A stretch of DNA of 54,247 bases, taken from IMG/VR virus record IMGVR_UViG_3300005918_000015; one strand, given 5' to 3'. The position numbers and the translations under genes were made by a program. Positions 1-54,247 of this stretch are shown in pieces. Within the stretch, counting starts at the first letter, position 1, and each line of letters opens with the position of its first letter. The notes under the pieces were generated by a model, which saw only the letters and a list, made by a program, of their open reading frames with translations, was not told the DNA's origin and did no database searches. This stretch comes from an uncultured virus (IMG/VR IMGVR_UViG_3300005918_000015). Its lineage: Duplodnaviria > Heunggongvirae > Uroviricota > Caudoviricetes.

Positions 1-224
1 ATTATAATCTCTGGAGTGTCTGGGTCGAAGACAAATGCCAACATGAAAGGTCCGAGTTTTTCACTGGTAATAATAGATGTTTGACGGCCTTTTATCTGTC
101 GAATAAAAGCATTTGGGATTGAGGCCTTTCTTAGGCCTTCGTGGATAGTCCACGCCCATAAATTCTCAGTGCCTTCTTTTACGAAGGATTCGAGAGATTG
201 GTTGATTTTTAGGTCTGGTATCAT
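1..224 (-). CDS. hypothetical protein, partial (runs off window start)
   Basis: ATG at 224 just after the stop of 228..629; reading frame open to position 1 (MIPDLKINQSLESF...). Confidence 0.5.
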   Translation of the reverse strand, partial: MIPDLKINQSLESFVKEGTENLWAWTIHEGLRKASIPNAFIRQIKGRQTSIITSEKLGPFMLAFVFDPDTPEII

Positions 225-227
225 TGA

Positions 228-629
228 TTAACACCATCTTTCTTTAGCTGCTTCGTAAAGCTCAACACCATATTCAAATTTACCCAGAGTCATGTTAAGT
301 AAAGCAGTCAGGTAAGCAGCCGTGCTTTGGTCAGGTTTCAAACCAAACCTTGCAGCCACATAATCTATGGAGTGGTGTCCACCATCAATCATTGCCCATG
401 AATGAGCCACTTGACCGTTATAGTAGGTCACCAAGAAATGAGCATTGGTGCCACCTACCAACTCTATCAAGGAGTCAGGGAGTTTGTTGAATAGGACGGC
501 ATAACGATAGCCGTCCCCAGGTTCCCAGACGATTGCTTGGGAGTTGGGGTCTTCAATCCCAGCATTGGTAAGTGCTACCCGACCGATTTTTTGGTCCTGT
601 ATTTTCATTGTAGTTTTGTTTAAGTCCAT
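228..629 (-). CDS. hypothetical protein
   Basis: 133 aa ORF, start overlaps stop of upstream ORF. Confidence 0.65.
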   Translation of the reverse strand: MDLNKTTMKIQDQKIGRVALTNAGIEDPNSQAIVWEPGDGYRYAVLFNKLPDSLIELVGGTNAHFLVTYYNGQVAHSWAMIDGGHHSIDYVAARFGLKPDQSTAAYLTALLNMTLGKFEYGVELYEAAKERWC

Positions 630-952
630 TATTTTGCTGCCTTTCTTACGAATATGTAACGATGAGTAGCATCACCAACAAACCAGCGTTTTGATGCTTC
701 AAGAGCTTCTTCATACAACCAAGCCTCTTTTGAACCTGCCAGAATCAGGAACCCGTCCAAACCGGAGTCAGAACGAAGTACCCAGCCCTGATTGTTTTTG
801 ACCAGTTCAGCACCACGATAGCCATCACGGAATAATTCTTCCTGAGTGTCTGTCAAAGTGGCACCGTTCGACATAGCTGCTTCGGTCAGTTCGTCTATCC
901 AATCGACAGTTTTCTGGCCAGCGGTAATTTCAAAATGTTTAGGGTCTAACAT
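629..952 (-). CDS. hypothetical protein
   Basis: Start moved from 997 to ATG at 952 (MLDPKHF): AGGAG RBS precedes it and 997 lies inside the repeated motif. Confidence 0.65.
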   Translation of the reverse strand: MLDPKHFEITAGQKTVDWIDELTEAAMSNGATLTDTQEELFRDGYRGAELVKNNQGWVLRSDSGLDGFLILAGSKEAWLYEEALEASKRWFVGDATHRYIFVRKAAK

Positions 953-986
953 GGTTTTTCTCCTATGATTGTTAGTCTTTCTACCC

Positions 987-1016
987 CAACAACCCACAAA
1001 AAATGAAAACTAAGCC
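987..1016 (-). promoter_or_regulatory. bipartite repeated motif copy 1 (putative phage promoter)
   Basis: Minus strand GGCTTAGTTT-TCATTTTTTG-TGGGTTGTTG. Confidence 0.8.
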
Positions 1017-1021
1017 AAAAC

Positions 1022-1696
1022 TTATAGAGTACCTTCGAGACCCATGTCCACAAACTGGAATCCTTGAGCACATTTGACGCAGTTATCATGGGAGAGTAGT
1101 GTGTGTGTTTTAGAATCTCGTCTCATAAATAAAACCCCATCACCACAGATAGGACAATAAACACTATAAGTATCTTCATCTGTAGATGTCATACCCTTGT
1201 ATTTGGTGAAAACTTGGTTGTGATGTTTTTGGGTTTTGTCAGTAATGAAACCAGAAAGGTATTTTTCTTCTCCGAATACAATAGCACCAGGAGCTCGGTG
1301 CAGCACACTCATATGATATACTTCAGGAAGTTCAACCTTCACTGTATTGTTTCCCAGATAGGAATTGAATAATTGTGAAGGATTCCCACTGAATCTCAAA
1401 GGCTTGCTGGGGTCATAAGAGGCAAAATAACAATCTTGATGGTTAGGTCCCCAAATGTGCCAGCCTCCACCAAATTCAGGCAAGAAAACACCAACTCCAA
1501 AACGAACAGTCCGACCTGTGGCGTCCACAAATCGAAGCTTATAAGGAGCCCCAAATTCCGGCGGGTATGATTCCCAAACACATTCTTCTTCACCAGAATA
1601 AATGATTTTGGTTATTTTTTCACTACGATTCTCATTGGCAGGTAGCTTAATGGCCAGCCAACGGGCATCAAGTTTTAGAGTTTCAATGGGAGTCAT
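1022..1696 (-). CDS. hypothetical protein with C-terminal CxxC...CxxC zinc ribbon
   Basis: 224 aa; CPIC and CVKC near C-terminus. Confidence 0.65.
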   Translation of the reverse strand: MTPIETLKLDARWLAIKLPANENRSEKITKIIYSGEEECVWESYPPEFGAPYKLRFVDATGRTVRFGVGVFLPEFGGGWHIWGPNHQDCYFASYDPSKPLRFSGNPSQLFNSYLGNNTVKVELPEVYHMSVLHRAPGAIVFGEEKYLSGFITDKTQKHHNQVFTKYKGMTSTDEDTYSVYCPICGDGVLFMRRDSKTHTLLSHDNCVKCAQGFQFVDMGLEGTL

Positions 1697-1979
1697 AAGG
1701 AATCCTTGGTATAGGGTTTCTCAACGTCTTACCATCCTCTGACAAAGCCAGTATGAGATGGTCTCCACAACAGAACGTGACAATCTGGCCATCATGTTCC
1801 CAATCAATAACGAAAGGAATATCTTTTTTAGTCAAATATGTTAACATTTCTTCTGCCGTTTTGGGGATTTCAGACTCTACCACAGGTATCCCTTTATTGC
1901 ATACTGCACAGGATACAATGACTTCCTCTGGAGATTTCTTAGGGGTGTGTTTGTGCTTATTTCGTTTCTTTTTTGTCAT
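1683..1979 (-). CDS. hypothetical protein (Cys-rich)
   Basis: ATG at 1979 adjacent to upstream stop; CAVC and FCC motifs. Confidence 0.55.
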   Translation of the reverse strand: MTKKKRNKHKHTPKKSPEEVIVSCAVCNKGIPVVESEIPKTAEEMLTYLTKKDIPFVIDWEHDGQIVTFCCGDHLILALSEDGKTLRNPIPRIPYDSH

Positions 1980-1980
1980 C

Positions 1981-2514
1981 TTAATCCCATTCAAACCCAC
2001 CGTCCGTTAGGATAGTGGTACCTTCACTTTCAATATTAGCTAAAGGTTCTCTCTCTATACTTCGGATAGGTGGTGCTTTATCATAAGATTTCCTTCTAGG
2101 TACTGTTTTGCCATCATGTCGTAAGTGTTCTTCAAGGACATCTTGTCTGGCCCAGTATTCGTGACCATCATAAGCTGGAGACACTTGGTATCGTTTATCC
2201 AGTTTGGTAACACTGGAATGTTTCCCATCAACAGTTGTAATGGTACGTTTCAGATCCCCAATGAAATAAGAAGGTTTGGTCTGATAACTGACAAAAACCA
2301 ACCCGTCTGTTCTACCTTCACTTCCAATGATATACCACTGGTTATCTTGAAAAACTCCATGCTCGAAACAACAATGTGCATTATTACGAGGGACAAACCG
2401 CATCAGATAACCTACATTAGATTCCGAGGGGGCCTCAAACCATAGGTTATCCCCATCAGGGATACCGGCAGTGATGATTGACCCGTCTTGTAGTTTTATT
2501 TTTCGTCTTGACAT
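1981..2514 (-). CDS. hypothetical protein
   Basis: 177 aa ORF in tightly packed minus-strand run. Confidence 0.6.
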   Translation of the reverse strand: MSRRKIKLQDGSIITAGIPDGDNLWFEAPSESNVGYLMRFVPRNNAHCCFEHGVFQDNQWYIIGSEGRTDGLVFVSYQTKPSYFIGDLKRTITTVDGKHSSVTKLDKRYQVSPAYDGHEYWARQDVLEEHLRHDGKTVPRRKSYDKAPPIRSIEREPLANIESEGTTILTDGGFEWD

Positions 2515-2702
2515 TTAAGGTGTTCTCCTCTTGCATAGAAACCTTTTGGAACTTCAAGAATTACCCAGCCCCTAGAAGATTGCCCTCGACGGGCACATTT
2601 CAGAGCTGCCTCTTTTGATTTATGTTCTCTTTTACAATACTCTTCATCGGTAGGGTTAGAGCACGTCCATCTTACAGTAGCCACAATCAGTCTCCTTTTC
2701 AA
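2496..2702 (-). CDS. hypothetical protein
   Basis: 68 aa, first ORF after motif copy 2. Confidence 0.5.
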   Translation of the reverse strand: MKRRLIVATVRWTCSNPTDEEYCKREHKSKEAALKCARRGQSSRGWVILEVPKGFYARGEHLKCQDEK

Positions 2703-2723
2703 TTAGGTTACGTCACCTTAGTT

Positions 2724-2753
2724 CAACAACCCACAAGTTGAATAAACTAAGCC
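2724..2753 (-). promoter_or_regulatory. bipartite repeated motif copy 2
   Basis: Minus strand GGCTTAGTTT-ATTCAACTTG-TGGGTTGTTG. Confidence 0.8.
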
Positions 2754-2754
2754 A

Positions 2755-3777
2755 TCAAAATAAATCTTTTAAATCCTCAACTCCTGAATCAGGGCGTATC
2801 TGAGTCTTTTTCTTTGGGCTTTTCAGCTCCAACATATCAAATGTTTCGATACTTAAATCAACTCTACCCTTATTTGGATTCCTATCCAACCCGGGGTTTT
2901 GTGGTTCTGCTTCTAACAATTTATCTAAGTCATCAATTCCTGAATCCACATGAACAGTCGGATCTATCTCACGACCCCATCTTTTCCCATTGCTTCCGAT
3001 GGAAATAGGGGGTCGGTTTTTGTTGTGTTGTTTCGGATATTTAGGGTAGTTATCCGGTTTCGGATATTTAGGGTAGTTATCCGAAGGGTCATACTTCACT
3101 ATTGGGGGGTCAACTGCATCGAAAATACCAGTGTGTAGTTGAGTCCTCACCCAAGATTGGGTCTCCGCTCCTGAAGTTAATGATGGGTGTAACCACGGCC
3201 CTACAGGTTTATATTCCCTATTGATTGGTCGGAGAGATGTCCGTAAGGGATTAATCTCTAACCATTTGCCTTCGGGTAGGGGGATTCCCAGTCCTGTGGT
3301 CATATCAGGTACTACTATCCTATTTTCTATAATTTTCCAAGGTTTTTTGGACACAGGGACGGACACATACAGTAAATCAAGACCTGTCTCTTCAAAGGTA
3401 CTTCTTGCCCAAGAACACCACCCAACCATATCCGTCCAAACTTGAGGGTTGAGAGTCATATAACATTTACGTTCCATTAAAGACCCCCTCTCTTCGATAA
3501 TACAACCAGTTACAACAGGGTGGTAAAGGGATAGGTGTATTTCGAGAGATAAGGTGTGGCTTTGGTCAAGTTGTCCCCGCAGTTCAACCCATTCAACCAC
3601 TGAAGTATCTTCAATCTCCTCTATCAACCATTGGTGGATATGAACGAAATCAAATATGTCCTTAGCAAGGTCATAAATTCGTTGGATCAAGCCGGTATTG
3701 GTGAGATTGTCCGTAAAAAGCCTTAAGCTTCTGTGTTTAAGAATTTCCCCTGCTACTGAGTAATTTGAATTATCCAT
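2755..3777 (-). CDS. hypothetical protein
   Basis: Long ORF; likely start MDNSNY at 3777 after GGAGG RBS; Pro-rich C-terminal half. Confidence 0.7.
   Translation of the reverse strand: MDNSNYSVAGEILKHRSLRLFTDNLTNTGLIQRIYDLAKDIFDFVHIHQWLIEEIEDTSVVEWVELRGQLDQSHTLSLEIHLSLYHPVVTGCIIEERGSLMERKCYMTLNPQVWTDMVGWCSWARSTFEETGLDLLYVSVPVSKKPWKIIENRIVVPDMTTGLGIPLPEGKWLEINPLRTSLRPINREYKPVGPWLHPSLTSGAETQSWVRTQLHTGIFDAVDPPIVKYDPSDNYPKYPKPDNYPKYPKQHNKNRPPISIGSNGKRWGREIDPTVHVDSGIDDLDKLLEAEPQNPGLDRNPNKGRVDLSIETFDMLELKSPKKKTQIRPDSGVEDLKDLF
3030..3083. repeat. 27-bp perfect tandem repeat (2 copies), in frame
   Basis: GTTTCGGATATTTAGGGTAGTTATCCG x2; encodes DNYPKYPK twice. Confidence 0.9.
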
Positions 3778-3778
3778 T

Positions 3779-3997
3779 TTAATCCTCCGATTTAGGAGCC
3801 TCATCAGGGACTGCTACAGCATAGAGTCCGCCGTCTTTGGGGTTCTGAGGCCCCATACCTTCTTGACAACGGCCTTCATTATAATCCTTAGCTAGTTGGG
3901 TTGCCTCTTCCAAGGTTGCCCCACCTTTACCAAGCATCTGACCGGTTTCTCGGTACCCGTCGAGGCGGTATCGTAAAATAATCGTTCTGTAAGTCAT
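3779..3997 (-). CDS. hypothetical protein
   Basis: 72 aa, AAAGGTG RBS upstream. Confidence 0.55.
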   Translation of the reverse strand: MTYRTIILRYRLDGYRETGQMLGKGGATLEEATQLAKDYNEGRCQEGMGPQNPKDGGLYAVAVPDEAPKSED

Positions 3998-4019
3998 TTT
4001 GCACCTTTCATTAAATTTT

Positions 4020-4610
4020 TTAGCCCCACGTCAAAGGAGGGCTTAATTCTCCTATTCCGACTAACCCTCCCTGTTGGAGAGCCCGATCAATATTTTCTTT
4101 GTTCCTTCGGTCATACCAAGTCCGAGCATTGTTGATCCAACTAAAGAAGTCAATCCATGATTCATTTCTGATAACCCTTCGATTAACAGACCCTACAACA
4201 CCCAACTGGATATCAGAGTTTTCAATAACTATCATAACAGAAGTAGCTTTCTCTCCCATAACTAACCGAATTGAAATGGCAGGATCAATCCGCAAAGCTA
4301 TTGTCCCAAATCCTTTATCGGTTAATGAAGTCAGTCTCCAATTATCACTGGACACTTCTGGAAAAATAGCCCTGAGCAATGCAACTACACGAACGAAAAG
4401 CTGAGAAGAATCCATAAAACAAGGGTTTATAAGGCTTAACCATTCTCTAGTCATCACCATTGGTATATCATAATTTTTGGAAGCAAATTCATCATAAGCT
4501 TCCGAACACCCAAGGCACAAATCAAATTCATGACACCCTGGAAATTCTGTCGTTCTACGCACAGCTGCAAGAACCGACTCACAGTTGTCACACAATATTC
4601 CATCTTCCAT
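4020..4610 (-). CDS. hypothetical protein with N-terminal CxxC pairs
   Basis: 196 aa; GGAGG RBS; CDNC and CLGC. Confidence 0.65.
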   Translation of the reverse strand: MEDGILCDNCESVLAAVRRTTEFPGCHEFDLCLGCSEAYDEFASKNYDIPMVMTREWLSLINPCFMDSSQLFVRVVALLRAIFPEVSSDNWRLTSLTDKGFGTIALRIDPAISIRLVMGEKATSVMIVIENSDIQLGVVGSVNRRVIRNESWIDFFSWINNARTWYDRRNKENIDRALQQGGLVGIGELSPPLTWG

Positions 4611-4656
4611 TTAAAAAACCTCCACACCTTTTACCCTAAAACGGTATAGTATCCCC

Positions 4657-5250
4657 ATGACTATTAAAAGACACCACAACTTGTCTCTGAAACTTCTCGT
4701 CGGGAGATCTTTATCCGATGGATCTCCTTGGTCTGCATCAGAGGAACGGAAACTAATCCTTAAAGAACGAGAATTATGGGATACTCTCTCAGAATCCGAA
4801 CGGTTAGAAGAACAAACTTTCCTAGCAGGCTTATGGAGTAGTTCCGAAAACAGGAACATCCTAATCCAACCTGAATGGGGCTTCGATGCCACAGGGGAAA
4901 TCCGAATAACTGATTCAGCTTTTGGTATCCCACGCCAGAGTTACCGGCCATACCCTAAAGGGTTGCCTCTTGACGAATACCCAATGTTTGTGGGTGTTGT
5001 CCAGTGGCTTTGGGGTAGAGGATTTCAAGTCATTGATATCACCAATGATATTATTGCCGTTGCCGTTCCTGGAGCTAGGGCAATACCCGAAGTCGAGCGT
5101 CTTTATAAGTTATTGGTTCAGTTTTTTGCTAACCTCCGTATCACCCCTCATGGTTCAGATGAGGGGGTTCAAATTAGAGCACTTTATGATCCTGTCAGTG
5201 GCCAAGCGTCCCTTGAAATTTCGGGACTCAGTGACGACCTGCTGACTTAA
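4657..5250 (+). CDS. hypothetical protein
   Basis: 197 aa ORF filling the gap between minus-strand genes. Confidence 0.65.
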   Translation: MTIKRHHNLSLKLLVGRSLSDGSPWSASEERKLILKERELWDTLSESERLEEQTFLAGLWSSSENRNILIQPEWGFDATGEIRITDSAFGIPRQSYRPYPKGLPLDEYPMFVGVVQWLWGRGFQVIDITNDIIAVAVPGARAIPEVERLYKLLVQFFANLRITPHGSDEGVQIRALYDPVSGQASLEISGLSDDLLT

Positions 5251-5627
5251 TACTGTTGAGCATCGTGGATGTCTGTACAAGGCATCCCACCGAGGATACG
5301 GTATTTGTAAGGGAACACTTGGCCAGAAGTGCGTTTCAGGGCTTCAAGGAATGTATCCGCACTCTGTTCGACCATATCACCTTCAAGAGTGAGAACCATC
5401 ATACCACCCAATTCTCCAGCACTCTGTTCGTCAATGCAAAAGAAAGCATTGTGTTCAGTGCCATCAGCAAAACGGACATTACCTGAATGCAGAGCATAAC
5501 CACCACCAATGTCACTACGGCCAGCTTTACCAGCTACAAACTTACTGGTAGTTTTACCGTCTTTAATAGTGCAGATGGTTCCTTTGGTTTTGGTTTTTGT
5601 TCCATATTGTTTAGGACGACGTGCCAT
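5247..5627 (-). CDS. hypothetical protein
   Basis: 126 aa; GGAG RBS; first ORF after motif copy 3. Confidence 0.7.
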   Translation of the reverse strand: MARRPKQYGTKTKTKGTICTIKDGKTTSKFVAGKAGRSDIGGGYALHSGNVRFADGTEHNAFFCIDEQSAGELGGMMVLTLEGDMVEQSADTFLEALKRTSGQVFPYKYRILGGMPCTDIHDAQQY

Positions 5628-5667
5628 TTTGATTCTCCAGTTCGGTTAAGTTTTCATCTTCTTACTT

Positions 5668-5697
5668 CAACAACCCACAAGAAATGAAAACTAAGCC
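5668..5697 (-). promoter_or_regulatory. bipartite repeated motif copy 3
   Basis: Minus strand GGCTTAGTTT-TCATTTCTTG-TGGGTTGTTG; back-to-back with copy 4. Confidence 0.8.
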
Positions 5698-5710
5698 AAA
5701 TCTGTTTCAC

Positions 5711-5740
5711 GGCTTAGTTTCAAGAAATTCTGGGTTGTTG
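5711..5740 (+). promoter_or_regulatory. bipartite repeated motif copy 4
   Basis: GGCTTAGTTT-CAAGAAATTC-TGGGTTGTTG. Confidence 0.8.
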
Positions 5741-5786
5741 GGGTATAAGAGAGGTACTTTAACTTAAACATACTAAGGAAACTATT

Positions 5787-6302
5787 ATGAAAAACAAAGA
5801 AGTTGAGACCCTTGTCAAGTTGTTAACCGAAAAAGGTTGGCATATCGTAACAATGGAGTCCTGTACAGGCGGTGCATTGGCCAATGCTATTACTAATGTT
5901 CCAGGTGCAAGTGCTGTCATCAAGGACTCTTTCATTACTTATTCTAATGAAGCCAAGATCAAATTGGGTGTTCCAGCAGAATTGATTGATAAATATACGG
6001 TCTATAGCCTTCCAGTTGCTGAAGCTATGGCTAAACAAGCTATAGCAAATTCAGTAACCGACCATCAGAAAATCGTAGGTGTTGGGATCACTGGTTCTCT
6101 CACCCGAGAAGACCCGAACAACCCTAACTCAGAACCAGGTAAGGTTTATATTGCTATTTGTGTTTCGGGGAGTGCCAAAGGGAATGTTAATTTTTCCTAT
6201 GGGATTATTGTCAATGGAGACGACAGGGAAAAAGGTAAGGAAGAAGTGCTGGAAGTTTTTCTTAAACTGACTTTGGATAGTGTTTGGATGAAATTATTAT
6301 AA
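5787..6302 (+). CDS. pncC: CinA C-terminal domain / NMN deamidase (PncC-like)
   Basis: ESCTGG, NVPGAS, TYSNEAK and GITG family motifs. Confidence 0.88.
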   Translation: MKNKEVETLVKLLTEKGWHIVTMESCTGGALANAITNVPGASAVIKDSFITYSNEAKIKLGVPAELIDKYTVYSLPVAEAMAKQAIANSVTDHQKIVGVGITGSLTREDPNNPNSEPGKVYIAICVSGSAKGNVNFSYGIIVNGDDREKGKEEVLEVFLKLTLDSVWMKLL

Positions 6303-6313
6303 AGGAGTGCCTG

Positions 6314-6832
6314 ATGGAAGAAATCATCTGTCAAAGATGTCAAACCTCTTTTAAATACAAATCCCTCGGTGGAAGAAAACGAAAGTTATGTCCGACATGT
6401 ATTAAGGAGAAACTAAACAAAGAACGGATATGTTGTATTTGTGGTGGAACATATTTAACAAAGGAACGGCTGTCTGATAAAAGATACCCTTTGACCACCT
6501 GTTCAGAATCGTGTGAACAGATACAACAAGAAAACAAAAAAATCAAAGATCAAGAGTACAATAAGAAGTGGTGGCGTGAAACGTATTACCCGAAAAACAA
6601 GGCTGCTATTGACAAAAAAAACAGTGATTGGGCTAAAAATAATAAAGACCGTGTTAATGAATTGGTCAGGTTAAGAAAAGCTGATAAATTAGTGATGGAA
6701 ACTCGGATTTGTAGCCATTGTGAGAAAGAATTTCAGGTTAATGAAAAAAATACGATAAAGAAATACTGTCAAATGAAATGTATGATTGCAGCAAGAAACA
6801 AACGCTACTACAGAAAAAACAAGGAGATTTGA
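6314..6832 (+). CDS. basic multi-CxxC zinc-finger protein
   Basis: Repeated CxxC and CxxxC motifs; Lys/Arg-rich; AAGGAG RBS before ATG 6314. Confidence 0.65.
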   Translation: MEEIICQRCQTSFKYKSLGGRKRKLCPTCIKEKLNKERICCICGGTYLTKERLSDKRYPLTTCSESCEQIQQENKKIKDQEYNKKWWRETYYPKNKAAIDKKNSDWAKNNKDRVNELVRLRKADKLVMETRICSHCEKEFQVNEKNTIKKYCQMKCMIAARNKRYYRKNKEI

Positions 6833-7297
6833 ATGGCTACGAGAAGCTGGAAAAGAGATGCTACTTTTATAAGAGTGTTTGGTGAGGGTGATTATGCAGA
6901 GAAAGCCTATGAATACCTTTACAAGGGACTTGTTAAAGTAGAGATCAGGGTGCCAAAAAAAGGAAGGAATTCTTATAGAGTTTATTTGGGTTGTAACAGT
7001 ACCACTTTTACATCCTGGAAAGAGGTTGTCTCAATATTACCCAAGGAATATAAAAAAGCTCTTTTGCAGATTGAAAGGACCAAGGAATATAAAAAACAAA
7101 AGCTGAAACAGATAAGGCTTCACCGGTTTAAAAAACGAGTCTATTCTAAAATAATAACCAAACAGTCTTTAGAGGGTTTATCCCAAAGAGAAACTACCCT
7201 TATATTAAAAGATTTGGCAGCTTATAAAGAACAATTAGCTTGGAATCAGATCAATAGTGGGTACAACCCTAAAGTTGGAAACATGATTTTCGGATGA
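6833..7297 (+). CDS. hypothetical basic protein
   Basis: 154 aa ORF abutting upstream stop. Confidence 0.6.
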   Translation: MATRSWKRDATFIRVFGEGDYAEKAYEYLYKGLVKVEIRVPKKGRNSYRVYLGCNSTTFTSWKEVVSILPKEYKKALLQIERTKEYKKQKLKQIRLHRFKKRVYSKIITKQSLEGLSQRETTLILKDLAAYKEQLAWNQINSGYNPKVGNMIFG

Positions 7298-7305
7298 GGG
7301 GTTCT

Positions 7306-7335
7306 GGCTTAGTTTCTCTTTTTTGTGGGTTGTTG
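7306..7335 (+). promoter_or_regulatory. bipartite repeated motif copy 5
   Basis: GGCTTAGTTT-CTCTTTTTTG-TGGGTTGTTG. Confidence 0.8.
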
Positions 7336-7357
7336 AAGTAAGAAAAGGAGAACAGTC

Positions 7358-7549
7358 ATGAAAATGATTACCTTGATTTCAGTAGCAGATAAAAATAAAG
7401 CACTTCGGGTACTTAAAGATACCATAGGTGTGACTACTCAGTATAGTAAATTTATCCTTCAAAGTCTCCCCAGATACAATGCTTATGTGGATGAAAAAAC
7501 ATTGAGGGTTTTTGATAAAAACAATATCTATTACAAGATGATGGCTTAG
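7358..7549 (+). CDS. small protein, possible ribosomal bL12 (L7/L12) C-terminal-domain-like fold
   Basis: AAGGAG RBS; ITLISVADKNKALRVLKDTIGVTTQYSKFILQSLP follows the bL12-CTD hydrophobic pattern; ORF well supported, fold tentative. Confidence 0.45.
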   Translation: MKMITLISVADKNKALRVLKDTIGVTTQYSKFILQSLPRYNAYVDEKTLRVFDKNNIYYKMMA

Positions 7550-7572
7550 TTTTGAAAAGTTGTGGGTTGTTG
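7543..7572 (+). promoter_or_regulatory. bipartite repeated motif copy 6
   Basis: GGCTTAGTTT-TGAAAAGTTG-TGGGTTGTTG; its TAG is the stop codon of 7358..7549. Confidence 0.8.
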
Positions 7573-7607
7573 TAGTAAGAAACAACTGATAATTCAGGAG
7601 AAAAACA

Positions 7608-9560
7608 ATGAACACTACACAAATTGACCAATTAGCACTAAGAGTACGGGCTGCAAAAAATGCATATTACAATGGTAACCCTGTAATGTCCGATGCAGAA
7701 TACGACACTCTGGAAGACGAACTCAGAAAAGCTGACTCGAATCACCCCGTCCTGAAAATGGTCGGTATGGCTCCAACAGGCGGTTCTTGGCCTAAAGCCA
7801 AACACGAAATACCAATGGGTTCGTTGAACAAAGCTCAGGTCAAGGCTGAAGTTGAAAAATGGATCAAAGGGGCTGCTACGGCTGGTGAAATTGCAGTTAT
7901 GGATAAACTTGATGGAGCTTCCATTGAGTTAACATACGAAAAACGTCATCTGGTTCGTGGTGCTACTCGTGGTGATGGTGATATCGGTCAGAACATAACC
8001 CGAAACATTCTGCTTATGCAGGGTGCTGTCAAGGTTTTGCCTTCTACCATTAACGGTCAACCAACCCCTGACAAAGTATATGTCCGTGGTGAAGTTATCG
8101 TATCCAAATCCCTGTTTGCCAAATTCTTCAAAGGGGAGTCAAACCCTCGTAACACTGCAAACGGAACAATGACCCGTCAAACCAACCATGACAAATGTAA
8201 ACATCTGTCCATCATTGCTTATCAGTATATGCCTGAAGGTTATGGTATGGACACCAAAAAGGCCGAACTGACTACCTTGAAGGACATCGGTTTTATCACT
8301 CCCAGATGGTCAATCGTAAGCTCTCTGGCCGAAATCGAAGCTGTCTATCAGGATTACATTAACAGTATCCGTGACGGCCTTGATTACTTGATTGATGGTC
8401 TGGTTCTTGAAGTGAACAACAGAGACAAGAGAAATGACCTTGGTGACCTGAATGGTCGTCCTAAAGGTGCTATTGCTTACAAGTTCCCTCATGAGTCCAA
8501 GCCGACCCACCTGAAAGCTATCCGCTGGCAGGTTGGTAACTCTGGCCGAATCACACCGGTTGCTGAGTTTGATACCGTAAATCTGGCAGGAGCTAACATT
8601 TCTCAGGCTTCGTTGCATAACCTCAGTAACATTGCTGAAATGGTGAACGAAGTCAGACCTGGATGGAAAGAACTCTGTATTGATGATTCAATTTTGGTGA
8701 GTCGTAGAAATGACGTAATTCCCTACGTGGAGTCATTACTCTCCAGTGGTGATACGGCAGTACGTTTTAATATCCCGAAAAAATGCCCCGTATGTGGTGA
8801 AAAACTCAGCATGAATGGTGAGTACCTTGTCTGTACGAATTCAGATGAATGTGAAGCTCAGATTATCGGAATGCTGAAACGCTGGGTAACCAAACTGGAT
8901 ATCAAACATATGGGTGAAGCTCTCTTGACAATGCTGATTGAAGACGGCCACATTGAAGACATTGCTGACCTCTACAGAGTTGACCCTATCAAGGTTTCAG
9001 TTATGACAATGAATGGCCGTATGGTTGGTGGAAGTGCCGACCGTGGCTTCCAGAACCTTCGTGCTAAAAAATCTATCCCTGTCGACCTCTTGGTAGGTTC
9101 CCTTGGAATCCCAATGATCGGTCGTAGTATGGCAAGAAAAATTAGTGATGCCGGATATGATACTCTCTCTAAAATGTATAAGGCTCAGATCGTTGATATT
9201 GCTCAAATCCCAGGTGTTGGCCAGACCAAAGCAGAATATTTCGTTCGTGGGTTTAGCAAAAGAATCGGTTTGATTGCCAAATTGATCCAACACCCCGACG
9301 ATGGTGGTGCTGGTATCACCATTAAGGTCACTAAGGGGCCACTGAAGGGCAAAACTTTCTGTATGACAGGCTTCCGTGACAGTGCCTTGGTGGATGCCAT
9401 TGAAGGCTCAGGTGGGACGGTGAAATCTGGTGTCAGCAAAACTCTGGATTATTTGGTTGTTCAAGACGTAACCTCAACCAGTGGCAAAGCCAAGAAAGCT
9501 GCCAAGTACGGAACTGCTATCATCAGTATTGATGAAGCCAAAAAAATGGCTGGTATCTAA
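7608..9560 (+). CDS. ligA: NAD-dependent DNA ligase
   Basis: YY..G.P.MSDAEYD, MGSL, KLDG, TRGDG, RGEV, NPRN, DGLV, AYKF, VG.SG.ITPV, SLHN, Zn finger CPVC, HhH repeats, C-terminal BRCT. Confidence 0.97.
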   Translation: MNTTQIDQLALRVRAAKNAYYNGNPVMSDAEYDTLEDELRKADSNHPVLKMVGMAPTGGSWPKAKHEIPMGSLNKAQVKAEVEKWIKGAATAGEIAVMDKLDGASIELTYEKRHLVRGATRGDGDIGQNITRNILLMQGAVKVLPSTINGQPTPDKVYVRGEVIVSKSLFAKFFKGESNPRNTANGTMTRQTNHDKCKHLSIIAYQYMPEGYGMDTKKAELTTLKDIGFITPRWSIVSSLAEIEAVYQDYINSIRDGLDYLIDGLVLEVNNRDKRNDLGDLNGRPKGAIAYKFPHESKPTHLKAIRWQVGNSGRITPVAEFDTVNLAGANISQASLHNLSNIAEMVNEVRPGWKELCIDDSILVSRRNDVIPYVESLLSSGDTAVRFNIPKKCPVCGEKLSMNGEYLVCTNSDECEAQIIGMLKRWVTKLDIKHMGEALLTMLIEDGHIEDIADLYRVDPIKVSVMTMNGRMVGGSADRGFQNLRAKKSIPVDLLVGSLGIPMIGRSMARKISDAGYDTLSKMYKAQIVDIAQIPGVGQTKAEYFVRGFSKRIGLIAKLIQHPDDGGAGITIKVTKGPLKGKTFCMTGFRDSALVDAIEGSGGTVKSGVSKTLDYLVVQDVTSTSGKAKKAAKYGTAIISIDEAKKMAGI

Positions 9561-9573
9561 AAATAAATTTAAC

Positions 9574-9603
9574 GGCTTAGTTTTGAAAAGTTGTGGGTTG
9601 TTG
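9574..9603 (+). promoter_or_regulatory. bipartite repeated motif copy 7
   Basis: GGCTTAGTTT-TGAAAAGTTG-TGGGTTGTTG (core identical to copy 6). Confidence 0.8.
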
Positions 9604-9669
9604 TAGTGTAGAAAGACAATAATGTTTTATAAATTTAACTTCTTTAATTTCTTTAAAAGGAAAAAAACA

Positions 9670-10692
9670 ATGACAAAGAAAAAAACCCCAAGATCCGTAA
9701 ATGCCAGTTACGATCCAGACATGTACTTGAAATCACACAAAAATGTCTTCAAAGGTCTGAAAACCGAATTTGTATGGCTTACCCCTAAACTAGCCAAAGA
9801 ATTTATGGCTAGAAACATCAGTAAAAACAGAACCATGAATCCTAAACGCCTTGATATTATAGAAGGTGATATGGTGGGAGGCCTTTGGGGATTTAACGGA
9901 GATTCTCTTCGTTTTAACATTCCCAAAGACATGATTGATGGCCAGTACAGATGCCAAGCAGTCATCAACACAGGCATTACCATACCAGTAATGGTGCAGA
10001 CAGGACTCAGCAAAGAAGCCTTTGATATGTTGGATTGTCTTGGTAAATCCAGAACCTTCGGTGAAACTTTGAAAACCAAAAAATTCCAGAATGTTGATGT
10101 TTTGAATAAAACCTTAAAGATGGTGATTTCATTACGAGAGGATTTCAAACCAGGCAACGACCGTTTCCCTGATGTACATCATCAGGAAACATCCCCTGCT
10201 GTAAAACTCAAAACCATAATGTCTGAAAAAAACCTTTCCAATATTGTGGATCTTGTTTGTTACAAAGACAAGAACACCAATACCAAAAAAGACATTGAAG
10301 AAGCTGCCCCTGCCTATATGGTTGCAGCATTCTATCATGTATTCAACAAAATTGATGCTGAGAAAGCCAAAACCTTCAAGGAAGGTATGCCATTAGGTTT
10401 CACACCACCAAACAGCCCTTCCGGTAAAATGAGAAAATACCTTGCAGCCCTTGAAGTACAGAGATTGCTTAAACCTGAGTTGAAACTCACAGGCCGAAAA
10501 CTTCTGTACAAACAGATGTATGCTATCATCGTGGCCTGGAATGCTGAAATGAAAGGTGTCCCGTTGAACCCTAAAGCATTGGAGCTTGATCTGGAAAACG
10601 GTAAAGTAAAAGAGAACCTCATGCCTATGACTGAAATAGTTGGCTCTGAGAAGTATCTGGAATGGTTGAAAGCCAACGTCAAAGGCTTTTAA
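9670..10692 (+). CDS. ParB/Srx-like (DGQHR-type) domain protein
   Basis: LTPKLAKEFM..N..NR, DM..G.W.FNGD, IDGQYR; start MTKKK after AAAGGA RBS. Confidence 0.72.
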   Translation: MTKKKTPRSVNASYDPDMYLKSHKNVFKGLKTEFVWLTPKLAKEFMARNISKNRTMNPKRLDIIEGDMVGGLWGFNGDSLRFNIPKDMIDGQYRCQAVINTGITIPVMVQTGLSKEAFDMLDCLGKSRTFGETLKTKKFQNVDVLNKTLKMVISLREDFKPGNDRFPDVHHQETSPAVKLKTIMSEKNLSNIVDLVCYKDKNTNTKKDIEEAAPAYMVAAFYHVFNKIDAEKAKTFKEGMPLGFTPPNSPSGKMRKYLAALEVQRLLKPELKLTGRKLLYKQMYAIIVAWNAEMKGVPLNPKALELDLENGKVKENLMPMTEIVGSEKYLEWLKANVKGF

Positions 10693-10714
10693 TCCCTGAT
10701 TACAACACCTAAAC

Positions 10715-10740
10715 CCCCTGATGTAATGTCAGGGGTTCTT
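10715..10740 (+). terminator. stem-loop, possible weak terminator
   Basis: CCCCTGAT-GTAAT-GTCAGGGG followed by TTCTT. Confidence 0.45.
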
Positions 10741-10752
10741 AAGGAGATTGAT

Positions 10753-11028
10753 ATGGGTCGTAAAATTACTGATGTAATAGAAGCTATCCGTGAAGCTATC
10801 CCGACTGAGGAAGCAGACCTTCATTCCAGATTGAACGCTATTGAAGAAACTGCTCAATATAGGGCACCTGAAATGATAGGAGACTCTTGGTATGACCTTG
10901 GTATCTTGGTGGGTCGGTTTGCTGACCCTAACGACCCACCCAAGAAAAATACTTGGCAGATGAAAGCTGTTTGTGCTTTGACAGGTCAAACAATAGAACA
11001 GATGGATGAGTCCAAGGAGAATACATGA
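10753..11028 (+). CDS. hypothetical protein
   Basis: AAGGAG RBS before ATG 10753. Confidence 0.65.
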   Translation: MGRKITDVIEAIREAIPTEEADLHSRLNAIEETAQYRAPEMIGDSWYDLGILVGRFADPNDPPKKNTWQMKAVCALTGQTIEQMDESKENT

Positions 11029-11240
11029 TTAAAATAGCCCGTAATGACCCCTGCCATTGCGGTTCGGGTAAAAAATATAAGAAATGCTGCCTACGGGCAG
11101 ATCAATATCCTGAACCCGAAGAGCCTGAACCTCGTAAAAAGGGTTCGAAGATGCAAGCCAAGATGTTGATGGCAATGATGGCAGGTTTTGAAGCCCAACA
11201 AGGTGTTCAACTCGTAAAGAGACCCAAAAAGGAAGACTAA
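11025..11240 (+). CDS. SEC-C zinc-binding motif protein
   Basis: KIARNDPCHCGSGKKYKKCC. Confidence 0.9.
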   Translation: MIKIARNDPCHCGSGKKYKKCCLRADQYPEPEEPEPRKKGSKMQAKMLMAMMAGFEAQQGVQLVKRPKKED

Positions 11241-11535
11241 TGATGGCAACTTCATATTTCAGAGGCTATCCGACCGTCGTGATTGACAATAAATGGTGTT
11301 ATGAAGATACCAAGGAAACTATTGAAGATCATCTTCGGCCTTGTAAGAAATGTGGGCAAGAATATGAATTCAATGCCCCTGTTTAGGTATGTTGCCTGGA
11401 GTAGCTTTTGCTTGTTGTGGTCATGGAGTTCAAAGTGAGGCCTATGTCCATTTCGTTGACAGCCCTATCCGATTGGATGATTTTACCGTAACAAGGTTGA
11501 GGTTAGATGATGCTGGGACTAAAGAAAAAATATGA
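11240..11535 (+). pseudogene. frameshifted Cys-rich hypothetical gene
   Basis: Frame 1 11240-11386 (…RPCKKCGQEYEFNAPV*) continues in the -1 frame as PCLGMLPGVAFACCGHG… to TGA at 11535; missed by the ORF track. Confidence 0.55.
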
Positions 11536-12070
11536 CAAGAACAAATGCCTGGCTGTAGTCACAGATCAGGAAACTGGTTTGTTACACGGAGCTATGTATT
11601 ATAATCACCCAACCCCTTCAGGTTGTGAACGGTGGCTCTTAGGGGTTACCACAAACCCCTGTGACACTGAACTCGAAGCAGCTAAACTTATCAATAAAGC
11701 TTATCCTGATGTGAAACCTTTGAAACTCAAAGGTCTCTCAACTGAGAGTTGTGATATTTTGGAACTTAAGCTGAAACGTGGGTCGTGCATCCATTGGATG
11801 CACCACAGAGACGGCAATAAGAAGCCTGCAAAGGGAGAAGATCCTGTTGACCCTATTGAGATTATAGAGGTCTCTAAGCCTTATAAGGAGACTGAGATTG
11901 ATCCAACTATTCAGGTGACTTCACTTCAACTGAAAAGGTTGATTGCCACAGGTAGAGTCGAGTTAGACAGTTGCCAACCTGTCTGTAGTGATCTGTACTA
12001 TTCGTATCTTCATTACCGTGTGAAACGTGGCGGAGAGAAACCAAAGGAAGTTCAAAATGTCATTGCTTGA
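11507..12070 (+). CDS. hypothetical protein
   Basis: 187 aa ORF. Confidence 0.65.
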   Translation: MMLGLKKKYDKNKCLAVVTDQETGLLHGAMYYNHPTPSGCERWLLGVTTNPCDTELEAAKLINKAYPDVKPLKLKGLSTESCDILELKLKRGSCIHWMHHRDGNKKPAKGEDPVDPIEIIEVSKPYKETEIDPTIQVTSLQLKRLIATGRVELDSCQPVCSDLYYSYLHYRVKRGGEKPKEVQNVIA

Positions 12071-12554
12071 CGACTTCAAACTTGAAAAAATAGACACCAA
12101 CGTAGATAAGACTGAGTTTGTCATGGTGGTTATACCTCATGTAATTGATACCCCAGCCCTCGTGGATTATGAAGGGTTCAGCATTGAAACGGATGTACGT
12201 GAAGGTGGCCTGACTGCTGAAGATATGGGGTTCGGACCAACAGGTACAGCTCCAGGATTATGGATTGGTGAAGGTGTCCCTGTTTGGGTACCTACAGGTT
12301 CAATGGACGGTTACCCAGGTGAATCTGAAACCGAAGCTACATATGATAACTTCACTTGGAGACGGCCAACCTCAGAAGAAATGGAAGCCTTAAATAACGA
12401 GGGGCTTTGGGGTAAACGTAAACGATGTTTACATTGTGGTGAGTACCTCACTGAGGGTGAAGAACTGATTTTACAAGTTAAGTTAACACCTGAAGATGAA
12501 CCATCCTTTCAGAAGTTTTGTACTGAATGTTATGAAAAGGAGCTTGATAAATGA
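12057..12554 (+). CDS. hypothetical acidic protein with C-terminal CxxC pairs
   Basis: Start MSLLDD; CLHC and CTEC. Confidence 0.65.
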   Translation: MSLLDDFKLEKIDTNVDKTEFVMVVIPHVIDTPALVDYEGFSIETDVREGGLTAEDMGFGPTGTAPGLWIGEGVPVWVPTGSMDGYPGESETEATYDNFTWRRPTSEEMEALNNEGLWGKRKRCLHCGEYLTEGEELILQVKLTPEDEPSFQKFCTECYEKELDK

Positions 12555-12832
12555 ACGATAAAGACCTTGAAAATTTATGTTCAATCGAGCCGACTCAACC
12601 ATGTCCTGACTGTGGGCAAATTGCCCTTGCTACATGGGTAGACATTGGTTTTGGACCATACTCTCAGCAGGCTGGTCCTTATTCCTGTACTGAATGTGAT
12701 TGGGTAGAGCCTTGTCCTTATGTGAGTCCTGAAAAATGTGATCGGTGTGTGAGTTTTGACACCTGTTACACTCGTTTGGAGAAAAAATATGTGAGTTTTG
12801 ACACCTGTTACACTCGTTTGGAGAAAAAATAA
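12551..12832 (+). CDS. small zinc-ribbon protein
   Basis: CPDC, CTEC, CDRC. Confidence 0.6.
   Translation: MNDKDLENLCSIEPTQPCPDCGQIALATWVDIGFGPYSQQAGPYSCTECDWVEPCPYVSPEKCDRCVSFDTCYTRLEKKYVSFDTCYTRLEKK
12748..12831. repeat. 42-bp perfect tandem duplication
   Basis: TGTGAGTTTTGACACCTGTTACACTCGTTTGGAGAAAAAATA x2. Confidence 0.92.
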
Positions 12833-13105
12833 GTGATGAATTTATATACTGTCAATATCCGTATTCCAAATAAAATACAGAGTATTAAAGATGATGGTTC
12901 TATTGATGATTTGAAATGTTATCATTATTTAGTATTAGCATTAAAAAAAGATATCTACAGGTTAGTTTCAAGTATGCCTGAAATTAAGAATTTTAAAATT
13001 AAACCAGACCAACTTGAAATATCATTGTTCGATGTACCTGCTGTTTTTACGGATGTAGGGGGAAATCAGGTTTGGTTTGATATAGAAAACAATACTGATG
13101 AATAA
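12833..13105 (+). CDS. hypothetical protein
   Basis: 90 aa, AT-rich, packed between neighbours. Confidence 0.55.
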   Translation: MMNLYTVNIRIPNKIQSIKDDGSIDDLKCYHYLVLALKKDIYRLVSSMPEIKNFKIKPDQLEISLFDVPAVFTDVGGNQVWFDIENNTDE

Positions 13106-13511
13106 TATGCCGGATGAGAGAACAGACTTGATATGCCCCGATTGCAAAGCCTTGATGGTTCTTAGAGAAGGAAAATTCGGTTTGTTCTATGGATGCTCAA
13201 CATATCCTGAATGTACTTGTGCTCATGGTGCCCACAAAGAAGGTGGTGCTCCGCTTGGTATTCCGGCTAACCGTGAGACTAAGGACTGGAGAATTAAAGC
13301 TCATGATGCCTTTGATGGACTCTGGAAAGTGAAAAAAGCAATGACCCGGAAAGAGGCTTACCTGTGGATGTCCGAAGTTATGGAATTATCACACAAGGAT
13401 GCTCATATCGGTATGTTCGACATTGTTCAATGTGAGAAACTGATTGGTTTGGTATTTGATTTTATTAAAAAACTCCTGGATGAAGATCCGGGGATTGAAT
13501 TAGAGGTGTAA
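13098..13511 (+). CDS. topoisomerase-C4-type zinc ribbon / DUF3268-like protein
   Basis: CPDC..LMVLREGKFGLFYGCSTYPEC; PLGIPA…R..AH.AFD.LW; HIGMFD. Confidence 0.8.
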   Translation: MNNMPDERTDLICPDCKALMVLREGKFGLFYGCSTYPECTCAHGAHKEGGAPLGIPANRETKDWRIKAHDAFDGLWKVKKAMTRKEAYLWMSEVMELSHKDAHIGMFDIVQCEKLIGLVFDFIKKLLDEDPGIELEV

Positions 13512-14023
13512 TGATGACGAACTCTTGGAAAGAAGATATGTACAAAGGTTATCGGGTAGTGTGGTCACAAGGGCCATCTCTATCAATCCCTTCATGGTGT
13601 CTTTACACATTGGAGCAAACCCCCGGAGACAGTATGTGTGCTGATTGGTCTTTCTATAAAGGTGGTTTTGAAAAACTGAGGGATGCTCATAAATGGATAG
13701 ATGAACAGGTAAAAAAGAAAACAGCAGAGTTTTCAAGACATATGCCTTGTGAACGGACTGATTTGATTTGTAAACAATACCCTATGAAACTCCAGACTGG
13801 AAAACACGGGCTATTCTACGGCTGTACTAACCACCCGAAATGCAATGGCTCTCACGGTGCCTGTGAAGATGGGTCACCGAAAGGAATCCCAGCCAAAGCC
13901 GAGACGAGACAGTGGAGACAGAAAGCAATTGCTGCTGTGGACATTCTGGCCAACCATCTGCCGAAAGCCAACATCAAAGATTGCCAAGCTATTATTGAGC
14001 TGGCCAAGAAATTTCGATTTTAA
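13511..14023 (+). CDS. hypothetical protein with C-terminal paralog of the upstream zinc-ribbon domain
   Basis: ERTDLIC…GKHGLFYGCTNHPKC…PKGIPA..ETRQWR mirrors 13098..13511. Confidence 0.7.
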   Translation: MMTNSWKEDMYKGYRVVWSQGPSLSIPSWCLYTLEQTPGDSMCADWSFYKGGFEKLRDAHKWIDEQVKKKTAEFSRHMPCERTDLICKQYPMKLQTGKHGLFYGCTNHPKCNGSHGACEDGSPKGIPAKAETRQWRQKAIAAVDILANHLPKANIKDCQAIIELAKKFRF

Positions 14024-14024
14024 T

Positions 14025-14054
14025 GGCTTAGTTTCTCAAAGTTGTGGGTTGTTG
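14025..14054 (+). promoter_or_regulatory. bipartite repeated motif copy 8
   Basis: GGCTTAGTTT-CTCAAAGTTG-TGGGTTGTTG. Confidence 0.8.
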
Positions 14055-14076
14055 ATGTAAGAAGGAGAACAACAAT

Positions 14077-15657
14077 ATGCCTGAATTAAAATGTTTTTAT
14101 CATGAAACTTTAATTTATTATGACGGTATTCAAGTTTTCAAAGCATTAGATGACGCCCGTAAAAAGGTTTATCTTGGAGTTTGTGTTGAGACTGGAAGTC
14201 TAGCAGATAAGTTTTTAGTCGTTGAAGTTAAACCTGACTCTGATTTATCTATAGAAAACCTGAGAACTCTAATCCTTGAACGCCCAAACCCTGAATGGTA
14301 TCTGTTACAGACAGATGACTTTGAAGGAGCACTTCTCCTAAAACAACAATCAGGTGATATCCCTGAAGAATATTTACCAGAGAAAGAGATCAATATGCCC
14401 CTTATTTCAAAAGCAGCAAAACTTCTGGATGTTCCTGAAAAGGAACTCCAAGAATTCGATATGCCTGATACTTTCAATCCGGGCAATACCATTGCCGGAT
14501 ACCTGTGCCGTCGTGGTGACCACCGATACGGAGCATTAGTCATTAATATGGTTAATGGTGTGGGTGTTGAACCTCAAGTTGTTTGGTGTACACCGAAGCT
14601 TCACTACCCCTTTGGTAGAACTGAAATGGAAGATCGTAACTACCATTTCCCCAAGAAAATCATCAGGGTTGGTGTCTATGAGAAACTGGACGGCACGAAT
14701 GTTCTGGCCTACTCCTATGCAGATGCAGAGGGAACACGGTACAGGACGTTCAAGACACGGCTGACCCCTATATTGTCAGACAACCGATTCGGAGCTCTGG
14801 CTCAAATGTGGAACGAGCTTCTGGAGGATAAACATCTTCAGATGATTACGTCTGTACAAGCTCTCAAAAACCAAACCCTCAGTTTCGAGATGTACGGCTA
14901 CCGGAATCCGCATCTTGTGGTATATAAAGATATTCCGCTGTCTGCCAAGCTGTTGTTTTCAGTGGATCAGATAGACCAGTCTATCCGACCGTCTAACGGG
15001 GTGTTCTTCGAGGATTGGGGGGGTGACCCTCCATATCAAATGTATGAAGATCAAGTCATGATGTGGCCAATGGCAGTCCTGACTGCCCCTCAGTGGGTTT
15101 TAGTACCAGAAGCTACCTTAGAGTCCCCAGAAGACCTTGTGGCCTTCTACGAGTCCAAGAGGGACGAAGCAGAGGCTCAGAACAAGAGCTTCGGGGAAGA
15201 CACCGACAAGACTATTGAAGGTATAGAAGGATTTATCTTTTATACCCTCGTGGAAGGCGGAGAATGGGAGATGTGGAAATGTAAACCACCCTCAGTGGAA
15301 GATATTCACTGGACTCAAGGCAACTCCGTTCCGATGACTGTCATCGTACCAACGGCCTGGAATGCTCTGGAATCCTGTGATGGTGAACTGACTCCCGAAT
15401 ACATTCGTAGTTTGTTGCTGGAAGAATTTAGCCCTGAGCAGGTCGGTAAATCCGAGATCCGAATCGGTAAAGCTGTAGCTTACATTAATGGCCGAGTGAA
15501 CCGGCAGATCAAAGTCAGGGCACTGTATGATGACTCTGGTTTGGATTGGGAAAAAGATGGCCGTGGGAATATTATGAGAATGCTATCAAAACATTTTGAC
15601 AGCAAAGAAATGAAGAAAGTGTATCAATCTTTGACTGAAATGGGGATTGTAAAATGA
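14077..15657 (+). CDS. ATP-dependent RNA-ligase-like nucleotidyltransferase with extra ~105-aa N-terminal domain
   Basis: Motif I YEKLDGTN, III FEMYG, IV EGFIF, V KCK; N-terminus YYDG.QVF resembles DUF6575. Confidence 0.75.
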   Translation: MPELKCFYHETLIYYDGIQVFKALDDARKKVYLGVCVETGSLADKFLVVEVKPDSDLSIENLRTLILERPNPEWYLLQTDDFEGALLLKQQSGDIPEEYLPEKEINMPLISKAAKLLDVPEKELQEFDMPDTFNPGNTIAGYLCRRGDHRYGALVINMVNGVGVEPQVVWCTPKLHYPFGRTEMEDRNYHFPKKIIRVGVYEKLDGTNVLAYSYADAEGTRYRTFKTRLTPILSDNRFGALAQMWNELLEDKHLQMITSVQALKNQTLSFEMYGYRNPHLVVYKDIPLSAKLLFSVDQIDQSIRPSNGVFFEDWGGDPPYQMYEDQVMMWPMAVLTAPQWVLVPEATLESPEDLVAFYESKRDEAEAQNKSFGEDTDKTIEGIEGFIFYTLVEGGEWEMWKCKPPSVEDIHWTQGNSVPMTVIVPTAWNALESCDGELTPEYIRSLLLEEFSPEQVGKSEIRIGKAVAYINGRVNRQIKVRALYDDSGLDWEKDGRGNIMRMLSKHFDSKEMKKVYQSLTEMGIVK

Positions 15658-16049
15658 ACAAACCACCTAGCAGAAAATGTAGGATGCAGTGTCCATTATC
15701 AGATAGGTGTCTTAGATATGATGCAAATATGAGTATCCATGACCCAACTATTTCTATTGGATATCAGGCAGATGAACAATACTGCCCGGAACAGTTGCTT
15801 AAACCTGAGAAATCCGACGAGGACTTTCAGGCACAAGAACTGAAGCGGATACGGGATACATACAAGAATGACCCTACTATTCAGAATTTAGTTATAAGTG
15901 GCCGTCCCACAGACTTGATGGCTGTTGATGAGATTCTGGCGTTACGTGGCCATATTGATAAGATGATCGAGCTCGTTGAAACTACTTTAGAGCTTAATAC
16001 TGCAGAACTTTTGAACTGGCTTAAAAAAGCCAAGAAAATTAGGAGGTAA
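15654..16049 (+). CDS. hypothetical protein
   Basis: 131 aa, CP...C.RY motif, overlapping start/stop. Confidence 0.6.
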   Translation: MNKPPSRKCRMQCPLSDRCLRYDANMSIHDPTISIGYQADEQYCPEQLLKPEKSDEDFQAQELKRIRDTYKNDPTIQNLVISGRPTDLMAVDEILALRGHIDKMIELVETTLELNTAELLNWLKKAKKIRR

Positions 16050-16051
16050 TA

Positions 16052-16396
16052 ATGAGTTATTATGTATTGGATAGCAACCTGAAACTGAAGTTTGTGAGAA
16101 ATCTGTCTGTCGGATGGTTACAGCATTTGGTTAGGTTTGGATTTACTGTACAGCATTTGTCAGACAGTACCATAAATATCCTAAAAAACCCCTGTGATCA
16201 CAACGAGATTGGTGGATGCTCCAGTCACATAAATGCTTTGGAAGCAGTCCAAGAATATATAGTACCAGGTTCAAAAATTACCGTAGTTTACCCAGAAAAT
16301 GACTGGACTGTCGTTCGTACCATTTTTGAGAAAAAGGGTAAAAAAGAAATTATCGGCCATATGAAACCTGTATGGAAAACTAAGGAGACAGCATGA
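16052..16396 (+). CDS. hypothetical protein
   Basis: 114 aa, AGGAGG RBS. Confidence 0.6.
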   Translation: MSYYVLDSNLKLKFVRNLSVGWLQHLVRFGFTVQHLSDSTINILKNPCDHNEIGGCSSHINALEAVQEYIVPGSKITVVYPENDWTVVRTIFEKKGKKEIIGHMKPVWKTKETA

Positions 16397-16974
16397 AACT
16401 GAAAGACCGCCTGTTGGCATTCGTTGACGTTGAAACGACTGGGTTAGACCCAGAAAAACACGAGATGATCGAGTTTGCCTGTAAAACTTCTGACGGCAAG
16501 AAAATCCAGTTCAAGATCAAGCCTCAACACATCGAAACAGCTCACCCAAGAGCCTTGGAAGTGAACGGATACACCCCAGAACGATGGAAAGATGCCATAG
16601 AGCCTAAACAGGCTGCTGCCATTATCCAAGAGTGGTTGGAAGAGGTTATCATCATCGGTCAAAGCATTAAATTTGATGTGGGTTTTATCAAAGCCTTGTT
16701 GAAACGGGAAGGTGTTGAATATGATAACAATTTCCTGAGATATTCTGGAGACACTGTTACCTTGGCACTGGCACATTTAGTCCCCAAAGGACTCACGAAC
16801 CTATCACTGAAATCTATCATGCAATTCCTTAATATGGAACCTGAGCCTGATGTCCATGAGGCTATGAATGGAGTGGACTGCTGCAAAGCTGTATGGGAAA
16901 AGTTAACAGATACAGGCTTCGATGCTTCCAAGTTCCACAAACATTACTCCGGCCCGGAGTACGATAAAGAGTAA
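16393..16974 (+). CDS. DEDD (DnaQ-like) 3'-5' exonuclease
   Basis: ExoI FVDVETTG, ExoII QSIKFD, ExoIII-like HEAMNG. Confidence 0.88.
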   Translation: MKLKDRLLAFVDVETTGLDPEKHEMIEFACKTSDGKKIQFKIKPQHIETAHPRALEVNGYTPERWKDAIEPKQAAAIIQEWLEEVIIIGQSIKFDVGFIKALLKREGVEYDNNFLRYSGDTVTLALAHLVPKGLTNLSLKSIMQFLNMEPEPDVHEAMNGVDCCKAVWEKLTDTGFDASKFHKHYSGPEYDKE

Positions 16975-16984
16975 ACAGCTCTTT

Positions 16985-17014
16985 GGCTTAGTTTTCGTTT
17001 CCCGTGGGTTGTTG
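16985..17014 (+). promoter_or_regulatory. bipartite repeated motif copy 9 (upstream of cas operon)
   Basis: GGCTTAGTTT-TCGTTTCCCG-TGGGTTGTTG. Confidence 0.8.
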
Positions 17015-17049
17015 ATGTAAGAATGATGGTCTTAACTATACGGAGACAA

Positions 17050-17070
17050 ATATTACTCTTAGAGTAATAT
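17050..17070. promoter_or_regulatory. 21-bp perfect palindrome, candidate operator upstream of cas3
   Basis: ATATTACTCT-T-AGAGTAATAT, 8 bp before cas3 ATG. Confidence 0.5.
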
Positions 17071-17078
17071 AAAAAATA

Positions 17079-19886
17079 ATGGATAAATATCTTCAACTCA
17101 CTCAAAACATTGCAGTTTTGTCTGGTCTGTTTCATGACTGGATTAAAGCCTCGGAGTTTTTTATAACAAAACTCCGAAAAAACGAAATTGTCCAAGACCC
17201 TCTAAGACATGATTGGCTATCTGCCGTGTTTTTTTCTTCTATAGTTGGGAAACAATCCGACCTTGAATGGCTTCAACAACTTATTGATGGGAATATCCCA
17301 TCAGAATTTAAAATACCTGACAACCCATTAGAAAATCTCCCAGACACAGCTGCCGTTATATTTTGGTTAATTTTAACGCATCACAGATTACCGATAATTG
17401 ATCGATATAGAGGAAAAAACTGTGGGGATTTTCGGAATCTTTTTAAGTTTATTTCGGCTGAGTGGGGATACCAACATCTTAAAACCCAAGGCTTAGAGAA
17501 ATGTTTTAAATTCCCTAAAGGATTACCAGACCATTCCCCTATTTTAGTACAACACATCCAGAAAGCAGCTCAGGATTTATATAATTCTATAGGTACGCTG
17601 GAGGAAGTAATCCAAAAAAGAAATCTTCGTACAATCCTGACTCAAGCTCGTATGGCTCTCATGTTAGCGGATCATTTCCATTCGTCCCAAGATGCTGACC
17701 CAAACTGGCCGAAGACATATCCTGTTTTTGCTAATACGTACCGAGACACTGGTAAATTAAAGCAACGGCTTGATGAACACCTTGTCGGAGTAGCTAATCA
17801 GGCAGCCTTCAATGTGAAATTTCTGCATGAGCTTGTGGACATTAATCACAAACACCAAGCCTACCCGTCACTCGTTATTAAAAGCCCCGCTGAATTTCAA
17901 TGGCAAGAAGATGCTGTCACAGTTATCCGAAACCAGTATCAAAAAGGAGGCTTTTTTGGGGTCAGTATTGCCAGTACAGGAACAGGTAAAACATTAGGTA
18001 ATGCTAAAATTATGCAAGCTCTATCGAAAGACGGGAAAGGACTTCATTATACATCAGCCCTTGGACTCCGAACCTTAACCCTACAAACTGGATTGGAATA
18101 CCGTGACCGGATTGGATTAACGGATAAAGATATGGCCGTTCTGATTGGTTCTACTGACAACCTGAATCCATTCTATGCAGGTTCAGAATCTGAAGACTGT
18201 TTATTAGATAATGAATTGATTGGGGGCTTGGCAGAAGCAGGGTTATCCCCAGTATTACGAGATGAAAAGAGCTGTCGGTTTTTCCACACTCCTGTGGTGG
18301 TTTGTACTATTGACCATCTAGTTGGGGCTACGGAAACTAGAAAGGGTGGCCGGTATATCCTACCTCTCCTTCGATTGATGTCTTCTGACCTAGTTATTGA
18401 TGAAATAGATAATTTCTCAAATGGAGACTCCGTTGTTATTGGCCATTTAATCCATCTTGCTGGGATGTTAGGAAGAAAAGTCCTCATTTCCTCAGCCACA
18501 ATTCCTCCTGATATGGCAGAAGGGTATTTTAATGCTTATCAGGCCGGTTGGGAAGAATTTTGTAAAAACCAATCTGAAAACCCTGCTGTTAGTTGTTTCT
18601 GGACAGATGAGTTTGGAGCAACACTTGAATCTGTGGAGACCCTGACTGAGTATCGGAAATACCATCAAGAATTTGTTGAACAGCGTGTCATAGAATTAGC
18701 TAAGAAACCAATCAGACACCGAGTTAATATAGGGGAAATCCAACCTGTTAAAAATGAAAGCCGTAAAAAAACAAAAAACAGATTTTTTAAATCCATGACA
18801 GATTGTTGTTTCGAATTACACAAGGACAATTACACTAAAGATGCCAAAACAGGTAAATTAGTGAGTATTGGTGTTATCAGAGTCAATACTATAAATACTT
18901 GTGTATCACTTACAAAACATCTCTTGAAAACCAAACTTCCACCTAATATCGATATCCGAACAATGGCCTACCACAGCCAACAAGTTATGGCCTTGCGTAA
19001 TGTTCAGGAGACTCATTTAGATAACGTGTTGAAAAGACACAAAGGTTCTCAAGCAATTTTTGATAACCCCATCATTAGAGAGCATGTAGATAATAGCTCG
19101 GCTGATCATGTGATATTTATTCTTGTAGCTACTTCAATCGAAGAAGTTGGTAGAGATCATGATTTTGATTGGGGTGTAATCGAACCATCCTCATTTCGGG
19201 CAATTATTCAGCTAATAGGACGTATATTACGACATAGGATGAAAAATGTTACACAACCTAATGTAACGATTATGCAGTATAACTTAAAAGGCTTGCTTGG
19301 AGACCGACTCCCTTTCAAACTCCCAGGCTATGAATCTACTCAGCATGTTTTCAATTCTCATGATATTACTAACCTCATTGATAAGGAGACTATCTGTGAA
19401 GGTTTGAATGCTACACCAAGAATTACCAAGAACACCCCCTTAGACCCCCAAAACAAGCTGGTAGACCTCGAACACACAATCACTCATGAAACCCTATCTG
19501 ATTACACCCAACAAGGGCCAGAGAGTCTTGCAGGCTGGGTTAAGACGTTTTGGTGGATGACTGCCACACCTCAAAAAATGAATAAGTTTCGGTCAGATTA
19601 TCCCTGCCTTCGAGTCTTCTTGATCCCCACGGATGATGGTCCTGTTTTTTTTGAAAAAACAAAAAGACATGGGATTCGAAAAATCGAATCCTTGTATGGA
19701 GTTAGGGTAAACAAGTCTGATGATGAAATGCCTTTGAAAAGATTATGGCTTCATAGAGATTTTGAAACTATTATTGATGGTTTGGACCTTATGATACACG
19801 GAGAAATCAACCTACCAACGTATGGTAAGGATAAAAATGAAATTCGTTATGAGTATTCTGACCAGTTTGGGTTAATTGCAAAATAG
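17079..19886 (+). CDS. cas3: type I-F Cas3 HD nuclease-helicase lacking N-terminal Cas2 domain
   Basis: LFHDW.KAS, LRH.W, THHRLP, LADH, KQRLDEHL, ASTGTGKT, ALGLRTLTLQTG, IDEID, SSAT, EVGRDHDFDW, IQL.GR..RHR. Confidence 0.95.
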   Translation: MDKYLQLTQNIAVLSGLFHDWIKASEFFITKLRKNEIVQDPLRHDWLSAVFFSSIVGKQSDLEWLQQLIDGNIPSEFKIPDNPLENLPDTAAVIFWLILTHHRLPIIDRYRGKNCGDFRNLFKFISAEWGYQHLKTQGLEKCFKFPKGLPDHSPILVQHIQKAAQDLYNSIGTLEEVIQKRNLRTILTQARMALMLADHFHSSQDADPNWPKTYPVFANTYRDTGKLKQRLDEHLVGVANQAAFNVKFLHELVDINHKHQAYPSLVIKSPAEFQWQEDAVTVIRNQYQKGGFFGVSIASTGTGKTLGNAKIMQALSKDGKGLHYTSALGLRTLTLQTGLEYRDRIGLTDKDMAVLIGSTDNLNPFYAGSESEDCLLDNELIGGLAEAGLSPVLRDEKSCRFFHTPVVVCTIDHLVGATETRKGGRYILPLLRLMSSDLVIDEIDNFSNGDSVVIGHLIHLAGMLGRKVLISSATIPPDMAEGYFNAYQAGWEEFCKNQSENPAVSCFWTDEFGATLESVETLTEYRKYHQEFVEQRVIELAKKPIRHRVNIGEIQPVKNESRKKTKNRFFKSMTDCCFELHKDNYTKDAKTGKLVSIGVIRVNTINTCVSLTKHLLKTKLPPNIDIRTMAYHSQQVMALRNVQETHLDNVLKRHKGSQAIFDNPIIREHVDNSSADHVIFILVATSIEEVGRDHDFDWGVIEPSSFRAIIQLIGRILRHRMKNVTQPNVTIMQYNLKGLLGDRLPFKLPGYESTQHVFNSHDITNLIDKETICEGLNATPRITKNTPLDPQNKLVDLEHTITHETLSDYTQQGPESLAGWVKTFWWMTATPQKMNKFRSDYPCLRVFLIPTDDGPVFFEKTKRHGIRKIESLYGVRVNKSDDEMPLKRLWLHRDFETIIDGLDLMIHGEINLPTYGKDKNEIRYEYSDQFGLIAK

Positions 19887-19899
19887 AAAGGATTTGAAA

Positions 19900-21135
19900 A
19901 TGGATATTGAAATCCAGAAGTTTTTTGATGAACGTATCAAGAAAAAAATTAAGCATGGAAGTCAAAATATACCTGATGAACAGATGCCTGATTTTGAGAA
20001 CAAAATCAGGGAGAATTTTGTTTTGGAAACGTGGTTGCCAATAGCTGCGGAAAAAGCAAAATTCGTTACTCTCCGAACCCACTCAGGGAAAATGACTCAC
20101 CCTAGTGCCCGGACATCTTCGTTCGTAGCCAAGAAACCCCAAGAAAATGATGGTTATCTTCGAACAGGGAATGTTTCTGTAGAAACAGATATGTGTGGAG
20201 GTGGGGCAGCCAGCCTAATCTATTATGCCTTCATGAACCTCAAGCTGACTGATGGGCAAACCATTTTAAGCCACCTACAAAAGTCTACTGACTATATCAA
20301 ACAGCAATTCGATATCCCTACAATGTCGTTCGATGACATCCAAAAAGGTTTTCTGGCTGTTTTTGATGAAACAGATGAAGACATTTATACTGATGGTTTA
20401 CTCCGAGAAGTATTTTTCCCAGTTGACGATGGTTATCATCTTCTGTCCATTACGAGCCCTTCTGGGATCATTTTTGCCCAAACTGACAAAATTGATAAAA
20501 TCCGTTTCTCAGAAGAAACTAAAGAAATCCGAAAACTTAAACGGCAGGGAAAACCGTCAGATAAAGGTTTTACCGAATTTTTTGACCTGACCATTGCCAA
20601 CTATGGAGGTTCTCAACCTCAGAACATCGGAGCTCTCAACAGCAAGTACAAAAAAGTATACTTGTTATCAGCTTCCCCACCTCAGTTTAAAAAACGGAAA
20701 ACCAAGCTACCCAAAACGAACTTTATGTCTATTCTGTGGGTAAAAGGCTTTCAGAGGTCTTTCCAGAAATTTCATACTCAGATAGCTATTAAAAAACAAA
20801 ACCAACATAGCCGTCTCCGACGTGATAACCATATTCGGTTCATTGTGGACCAAATCTCTAAACAGATGTGGGCAGTTCGACAGACTGAGCCTGGATGGTC
20901 TAATTCAGATACCTATAGATCATTGCCCAGACATCAAAAAATCTGGTTGGATCAACAGTATGCTGGCAACCGCTATGACAATCCCGATTGGATGGGCAAA
21001 GTAATTGCTGATATTAGCAGATGGTTCATCAACTCTTATAACACCCTGCTCGGTTCTGATGCAGAGTTGCTTGACGATACTGATTTGAGACATGTGGAAA
21101 CTATCATTCAAGAATGTGAGGAGGCCATCCGATGA
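19900..21135 (+). CDS. csy1: type I-F Csy1 (Cas8f)
   Basis: WL..AA..A, TH..K.THP, DGYLRTGN, VFFPV...YHLLS, YGGSQPQNI..LN; position after cas3. Confidence 0.93.
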   Translation: MDIEIQKFFDERIKKKIKHGSQNIPDEQMPDFENKIRENFVLETWLPIAAEKAKFVTLRTHSGKMTHPSARTSSFVAKKPQENDGYLRTGNVSVETDMCGGGAASLIYYAFMNLKLTDGQTILSHLQKSTDYIKQQFDIPTMSFDDIQKGFLAVFDETDEDIYTDGLLREVFFPVDDGYHLLSITSPSGIIFAQTDKIDKIRFSEETKEIRKLKRQGKPSDKGFTEFFDLTIANYGGSQPQNIGALNSKYKKVYLLSASPPQFKKRKTKLPKTNFMSILWVKGFQRSFQKFHTQIAIKKQNQHSRLRRDNHIRFIVDQISKQMWAVRQTEPGWSNSDTYRSLPRHQKIWLDQQYAGNRYDNPDWMGKVIADISRWFINSYNTLLGSDAELLDDTDLRHVETIIQECEEAIR

Positions 21136-22025
21136 AAGACATTTTACTGATACCAAAGATACAAGCTGAAAGTGCCAATGCTCATTCCAGTCCATACTCC
21201 GGCGGATTTCCTGCTATGACGGCTTGGATGGGTTTTGCTCATTTGCTTGAAAGAAAACTTCAACAGACTTCTTATGCAGGGATCAAGTTTAAAAGTGTTG
21301 GGGTGGTGAGTCATGATTTTACTTTGAGAAATTTTAAGCACCCCAAGGATTTCTGTTCCGCTATTATTGGCAGACGTTTACCCCCTCAAAACCCTAGTCA
21401 AAAAGGGGCACCTCTGATTCCCGACTTAACCTGTGACCTAACGGTTTCTATAGTGTTGGAATGTTCAGGGATGGGGATGATAGATCATGAAGATTTCACC
21501 AACACTATTAGGAAAATCATTTATAGTCTTAAATTGGCTAGTGGTGATATTGTAAACCTCCAAAAACCAGAAGTTCTCACCGTCCATGATGAGAAAAGCC
21601 AAAAAACCCTGCTCCGTCGGCTTATGCCAGGTAACTGTCTGATTGAACGTCGGGATCTGATACAGAAAGCTATGGAAAACGGCCAAGATGCCCTTGAAGC
21701 TGTTCTTTCTCATACTTGTATAGAACACTCATATAATGAGGTAACAGATAAGTGGGAAAGTAAACGGAAAACATCAGGTTGGCTGGTTCCAATTACTACA
21801 GGTTATCAAGGACTCACTAAATTGGGTCCTGCTGAAAACACACGAGATGCAAACGATACCCCACACCGATTTGCTGAAGCTATTGTAACATTATGTGAAT
21901 TTATCATGCCATATAAAATTGTCGAACTTGATAACATGCTATGGCACTATCATTCTGATATGAACAAAGACCTTTATCTTTGTCAACAGAATAAACCTAC
22001 ATACTCAGGAGAAAACTATGTCTAA
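21132..22025 (+). CDS. csy2: type I-F Csy2 (Cas5f)
   Basis: ANA.SSPY..GFPAMTAW.GF.H.LER; GWLVP...GYQ; H.FAE. Confidence 0.94.
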   Translation: MKDILLIPKIQAESANAHSSPYSGGFPAMTAWMGFAHLLERKLQQTSYAGIKFKSVGVVSHDFTLRNFKHPKDFCSAIIGRRLPPQNPSQKGAPLIPDLTCDLTVSIVLECSGMGMIDHEDFTNTIRKIIYSLKLASGDIVNLQKPEVLTVHDEKSQKTLLRRLMPGNCLIERRDLIQKAMENGQDALEAVLSHTCIEHSYNEVTDKWESKRKTSGWLVPITTGYQGLTKLGPAENTRDANDTPHRFAEAIVTLCEFIMPYKIVELDNMLWHYHSDMNKDLYLCQQNKPTYSGENYV

Positions 22026-23049
22026 AGTCAAAATCCCCGGGAATTTGTCATTCCGCAAGCGTTTAGAACCCTCAAAAGGAATCCTTTTTGGAACTTCCTG
22101 GGACAAACGCCGAGAAATTTGTGTCCCTTTAACCAATGAACTTATCACTGTCAGAGGTGGTAAAACTCACCACCAAAATTTCCCTGACAATCGTGAGAAA
22201 GGTGAGTCTGAGTTGGGTGATGCCAACATCCACACTCTTGATTCCTGTTTGTTGTCCAAGGATCACGATACCGTGCGTTTAACTTACACCTTGAAAGTTC
22301 TCAACGGTGTTGCCGGTATGGAAAGCTGTAATGACAAAGAATTCCTTAACCTGTTCGAGGAATGCTTAAAAGAAAAACTGGATACTGTTGGAGTGAAAGT
22401 TCTGGCCCATCGTTATGCCACCAACATTGCCAATGGTCGTCCTTTGTGGAAAAACCGTGAAGCTACCCATATTGAAACGGTCGTTCGTTGCCGTGGCAGT
22501 GAGACAGAGTGGGTTTTTGACGGTAAAGAAATCCCATTGCATACTTTCGATTATGAAAGTTCTGCATTGACAGGGCTAACTCAAGTCATTGAAGATGCTT
22601 TGTTAGGTAACACTGACCTTATCATTCTGGAAGTGTCCTCATACGCTTTGGTCGGTCAAGGTCAGCCGGTATTCCCCAGTCAAGAATTCATTCAGGATCA
22701 AGGGAATGGTTTCAGCTCGAAGAAAGACGGGAAGAAAAGCAAAGTTTTATACTTCCCCGAAGATGTAGCCGGCCTGCACCCGCAAAAAATCGGTAATGCC
22801 ATCCGTACTATTGATTCATGGTATGGAGACGGTGTCTCTCCGATTGCTGTGGAACCTTACGGTGCCCAGCCTACTTTCAATACCCATCACCGTAGCCCTT
22901 ACGAACAAAAGGACTTTTATTCCATGTTGGTGAAATTTGTGAACAAGGAAGAATTGACCGAATCCGAAGTTCATTACTTCATGGCCATGCTGGTCAAAGG
23001 TGGTGTGTTTGGTGCAGCCAAATCCAAGCCTAAACCCAAATCCAAGTAG
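22018..23049 (+). CDS. csy3: type I-F Csy3 (Cas7f)
   Basis: LSF.K.L.PS, RYA.NIANGR.LW.NR, VFPSQE, H.QKIGNAIRTID.WY, IAVEPYG, L.KGGVFG. Confidence 0.96.
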   Translation: MSKVKIPGNLSFRKRLEPSKGILFGTSWDKRREICVPLTNELITVRGGKTHHQNFPDNREKGESELGDANIHTLDSCLLSKDHDTVRLTYTLKVLNGVAGMESCNDKEFLNLFEECLKEKLDTVGVKVLAHRYATNIANGRPLWKNREATHIETVVRCRGSETEWVFDGKEIPLHTFDYESSALTGLTQVIEDALLGNTDLIILEVSSYALVGQGQPVFPSQEFIQDQGNGFSSKKDGKKSKVLYFPEDVAGLHPQKIGNAIRTIDSWYGDGVSPIAVEPYGAQPTFNTHHRSPYEQKDFYSMLVKFVNKEELTESEVHYFMAMLVKGGVFGAAKSKPKPKSK

Positions 23050-23061
23050 GAGAAAAAGAAC

Positions 23062-23631
23062 ATGAAATACTACCAAGAAATTACGTTGATCCCTGACCCT
23101 GTTGGGATGCCCCTGAGTTATTTACAGCAACGTCTGTTCTATCAGGTTCATGCAGCCTTGGCTCGTGAACCTGGGGATAATTCCGTGGGTATATCTTTCC
23201 CTGATTACGATGGGGAAGGATGCCAACTGGGAAATAAAATAAGGTTGTTAGCTCCGACTGAGGATATTTTAAAAAACCTTCAACTTCGACACCTACTTCT
23301 CAGGTTAAGTGATTATTCTCATTTGTCAGATATCCGACAGGTGCCTGAGAAAATTGAAAGCTATGCTTTTTTTCGTCGGGTTCAACCGAAAACCAGCCTT
23401 GGCAGCATAGCTCGTCGAAAAGCTAGACGTGAAGGGATTACAGTTGATGAAGCCTTGAATCTTTTAGGACCACCTAAAAAAACACCCAAACTCCCCGCTG
23501 TTTCAATGGAGAGTAAAAGTTCAGGTCAACAATATCCTTTGTTTGTTTCCCGAGTTTTATCTGATGAGCCAGCTACGGGGTCATACAGTACGTATGGATT
23601 GAGTTCCACAGGTACTGTACCTTTATTTTAA
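23062..23631 (+). CDS. csy4: type I-F Csy4 (Cas6f) crRNA endoribonuclease
   Basis: YQEITLIP, VH.AL, GISFPDY, LG.KIR, ARRKARR helix, S.SSGQ, YGLS...TVPLF. Confidence 0.96.
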   Translation: MKYYQEITLIPDPVGMPLSYLQQRLFYQVHAALAREPGDNSVGISFPDYDGEGCQLGNKIRLLAPTEDILKNLQLRHLLLRLSDYSHLSDIRQVPEKIESYAFFRRVQPKTSLGSIARRKARREGITVDEALNLLGPPKKTPKLPAVSMESKSSGQQYPLFVSRVLSDEPATGSYSTYGLSSTGTVPLF

Positions 23632-23637
23632 TCAAAA

Positions 23638-23680
23638 CAAAAAACCTAAGTGGTTATGGCTACTTAGGTTTTTTGCTTTT
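23638..23680 (+). terminator. rho-independent terminator after csy4
   Basis: CAAAAAACCTAAGTGG…CTACTTAGGTTTTTTG inverted repeat with T tail. Confidence 0.75.
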
Positions 23681-23749
23681 AACATTGGTAAAAACATGTA
23701 ATCATGTATAGGTCTTTGAAAACTCAATAGTTTTATGATTTATGCTCCT
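23681..23749 (+). promoter_or_regulatory. CRISPR leader
   Basis: AT-rich non-coding segment next to the least-degenerate repeats; imperfect IHF-like ACTCAATAGTTTT at 23722-23734. Confidence 0.65.
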
Positions 23750-25684
23750 GTGAACTGCCGAGTAGGCAGCTTAGAATAACAGTTTGTACCGGTATTGTTT
23801 GGCAGATGTGTGAACTGCCGAGTAGGCAGCTTAGAATCTGCTCTGGAAATTTTGAGTATCCATACTGCCGTGAACTGCCGAGTAGGCAGCTTAGAATTGT
23901 TTGATTTTCTGACTCATTCCACCGAACGGGTGAACTGCCGAGTAGGCAGCTTAGAATTGTTTTGTCGAACCGACATTGATTTTTGAAAAGTGAACTGCCG
24001 AGTAGGCAGCTTAGAATTGGAGGTCAGAAAGGAAACGGTAACTATGTCTAGTTAACTGCCGAGTAGGCAGCTTAGAATTCAGACAATAATTCAAGAAAGT
24101 ATCAATTAAAGTGAACTGCCGAGTAGGCAGCTTAGAATTGGAAAACCATAGAATCAGAGAAGCTGGATTCGTGAACTGCCGAGTAGGCAGCTTAGAATAC
24201 ATGTGTCGTAACCGTGTTCACGAAAAATTCGTGAACTGCCGAATAGGCAGCTTAGAATGGGTAACGATGACGTTGGAAAATGTAGACAGAGGTACACTGC
24301 CGAACAGGCAGCTTAGAATGACAGGTCGCATCGTGAATTTCTGGATCTGAAGTTAACTGCCGAGTAGGCAGCTTAGAATATTGATATTGATGCTAATAAC
24401 GGCAGTGATGAGTGAACTGCTGAATAAGCAGCTTAGAATACAAGTCACAATATTGGATTAGCAAGCACATAGTTAACTGCCGAATAGGTAGTTTAGAATT
24501 TGCTTTTTTGTGACTGTACCTAGAACCTGTGGTTAACTGCCGAGTAGGCAGCTTAGAATCGAAGAACACGTCGGATCTCCCTGAAAATATCGTGAACTGC
24601 CGAACAGGCAGCTTAGAATAGTTCATCACACAAGGCCATTAGCTCGTCCACCGTTAACTGCTGAACAGGTAGTTTAGAATACAGGGAATCTGCGGACTTT
24701 GCCAACCTTGATGTAAACTGCCGAATAGGCAGCTTAGAATTGGTCAACCGAACTACACAAAATGTCTTTTGCATGAACTGCCGAGTAGGTAGTTTAGAAT
24801 TGTCCTGAAATGCCTGTTGTCACAAATGAGATGTTAACTGCCGAATAGGCAGTTTAGAATTATGTGGGATCAAAGCTCTCCCAAGGGTGGGTGTTAACTG
24901 CCGAGCAGGCAGCTTAGAATCATGTATAAGTTGCTCTCAATCCACAATTTAGGTGAACTGCTGGATAAGTAGTTTAGAATAATTTAATCAGGTCATTCAT
25001 AACGGCCATTTTAGTTAACTGCCGAATAGGCAGCTTAGAATTCTTGTTGGATGCAAGTGTCTTATCAACATTTGTTAACTGCCGAATAGGCAGCTTAGAA
25101 TTGAGACAGATCCCAAAGCTGAAATCGAATCCAGTGAACTGCCGAACAGGCAGCTTAGAATAAGGAACAGAAGCAGCTAGTTCAATTGGTACTGTTAACT
25201 GCCGAACAGACAGCTTAGAATGAAATTCCTTCATCCACATATTCGGCAACTATGTGAACTGCCGAACAGGTAGTTTAGAATTTTATGGAACTCACTACGA
25301 CCGCCAGACCGGATCGTGAGCTGCCGAATAGGTAGTTTAGAATCTATTGACACCAAAGCAGATTGAATCCGCGGGAACTGCCGAATAGGCAGCTTAGAAT
25401 GATGAAACTCTATGACGAGGAACGAGTGGAGGGTGAACTGCTGAATAAGCAGCTTAGAATACAATCGAATCAATGCCGTCTAAAAGCTCCGCAGGAACTG
25501 CTGGATAAGCAGCTTAGAGTTCGTATGGAGTAACCGTGAAAAACTGCCGGACAGGTAGTTTAGAATTTAGAAATAAGGGTGTGGCATTGAAGCCGAGTGA
25601 AAACTGCCGAATAGGCAGCTTAGAATAAGCACATCAGCTATGTTAAACCGCACTGCGTGAACTGCTGAATAAGTAGCTTAGCTT
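23750..25684 (+). CRISPR. type I-F CRISPR array, 33 repeats / 32 spacers
   Basis: 28-bp repeat GTGAACTGCCGAGTAGGCAGCTTAGAAT with CTGCC/GGCAG hairpin; spacers mostly 32-33 bp; repeats degenerate toward the 3' end. Confidence 0.99.
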
Positions 25685-25709
25685 AGTTTCCAAAAGTTGT
25701 GGGTTGTTG
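25680..25709 (+). promoter_or_regulatory. bipartite repeated motif copy 10 (overlaps last CRISPR repeat)
   Basis: AGCTTAGTTT-CCAAAAGTTG-TGGGTTGTTG. Confidence 0.8.
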
Positions 25710-25752
25710 GGGTAGAAGTAATTAACAATCTTAACCTATTTGGAGATAGAAC

Positions 25753-27300
25753 ATGGCCAAAACAATCATTGATAGTGTTACTTTAAATTTTACTGACCTT
25801 ACCGGTGCCAAGACAGGCTGTACCAAACTCGGTTCCAACAAATTCTGGAAGGGCTGGGTTGAAGACCTTGGAGACGGCACAGGCAATTTCGAGTGTTGCT
25901 GGGGTGCTACAGGCACACCAGGTAAAGACACCGGAAGCAAACGAGGTATTGACCTTGATGATGCCCAAACCTTGCTCAATAAGAAAGTTAAATCAAAAGT
26001 AAAAAAAGGTTATACCCTCCTTGAAGTTCGTTCCGATGAGGAAGAGGTGGCCAAGGCTGCTGACAACGGTGTAAACCTCACTGCTGACAAGAAAGCCCCC
26101 AAAAAGAAAAAAGCTGTCAAGAAATCAACTTTCAATCCTGCTATCGGAAACTTGCTGGCTACCATCTATAATGAAACCAGCCGTGTTGTCACAGCAGGTC
26201 TTTCCTCTCAGGCTGGCTCATCTGCTGATAACCCTATAGGTAACCTGTCTGATGCCCAGTTAGACGTAGGTGGTGGCATTTTGGACGATATAGAGGCATT
26301 CCTGACACAGGAACTTGGCCATGAAGACACAGCTAACCGTGTTCAAACCTTGGCTTTGTCTGCTGATGGTGTACCTTCTGATGGTGTCATTGATTTGACT
26401 AATCAGTACATGTCGAATGTTCCGAGAGAAATTGACCGTTCACAAAGAGGTAGAGGCAACCTGCATCGTCTGGTTATTTCATCCTTTGAACGCTTGGAAG
26501 AGCAACGAAAGTTTTTACAGTTGCTTCGTGATGCTCACCTGACCAAAGGTGTCTTTAAAGCTGCTGCTAATGCTTCTACAGGTGGTAAAGAACAGATTTG
26601 GTATGAAGGCCTCAATTGCCTTATCGAATTGTGTGAGTCTGGATCAGCCGAATTCAAGAAAGTGTCAGACATATTCAACAACAACCAATCTCGTAAAAAC
26701 CAGAACTGGTTCAGTGGTGGACGTTCTACTCTCCGCTTGAAACGGATTTTCAAGTTCACTCGTAATGGTACAGACAAACAGTTTGCCAAGTATGCTAAAG
26801 AGATGGCTTCCAAGCCCAATGCAGTCGGCAATATTTTTGCTTGGCACGGCACACGTACTGAGAACCTTCTCGGTATCAGTAAAACTGGCCTCTTGATGCC
26901 TGAAAACTTGCCTCGTGGTATCCACGTATCAGGTAAAGCTTTCGGCAAAGGGATTTATCACGCCCCTGATATTTCAAAAATAAGAACCATTCACGGTGTG
27001 CAAACAGATGGTACGAATGGAGCTTTGAAGTCTATGAACTATACCTCTTCAAGGGGAGCTTATTACGGTTCAAATAACACTTCAAATTCGGCCTTCATGT
27101 ACCTGCAGGAAGTTGCTTTAGGTAACGGTGATGTTCATACAGCCCCTTGCTGGGACAAACACCGTCCGAATAACTACCCGAAGAACGATTTCATTTATGC
27201 AGCAGCCGGCGGTTGTAGCACGTTATCCCATGATGAATTGGTAACTTTTTCTCAGGATGCTCAAATATTCCGCTATTTGCTTGAGATTGAAGCAAGATAA
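25753..27300 (+). CDS. PARP-like ADP-ribosyltransferase (WGR-like + helical regulatory + catalytic domains)
   Basis: SNKFW…WGATG…K.KKGY (WGR-like); PIGNLS.AQL and LTNQYMS.VP (regulatory); WHGTR, GKAFGKGIY, KS.NY, EVALG, DELV.F….RYL (H-Y-E triad). Confidence 0.9.
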   Translation: MAKTIIDSVTLNFTDLTGAKTGCTKLGSNKFWKGWVEDLGDGTGNFECCWGATGTPGKDTGSKRGIDLDDAQTLLNKKVKSKVKKGYTLLEVRSDEEEVAKAADNGVNLTADKKAPKKKKAVKKSTFNPAIGNLLATIYNETSRVVTAGLSSQAGSSADNPIGNLSDAQLDVGGGILDDIEAFLTQELGHEDTANRVQTLALSADGVPSDGVIDLTNQYMSNVPREIDRSQRGRGNLHRLVISSFERLEEQRKFLQLLRDAHLTKGVFKAAANASTGGKEQIWYEGLNCLIELCESGSAEFKKVSDIFNNNQSRKNQNWFSGGRSTLRLKRIFKFTRNGTDKQFAKYAKEMASKPNAVGNIFAWHGTRTENLLGISKTGLLMPENLPRGIHVSGKAFGKGIYHAPDISKIRTIHGVQTDGTNGALKSMNYTSSRGAYYGSNNTSNSAFMYLQEVALGNGDVHTAPCWDKHRPNNYPKNDFIYAAAGGCSTLSHDELVTFSQDAQIFRYLLEIEAR

Positions 27301-27332
27301 ATCCAGCTATTTCCATTTTGGAAACAGTTGAT

Positions 27333-27361
27333 CCCTGCCTTTACGGGCGGGGGTTTTTTTT
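27333..27361 (+). terminator. rho-independent terminator
   Basis: CCCTGCCT-TTAC-GGGCGGGG followed by T8. Confidence 0.8.
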
Positions 27362-27391
27362 GGCTTAGTTTCTAATTTTTGTGGGTTGTTG
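27362..27391 (+). promoter_or_regulatory. bipartite repeated motif copy 11
   Basis: GGCTTAGTTT-CTAATTTTTG-TGGGTTGTTG directly after terminator. Confidence 0.8.
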
Positions 27392-27453
27392 TAGTAAGAA
27401 GGCAATGATGCCTGATAAGTTGGTTGAAGCAAGATAAACAGGAGGATACTGTA

Positions 27454-27765
27454 ATGACTAATTCAAAAAATGCTCAGAAGTTTGCCTCGTTTACCTATGC
27501 CGAGCAAAAAGAACTTTCAAATGCTCTTAGACACCACTTGAGTGAGTGTCAGGTACGAGAAGAATCTCAACGGGATGATGATCCGATCAAACTCTTTGCG
27601 GAAAGTCTTCAAAATGTCTGTAAAGATAAATTTGTAGATTTAAGCCCTGCTGCTGCTCTGGAAAAAACTACCCACGAGACAGCAAAAGAGCGGATTACTC
27701 GTGTAGCATTGATGAGCAATGCTTTGTCCTATGCTTTAAAAGAGGGTATCAATAATGAGACTTAA
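27454..27765 (+). CDS. hypothetical protein
   Basis: AGGAGG RBS before ATG 27454. Confidence 0.65.
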   Translation: MTNSKNAQKFASFTYAEQKELSNALRHHLSECQVREESQRDDDPIKLFAESLQNVCKDKFVDLSPAAALEKTTHETAKERITRVALMSNALSYALKEGINNET

Positions 27766-28132
27766 AAAAGGTGAAAAAAGGCACATAAACCCAGATGGTA
27801 ATATTGGTGGGAAAGTTAGTTTCGGTTCTTTTGTTTCGAAAGATTCCTTTATATCATATGATTCTATAGTCCAATCAGGGTCTACAGTAAAAGAGAAGTC
27901 CACGGTAATACAATCTACTATTTCGGGTAAATCAATTATTCGGAATAATAGTTTTGTACGACGGTATGTTGTTTGGGAACAGTCTATTGTAGATAATAGT
28001 AATGTAGATAATTCTTCAACTAATAAGGAAGAAATACACACATCCATTATACAAAATTCACAAGTGGCTAATTGCAGCCTTGTGAATTGCTACGGTATTA
28101 AAAATATGGAAATTAAAAAGGTAACAAAATGA
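27755..28132 (+). CDS. beta-helix (hexapeptide-like) repeat protein
   Basis: HINPDG..GG.V followed by [SN]S.[IV] periodic repeats. Confidence 0.55.
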   Translation: MRLKKGEKRHINPDGNIGGKVSFGSFVSKDSFISYDSIVQSGSTVKEKSTVIQSTISGKSIIRNNSFVRRYVVWEQSIVDNSNVDNSSTNKEEIHTSIIQNSQVANCSLVNCYGIKNMEIKKVTK

Positions 28133-30633
28133 TAAAAACGGAACAGTTTATCAACCAGCTTACTAAAGCCTTGGTTGAAAAAGACGTTGAGAATGTTTAC
28201 CGCCAGTTATTCCAAATGGGGATACCTGACAGTGTGATTACTTCTCCCTATGGTGGTGATGGTATGTTGAAAAGTAAAGCTGAGAACCTGATAGCTCTAC
28301 TTGAATTCAAATATGACTATGACTTCACCAGTCGTAAAGACACCATCAAAGTTCTGATACAGGCTTTATACTATCTTAAAAAGGCTGAGTCTGCCGGGGA
28401 TATCCTTCCTTCAATTGTTTTTGTCGGGGATAAAAACGAATGCTTTGTTATTCATTTGAATAGCCTTCAAAAGTATTTGGATGCTGATATTGATTGGACG
28501 ATTGCCCCTTCAAGTGCTGGGGTTAAAAACCCAGAACTGACATTGGAAATGTTCAATGATAAAGAAGTGAACCCTTTCGTATTTGATGTAGGTAAAGGGT
28601 TCGATTTCTCAGAAGTTGTCAACAAAATACTGGACTTGAACAGTAATGTCGTTCGGTTGGTTCGTATCACTGAGAAAAACATCAATAACATCTTTGAATA
28701 TTTCGTTGGGAAAGTCTTGGTGACCTCAAAGAAGCTGGACACCAATGCTCAAGTAAGCCTGTTCATCAATATCCTGACCAATCCTGATGAGAACTACATC
28801 CATCCGAAAAAGAAAAACACCCTGATTACACCTGCCGGTGAAATTACAGTTAAAGGTGCAAAGTTTGCATCCTTCTTCTCTCACTTTGAACGGGAATACA
28901 AGCCCTCAGAGAAAGAGAACCTGATAGCTATTTCCGACCGGTTAATTGAGGACGAAACCCGCCGGAGAGAGGGTGCATTTTTCACCCCAACAATCTGGGT
29001 AGATGAAGCTCATAAAATGATTACGGAGCAATTCGGCTCGGATTGGAAAGAGAAGTATGTTGTTTGGGATTGTGCCTGTGGAACAGGTAATTTGACTCGT
29101 GATTATAAATTCAAGGAATTATATTGTTCTACCTTGGTGCAAGAAGAAATTGATATGATGATTCAGAATAGGATTAATCCTGAAGCTGTAAAGTTTAAAT
29201 ATGATTTTTTGCAGGATGTACCTGAAGGGGTTGTCACAGGTTTTGGTGGTGGTTGGGAAGAGAAATTACCTGAAGGTCTGGTTAAAGCCCTTGATGAAGG
29301 CAAACCTATGATTATGTTGATCAACCCTCCTTATGGTACAGCAAGTAATCGAGACGAATCTTCTAAAAAAGGAGTTGCTTTTAACCAGGTGAATGCTGAA
29401 ATGAAAGCTGATAAATTAGGAGCTTGTTCCCAGCAACTTTATGCACAATTCATGTATAAAATTGCTCGTATTAAAGAGCATTACAGTCTAGCAGATATGA
29501 ATGTGGCTATTTTCAATAAGCCAAACTTTTTAACCGCCCCCACCTACAAGAAATTCCGTTCTTTTTGGGTTAGCCAATTCAGAATGAAAAAAGGGATGTT
29601 GTTTCAAGCTAGTAATTTCTCGGATGTTTCCACTCAGTGGGGGATTCTGTTTAGTATCTGGAAATCAGGAGGTTATGGAAAATATATGACCTGGGTTCAG
29701 GCTGATGTTAAAGAACAGGTTCCTGTTAAAGGCTTGGGTTTGAATACCATCCAAACGATAGGTACAAAAGATTTTGATAATATGGACAATAACTACCCTG
29801 CTTCAAAGTGGGTCAGGGAAGAAACCAAAAATGATAGAGTATCTTTTAAATATGTCTTATGTTTAAAGTCATCTATAAATATAGGAAACAAGATCAAAAC
29901 TCTTCCTATAAATGCTTTTGGGACTTTCATATCCGATACAAATACTGTTTATCAAAACTCACAAGGGGTAGTAATACTTAACACACGAAATTCTGCAAAT
30001 CAGGGTTCTTTACCTATAATCCCTGAGAATTTCCGCAAGGTTTGCTCCCTCTTTACAGCCCGTAAAACCATAACAGGGAAATATGCCAACTGGATAAACG
30101 ACAAGGATGAATATAAAAGACCAAACCAAACCCACGATGATTATGAACAATGGAACAACGATGCTATTATTTATTCTTTGTTTCACTCAGCCTCAAACCA
30201 GTCTTCACTCAGAGATATCACGTACAAAGATAAGCAGTGGGATATTGAAAACGAATGGTTCTGGATGTCTATTGAATCAATCAAAGGGTTGGCCAATGAA
30301 CACTCCAATCAGGCCGTCTATGACGACTGTAAGGCTAAAGGCAAGGAAAGGCATGTTTGTACCCTCCTGAAGGATTTAAAGCTCTCTGACGATGCCTCAG
30401 ACCTTTTAGTTGAGGCCAACAAATTGGTCGAGAAATCTTTCAAGTTCCGTGAAATGATGAATGAAGAACACCCTGAATATCACCTCAACTCCTGGGACGC
30501 TGGCTGGTATCAGATCGTCAAGATCCTCAAGGAATACCTGCCTGATGACCTGAAAGAGTTCCGTTTAGGGTATAAGAAGCTGGAGGATAGACTCCGAAGT
30601 GGAGTTTATCAGTTTGGTTTCTTGAGGATGTAA
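28129..30633 (+). CDS. type IIG-like restriction endonuclease / N6-adenine methyltransferase fusion
   Basis: N-terminal E.DVEN…DG…LLEFK (PD-(D/E)xK-like); GAFFTP; motif I VWDCACGTGNL; motif IV INPPY. Confidence 0.8.
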   Translation: MIKTEQFINQLTKALVEKDVENVYRQLFQMGIPDSVITSPYGGDGMLKSKAENLIALLEFKYDYDFTSRKDTIKVLIQALYYLKKAESAGDILPSIVFVGDKNECFVIHLNSLQKYLDADIDWTIAPSSAGVKNPELTLEMFNDKEVNPFVFDVGKGFDFSEVVNKILDLNSNVVRLVRITEKNINNIFEYFVGKVLVTSKKLDTNAQVSLFINILTNPDENYIHPKKKNTLITPAGEITVKGAKFASFFSHFEREYKPSEKENLIAISDRLIEDETRRREGAFFTPTIWVDEAHKMITEQFGSDWKEKYVVWDCACGTGNLTRDYKFKELYCSTLVQEEIDMMIQNRINPEAVKFKYDFLQDVPEGVVTGFGGGWEEKLPEGLVKALDEGKPMIMLINPPYGTASNRDESSKKGVAFNQVNAEMKADKLGACSQQLYAQFMYKIARIKEHYSLADMNVAIFNKPNFLTAPTYKKFRSFWVSQFRMKKGMLFQASNFSDVSTQWGILFSIWKSGGYGKYMTWVQADVKEQVPVKGLGLNTIQTIGTKDFDNMDNNYPASKWVREETKNDRVSFKYVLCLKSSINIGNKIKTLPINAFGTFISDTNTVYQNSQGVVILNTRNSANQGSLPIIPENFRKVCSLFTARKTITGKYANWINDKDEYKRPNQTHDDYEQWNNDAIIYSLFHSASNQSSLRDITYKDKQWDIENEWFWMSIESIKGLANEHSNQAVYDDCKAKGKERHVCTLLKDLKLSDDASDLLVEANKLVEKSFKFREMMNEEHPEYHLNSWDAGWYQIVKILKEYLPDDLKEFRLGYKKLEDRLRSGVYQFGFLRM

Positions 30634-30634
30634 A

Positions 30635-30838
30635 ATGAAACCCTGTAATCAAGAAAACAGATACATGAAAAAGGTAAAATACCGTCCGGCTAAGGATGGT
30701 GAGGTAGTATGCCAGGATTGTTTTCATTTCACATACCACCCATTCCCGAAACCTTGTTGTGTTGATGAAAATAATTTCCACATGTTTTTCTTAAAAGACC
30801 CAGAAAAATATACTTGTAGTAGAAGTCGGCCAGCTTAA
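30635..30838 (+). CDS. small Cys-rich hypothetical protein
   Basis: CQDCFHF; 67 aa. Confidence 0.5.
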   Translation: MKPCNQENRYMKKVKYRPAKDGEVVCQDCFHFTYHPFPKPCCVDENNFHMFFLKDPEKYTCSRSRPA

Positions 30839-30857
30839 TTTTCTAAGGAGAAATACA

Positions 30858-31346
30858 ATGAAAAATTTACTATTGAGAGCAGCTGCTATACTTATTTTTT
30901 CTGTGATGATATTAGTTTTATACTCATATATGACAGCAAATCCAAATAAGTTTAACTTCTCGGCCAAAGAAGCACCCTCTGAAACGATAATCTATGCCAC
31001 AGGTAAAGTGGTAACAGCAACGACATGGAATGCTACTGTTATGGTACTTACACGCCCTCCAAGGGCAGGTGAGCAGCCTGAGAGGCTCACTTTTACAAAA
31101 CAGGATACCGATACAATCCACATTCAAGAGAAATTCACCCCGACATTAAATGATGAGGCATTGAAAAACAGAAACGAGCAGACTTTAAAAACCTTAAAGA
31201 ACCTGAAAAAGCTATTACCAAAGAATACCACTGTATCTTATGACCCATCTTTTGGGGGCATTGTGATATTTGCAGAAGGTCGAAGATTTGATTTTGGGGT
31301 AGCTTCTAATGAAACAATTACCTGTGATGAAACCTCTTTAAAATGA
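30858..31346 (+). CDS. membrane-anchored hypothetical protein
   Basis: AAGGAG RBS; N-terminal hydrophobic helix. Confidence 0.65.
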   Translation: MKNLLLRAAAILIFSVMILVLYSYMTANPNKFNFSAKEAPSETIIYATGKVVTATTWNATVMVLTRPPRAGEQPERLTFTKQDTDTIHIQEKFTPTLNDEALKNRNEQTLKTLKNLKKLLPKNTTVSYDPSFGGIVIFAEGRRFDFGVASNETITCDETSLK

Positions 31347-31350
31347 TTCT

Positions 31351-31380
31351 GGCTTAGTTTCGGGTAGTAGTGGGTTGTTG
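31351..31380 (+). promoter_or_regulatory. bipartite repeated motif copy 12
   Basis: GGCTTAGTTT-CGGGTAGTAG-TGGGTTGTTG. Confidence 0.8.
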
Positions 31381-31436
31381 TAGTAGATGAAAGATGGTCA
31401 TAACGACCTTTAACCAATTTTTAATAGGAGAAAACT

Positions 31437-32234
31437 ATGTCAAATGCAATTGATTCCCAAACAAACAAAGATGCAATCAAAGCCTCAACCGACTGGCGTG
31501 AAGCTGCTGTTGATCTAATCAGGTCTGAAATTTCAGAGGGGTTAAGCTTCTCTTCTGGTGAGATAGCTGCAATAATCCGAGTTGTCCGCCCTGAATTGAA
31601 ATTCATGGTCAGTAAAGTCGGTGAGCTTATCCGTGATAAATTCCATGATCAAGAGCTTGACCAGTATAACGATGACGGTGACGGTTATCCTACATACCCC
31701 TATCAGGGTCTGAGGATTGCTCAAGGCTTGTTCCCTGATCGTACCCCTGCTGGAACCGAAGTGTTTGTATATGGTCCTTCTCAAGAAGCCATTGATGAAC
31801 ACGATTTCGAAGTTTACATCCCAATCCCAGGTGAAAACCTGAGTGATTACCCTGACCCTGATGTTCAGGCTGCCAGTGTCCCAGCCCCTGCTGCTTCTCA
31901 AGTCGTGAGTGACCGTCTGACAAAAACAGACATCAAAGCTAAAGTCTGGCAGGACAACCGTATGTGTATCCCTCGTAAAGCTTTGGAAGCCGCAATCTAT
32001 CTTGGAGACGGAGTCTTGGGTGTTTCCAGTGACGTGTTTGTCTCTCAGACTGATACCGAAATCGTGGTAGTCATGGCTGACCCAAACAGCACTGAGTTCA
32101 AATCTTACAAGATGTGGGCTACCAGTGGCAGCCGAATTGCTTTTGCCTCTACTGACAAGGATAATCCTTACGTCCCAGGTGAGTACAATTGCAAAATTGA
32201 AGCTGGTAAAATCACTGTAAACCTGAAAGACTAA
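31437..32234 (+). CDS. two-domain acidic hypothetical protein, possible DNA-binding
   Basis: AGGAG RBS; FSSGEIAAIIR helix; Ala/Pro linker; KVWQDNRMCIPRKAL resembles an AbrB-type hairpin. Confidence 0.65.
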   Translation: MSNAIDSQTNKDAIKASTDWREAAVDLIRSEISEGLSFSSGEIAAIIRVVRPELKFMVSKVGELIRDKFHDQELDQYNDDGDGYPTYPYQGLRIAQGLFPDRTPAGTEVFVYGPSQEAIDEHDFEVYIPIPGENLSDYPDPDVQAASVPAPAASQVVSDRLTKTDIKAKVWQDNRMCIPRKALEAAIYLGDGVLGVSSDVFVSQTDTEIVVVMADPNSTEFKSYKMWATSGSRIAFASTDKDNPYVPGEYNCKIEAGKITVNLKD

Positions 32235-32241
32235 ATCCTAA

Positions 32242-32270
32242 CCCCTCCTTGAAAGAGGAGGGGGGGCTTT
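32242..32270 (+). terminator. GC-rich stem-loop with GAAA loop
   Basis: CCCCTCCTT-GAAA-GAGGAGGGG; short T tail. Confidence 0.55.
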
Positions 32271-32535
32271 GGAGGTTATTGAAATGCCTGATACAAATGT
32301 TGTGGTGCTTGACGCACTTACTGTCTGTGATAACGATATAGGTGTCTGCTGGAAAATACAAGCAACTTATGATTTATCCCAGTTGCCTGTTAAGTACCAC
32401 GTCCTAGCTACTCAGTCCATAGTACAGTCACAAGAGACGATAAAAGTATGTGATCGGCTCTCTGATGAAGAAGAACGGAATCTTGAGCTTGGGTATATCG
32501 GTCGTTTATTTCGGTGGGTTTTTGGAGGTGAGTAG
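32269..32535 (+). CDS. hypothetical protein
   Basis: 88 aa; real start may be ATG 32284 after GGAGG. Confidence 0.55.
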   Translation: MEVIEMPDTNVVVLDALTVCDNDIGVCWKIQATYDLSQLPVKYHVLATQSIVQSQETIKVCDRLSDEEERNLELGYIGRLFRWVFGGE

Positions 32536-32951
32536 TGACTACTGCTACAGTTCCGTTAATTACTCAGGACTTCATCAAATTTACGATGAAAGATAAATTT
32601 CCCGGATGCCGTCTGAGAATTAATGATCGGATGGGTGGTGTAGTTTTAGCCATGACCGTCTGGCATTATGATATATCCCTCTCACTAACTGAGCAGGAAG
32701 TATCTCTCTCCGACAACATTGGGGAGACCATGATGACTTTGACTTATTTGCCCAAGGAACTGAAAGCCGAAAAACCAGCAAAGACAATCATTCTTCGTCG
32801 GTTAACGACTGATGATCCTGCAAGGGTAGCTCTCTTTATTAAGAATGTGAAAGCTTATATGAGAGGGATCGTATTAGCTATCAACACAGCAACCTCAGAC
32901 CCTGCTGAAAAAGAAGCAGATATCTTTGGTTTCGAGGATAATGATGGATAA
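32535..32951 (+). CDS. hypothetical protein
   Basis: GGAGGTG RBS, GTG start. Confidence 0.65.
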   Translation: MTTATVPLITQDFIKFTMKDKFPGCRLRINDRMGGVVLAMTVWHYDISLSLTEQEVSLSDNIGETMMTLTYLPKELKAEKPAKTIILRRLTTDDPARVALFIKNVKAYMRGIVLAINTATSDPAEKEADIFGFEDNDG

Positions 32952-33501
32952 ATGCAAAAAACACATTGTACCGTTACTTTGGGTAACCAAAAATTGGATT
33001 GCCAGATTAAATAAATTTCTTCCACTCGAACCAGACACAATGTATGGGGTGTCAGAAGTGGCTGCTTTCCTACAAGCCCCTAGTTCTTTTTTGGTAAATC
33101 AAACTAAAGGTTTTAAATCCCGTACCTCTATTTACAGAGGTACGGGAAGATCTGGTTCTATGATTTGTGTCTCTGGTAAAGAACTCCAACCATTGCTAGA
33201 ATCCTGTAAGCTTCGAGCACCGAAAAAACCTAGAAAAGTTGCTCAGTTGATGCAGTTGGAGACCCCTAAAATCATTCAGTCAGAATTGGTATGTACTGAT
33301 ATGGGTAAAGTTAGTGAGTTGGTTGGCAAGCTTCAAGATCAATTAGACAAACTCCCAAAGGATATGGCTAGAGAAGTCTCTTTTCAGTTGGCTCGGCAGT
33401 ATTGTAGATCAAGATCACAAACTAAAGGTTTAAGAAGTGGGAAAAAAAAGATACCGTCGAAAAACAATTTGGAAACAAAGATGGAAAAATCGACGACCTG
33501 A
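32926..33501 (+). CDS. hypothetical protein, possible HTH
   Basis: YGVSEVAAFL segment; true start probably an ATG near 32941-32944. Confidence 0.55.
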   Translation: MVSRIMMDKCKKHIVPLLWVTKNWIARLNKFLPLEPDTMYGVSEVAAFLQAPSSFLVNQTKGFKSRTSIYRGTGRSGSMICVSGKELQPLLESCKLRAPKKPRKVAQLMQLETPKIIQSELVCTDMGKVSELVGKLQDQLDKLPKDMAREVSFQLARQYCRSRSQTKGLRSGKKKIPSKNNLETKMEKSTT

Positions 33502-33880
33502 CGGTACTTATGTTACCACAGGAGACAACTGGACTTATTGGAGAAAACAACGATGCCCTCACTGTGGCAGGAAATACTATTATTTCCGTATGCCCTGTAC
33601 TCGTGAGGAAGTTCTCTTAGGTTTGAAAGAGGAAGCCAAAAGAGGTGATATTACCTGTGTTACTCTTAGGACTCTCCTTGGCCGGTGTCATGAAATAAAG
33701 CTGGATGCTTGGGATGCCCACATTCGGATGTGCAGCGGTGAGTTTGATATGGAGAATCTGGAACTGGATGAAAATGGAGAACCTTCTCTCGAAGACCAAC
33801 AAGAAATTATGGAAATCTCTTATAGAGAAGGACATTTTCTGGACCCAAAAGTTGTGAACAAAAAACGAAAGAAAAAATAA
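33437..33880 (+). CDS. hypothetical protein with CPHC motif
   Basis: 147 aa. Confidence 0.6.
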   Translation: MGKKRYRRKTIWKQRWKNRRPDGTYVTTGDNWTYWRKQRCPHCGRKYYYFRMPCTREEVLLGLKEEAKRGDITCVTLRTLLGRCHEIKLDAWDAHIRMCSGEFDMENLELDENGEPSLEDQQEIMEISYREGHFLDPKVVNKKRKKK

Positions 33881-33881
33881 T

Positions 33882-33911
33882 AGCTTAGTTTATCTAAGTT
33901 GTGGGTTGTTG
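33882..33911 (+). promoter_or_regulatory. bipartite repeated motif copy 13
   Basis: AGCTTAGTTT-ATCTAAGTTG-TGGGTTGTTG. Confidence 0.8.
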
Positions 33912-33929
33912 AGGTAGGAGGTATTTATT

Positions 33930-34115
33930 GTGTTACATTTTGAAGAAGTAAAAATCGGAGATTTTGTCCGAGATCAACAAGGTCTTGGACGTTGGTTGAA
34001 AGTTTTACATATAGATCGGGTAGATCAGCAGACAACTTTGGTTCTGAGTTCCGATATCACTCCGTTGATCCGAAGTGGTTCAAGGAATAAAATTGAAGTA
34101 CGGAGAAAACAATGA
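33930..34115 (+). CDS. small SH3-like hypothetical protein
   Basis: AGGAGG RBS; EVKIGDFV. Confidence 0.55.
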   Translation: MLHFEEVKIGDFVRDQQGLGRWLKVLHIDRVDQQTTLVLSSDITPLIRSGSRNKIEVRRKQ

Positions 34116-34268
34116 GTTTTGAAAAATTCATGTTAACGGAAAATTTTGAAGTTAATACCTGTTGGGACTGTGAGTCCCGGATAGGTGAGGAATGTAGTTA
34201 TGATGGTCATGAGGTTTTTCCTGACAGTGAAATCTGTGACCAATTTTCAAAAACGGAGGTCACCTAAA

Positions 34269-35438
34269 ATGGCACGAGAAGCAACAATACAAAGAATTGA
34301 AACGATTAGCCCTATCAAGAAAGCTGATTTTTTAGAACTAGCTACATTTGAAGGGTTAGGCTGGACATGTGTAGTTAAAAAAGGGGACTTTAAACCCGGT
34401 GACCCCTGTGTTTACTTCATGATCGATAGTGAACTGCCCCCAGAAGCACCGTGGGCAGTTTTCTTGGCCGAAAAAGGTAGCACACGTATCAAAACGATGC
34501 GTCTCCGTGGAGCTTTGTCTCAAGGACTGGCTTTGAAGACCAGTATCCTGATGGAATCCCTTCATCCTGATAATGATGAAATCATTACAGGTATTCAGAG
34601 TGATAGTATGGGTATTGAATTCACTACTGAATCTGGTTGGCAAGACCCGGTTCGGTGGGGGTATGACGTGACCCATATGCTGGGTGTCAAACACTACGAG
34701 AAGCCGATCCCTGAAGGGATAAGCGGAGATCCAAAGGGAGCATTCCCCGGGTACATTCCGAAAACTGACGAAACGACACTCCAGAACATTCCGGCTATCC
34801 TACAAGAGATGGAAGGACAGGAAATATATGTCACAGTTAAATGTGATGGTACTTCCACGACGTTTGCCCAACTCGACGGTGATATAGATATCTGTGGCCG
34901 TAACTGGTCTATGAAGGAGTGGTCTCGTGAGGATGATCCTGATGGTAAGCCACCCATTCACAACCTGTACTGGATTATGGCTCGAAAATACGGAATCTTG
35001 GATATTCTCAAGGAACATGACGGGATTGCTATCCAAGCTGAAATGGTAGGCCCCGGAATTCAAGGTAACCGCCTCGGCCTCGACGAAACAGAAATTCGTG
35101 TATTCGATATCTGGGATATTAAGAAAGCTCAGTACTATGACTTTGAAGACCTCTGGAGTTTCTGCCAGAGATACAAACTCCCGATGGTTCCGATAGTTTA
35201 CCTGACGGGTAGTGATTCTCAGAACCACCTGTGTTCTGAGACTGTAACAATGGAAGGACCTATGTTGACTCAGGAATACTGGTTGAGGATAGCTGAAATT
35301 CGTCATTACCTCGGCACGGAGAATCGTATCGAAGGACTCGTCACCCGTACCTGCAAAGCTCAGTACTTGGACGGTGTTCAGAACAGGGCTTCTTTCAAGG
35401 CTTTGAATAACATGTTTCTGTTGAAAGACGAGGAGTAG
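34269..35438 (+). CDS. RNA ligase, DRB0094 family (N-terminal OB domain)
   Basis: ATIQRI..ISPI..ADFLE, VVKKGDFKPGD.CVYF.IDS.LP, LRGALSQGL, IPKTDE, KCDGTS, EMVGPGIQGN, FDI, EGLV, SFKA.NN.FLLK. Confidence 0.93.
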   Translation: MAREATIQRIETISPIKKADFLELATFEGLGWTCVVKKGDFKPGDPCVYFMIDSELPPEAPWAVFLAEKGSTRIKTMRLRGALSQGLALKTSILMESLHPDNDEIITGIQSDSMGIEFTTESGWQDPVRWGYDVTHMLGVKHYEKPIPEGISGDPKGAFPGYIPKTDETTLQNIPAILQEMEGQEIYVTVKCDGTSTTFAQLDGDIDICGRNWSMKEWSREDDPDGKPPIHNLYWIMARKYGILDILKEHDGIAIQAEMVGPGIQGNRLGLDETEIRVFDIWDIKKAQYYDFEDLWSFCQRYKLPMVPIVYLTGSDSQNHLCSETVTMEGPMLTQEYWLRIAEIRHYLGTENRIEGLVTRTCKAQYLDGVQNRASFKALNNMFLLKDEE

Positions 35439-35440
35439 TA

Positions 35441-35665
35441 ATGGCTGATAAAAAGAAACCCTCCAATGACGGTAATGGTACAATCATTATGGCTTGGATT
35501 TTTATTGCCTTCTTAATGTGGGCAATGATGATGGTCGTATCAGGTAATATCCCTGACAGTTGGAAGACTAAGAAAAGAGTCCAAAACGAAGAAACGCCCC
35601 TCGAAGGGAGCGTTGACCCGAAGATACTATCAACGGGGTGGATGAGTAAAGATAACAAAGTTTAG
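35441..35665 (+). CDS. small membrane protein
   Basis: One hydrophobic segment; GAGGAG RBS. Confidence 0.55.
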   Translation: MADKKKPSNDGNGTIIMAWIFIAFLMWAMMMVVSGNIPDSWKTKKRVQNEETPLEGSVDPKILSTGWMSKDNKV

Positions 35666-35683
35666 ATAAGGTGTCAAGTTAAA

Positions 35684-36031
35684 ATGAAAAAAGAATGCCC
35701 ATTCTGTAAAAGAAAATTTGCTGGGAAAGCTCCTGACGGAGAATCTTTCTACGACAAACACGAACGGGACTGTGAGAAACGTACCCCTCCCAGTGCTATG
35801 AGCCTGCCAGTTCAAGTCCAAATCACTAAATGTCAGAACTGTGAAGGAATGGAGTTCCGGTTTGTCTGTCACTACGATAGTTGGAATCCTCGGAGTGCTC
35901 TCTGGGAATATGCTTGTAAAGCCTGTGGCCAACATCATACATCAATCAGGTCTTTGGACACAATAGCTTCGGAAGTTCCTTATGATACAAAGGGACCAAC
36001 GGAGCGTAAACCTCCGAAATGGGATAGATAA
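35684..36031 (+). CDS. zinc-finger hypothetical protein
   Basis: CPFC…H…C, CQNC, CKAC. Confidence 0.6.
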   Translation: MKKECPFCKRKFAGKAPDGESFYDKHERDCEKRTPPSAMSLPVQVQITKCQNCEGMEFRFVCHYDSWNPRSALWEYACKACGQHHTSIRSLDTIASEVPYDTKGPTERKPPKWDR

Positions 36032-36032
36032 A

Positions 36033-36317
36033 ATGTCACTTACAACGTCAATGGAAGCAGCAATCCCTATATGGATTGCCAAACTATCAAAACAACCTCT
36101 TGATTATGTCCTTAAACGTATGGCTGAACAATCAAAAACCCTCCCCGGACTATTAGGTGGGAAAGGTGAGATTATGCTGTTCGGCGGTGGTGAAAAGGGA
36201 GAAGCAGCAGATATGTTTAATCAGACAGCCGAGGCCGTGGCCTTGATGTCTTTTTTACCAGGTGGTATTCATGTCTTTGGACACTGGGAATCAACACACC
36301 CTGAGAAAGAAAAATAA
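36033..36317 (+). CDS. hypothetical protein
   Basis: Start MSLTT adjacent to upstream stop. Confidence 0.6.
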   Translation: MSLTTSMEAAIPIWIAKLSKQPLDYVLKRMAEQSKTLPGLLGGKGEIMLFGGGEKGEAADMFNQTAEAVALMSFLPGGIHVFGHWESTHPEKEK

Positions 36318-36318
36318 C

Positions 36319-36738
36319 ATGCCTTATGCTGAAAAAACATCAGTACCTGTAGGGCGTAGTAAAGAACAAATTGAGGCTATGCTGCTAAAAGTAGGGGTGG
36401 AGAAATTTGCTTACCTATCAGAGGCTACCAATATTCTGTTGATGTTTAGCTATAAGGGAATCCCTTACAGAATTCATATGGATATACCACCCCATAGTAC
36501 TTGGAAAGGGTCCAAAAAAAGCAGAGACCAGGAAATCCGTCGTTTGTGGAGAGTATCTTGGCTGGTCGTAAAAAATAGGGTTGTCTTAATTGAAGAAGGT
36601 GCAGAACCTTTCCAGGCTGCTTTCCTGCCTTATATGGCAGTCGGGGGAAACAACACATTATACGAAAAAATGCAAGGTGCCTTGGAAGATGGTCGTGTTC
36701 ATGATGCCCTTCCAGCTATACCGTTTTATGAACCCTAA
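36319..36738 (+). CDS. conserved phage-type hypothetical protein
   Basis: YAE.TSVPV.RS..QIE.ML…R.WR…K…F..AFLPY. Confidence 0.7.
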   Translation: MPYAEKTSVPVGRSKEQIEAMLLKVGVEKFAYLSEATNILLMFSYKGIPYRIHMDIPPHSTWKGSKKSRDQEIRRLWRVSWLVVKNRVVLIEEGAEPFQAAFLPYMAVGGNNTLYEKMQGALEDGRVHDALPAIPFYEP

Positions 36739-37034
36739 TGAGGAATAACATGTTTGAAGATAAAACTATTACATTGACCTGTGTTTGTGGATGTGGTTCT
36801 ATCAGATTCGACCTTTTTGCTGAGGAACCAGAAGTCTGTGTTACTCCTTATGCTCTCATGAGCCGGCCAATAATTATGCCAAATTCTATCTGGAATCGGG
36901 TAAGACTGGCTTGGGGGGTATTATTTGGGAAATATCCTGAGCCGACTATGATAATCGACCAAGATGAAGTACCACTGCTCCATGAATTTTTACATCAAAC
37001 TGAAAAAGCTTTGAAAAAGAAAGAAAATAAATGA
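36738..37034 (+). CDS. hypothetical protein
   Basis: C.CGC and W.RVRLAW.VL motifs. Confidence 0.6.
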   Translation: MRNNMFEDKTITLTCVCGCGSIRFDLFAEEPEVCVTPYALMSRPIIMPNSIWNRVRLAWGVLFGKYPEPTMIIDQDEVPLLHEFLHQTEKALKKKENK

Positions 37035-37540
37035 TTTGGTTTACTGCCGATCCGCATTTTGGCCATAGAAATATTATTAAATATTGCAAACGACCCTTTA
37101 AGGGTCCGAAAGAAATGGATACTGTTATTAGGACAAACTGGAATGCTTTGGTTAAACCCAAGGATACCGTTTACGTCCTTGGTGACTTTTCCATGTCCAC
37201 TAATAAGAAAAACCTTGAAGATTGGTTTAATGCCCTACACGGTAAGAAAACTCTTATCGTAGGTAACCACGACTCCAAGGCTTGTCTCAAGCTCCCGTGG
37301 AAAGATGTGTTTGAAGTCAAACAGATACGCCATTCTGGCCATAGAATCTGGTTGAGTCATTATGCCCATAGAACATGGCCGAATGCCTACCACGGTGCAA
37401 TGCATCTGTTCGGCCATTCACACGGAATGCTGCCACCCTACCGACGCTCAATGGATGTCGGAGTTGATGTCTGTGACTTCAAACCGATATCTGGAGACAA
37501 GGTAGTAGAGATATTAATGAAAAAAGAAACAACTTCGTAA
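37031..37540 (+). CDS. calcineurin-like metallophosphoesterase
   Basis: FTADPHFGH, LGDF, GNHD, HY, HLFGHSHG, DVGVD. Confidence 0.93.
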   Translation: MIWFTADPHFGHRNIIKYCKRPFKGPKEMDTVIRTNWNALVKPKDTVYVLGDFSMSTNKKNLEDWFNALHGKKTLIVGNHDSKACLKLPWKDVFEVKQIRHSGHRIWLSHYAHRTWPNAYHGAMHLFGHSHGMLPPYRRSMDVGVDVCDFKPISGDKVVEILMKKETTS

Positions 37541-37549
37541 GGAGAAGTA

Positions 37550-37750
37550 ATGGAAAATTTAGCTGAAGTAGATGTTGAGGTTTTAGTTCATGGTGAAAAA
37601 GCCGTGAAAGTTACCAATGGTGTTATGGTGTGTTGGGTCAATTACAAGATCATCGATGATGATTCAGAAGTTCACGAGAAAACCCCAGTCGGCACAACGG
37701 CCACTTTAGTCATCCCTGAATGGAAAGCTGTCGAAGAAGGTCTTGTATAA
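37550..37750 (+). CDS. small hypothetical protein
   Basis: AAGGAG RBS; EKAV…W…IPEWKA.EEGL. Confidence 0.65.
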   Translation: MENLAEVDVEVLVHGEKAVKVTNGVMVCWVNYKIIDDDSEVHEKTPVGTTATLVIPEWKAVEEGLV

Positions 37751-38744
37751 TCTGACGGATTTTTTCAATGTCTGTTACTTTAACATCAGGGTTACAAGGT
37801 AGGCAAATAATCCGTTTGAACATTCGTGTTGCATTTGGCATATCAAGAACTGGACGATAATACTGTCGAGCATCAACACCTTCATTTTTCAGTTTCTGAA
37901 TCACTTCCTCAGCATTATCTAAGAATATCGGAAAACAGAAAGGCACACTGTTCTCCCCAACGTCAGGAAGTACCTCAAAACCATCGAAAACGGCTCTGTA
38001 TTGGACGTTTAGAGCTTGAAGGTGTCCTTTTATACCCTCAAGATTCCTAATCAAGTGGGCATGGATATAAGCTGCCGTGATACAATTCATTTTCCCATTA
38101 AAACCAAGATCTTGATGGCTTATTGATATCCCGAAATTGAGAATGGACCGAACAGTTTTCTCATATGCTTTCTTAACTATAGCCACACCACCCTCAGCAA
38201 ACCCGATTTGTTTCGTATGATGCAGGCTGACGATTGAAGCATCTCCATAATTAAGACTGTTTTTACCATTAAAGAATGAGAACGGTGTGGCTGCATTATC
38301 AAATACCAAGAGTTGTTTGCCTTGACCGGCCAGTTTCTCGTATTCTACTGGGGATCGTTGAAGCATTCCGAATAGGTTGGTTACGATCAGAACCTCAGAA
38401 TCAGGCAGTTCTTTGAAATTGAGGTCGTCATCAACGTCTGTGATCGTGGCTCCCTTGAGGGGTCCTTCAATGTTACTAGGGAACGTAAATGCTGGAGTGC
38501 CTGCCGATGAAATTCTATGATGGATATGGAAAGCAATGATGATAGCGTGTATGGCTGCTGTACCGTTGACAGATGCTATTACAGCTCTATCATCTTCTAT
38601 GGCCAGTTCGGCTCGGAGGTAGGTTTCCAGAGCTTGTACGGCTGGTCCGTAATTAGATAATTGGTTGCTAGATACAGAGGATGCCATCAAAACCGTGGCC
38701 AGAGAGTGATCAGGTTTCTTGTGATTCAACCATGGTATTTTCAT
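37710..38744 (-). CDS. DegT/DnrJ/EryC1/StrS family PLP-dependent sugar aminotransferase
   Basis: NYGP, NGTAAI, FTFPS, DNAA, SLHHTK…EGG, GFNGKM, YYRP, CLP. Confidence 0.9.
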   Translation of the reverse strand: MKIPWLNHKKPDHSLATVLMASSVSSNQLSNYGPAVQALETYLRAELAIEDDRAVIASVNGTAAIHAIIIAFHIHHRISSAGTPAFTFPSNIEGPLKGATITDVDDDLNFKELPDSEVLIVTNLFGMLQRSPVEYEKLAGQGKQLLVFDNAATPFSFFNGKNSLNYGDASIVSLHHTKQIGFAEGGVAIVKKAYEKTVRSILNFGISISHQDLGFNGKMNCITAAYIHAHLIRNLEGIKGHLQALNVQYRAVFDGFEVLPDVGENSVPFCFPIFLDNAEEVIQKLKNEGVDARQYYRPVLDMPNATRMFKRIICLPCNPDVKVTDIEKIRQIIQDLLRQLSIQG

Positions 38745-39692
38745 TTACCACCTGTAGTATTCTTTGAAGTGTTTTACCAGTCCGGGAATGTCTTTCAAGA
38801 CCCGACGTTTAGGCTCCCATCCCAAAGATCTCAGTTTTGAATCGTCTACGGCATATCGAACATCTTGACCCACTCGTTTATAGGTCAGGTCTACATATTG
38901 TTTCCAGTCACAATCTTCTCCGTGAAAAGCCTTGATGATAGTTTTCACAATCTCAATATTTTTTAAAATGTCCGGGCCAGAAATATTAAATACCCCTTCT
39001 TGGGTATTTTGACCCATTAGCATCAGGATTGCCCGGGCAGTATCTTCTGCATGAAGCCATGTACGATAAGGTTCCCCTTGATTATGAAGGATGATAGGAT
39101 GTTCTCGTTGGAGATTTTTAACAGAAAGGGGGATAAGTTTCTCTGGGTATTGATGTTCCCCGTAATTGTTAGTTGGTCGGACCAGAATGTATTTGTGTCC
39201 GAATGTTCTTGCCCAAGCTTGAATAATCAGATCCCCAGCAGCTTTAGTTGCTGAGTAAGGGTTGCTGGGATTCAAGAAAGAATTTTCGTCAAAGAATCCC
39301 TTGTCGATGTCCCCATAGACTTCATCGGTACTGAAATGAAGAAATGTTGGACGACGAGCTGTGTTTCTCCGCTTGTGTAACATTTTAAGAATATTATAAA
39401 CACCATGGATATTACTAGCAATAAATTCCGTTGTCCCGATGATGCTGTTATCTACATGAGTTTCAGCAGCCATATTGACAATGTAGTCACAATCAGGGAA
39501 GAATGTTGTGTTTTCAATCCCGATTTCTTCAAAATGGAAGTTAGGATTATTTTGAAATTCACCCAGTAGGTTGAGGTTAGCAGCATAAGTACATTTGTCT
39601 ATACCGTAAACCATCCAACCCTGTTCTAAACAGAGACGGGTTAAATGGGAAGCCATGAAACCTAAACAGCCTGTGATGGTTACAATTTTCAT
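38745..39692 (-). CDS. rfbB: dTDP-glucose 4,6-dehydratase-like (RmlB/RfbB family)
   Basis: TGCLGFMAS, D..TYA, AAETHVDNSI, STDEVYG, PYSATKA, NNYG..QYPEKLIP. Confidence 0.9.
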   Translation of the reverse strand: MKIVTITGCLGFMASHLTRLCLEQGWMVYGIDKCTYAANLNLLGEFQNNPNFHFEEIGIENTTFFPDCDYIVNMAAETHVDNSIIGTTEFIASNIHGVYNILKMLHKRRNTARRPTFLHFSTDEVYGDIDKGFFDENSFLNPSNPYSATKAAGDLIIQAWARTFGHKYILVRPTNNYGEHQYPEKLIPLSVKNLQREHPIILHNQGEPYRTWLHAEDTARAILMLMGQNTQEGVFNISGPDILKNIEIVKTIIKAFHGEDCDWKQYVDLTYKRVGQDVRYAVDDSKLRSLGWEPKRRVLKDIPGLVKHFKEYYRW

Positions 39693-40297
39693 TTGTAAGG
39701 CCCTTTTAAAATAGCTGGTACACCTAAATAAGTACCAGGTTCTGTTATATCGTTTGTTATGACTGAACCAGCCCCAATTCTTACACGATCAGTAATTTTT
39801 ATTCCTTCTAATGTACAGGAATTTGCACCAAATCTTACATCATTACCTATTTGAGTATGACCACTAAGAGTTACTGATGGTGCCGTTGTAAAATATTTTC
39901 CTGTATTGATATCATGACCAATAGTTGTATAAAGACTGATTTGAGAATAATCTCCGAGATTAACGGATGCCCTGACAGTAGCAAAAGCACATATTACAGA
40001 ACCCTTCCCAATATGTGCTCTTTTGGAAACCAGTGCTCTAGGGTGAATTAACGTCATTATTTCAATATTATCAGGAAGCCTGGATATTATTTTTTTCCGT
40101 GTTGTGACATCTCCTATAGCCAATACCACACTATGGATATTAGGTTTTAAATTGTCAATTGAGATCATAGGAATCCCAAAAAAAGGTTTTTTCTTAAAAT
40201 CATCTGCAAAGAAAGCTGGTGTGTAACTATTAGCTTCTAAATTTTCCATTACTGCTTGACCAAACCCCCCAGCTCCTATAATACATATCTTTTTCAT
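39689..40297 (-). CDS. sugar N/O-acetyltransferase (PglD/NeuD family)
   Basis: IIGAGGFG, AIGD…R, LIHP.A, IGHD, hexapeptide repeats, GVPA. Confidence 0.9.
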   Translation of the reverse strand: MKKICIIGAGGFGQAVMENLEANSYTPAFFADDFKKKPFFGIPMISIDNLKPNIHSVVLAIGDVTTRKKIISRLPDNIEIMTLIHPRALVSKRAHIGKGSVICAFATVRASVNLGDYSQISLYTTIGHDINTGKYFTTAPSVTLSGHTQIGNDVRFGANSCTLEGIKITDRVRIGAGSVITNDITEPGTYLGVPAILKGPYK

Positions 40298-40785
40298 TTG
40301 ATTTTCCTTGCTGGAGACCCTACATAAGTACCGGGGTCTGTGGTATTGTTAATAATTAATGTGTTATATCCAGTGGTCACATCGGGACCAACGGTGCATC
40401 CTGCAGCAATGATAGTACGCATTCCAATAACACACCCAGAATGGATTTCTGTAAACAAATCATCCATCTGTTTTCTGGATTGTATTTGTTTTGAGTGGGA
40501 TGTAATAACAGAGCCTCCGAAATAAACATTATCGTGGATGATAACATTTCTTGAAATCAGAGAACGCTTACTTATTCGGACATTATTACCTATGGTACAA
40601 GGTCCTGTTGTATTACAATAATCATCCATTTCAACATCATTACCAATGATAGTCCCTGAACATAATTTCACATAATCACCGAGAGTTACATTATCCCCAA
40701 CAGTAACCCCATCCTCAATAATAACAAATTTTCCGATTTTGAAATTGGAACCTGATTTGAAATCCTCAGCTATAAAATTAGTCAT
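40294..40785 (-). CDS. hexapeptide-repeat acyltransferase
   Basis: [IV]G.. repeats; GTYVGSPARKIK. Confidence 0.85.
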   Translation of the reverse strand: MTNFIAEDFKSGSNFKIGKFVIIEDGVTVGDNVTLGDYVKLCSGTIIGNDVEMDDYCNTTGPCTIGNNVRISKRSLISRNVIIHDNVYFGGSVITSHSKQIQSRKQMDDLFTEIHSGCVIGMRTIIAAGCTVGPDVTTGYNTLIINNTTDPGTYVGSPARKIK

Positions 40786-40789
40786 CTGA

Positions 40790-41323
40790 TTATTTCACTC
40801 CTTCCACAATCAAATTGCTGAATTCTGGACCCCGCCGTTCAAGTCCTGATAGTTCTGGGAAATTACTTTTACGGTGTTCTACAAGATAGACTTTATGGAA
40901 TCCAGCAGCTTTCATTAAAGCTGTAAGTGTTTCTTCATCATAGATAAATTGATGGCCCCATTCCCTGAAAACCCCATTAAGATAAACAGCCCCAGTTTTC
41001 ACAGGGAAGTCTAATTGTTTAATCCAATCTCGTTCGGTCCAATTTCCTGAATTATAAAGTTCTAGGGCTGCTTTTAATCCTGGTACAGCTACTCGTAATA
41101 CTCCGCCTGATTTTAACATTTTATGGCATATTTTAGTGGCTTTGAATCCATTTTCACGAGAAAAATGTTCCCACACATGCTCACTAAAAATGAAAGATGC
41201 ACTGTTGTCCTCAAAGGGGCAGGGATGTCTAATCACATCCCATTGAACATCACTTTTTTTAGTCCTGTCTATATTCACCCAATTTTTTAAAAGGTGTCCA
41301 CCACAACCAATATGGATTTTCAT
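40790..41323 (-). CDS. class I SAM-dependent methyltransferase
   Basis: IHIGCG, W.NID, SEHVWEH, LKSGG.LRVAVP; start MKIHIG. Confidence 0.85.
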   Translation of the reverse strand: MKIHIGCGGHLLKNWVNIDRTKKSDVQWDVIRHPCPFEDNSASFIFSEHVWEHFSRENGFKATKICHKMLKSGGVLRVAVPGLKAALELYNSGNWTERDWIKQLDFPVKTGAVYLNGVFREWGHQFIYDEETLTALMKAAGFHKVYLVEHRKSNFPELSGLERRGPEFSNLIVEGVK

Positions 41324-42087
41324 TTCTTTGGTTCTCCTTTTACAATTAAACAATGAGATTGTATTCCTGTCGGATTAAACCATTGTCGAGTAGGGACTCC
41401 TCCCCAAGCATCTAAGGTAGCTCCCATATCAATACATATTTTCCCAAACTTATCTCGTAAATATACCCCTGTGTCTTTGCCCCCTGCCCCATTAGCCCAT
41501 AGAACTACAGTTTCTTTTATAGAATGTAAAGCTTGAAGCCTAGTCTCCCTGTCTTGTAATTTATCTTTACGGTCCACTTTGGTGTAAGATATAGGACAGC
41601 CTAATAATTGATCAAGGTTATTACGCCTCATCCCATCTACATAAGTCCCTATTATATGAATACCTTTTAAGTCTCCTAATAATTCTCGGAAAGATTTAAT
41701 AGACCCTAAATAAGAAGACCTACAAATTTGGTGGTCTGCAATGATGGAAGGGACAGGTAAACCCCAACTCTCAAAATCTTTAGTATATAAGCGTCCGTCT
41801 AAAAATACTTTTTTCATAGGGCAACTATCTTCGGCTAAGATACCCAACATGTCGGTACGGAGTGCTCTTTTTAATACCTCCCCCATATCATTAAAGGCTT
41901 GTTCTTTTTCATCTGGGTATTGAAAACCCCAATTATTACACAAAGCCTTAGCAATGAAATCTTTTCTTTTTAGGACTGCAACATCCCCATCCCCAAACCG
42001 AGTAAATGTGAAGGGTTCTCTTTTTTTGATAACATCCTTCAATAAAAAAAATGTATCCTGATCTGATATAGTTGGAATTAATAACAT
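41320..42087 (-). CDS. GT-D fold (DUF1792-like) glycosyltransferase
   Basis: PF.FTRFGDGD and IDMGATLDAW motifs. Confidence 0.7.
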   Translation of the reverse strand: MLLIPTISDQDTFFLLKDVIKKREPFTFTRFGDGDVAVLKRKDFIAKALCNNWGFQYPDEKEQAFNDMGEVLKRALRTDMLGILAEDSCPMKKVFLDGRLYTKDFESWGLPVPSIIADHQICRSSYLGSIKSFRELLGDLKGIHIIGTYVDGMRRNNLDQLLGCPISYTKVDRKDKLQDRETRLQALHSIKETVVLWANGAGGKDTGVYLRDKFGKICIDMGATLDAWGGVPTRQWFNPTGIQSHCLIVKGEPKK

Positions 42088-42090
42088 AAT

Positions 42091-43365
42091 TTATGCCTTT
42101 TGAATATGTTCATTCTTTAATACACCACGAGTATCAACTACTAACTGAGCACGACGGCCAATGTCCTCCCAGTCGTATTGAGAATGATTGGTGACAATTA
42201 CTACTGCATCGTACTGTTCAATGAACTCTAAGGATGCCGACCGACGAATGGATTTATGACGGCGGGTTTCCCAGAGTTCAGGAATGAAAGGGTCATTATA
42301 ACTCACAAGAGCCCCGGCCTCACTGAGGATTTTTATAATCTCCAACCCAGGGGATTCTCTCATATCATCAATGTCAGGCTTATAAGCAACACCAAGAACA
42401 AGCACTTTACTCCCCTTCAAGGATTTCTCATGGTCATTCAGAGCTGCTGCAACCCGACCTACAACGTAATGAGGCATCTGAGTGTTGATCTCTCCTGCAA
42501 GCTCAATGAACCTGGTAGTTAAACCGAATTCCTTTGCTTTCCAAGTGAAATAGAATGGGTCAATGGGAATGCAATGGCCACCGAGTCCGGGGCCTGGATA
42601 GAAAGGCATAAATCCGAAAGGTTTGGTTTTAGCAGCTTCAATAGCTTCCCACAAATCAATGTCCATCTCAATACAAGCCATCTTCAGCTCGTTTATCATG
42701 GCAATGTTGACGGATCGGAAGATATTCTCCAGCAACTTAGTCATCTCTGCCACTTCAGGACTGCTTACAGGGTGGACGGTATCGATGACAGATTCGTATA
42801 AAGCAACAGCTCGTCTGGTGCATTCGGGAGTCAGGCCTCCGACGACTTTAGTGATGTTACTTGTGTTGTATTCTGGGTTGCCTGGGTCTTCTCGTTCAGG
42901 GGAAAAGGCTAAGTGGAAATCTACTCCAGCTTTGAGGCCAGAAGTTTCCAGAATGGGCAACATCCGTTCTCTGGTTGTTCCGGGGTATGTAGATGACTCC
43001 AGAACGACCAAGGTGTCCTTCTGTAGGTACTTAGCTATCGTATGTGACGTTGCATCCACAAAAGACAAGTCAGGTTGTCTGTGGGCGTCTAAGGGGGTTG
43101 GGACGCATATGATAATAGTGCCACATTTCTTTAGATTTTCCATATCTGATGTGACAAGCATTGTCTGGTGTCGAGCATCTGTAAAAGACATAGCAGCTTG
43201 AACTCGTTCATCAGGTACTGTTTTTAAATAAGATACCCCTTGTTCAAGTTTAATGATCTTATTTTCATCAATGTCAAACCCAATAACTTCTTTACAGTGC
43301 TCATAAAAAGTCAGAGCTAAGGGAAGTCCAACGTATCCGAGCCCTATGACACCTATTGATTTCAT
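42091..43365 (-). CDS. UDP-N-acetylhexosamine 6-dehydrogenase (WbpA/WecC-like)
   Basis: GLGYVGLPLA, CVPTP, ESSTYPGTT, SPEREDPG, KLLENIFRSVNIA, PGPGLGGHCIPIDP, AYK…D.RESP. Confidence 0.95.
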   Translation of the reverse strand: MKSIGVIGLGYVGLPLALTFYEHCKEVIGFDIDENKIIKLEQGVSYLKTVPDERVQAAMSFTDARHQTMLVTSDMENLKKCGTIIICVPTPLDAHRQPDLSFVDATSHTIAKYLQKDTLVVLESSTYPGTTRERMLPILETSGLKAGVDFHLAFSPEREDPGNPEYNTSNITKVVGGLTPECTRRAVALYESVIDTVHPVSSPEVAEMTKLLENIFRSVNIAMINELKMACIEMDIDLWEAIEAAKTKPFGFMPFYPGPGLGGHCIPIDPFYFTWKAKEFGLTTRFIELAGEINTQMPHYVVGRVAAALNDHEKSLKGSKVLVLGVAYKPDIDDMRESPGLEIIKILSEAGALVSYNDPFIPELWETRRHKSIRRSASLEFIEQYDAVVIVTNHSQYDWEDIGRRAQLVVDTRGVLKNEHIQKA

Positions 43366-44459
43366 TTTAATCTCCCGTAAAAACCAAAGAGTTTTTCATT
43401 TTTTAAGGTTTCTGTGTGGATTTCTTCAAACAATCCTTTATATCTGCTGATTATATCTACTGAACCTCTTGGAAAACACCGGAGATGAGAAGGACCACCG
43501 AATGAAGGAACACACCCAACTACAAAAGACCCAGAAGGCAGTTTTTGCAGTAAAGCAATGTCATCTTCCACATGCTCAAGGGTTTCAAGAATACTGAAAT
43601 ACTGATAATCACCCCAACCTGTGAAATCTTTAAAAGTTGATGTTATTACTTTGTTAGGAGTTCGGACAGATGCTTGTTTGACAGCTTCAGAGGAAAAATC
43701 AATACCGTCTACATACAACTTAGCTTCTGATGCTTCTTGTAAGAAACCTCCTGGCCCACAACCTACATCTAACCCTTGAAACTCAGATTGTTGATTGTCA
43801 CGAAGAACTCGAACAGCCCATTTATAGTAAAATTTGCGGCCTCCCTCATATCTACCTATTACTGCAAACACATCATCGTAATATTCAGGGGGTGCCTCTT
43901 TTTTAGGGTTTTTTTTATACCATGCCGTAATGTTTGTTTGATTTCCATCACGCCCATCAGAAAACAATAAGGTTTCAGTATTGTACCCTGCTTCTGTAAA
44001 AAGCTGTGGCTGTGAGGATGACAGGTGTATCTCATAAGGGTTACCTCTTACAATCCCTTGAGGACAATCACCACAAGGACATCCTGTGATAACTAACCCA
44101 CGAGTTAGTTTTTTCAGTTTTTCAAGGATTCCTGGTAATTCCTCAGCAGGGACATGTTCGGGGCCGTGCCACCACATAACCACATCATATACATCCCCTG
44201 AATCCACATAATCTCGAATATCTGCATGGATAACTTTATGAGAAAAGCTTCTTAGAACTTTTACGTTAGGCTCCCACACTTCTAAGAAAGTTACATCAAA
44301 ATTAGAAAACATTTTCACATGCCTTCCACCAGCACCTTTAGCTCCAATATACAACATTGTTTTATATGTTTTAAAATCCCCATCATCATCGAAGACCCTT
44401 TTCAAACTGGTGGGTCTTTCAGTCATAGGTTTTTCTACATTTAAAGTCCGAGTTATCAT
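43362..44459 (-). CDS. tandem two-domain SAM-dependent methyltransferase-like protein
   Basis: Domain 1 LYIGA…WWHGPEH; domain 2 LDVGCGPG, GIDFS, ETLEH. Confidence 0.78.
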   Translation of the reverse strand: MITRTLNVEKPMTERPTSLKRVFDDDGDFKTYKTMLYIGAKGAGGRHVKMFSNFDVTFLEVWEPNVKVLRSFSHKVIHADIRDYVDSGDVYDVVMWWHGPEHVPAEELPGILEKLKKLTRGLVITGCPCGDCPQGIVRGNPYEIHLSSSQPQLFTEAGYNTETLLFSDGRDGNQTNITAWYKKNPKKEAPPEYYDDVFAVIGRYEGGRKFYYKWAVRVLRDNQQSEFQGLDVGCGPGGFLQEASEAKLYVDGIDFSSEAVKQASVRTPNKVITSTFKDFTGWGDYQYFSILETLEHVEDDIALLQKLPSGSFVVGCVPSFGGPSHLRCFPRGSVDIISRYKGLFEEIHTETLKNEKLFGFYGRLK

Positions 44460-45454
44460 AATAAACCAGCCTTCCCCAAAAGCTCTTGCATCTGTTTAGT
44501 TTGAGCTTCTAATCCCCAGTCACCTGTTTGAAGTGTAATGCCTTCTGGGGTTTTCTTGAAAGTCTTATAGCTTCCAATGTATTGCTTAGGGGTCCCTAAA
44601 CTTTCAGCCATGACTTTGTTTTTATCAGGTCCAAACCAGAATACAGGGACTGAGGCTCCGAACCCTGCCACCCCAACATGTAGTCGGCTGGTAATGATTT
44701 TGGCTGACTGAGAAATCATGTGGTCTAAGTGGCCAAATGAATCAGGTGTTACCACTCTAACAGGGCAGAGTTTTTCCAATTCAGTATGTAAGTATCTATC
44801 GTCATCGTGATCTCCGAAAGCCTCTTTGATAGCCCTTTGCTCCCACGCTGCGGGGAGAGCTAACCATTCTTTACTTGTGTCAGCTTTAATCATCTCTGCT
44901 AACTGTTTTAACACCCTATCTTGAAGTGCTTTCGGTTGTTTAGACAAACCCCAAGAAATACAGACGGCATTATGAGATTTCGGTCGGTCAGGTGTCCCAT
45001 TAGCCAACATTGGGTCAAAAGCTCGAACTGCTTCTAAGCCTGCCTTCCGCACATACTGAATAGATTTGTCTCTGACACTAATTAAAGCAGCTTTAGAAGC
45101 AAAACCCATTATCTCGGGGGTCATTACTCCACAACCCACCCCCCAGATGACAATTGGGCATTTGATATCAACAAGCCACGGGTTTTTGAGCATAAAGTTT
45201 TGAGTCAGGATAGTTCCGGCACCATAGACAAATAAATCTGCCTGTTTACATAAATGTTGTATTTTTGATTTGTCCGTCCTATGAGCATAACCTTTGACAT
45301 CCTTATGATGGAAATTTAGAAACCAACTCGACCCACCAATTATACTGAATTCTGCATCAGGGTAGATAGTTCGAAGCATCTTTCGGATGTTCTGAGCACT
45401 AACTTCATCTCCATAATTCCGTGTCCCTACACAACCAAATTGTACTATATTCAT
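44456..45454 (-). CDS. polysaccharide pyruvyl transferase family protein
   Basis: NYGD, GAGT, GVG, SVRD.S, DP, SRLH. Confidence 0.85.
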   Translation of the reverse strand: MNIVQFGCVGTRNYGDEVSAQNIRKMLRTIYPDAEFSIIGGSSWFLNFHHKDVKGYAHRTDKSKIQHLCKQADLFVYGAGTILTQNFMLKNPWLVDIKCPIVIWGVGCGVMTPEIMGFASKAALISVRDKSIQYVRKAGLEAVRAFDPMLANGTPDRPKSHNAVCISWGLSKQPKALQDRVLKQLAEMIKADTSKEWLALPAAWEQRAIKEAFGDHDDDRYLHTELEKLCPVRVVTPDSFGHLDHMISQSAKIITSRLHVGVAGFGASVPVFWFGPDKNKVMAESLGTPKQYIGSYKTFKKTPEGITLQTGDWGLEAQTKQMQELLGKAGLL

Positions 45455-46404
45455 AATATCCTCTTTATCATTTGTAACAGGGTAGTTGCTCTAACTTCAG
45501 CAGAGTGATTCTCTAACACAAATTTCCGGGCATTCTCAGCAATATGTTCTTTGTTCTTTAAAATGATCCCTGGATAATTCCTTTCATTAACGGGGACATA
45601 ATGTTTGTCGGGGATGAAACCTAATGCATCAAGTCTTGGATTTCTATCAATATAGGGAACACAACCACAAGCAGGTACCTCAAATGTTTTACATATCACA
45701 TAAGGTAACACCATTCCAAACGGAGTCCCTGATGTAGCTAAAGCTCCTTGATGTGACCCAAGATTTTCATAATAAGGTACTCCTATTATATCATGTTTGG
45801 TTTTTTTCCCATTATTTACATAACCTGGATGCGGTAAAACATCATATAAGCTACGTTTCCGTCGAGCATATTTATTCAGAAGGTCTCGGATTGGATAGAC
45901 TTCTTTTCGAGTAGCCCCACTTAGCAAGATCTTTGGGGTTCTCTCAGCCCAAGGAGTTGTATTTTCAAAACATTCCATAGGTGCCCACCAAGGGAAATCT
46001 ACACTTTTGTGATGGAACTCTTTATAGACAGGCATTGTTAAGAAAACATCTTGATAAGGTAAAAGGATTTTATCAGCACTCTGGAAAATAAAGAGCCTAC
46101 TCTTTTTAATTTCTGGTGTGTACCAATGCAAATCATCCCAGAATAAAATTATTTTGGTTTGATTCCGTTTATAAAAAGGAATCAATGGTCTGAATAACCC
46201 AGAGGCTGAAATTGATAGGAGTACGTCTGGAGGGTTTTTTTTAATTTTGGTTTTTTGTTCCTCTAGTGTGTTTCCTATGTCTACAAGTTCTAGCTCAGAA
46301 TCTTCTTTAATCCGCTGCTGTAACAGAGTTATAAATAAAGATGGGACTCTGATAATATTTTTCATCAAATAAGGGTCGTGGGGAACTGCTACTTTAATCA
46401 TCAT
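45451..46404 (-). CDS. GT-B glycosyltransferase (CgeB-like C-terminus)
   Basis: DDLH, HPGY, K.FEVPACG, LGF…HYV, IA.NAR.FV..NH. Confidence 0.75.
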   Translation of the reverse strand: MMIKVAVPHDPYLMKNIIRVPSLFITLLQQRIKEDSELELVDIGNTLEEQKTKIKKNPPDVLLSISASGLFRPLIPFYKRNQTKIILFWDDLHWYTPEIKKSRLFIFQSADKILLPYQDVFLTMPVYKEFHHKSVDFPWWAPMECFENTTPWAERTPKILLSGATRKEVYPIRDLLNKYARRKRSLYDVLPHPGYVNNGKKTKHDIIGVPYYENLGSHQGALATSGTPFGMVLPYVICKTFEVPACGCVPYIDRNPRLDALGFIPDKHYVPVNERNYPGIILKNKEHIAENARKFVLENHSAEVRATTLLQMIKRIL

Positions 46405-49400
46405 AGCCCTCCAACACCTTAGTAGGGTCAGGTTTCCCTGTACCCCGAATCATCGGATCTCTCCAAGTTCCTTGTAAAGTTTTTTGTCTTTTATCTCCAT
46501 AAGGGTCTTTGTAATCCTTGGTGTCAGGATGCCATCTGTGGAACAGATAGAGGGATTTTTTCCTAAACAGCTCCAGTTTTTCATGTTTGCAGTGCCAATA
46601 AATATCATTGTCTTCTCCACCCCAGCGGGCAATTCGATGATCCCACCCCCCAACTTTCAGATAAGCCTCTCTATGGAAAGCAGCCATCCCAAAGCCATCA
46701 ACCCGCCAGAACCCATTAGAGTAAGCAGGGTTCTTCGTGTTGCCTTGTATAATCATCTGAGAATCCTTGTGGAGACCGTAACAAATCGGGAACATAACTT
46801 TCTGAGCTGATGTGTGCCGGCGGACCCAAGCCCAATACAAAGGACTACTGACAGCCATATCTATATCAAAGAACATCAGCAAGTCATGTTGGGCACAAAG
46901 GGCTGCCATATGTAGCCCCTTACCCCGAGAGAAATACCCTTCGGCAGGTATAACTTTGTAAGGAATGTTGATCTTCTGCAAAGTTTTGTAAACGTCACAA
47001 TCATTGGACTGGAAATCCGTAATAACCAACTCATACAGAGCAGGGTTATCAATACCTTGGTTTAAGTAACTGACGAACCCTTCCAACATCCCAATCCTGT
47101 TCTTCAAACTAATGCAAATGCTGATAGGGTCCTGCGGGTGGCTGACTCCAGCAGCATGAAACAACCGTTGATCCTCTGCTAGACATGAAGAAGCTTCTGG
47201 GTCGTCCGTCAATAACGAATAAGGATAACGGCCATTTAAGTATGACCACAAGCCTCGTGGACCGGATACTTTAGGGAACTCTACGTCAGCCCAAAGGAAA
47301 TCATAACAAGGCTGAGGTGATGCTGTCGTCAAAAGATTCTTGTTACGGGCAATCAGTTTTTTGTCATTCATTCCTCGGCTGGGTCCACTTTCAAACGTCA
47401 CATTCTGATTCTCTGGTATATCCAAGAACCATAATGGATGCTCAAAGGGGTACTCATTCTGTAATTGAAGGAGCTTGACAGTTCTATCTGTCCATTCCTT
47501 ATGGCCATGACCTCGGCCAACAAATCTCATATCCATCCCACCAGATACCTCTAGGGCATGTCGTGTATGGAACGTAATGACTCCGGGTGTGCAATGAGGT
47601 TTCTGTTTCCTTCTATACTCAAGGAATTGGAAACCTGCAATGTTCTTGGCTTCACCTGTCTTTTGCCAAGTATTAGGCCATTCCACGATTGGGCCGTACA
47701 TCATATGATGTATGTCAGCACTCTGGCTGGCTTGGATATATTTATGGAAAAACTCCCAGTCAGGAATATTACAATCATCTTCAACCAAGAAGAAATAATC
47801 ACAATCCTTCTCGAATAAGTATTGAAGGGCATTATTCTTAACCCAAGCCACACCTAAATTTGTCCGGTGGATGCATGGGATATTGTTAATCATAGGAAGT
47901 GGTCGATTTGTATCACCAGTGGATAAAACAGCTTCAACTTGGAACCCAGCCTTGCTGGCCATCTGAGTTATCAAGGACAGATTTTGAGACCATCTTTGTA
48001 AAGCCTCGGGTTTGTTAAAGGAACATACTCCAATTCCTACAATCGGTTGTTGTTTTGCAGAAGTTCTCCTAAAAGCAAACGGTCGTTTAGGAAGCGGTGG
48101 GGTGTAAGCAGGAGGTTTCTGATGTTTTTTATACTCTTGTAGTATCTTTCTCACACTGTCAGGGATACTTGATTGAAGAAGACTCCCTTCCCCGTGGATA
48201 ACAAAACCGCCTCTACTTGTTCGGCCATTGATTTCAACTACCGGTCGGGGATATAAATTATTCCCGTGCTGGCAGCAAATCAAGGCTCCCATCTTGTCAG
48301 TCACATCAACAAAAGGAACTCTTAATGCTTTAATTAAATTTGCTAAAGCTCCGTCTTCACCTTTCACTCTGGATGGCCAACCTTTTAAAGTCCTTAACAT
48401 TTTGGCATCGTAGTTCATACTGGTGCCAATTAGCCCCCACTCAGGACGACCTTTCCAATTCATCACCCGATCTTCATAAATATCATAGAAGTATATTTGA
48501 CCAACTCCCGACCAAGCAGCTCCAGCCCTATAGGCATCCACAGCTGCTTCTAAACGATCAGGTGGTTGGATATCATCGTCATCGGCTTTCATTATCAAAG
48601 AAGTGTCGTCAGACTCTCCTAACATTAAATTGAGTTTAGAAGTTACTGTCGGAGAAGCTGATATAATGTATTTTACCCCAGCTTTTTGGGCTACAGCTTT
48701 TCCAAGGTCGTCAATCATCCCAGACACTAGGATATTATAAGACCAGCCTTCAGGGACTCGTTGGTTCTGGAGTCTTTTCAAGCAAATGGTTAGTAATTCT
48801 GGGCGGTTATGGGTGGCAACAAAGAAAGTTGCTTTCTTTAGTTTGGTTTCGAGTTGTTTAGTTCTGGTTTTCTGGATGTCTTCTGTAAAAACTTCAAGAG
48901 TCTCCGTTGTCCCCCAAGCTTCTGTGAGTTGTCCTTGGGCTTCCCATACGGGTGTTTGAGAAGACGGAATTAACCGCTGAGTTAATATCAGTAAACCTGT
49001 CTTATCTGTAATGAATGTATGGTCAGGAGCTCCTGCTTGTACAACTTTAAGAACTTGTTTCCGTTTTGGTAGTTTCCCCACACCTGTTAGATTCAAAACT
49101 GATTTGGAATGGTCGGTAATGTTCTCCCATGTAGCCACAGAGACATCAAAGAACCGGTCTACTAAAACAGCATAAGGGTATATCTGGAAGAAGTATTTCC
49201 CTCGAAGGGAACTGAGACTTTCATAGCACCACCGCCGGAATTTAAGAGTAGGCATTGTTTCAGGAGACCTGAGATAGTCCCATTGGTGTTGTGCTAGAAT
49301 AGCTCCTGCTTCTGACTCCAGATCCGTGTTGTTTGTTATCACCAATACGGATAGGGATAATTTCTTACCTAACCGAACAATATCTTTCAATACCGGGACG

Positions 49401-49459
49401 ATAGATTTATTCGGGTCGTTCTCAAAAACAGGAATTATTATATGAGCTATAGGTCTCAC
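46394..49459 (-). CDS. multi-domain GT-A glycosyltransferase
   Basis: ATHNRPELL…DDDD..P.RL; CSFNKP…EDD…GGMD.RF; SLKNR…DID…GGWD..I.RWGGED…H.WH; GGAGG RBS. Confidence 0.88.
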   Translation of the reverse strand: MRPIAHIIIPVFENDPNKSIVPVLKDIVRLGKKLSLSVLVITNNTDLESEAGAILAQHQWDYLRSPETMPTLKFRRWCYESLSSLRGKYFFQIYPYAVLVDRFFDVSVATWENITDHSKSVLNLTGVGKLPKRKQVLKVVQAGAPDHTFITDKTGLLILTQRLIPSSQTPVWEAQGQLTEAWGTTETLEVFTEDIQKTRTKQLETKLKKATFFVATHNRPELLTICLKRLQNQRVPEGWSYNILVSGMIDDLGKAVAQKAGVKYIISASPTVTSKLNLMLGESDDTSLIMKADDDDIQPPDRLEAAVDAYRAGAAWSGVGQIYFYDIYEDRVMNWKGRPEWGLIGTSMNYDAKMLRTLKGWPSRVKGEDGALANLIKALRVPFVDVTDKMGALICCQHGNNLYPRPVVEINGRTSRGGFVIHGEGSLLQSSIPDSVRKILQEYKKHQKPPAYTPPLPKRPFAFRRTSAKQQPIVGIGVCSFNKPEALQRWSQNLSLITQMASKAGFQVEAVLSTGDTNRPLPMINNIPCIHRTNLGVAWVKNNALQYLFEKDCDYFFLVEDDCNIPDWEFFHKYIQASQSADIHHMMYGPIVEWPNTWQKTGEAKNIAGFQFLEYRRKQKPHCTPGVITFHTRHALEVSGGMDMRFVGRGHGHKEWTDRTVKLLQLQNEYPFEHPLWFLDIPENQNVTFESGPSRGMNDKKLIARNKNLLTTASPQPCYDFLWADVEFPKVSGPRGLWSYLNGRYPYSLLTDDPEASSCLAEDQRLFHAAGVSHPQDPISICISLKNRIGMLEGFVSYLNQGIDNPALYELVITDFQSNDCDVYKTLQKINIPYKVIPAEGYFSRGKGLHMAALCAQHDLLMFFDIDMAVSSPLYWAWVRRHTSAQKVMFPICYGLHKDSQMIIQGNTKNPAYSNGFWRVDGFGMAAFHREAYLKVGGWDHRIARWGGEDNDIYWHCKHEKLELFRKKSLYLFHRWHPDTKDYKDPYGDKRQKTLQGTWRDPMIRGTGKPDPTKVLEGYDD

Positions 49460-49514
49460 GGATACCTCCTAAGTCAGTCCTTTAATATACCGACAATATA
49501 GCAGGTCTACTGAC

Positions 49515-49724
49515 TTATTTCTTTTCGAGTCTATCCTTTTCGAGGGGGCATGTATGATCAAGACTCTGCCAAACACCATTGATTCTACTTTCATAATACC
49601 CACACCGTTTACATGTACGACGTAAGCAAGGTTCTTCAACATCACATATACAATCATAAGGTTCTTCTCTGCCCCATTTATGTGCTCCGGCTATACATTT
49701 AAAAAAGTTCATTAGGAAATCCAT
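49515..49724 (-). CDS. small hypothetical protein (C…H.W…CxxC)
   Basis: KCIAGAHKW…RTCKRCG. Confidence 0.6.
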   Translation of the reverse strand: MDFLMNFFKCIAGAHKWGREEPYDCICDVEEPCLRRTCKRCGYYESRINGVWQSLDHTCPLEKDRLEKK

Positions 49725-50374
49725 TAGTTCACCATTGCTTTCGGGGTTTTCTTTGAAACGGTTATCATGAAAGAATCAGCCACTTTTAAAAGTGATCGGA
49801 TTCCTTCGGTTGAGGTGTCTTTTGTTATGAATTGAATTGTTAATGTTTTATCCCTACCTAGCATCTTTTTCTTAACTCCTTTTTCAACCTTAAAGGAGTC
49901 GAAAACCTTAGCAATTTCAACAGACCCCTCAGCATAAGAAATATGGTTGAGTCCTTCAAGGACTTGAGGGAGGTTGTCTAATTGAATACACAGATTTTCT
50001 TGGCCTACGATGATTTGATAAAATAACCCAAACCATTGGAAGTCATGTTTAACATGAATCCTATATTCGTGAGTTTTCTTATTGATCTGGCCAGTCTGAC
50101 CCGCTGTGAACGGTAATCCCTCACAAGCTTTTTTGATTCGATGAAATAAATCCAACATAAACTGATTTTCTTTGATATCCTGACGGTTTTTTTCTGTTGC
50201 CAAACTAAGTTCCAGAAGAATTTGTCCAGCTTTGGTTGTGTGCAAAGTTTTCAGAGTATGCCCATTAGGAAGAATTTTCTTCCAATCCCCTTTCATAAAG
50301 AAAAGTGCCAATCCCAGTTTGATGAACAAGGAACTAAAAAAAAGCCGTAAGTATTCAAAAAATCTATTTATCAT
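49724..50374 (-). CDS. hypothetical protein with N-terminal hydrophobic segment
   Basis: 216 aa; GAGG RBS. Confidence 0.65.
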   Translation of the reverse strand: MINRFFEYLRLFFSSLFIKLGLALFFMKGDWKKILPNGHTLKTLHTTKAGQILLELSLATEKNRQDIKENQFMLDLFHRIKKACEGLPFTAGQTGQINKKTHEYRIHVKHDFQWFGLFYQIIVGQENLCIQLDNLPQVLEGLNHISYAEGSVEIAKVFDSFKVEKGVKKKMLGRDKTLTIQFITKDTSTEGIRSLLKVADSFMITVSKKTPKAMVN

Positions 50375-50378
50375 AAAA

Positions 50379-50567
50379 TTATCCTCTATTGCTTAATCCG
50401 AATCCTCGAGTTTTAACATTATATCTCTCCACCAACTCCCAAGCACCCTCTGATGTCAATTCAAGAAGGTATCTCCCTTTAGCATCATAAGCATGATATT
50501 CTTGCACCTCACCACCTTTGAACGCGACTAATCTAATAAGGGAAAATGGCGGAGTTAGCTTAGTCAT
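50379..50567 (-). CDS. hypothetical protein
   Basis: 62 aa, overlapping start/stop. Confidence 0.5.
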   Translation of the reverse strand: MTKLTPPFSLIRLVAFKGGEVQEYHAYDAKGRYLLELTSEGAWELVERYNVKTRGFGLSNRG

Positions 50568-50823
50568 CTTTGTATGGCCTCAAATCCTCACGTTCAGTCT
50601 CCTGATTTTCCATCAGTTCAAATTCATGATACCTGTAAGGGGCAGTGCCGTGGTCGTGCATTACCCACCAAACTCCAGGGTGATCTTTTACAGGGCTCTG
50701 TACCACACCTTCAACATCTTCTTTACGGTGTTCAAGATATTGTTGCTCAACGAGCAAACCCGGACGGAGATCCACAGTCTTTGTGAATACCCGTTGTCCT
50801 GGTTTTATATCAGCTAAAATCAT
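50560..50823 (-). CDS. small SH3-like hypothetical protein
   Basis: AAGGAGG RBS; IKPGQRV…G.V…V.H…Y…E.E. Confidence 0.6.
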   Translation of the reverse strand: MILADIKPGQRVFTKTVDLRPGLLVEQQYLEHRKEDVEGVVQSPVKDHPGVWWVMHDHGTAPYRYHEFELMENQETEREDLRPYKDD

Positions 50824-50841
50824 TCCACATTCCTCCTTGGG

Positions 50842-51132
50842 TTACTCTACCCTAAGTAGGTTTGCTGATAATTCTAAACCTTTCAAAGTAGCTACTCTTT
50901 TCCAGAAATTGTGAGAGTACTGGCAATTCTCCAGTTCCATATCCTTATGATCCATACTGGGGAAATCTGTCCGATGGAAAGTTTCAGTCCAAAGCTTCTC
51001 GGCAGCTTTTAGTTTTTCAGTAATAAAAGCCTCGTCTGTCAGAGAAGCAATATCGTTTACTTTCTGTTCCAAGGTTTTCCTTGAGTTTCCCAAAGCTTGA
51101 AAGTATTCTCTAACTTTAATGCTCATTTTCAT
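50842..51132 (-). CDS. hypothetical protein
   Basis: AAGGAGG RBS right after motif copy 14. Confidence 0.65.
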   Translation of the reverse strand: MKMSIKVREYFQALGNSRKTLEQKVNDIASLTDEAFITEKLKAAEKLWTETFHRTDFPSMDHKDMELENCQYSHNFWKRVATLKGLELSANLLRVE

Positions 51133-51150
51133 ATTATTTCCTCCTTACGT

Positions 51151-51180
51151 CAACAACCCACAACTTTAAGAAACTAAGCC
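51151..51180 (-). promoter_or_regulatory. bipartite repeated motif copy 14
   Basis: Minus strand GGCTTAGTTT-CTTAAAGTTG-TGGGTTGTTG. Confidence 0.8.
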
Positions 51181-51194
51181 GAAAAATCAAATCT

Positions 51195-51224
51195 AGCTTA
51201 GTTTACCCTATTTGGGGGTTGTTG
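51195..51224 (+). promoter_or_regulatory. bipartite repeated motif copy 15
   Basis: AGCTTAGTTT-ACCCTATTTG-GGGGTTGTTG; back-to-back with copy 14. Confidence 0.78.
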
Positions 51225-51270
51225 GGGTAGAAGAATAGATAATTAAGTTTTTTCAAATTAGGAGTTTGTA

Positions 51271-51804
51271 ATGATTGACCCAAAAGATACAAAAATCTTT
51301 ATCGTTCTCCGAGGTGTTCCTGGTTGTGGTAAATCCGAATTTGCCCAAATGTTGGCTGCCATGTATGGAGTTATGGAGTCCCGAGTACTCACCACAGACG
51401 ATTTTTGGACAAAAGAACGTCCTTTTGAACACGGTTTACTTGGACATGCCCACGAATGGAACTACTGTCGTGCCGGTGCTGCTTTTGAGGAAGGTGTGTC
51501 TCTGGTCATCTTAGCCAACACCTGTACTCAGGAGTATGAGTTTGACAGATATGTCAAACTGGCTAAGTTGGACGGCTATCGTGTGTATTTCCTCGTTGTG
51601 GAAAACCGTCATGGAGGTACAAACGATCAAAGGCCTCCTGAAAAGAGAGTCCCCGAAGATATCGTTTTGGGCATGGAAAATCGGTTTGAGTTGAAACTTT
51701 TTAAGGACAATAAAGTTCTGCGTCCTTTGGATTTGTTGGGTAGATTAAAAAAGAAAGTGAAAGGAACAGCATTATGGGCCACGATAAAGACTTATTCAAA
51801 ATAA
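51271..51804 (+). CDS. P-loop kinase (AAA_33 / polynucleotide-kinase-like)
   Basis: LRGVPGCGKS, DDF, AH.W, NT.T…E, VVENRHGG, VP…M..RFE. Confidence 0.88.
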   Translation: MIDPKDTKIFIVLRGVPGCGKSEFAQMLAAMYGVMESRVLTTDDFWTKERPFEHGLLGHAHEWNYCRAGAAFEEGVSLVILANTCTQEYEFDRYVKLAKLDGYRVYFLVVENRHGGTNDQRPPEKRVPEDIVLGMENRFELKLFKDNKVLRPLDLLGRLKKKVKGTALWATIKTYSK

Positions 51805-52157
51805 CCCCAACCGTTCTCCGAATGGACAGGCGTATTTGCAAGACAGAGGTTCAATGTTGCTGGTATGACAGAGATCAGGATGGTGAGCCTTGTACTGAAT
51901 CTGTAGACAACTGTGACTATATCCAAATGCTCATCAGTGAAGCTGAACTTGAGGCTGAAGCTGAAAAAGATATTGAGATTGAGGACTTACGTGACCAAGT
52001 TGAGTCTCGGGAGGCTCAAATGGCCGAGCTTGAAGCAGCATTGAAGCTAGATGACACCCTCCCTGCATTACGGAAACAGCTCGTCCAAGTTTCAGAGCAA
52101 CTCTCGGTTCTGGAGAAACAGAAATCCGAAGCTAAGATATCCCCAAAAAAGGAGTAA
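51774..52157 (+). CDS. coiled-coil hypothetical protein
   Basis: Heptad-rich C-terminus. Confidence 0.6.
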   Translation: MGHDKDLFKITPTVLRMDRRICKTEVQCCWYDRDQDGEPCTESVDNCDYIQMLISEAELEAEAEKDIEIEDLRDQVESREAQMAELEAALKLDDTLPALRKQLVQVSEQLSVLEKQKSEAKISPKKE

Positions 52158-52160
52158 TAT

Positions 52161-53051
52161 ATGCAATTCATTCACCCCTCCATCAAATTGGAGACCTCTA
52201 ACCGAACCATCCAAGAGTTTATGGATATCATAGAAAAAGCTGGCCGAACCTGTTGGAAAAGTGAAACTAACCAGTACAAACAAGCTTTAAAATATATCAG
52301 AGACCTTGATTGGAATCCACAAGGGTATGAAATCATGAGAGCTGCGAACGGTGGTCAACCTCTCACTCTTGAGCAATTAATGAGTCCTGATTTTGTACGG
52401 TCAGCTCGGGATGATGAGGCTTTCCGACAGGTTACACGGGACTTCAACCGAAGGATGGTGAAGATCGGCCACACATCTGTTCTTGAACACAGTGCCATTA
52501 CCGTCAGGATCCTCACAGATCGAGCCGTAACTCACCAACTTGTCAGGCACCGGATTGCTGCCTACTCTCAAGAGTCTCAGAGATACGTGGGGAATGATGG
52601 CCATGTTATGTTCATCATCCCAGAAGGTTCTGGTTTAGAACCAGGTTATTATAGTTTTGACCAACAATCAGAACGTGAAGTTGAAGTTCTATCTAAGATC
52701 CTTTGCACCCCTGAAAACCCTCATACTGAGTTTGATACAGTGGATATCAAAGAATGGCCTCGTGTAGGTATGCCCTTTACTTGGGTCTCTGCTATGCAAC
52801 ATGCTGAAAATGCCTATCTTGATCTTCGAAGTGCTGGTGTAAAGAAGCAAGATGCCCGAAGCGTTCTCCCAAATGCCACCAAGACAGAGATTGTGGCCAC
52901 TTACAATATCCCTATGTGGAGACATGTCATGAAAGAGAGGCTCGATCCGGCAGCCCAACACGACATTCGTAAGATTATGGGTATGATACTGGATAAGTTT
53001 CTGGAAACGCCAATGGCAATTTTATTTGAGGATTTGAAAAATGTCAGATGA
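52161..53051 (+). CDS. thyX: FAD-dependent thymidylate synthase
   Basis: AGRTCWKS, GHTSVLEH, RAVTHQLVRHR…SQESQRY, ARSVLPNA, R…AQ.DIR. Confidence 0.96.
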   Translation: MQFIHPSIKLETSNRTIQEFMDIIEKAGRTCWKSETNQYKQALKYIRDLDWNPQGYEIMRAANGGQPLTLEQLMSPDFVRSARDDEAFRQVTRDFNRRMVKIGHTSVLEHSAITVRILTDRAVTHQLVRHRIAAYSQESQRYVGNDGHVMFIIPEGSGLEPGYYSFDQQSEREVEVLSKILCTPENPHTEFDTVDIKEWPRVGMPFTWVSAMQHAENAYLDLRSAGVKKQDARSVLPNATKTEIVATYNIPMWRHVMKERLDPAAQHDIRKIMGMILDKFLETPMAILFEDLKNVR

Positions 53052-53277
53052 AAACGAAAATGAAGGTGGACAAACCATCAAGATTCTAAGTATTGAAGAT
53101 ACCAAACATAACCCTCTTTGGGGTGGTTTTGCTCAGATTCTCGGGGCTTTGGCTTTTGTCATTACCGTTGTTGGATTGGCATTCAGTGTCAAAATGTGCA
53201 ACTCCGACTTAGAAACAATCTCCCGTGCTTGGCACGGACAACTTCAATGTGAATGTTCACAGGAAGATGAACCCTAA
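53041..53277 (+). CDS. small membrane protein
   Basis: Single hydrophobic segment. Confidence 0.55.
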   Translation: MSDENENEGGQTIKILSIEDTKHNPLWGGFAQILGALAFVITVVGLAFSVKMCNSDLETISRAWHGQLQCECSQEDEP

Positions 53278-53471
53278 TGGCTGATGAAAAACTGGTAAAA
53301 GTACAACTCACTTATGATAGTGGTCGGGTTCAGACTCTGGAAGGTGACGATGCAGAGGCTTGGATTCAAAATGTCAATGGCTGTATCCTCTTTGGCCTGG
53401 TTCACCCTGCAATGCTAAAAATGAAACAATATCCCTGGAAGGAAACTCATGTCGAACAAGACAAAAGCTAA
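53277..53471 (+). CDS. hypothetical protein
   Basis: 64 aa, TAATG coupling. Confidence 0.55.
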   Translation: MADEKLVKVQLTYDSGRVQTLEGDDAEAWIQNVNGCILFGLVHPAMLKMKQYPWKETHVEQDKS

Positions 53472-54003
53472 AAAAGATCGAGCTCGGAGAGCTAAAATCA
53501 AGGACCAGAAATATCAGGACAAATTAAAAAACCAAGGGAAGAACTCCAAAAGATTCAAGGCTGTGAAGAAAATCCCTTTGACTCAGGATATGTTCTCAGA
53601 TGAGCAGTTCCGATTCTGGCTGGCTCATGGTGTCAATTATCTTGTTTCTGACTACGAGAATGGCCTCTGGGACCCGTTGTTCCCTTCGATCTATGAAGGT
53701 AAGGAGATCGGGGCTGAAACGATGGCACAGGCCATTACAGAGAAGTTTGCCCCATTGGCTGATAAAGACAAGCACTGGCCAAAAGAAGGTCGGACGGCTA
53801 TGTCTTGGTCACTAATGACACGAGAAGTAGTTTTCGTCTATTACAGAGAAGCTCTCCGTCGTCAAAAAGAAACTCTGAAGAAGTCAACTTCAAGCTATGA
53901 CACCTCAAATGAAGCGGTTCTCAAGTTGGTAATTTCACAAGGTAATGCTACAGTCTGGGAAGTATTCAAATTCATGGTAGATCAAGTAAGAGATAAAGTC
54001 TGA
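53449..54003 (+). CDS. hypothetical protein
   Basis: 184 aa, basic N-terminus, AAGGA RBS. Confidence 0.7.
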   Translation: MSNKTKAKKDRARRAKIKDQKYQDKLKNQGKNSKRFKAVKKIPLTQDMFSDEQFRFWLAHGVNYLVSDYENGLWDPLFPSIYEGKEIGAETMAQAITEKFAPLADKDKHWPKEGRTAMSWSLMTREVVFVYYREALRRQKETLKKSTSSYDTSNEAVLKLVISQGNATVWEVFKFMVDQVRDKV

Positions 54004-54020
54004 GTGAAAATTTAACACAA

Positions 54021-54055
54021 AAAAAAGCCCTCCTATATTATGGGAGGGCTTTTTT
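54021..54055. terminator. bidirectional rho-independent terminator
   Basis: AAAAAAGCCCTCCTA-TATTA-TGGGAGGGCTTTTTT after the plus-strand run. Confidence 0.88.
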
Positions 54056-54247
54056 ATTTAAGTTAATAATTAAGGTGATTCTTCATCACTCCATTGTTCA
54101 ATAGAAGTATTCACATAAGACATAGAACTAACCGAGTCAAAAGGGGCTAGTAATGCCACAGTAGCCGGTTTTTCAGATTCCGTACTGAGGGAGCTTAAAG
54201 CAGACTCAAGATTTGTATCTTGGAAATAAACATCATACTTTAATGAT

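Follow-up and report, generated by a model that had tools for sequence, protein, structure and literature searches.

What, if anything, does a probable jumbo phage gain from a CRISPR spacer that reads as part of a restriction gene? The question is raised by spacer 15 of a type I-F array in an uncultured virus record (IMG/VR IMGVR_UViG_3300005918_000015), of which the whole stretch of 54,247 nucleotides analyzed here is called the window. A first-pass annotation had placed an HsdS-like peptide on the reverse complement of this spacer, and both the coordinates (24620-24652) and the frame were borne out: the spacer separates repeats 15 and 16 (Table 1), and its reverse frame 2 encodes VDELMALCDE, the remaining CT being part of a Leu codon.

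Table 1. Positions of the features discussed, counted from the first letter of the window.
Feature	Position	Strand	Remarks
Promoter-like motif before cas3	16985..17014	+	The window has 15 copies in all
Cas3f	17079..19886	+	935 aa; Cas2 domain absent from the N terminus; carries HD nuclease and SF2 helicase motifs
Csy1 / Cas8f	19876..21135	+	PF09611
Csy2 / Cas5f	21132..22025	+	PF09614
Csy3 / Cas7f	22018..23049	+	PF09615; nearest relatives 38-44% identical
Csy4 / Cas6f	23062..23631	+	PF09618
Leader	23632..23749	+	Short, AT-rich, with an inverted repeat; 3' of cas6f
I-F CRISPR array	23750..25684	+	33 repeats of 28 nt, 32 spacers; distal repeats diverge, 5-bp stem kept
Repeat 15	24592..24619	+	Source of the 5' handle of crRNA 15; hairpin intact, -8.9 kcal/mol
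Spacer 15	24620..24652	+	33 nt; complementary to the coding strand of type IB-like hsdS at the conserved helix
Repeat 16	24653..24680	+	3' hairpin of crRNA 15; -6.0 kcal/mol
WGR-PARP_reg-PARP protein	25753..27300	+	Adjoins the array 3'; a neighbor, no role in the system claimed
Probable REase-MTase fusion	28129..30633	+	834 aa; type IIG-like; FFTP, DCACGTG and NPPY motifs

Spacer 15 is derived from the conserved helix of hsdS. With a degenerate back-translation of its peptide as the search pattern (Phe also allowed at Leu codons), 71 stretches were matched in GTDB genome contigs and one in viral contigs, and all of the 72 distinct sites that remained when duplicate contexts were removed from 82 lay in-frame within a helix of the xxEQxRIxxxVDELMALCDEL type; by uniform-base arithmetic, about 0.004 chance matches were expected in 596 Gb. 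Methylase_S (PF01420) was matched by each of the 66 site-bearing ORFs at E ≤ 0.01, and in 64 of these the match reached the gathering score. Nineteen loci in metagenome contigs matched a narrower pattern, and the 18 printed sites besides L074 showed the same helix. L074, the sole exact match to spacer 15 in these contigs, is a second copy of the array itself and agrees with the window without a difference across 17,388 bases, array included. GTDB genome contigs held no exact copy of the spacer, and no perfect protospacer was found in GTDB or JGI contigs. A blastn search against plasmids returned two records, both at E = 3, the top-ranked hit lying inside an annotated 'restriction endonuclease subunit S'.

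The neighbors of these sites narrow the source further. EcoEI_R_C was present at all nine loci with an HsdR among 61 neighbor proteins scanned, and because EcoEI is described as a type IB enzyme (PMC3874165), we assign the source of spacer 15 to a type IB-like hsdS, defined by a Methylase_S domain together with adjacent EcoEI_R_C HsdR and HsdM, both of which were found; locus L002 is annotated as EcoAI/FtnUII family. In HsdS of the type IB EcoAI/EcoEI family, a conserved dimerization region stands beside the variable TRD (PMC3874165), and it is this region that appears to have supplied spacer 15; HsdS is here a target and not a CRISPR system. The earlier identification of a conserved HsdS helix thus stands on the 66 Methylase_S ORFs, but the helix marks type IB-like (EcoEI/EcoAI) subunits and not type I broadly.

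Type I-F systems use a 5'-CC PAM and a seed at positions 1-5, 7 and 8, with every sixth position tolerated (PMC7305327), so that GG is expected directly 3' of a match on the hsdS coding strand. GG followed 48 of the 72 sites, the PAM being absent from the search pattern. In a set of 90 exact-peptide sites (L074 and L002 excluded; L085 and L090 are absent from metagenome site scoring, presumably through the duplicate filter), GG followed 66%, a share reached at only 6 of 210 regional offsets (mean 0.068). Resting as it does on one spacer and on look-alike sites, not true targets, this register supports an origin of spacer 15 in acquisition by I-F adaptation machinery.

Target quality was scored by effective mismatches, that is, those outside crRNA positions 6, 12, 18, 24, 30 and 33. 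The PAM and an intact seed were found at 25 of the 90 sites, and only seven of the 90 also had two or fewer effective mismatches; the guide is therefore not pan-hsdS. The expectation that the targeted region would be shared among hsdS alleles accordingly holds only to a limited extent. Matches were also expected to fall in hsdS beside the I-F PAM, and most of the best ones do: L011 (Caproicibacter) agrees at 31/33 positions with GG, L038 (Desulfobacteraceae) at 30/33 with GG and no effective mismatch, and L083 at 30/33 with GG and one effective mismatch. L078 reaches 31/33 without a PAM. Under a wobble model of 71 synonymous sites, the probability that one or more of them has two or fewer mismatches is 0.08, rising to 0.44 for three or fewer, and because it makes such scores plausible, the best matches do not identify the host. 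Caproicibacter, for which no other spacer matched, was rejected as host on these grounds.

Several of these properties are what one would expect of a dedicated guide disabling the host's type I R-M across specificities. The helix is specificity-independent and occurs twice per hsdS gene, with GG beside both copies in L083, and codon wobble positions coincide with the tolerant crRNA positions 6, 12, 18, 24 and 30, although that phase is a 1-in-3 coincidence. The element also encodes a probable adenine methyltransferase of its own, suggestive of R-M pressure; this putative REase-MTase fusion has weak PADLOC MTase matches and falls in ESM Atlas clusters of MTases, mostly viral, with no Pfam, PHROG or phage tblastn match. 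Against such a guide, good targets are few, and none of 401 genomes from the class of Marinomonas had a spacer 15 site within three mismatches. An assembled enzyme would, moreover, cut incoming DNA regardless, and the host MTase would protect progeny, acquisition of host modification being a listed route of restriction evasion (PMC3874165). The proposal that the system is directed at restriction is therefore its weakest mechanistic reading, since loss of hsdS would leave pre-assembled enzyme in place, and we regard an anti-restriction guide as very doubtful.

Could the system act at all? The operon runs Cas3-Csy1-Csy2-Csy3-Csy4 (17079-23631) with separate Cas8f, Cas5f, Cas7f and Cas6f, as in subtype I-F1, and its 28-nt repeats with a 5-bp Cas6f hairpin and its spacer lengths (32 nt in 24 of 32, fitting the ~32-nt spacers of I-F1) agree with that subtype. 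The Cas2-Cas3 fusion of I-F1 is missing: alignment to a 1076-aa I-F Cas2/3 (E = 7e-146) starts at residue 115, the end of the Cas2 domain, and the space before cas3 is only 104 bp. The cas1 gene of I-F1 was likewise not recovered, a Pfam scan of 59 of the 106 ORFs listed in the window giving no Cas1 match. A His of Csy4 aligns at the position of the catalytic His of P. aeruginosa Csy4, and, judged by motifs, the interference module looks intact; on sequence grounds, Cas2-less Cas3 with Csy1-4 is a compact I-F interference module. Cas3 scored 491 bits against the P. aeruginosa-type I-F protein and 299 bits against the 930-aa PDB 8k22, presumably ICP1 Cas2/3, and is 45% identical to a Marinomonas protein versus 38-41% to two Desulfobacterota ones. 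Csy3 is 32% identical to ICP1 Csy3, and no relatives of Csy3 or of the repeat were found in IMG/VR.

The array is oriented on the plus strand, its leader end following cas6f and its degenerate repeats at the opposite end; a search of the leader for a sigma-70 or terminator consensus found none. The 33 repeats fall into 22 distinct versions, yet stem cells are paired in 99.1%, with four compensatory cells, a state reached by 0 of 500 shuffles (controls that ignore the relatedness of the repeats). In silico, both repeats flanking spacer 15 fold alone, repeat 16 with two G-U pairs in its stem and two A-U pairs extending it, and the joined repeat-spacer-repeat favors a long-range fold. Diversified yet functional repeats may limit spacer loss through recombination. 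Among recurrent repeat variants along the array, C18T is mostly accompanied by C21T, lengthening the stem, and spacers 27 (29 nt), 30 (18 nt) and 32 (30 nt) are short.

Where adaptation genes are missing, an array should not change, and this one is static. The region was found in 18 salt-lake metagenome runs, nine with half its words or more; four runs compared showed no other letters in the array, and the L074 array is identical. Pieces from runs X1, X2 and X4 span spacer 15 (X1 is possibly the window's own source). An apparent gap over spacer 15 in run X3 and its 752-base joint (side 23 letters) were rejected as evidence. An X3 contig corresponding to window 24318-25071 has two repeats joined around 30 letters foreign to the array, which may be another spacer, from an array related to this one.

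The cas-array cassette might also have been inherited, captured from a bacterium whose own CRISPR had gained the spacer against an R-M-carrying plasmid, ICE or prophage, with the phage merely its carrier. Consistent with such a history, neither cas1 nor cas2 was found in the window, spacer 15 is placed in the array's older, degenerate stretch, and hsdS look-alike sites also occur on a recombinase-flanked element (L011), a plasmid-collection record and a viral contig. Long residence is indicated instead by a repeat distinct from the bacterial I-F repeats found, by a Csy3 at most 44% identical to any relative and by the element's own motif on the operon; sites with zero or one effective mismatch, moreover, still exist. 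We consider mere carriage of an inherited memory improbable.

The motif in question is bipartite, GGCTTAGTTT-N9-GTGGGTTGTTG, and occurs 15 times in the window versus 0-1 times in each of 10 shuffles. Copies lie at 1015, 2752 and 5696 on the minus strand, at 5712, 7307, 7544, 9575, 14026, 16986, 25681, 27363, 31352 and 33883 on the plus strand, and at 51179 (minus) and 51196 (plus), upstream of genes in the contexts printed, with two overlapping divergent pairs and one copy overlapping the last CRISPR repeat. The cas operon, ligase and PARP genes have it in common, and a polymerase or sigma factor encoded by the phage probably uses it as a promoter; because it precedes cas3, expression of the cas operon seems tied to that of the element itself. 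The motif was also seen once before a ribosome-binding site and ATG in an IMG/VR fragment rated 14% complete (L110, genome G1197, 10001-10029), which has large virion-like ORFs and no ORF in common with the window, so that it counts as a lead only.

Two window proteins recur unchanged on a 402,136-base contig. RNA ligases, ThyX, an NAD ligase and a phosphoesterase, along with numerous ORFans, among neighbors with mostly viral matches (PHROG and viral clusters), point to a probable jumbo phage of ~400 kb. A giant plasmid-like element stays as an alternative of low probability because no capsid, terminase or tail gene was recognized in the window.

Among known systems, the element's CRISPR belongs with the adaptation-less CRISPR of huge phages and would work like the I-F system of ICP1, from which it departs in Cas1, Cas2 and multiple anti-element spacers. 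ICP1 carries Csy1-4 and Cas3 on its phage genome, as this probable phage would, and its host-chromosome spacers act indirectly by processive degradation (10.1101/381962; PMC11656645); they block PLE through Cas2-3 processivity, up to ~23 kb away (10.1101/381962). ICP1, however, has Cas1, Cas2-3 and many anti-PLE spacers, whereas this locus lacks the Cas2 domain, shows no cas1 within the window and has a long and static array. Huge-phage systems share large size, lack of Cas1/Cas2 and some spacers against bacterial genes, with sigma-70, glycyl-tRNA synthetase and intergenic DNA among the bacterial targets (PMC7162821); their median array has six repeats versus 33 here, and the words 'restriction' and 'I-F' are absent from the main text of that report (PMC7162821). 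The Cas12r system of Thermus phage Lalka is similarly directed against defense-enriched host integrative elements, one with a type III R-M, but it has a type V effector and many matched protospacers, none placed inside an R-M gene in the text (10.64898/2026.04.20.719267). The literature searched contained no case of a phage spacer directed against an R-M gene.

A recognizable target was found for one of the 32 spacers, so that multiple anti-element spacers are not in evidence, perhaps through a detection limit set by an absent host genome. When the spacer peptides were compared with the proteins encoded at the collected loci, the score of spacer 15 was 52 and that of the runner-up 37, while none of 179 shuffled spacers exceeded 43; the loci were chosen via spacer 15, so the scan tests mainly the other 31, among which it found no second R-M-derived spacer. 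The likeness of spacer 28 to HsdS (score 36) lies inside the null range and was rejected, as was a weak match of spacer 24, without a PAM and with eight mismatches. The other spacers had no match in seven best-match genomes and nothing beyond chance in 41 relatives. A 401-genome sample from the phylum of genome G002 gave only I-F repeat matches and G002 itself (at most two candidates scored per genome). Spacers 1-3 had no hits in IMG/VR, the whole array gave only repeat or chance matches at E ≥ 0.6 against phages and none by megablast against plasmids, and no self-matches of spacers (at least 29 nt, at most nine mismatches) were seen elsewhere in the window among the matches listed.

These results give weight to neutral capture, by which spacer 15 would be a chance sample of host DNA made during infection, kept because a lytic phage loses nothing when its host is cut and because the array cannot turn over, and recognizable only through its unusually conserved source. 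An R-M origin in one of 32 spacers, the other 31 without an identified target, and a static array fit this account, as does the ~4% of chromosomal spacers taken up by ICP1 (10.1101/381962). Yet hsd operons are a small share of a genome, with an estimated 5-15% chance of such a spacer among 32 random host spacers; hairpins are maintained around spacer 15; and it lies in the conserved helix and not in the variable TRD, a placement that recognizability biases. We see neutral capture as somewhat unlikely in itself and as a close rival of the reading that we favor.

That reading, tentatively preferred and held as nearly an even prospect, is that spacer 15 serves as an entry point for Cas3 into a defense island or mobile genetic element (MGE), by way of an adaptation-less, interference-competent I-F system of a probable jumbo phage. 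The spacer would have been taken up by I-F Cas1-Cas2/3 from a type IB hsdS helix beside a CC PAM, with acquisition machinery supplied by the host in trans or by the locus itself before its loss. During infection, the Csy complex with crRNA 15 would load at hsdS, from which Cas3 would degrade DNA processively outward. The useful target would be the defense island or mobile element where hsd operons usually sit, or host DNA generally, rather than restriction enzyme that the cell has already made. Of the elements of this reading, the hsdS origin, the PAM register, the intact motifs, the conserved hairpins and the island-like surroundings of look-alike sites were observed; that the element is a phage, its host, expression of the system, cleavage and any benefit are inferred.

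An island or MGE entry point is favored because the neighborhoods of look-alike sites hold integrases and defense genes and because ICP1 chromosomal spacers act on neighbors. In 13 close-match loci scanned, an integrase or recombinase lay beside hsdS in three (L011, L038, L029) and other defense, TA or MTase-type genes in eight (L010, L018, L037, L038, L043, L063, L078, L079), the kinds of genes near hsd operons being Abi/TA/SIR2-HerA/Mrr and integrases. Several observations weigh against the entry-point reading: the missing perfect protospacer, the other spacers without matches in best-match genomes, the hsdS of L083 adjoining the core genes tig-clpPX-lon, a phage-like spacer GC (mean 0.42, the phage 0.41), a Cas3 nearer to the Marinomonas protein than to those of Desulfobacterota, and the want of a second R-M-like spacer. 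The counter-defense analogy with ICP1 drawn in the first-pass annotation gains from the hsdS origin, the PAM and the intact interference motifs and loses from the single R-M spacer and the lack of Cas2 and cas1 in the window; with one spacer and no true target, it is plausible only in an indirect form.

A stronger version, which we consider unlikely, would have selection retain a guide against a twice-repeated, specificity-independent stretch of hsdS with wobble on tolerant positions, an escape-resistant Cas3 address for destroying defense islands or R-M mobile elements across host strains, in an array whose diversified repeats resist spacer loss. If selection for an entry point is true, a phage CRISPR uses an innate-immunity gene as a generic way in; should it be no more than a bystander, it illustrates the bias that gene conservation brings to the spacers recognized in phage arrays. 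Targets of most jumbo-phage spacers are unknown, and spacer 15 is confidently assigned to a core innate-immunity gene. In the literature surveyed, ICP1 was the only phage CRISPR tested experimentally (PMC11656645), joined since then by Lalka Cas12r. The expected PAM and a natural site without effective mismatch allow a direct test of whether phage Cas3 clears a defense island.

L083 (genome G1023) belongs to the same Desulfobacterales family as the L038 genome, so that this family holds the best functional matches; sites were present in 3 of 52 genomes of the family and in 3 of 401 of the order, which hints at a Desulfobacterales host for the element; relatives of CinA, UDP-sugar dehydrogenase, ligase and PARP gave no informative host signal. 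Within 6 kb of L038 (1-6111), a complete hsdS occurs together with an integron-like tyrosine integrase and the 3' half of an orphan hsdS; this half holds the best functional match, and the arrangement suggests specificity shuffling.

Elsewhere in the window, the WGR-PARP_reg-PARP protein has partial relatives in eight phage records. An 11-gene cluster for sugar-nucleotide, glycosyltransferase and methyltransferase functions occupies the minus strand at 37710-49459, with no bipartite motif inside; its dehydrogenase has close metagenome relatives (79-88%). Two RNA ligases, Rnl1-like by ESM Atlas (14077-15657) and Rnl2-like by Pfam (34185-35438), could make up a counter-defense set for RNA repair together with the phosphoesterase and a kinase-like gene of the AAA_33 type.
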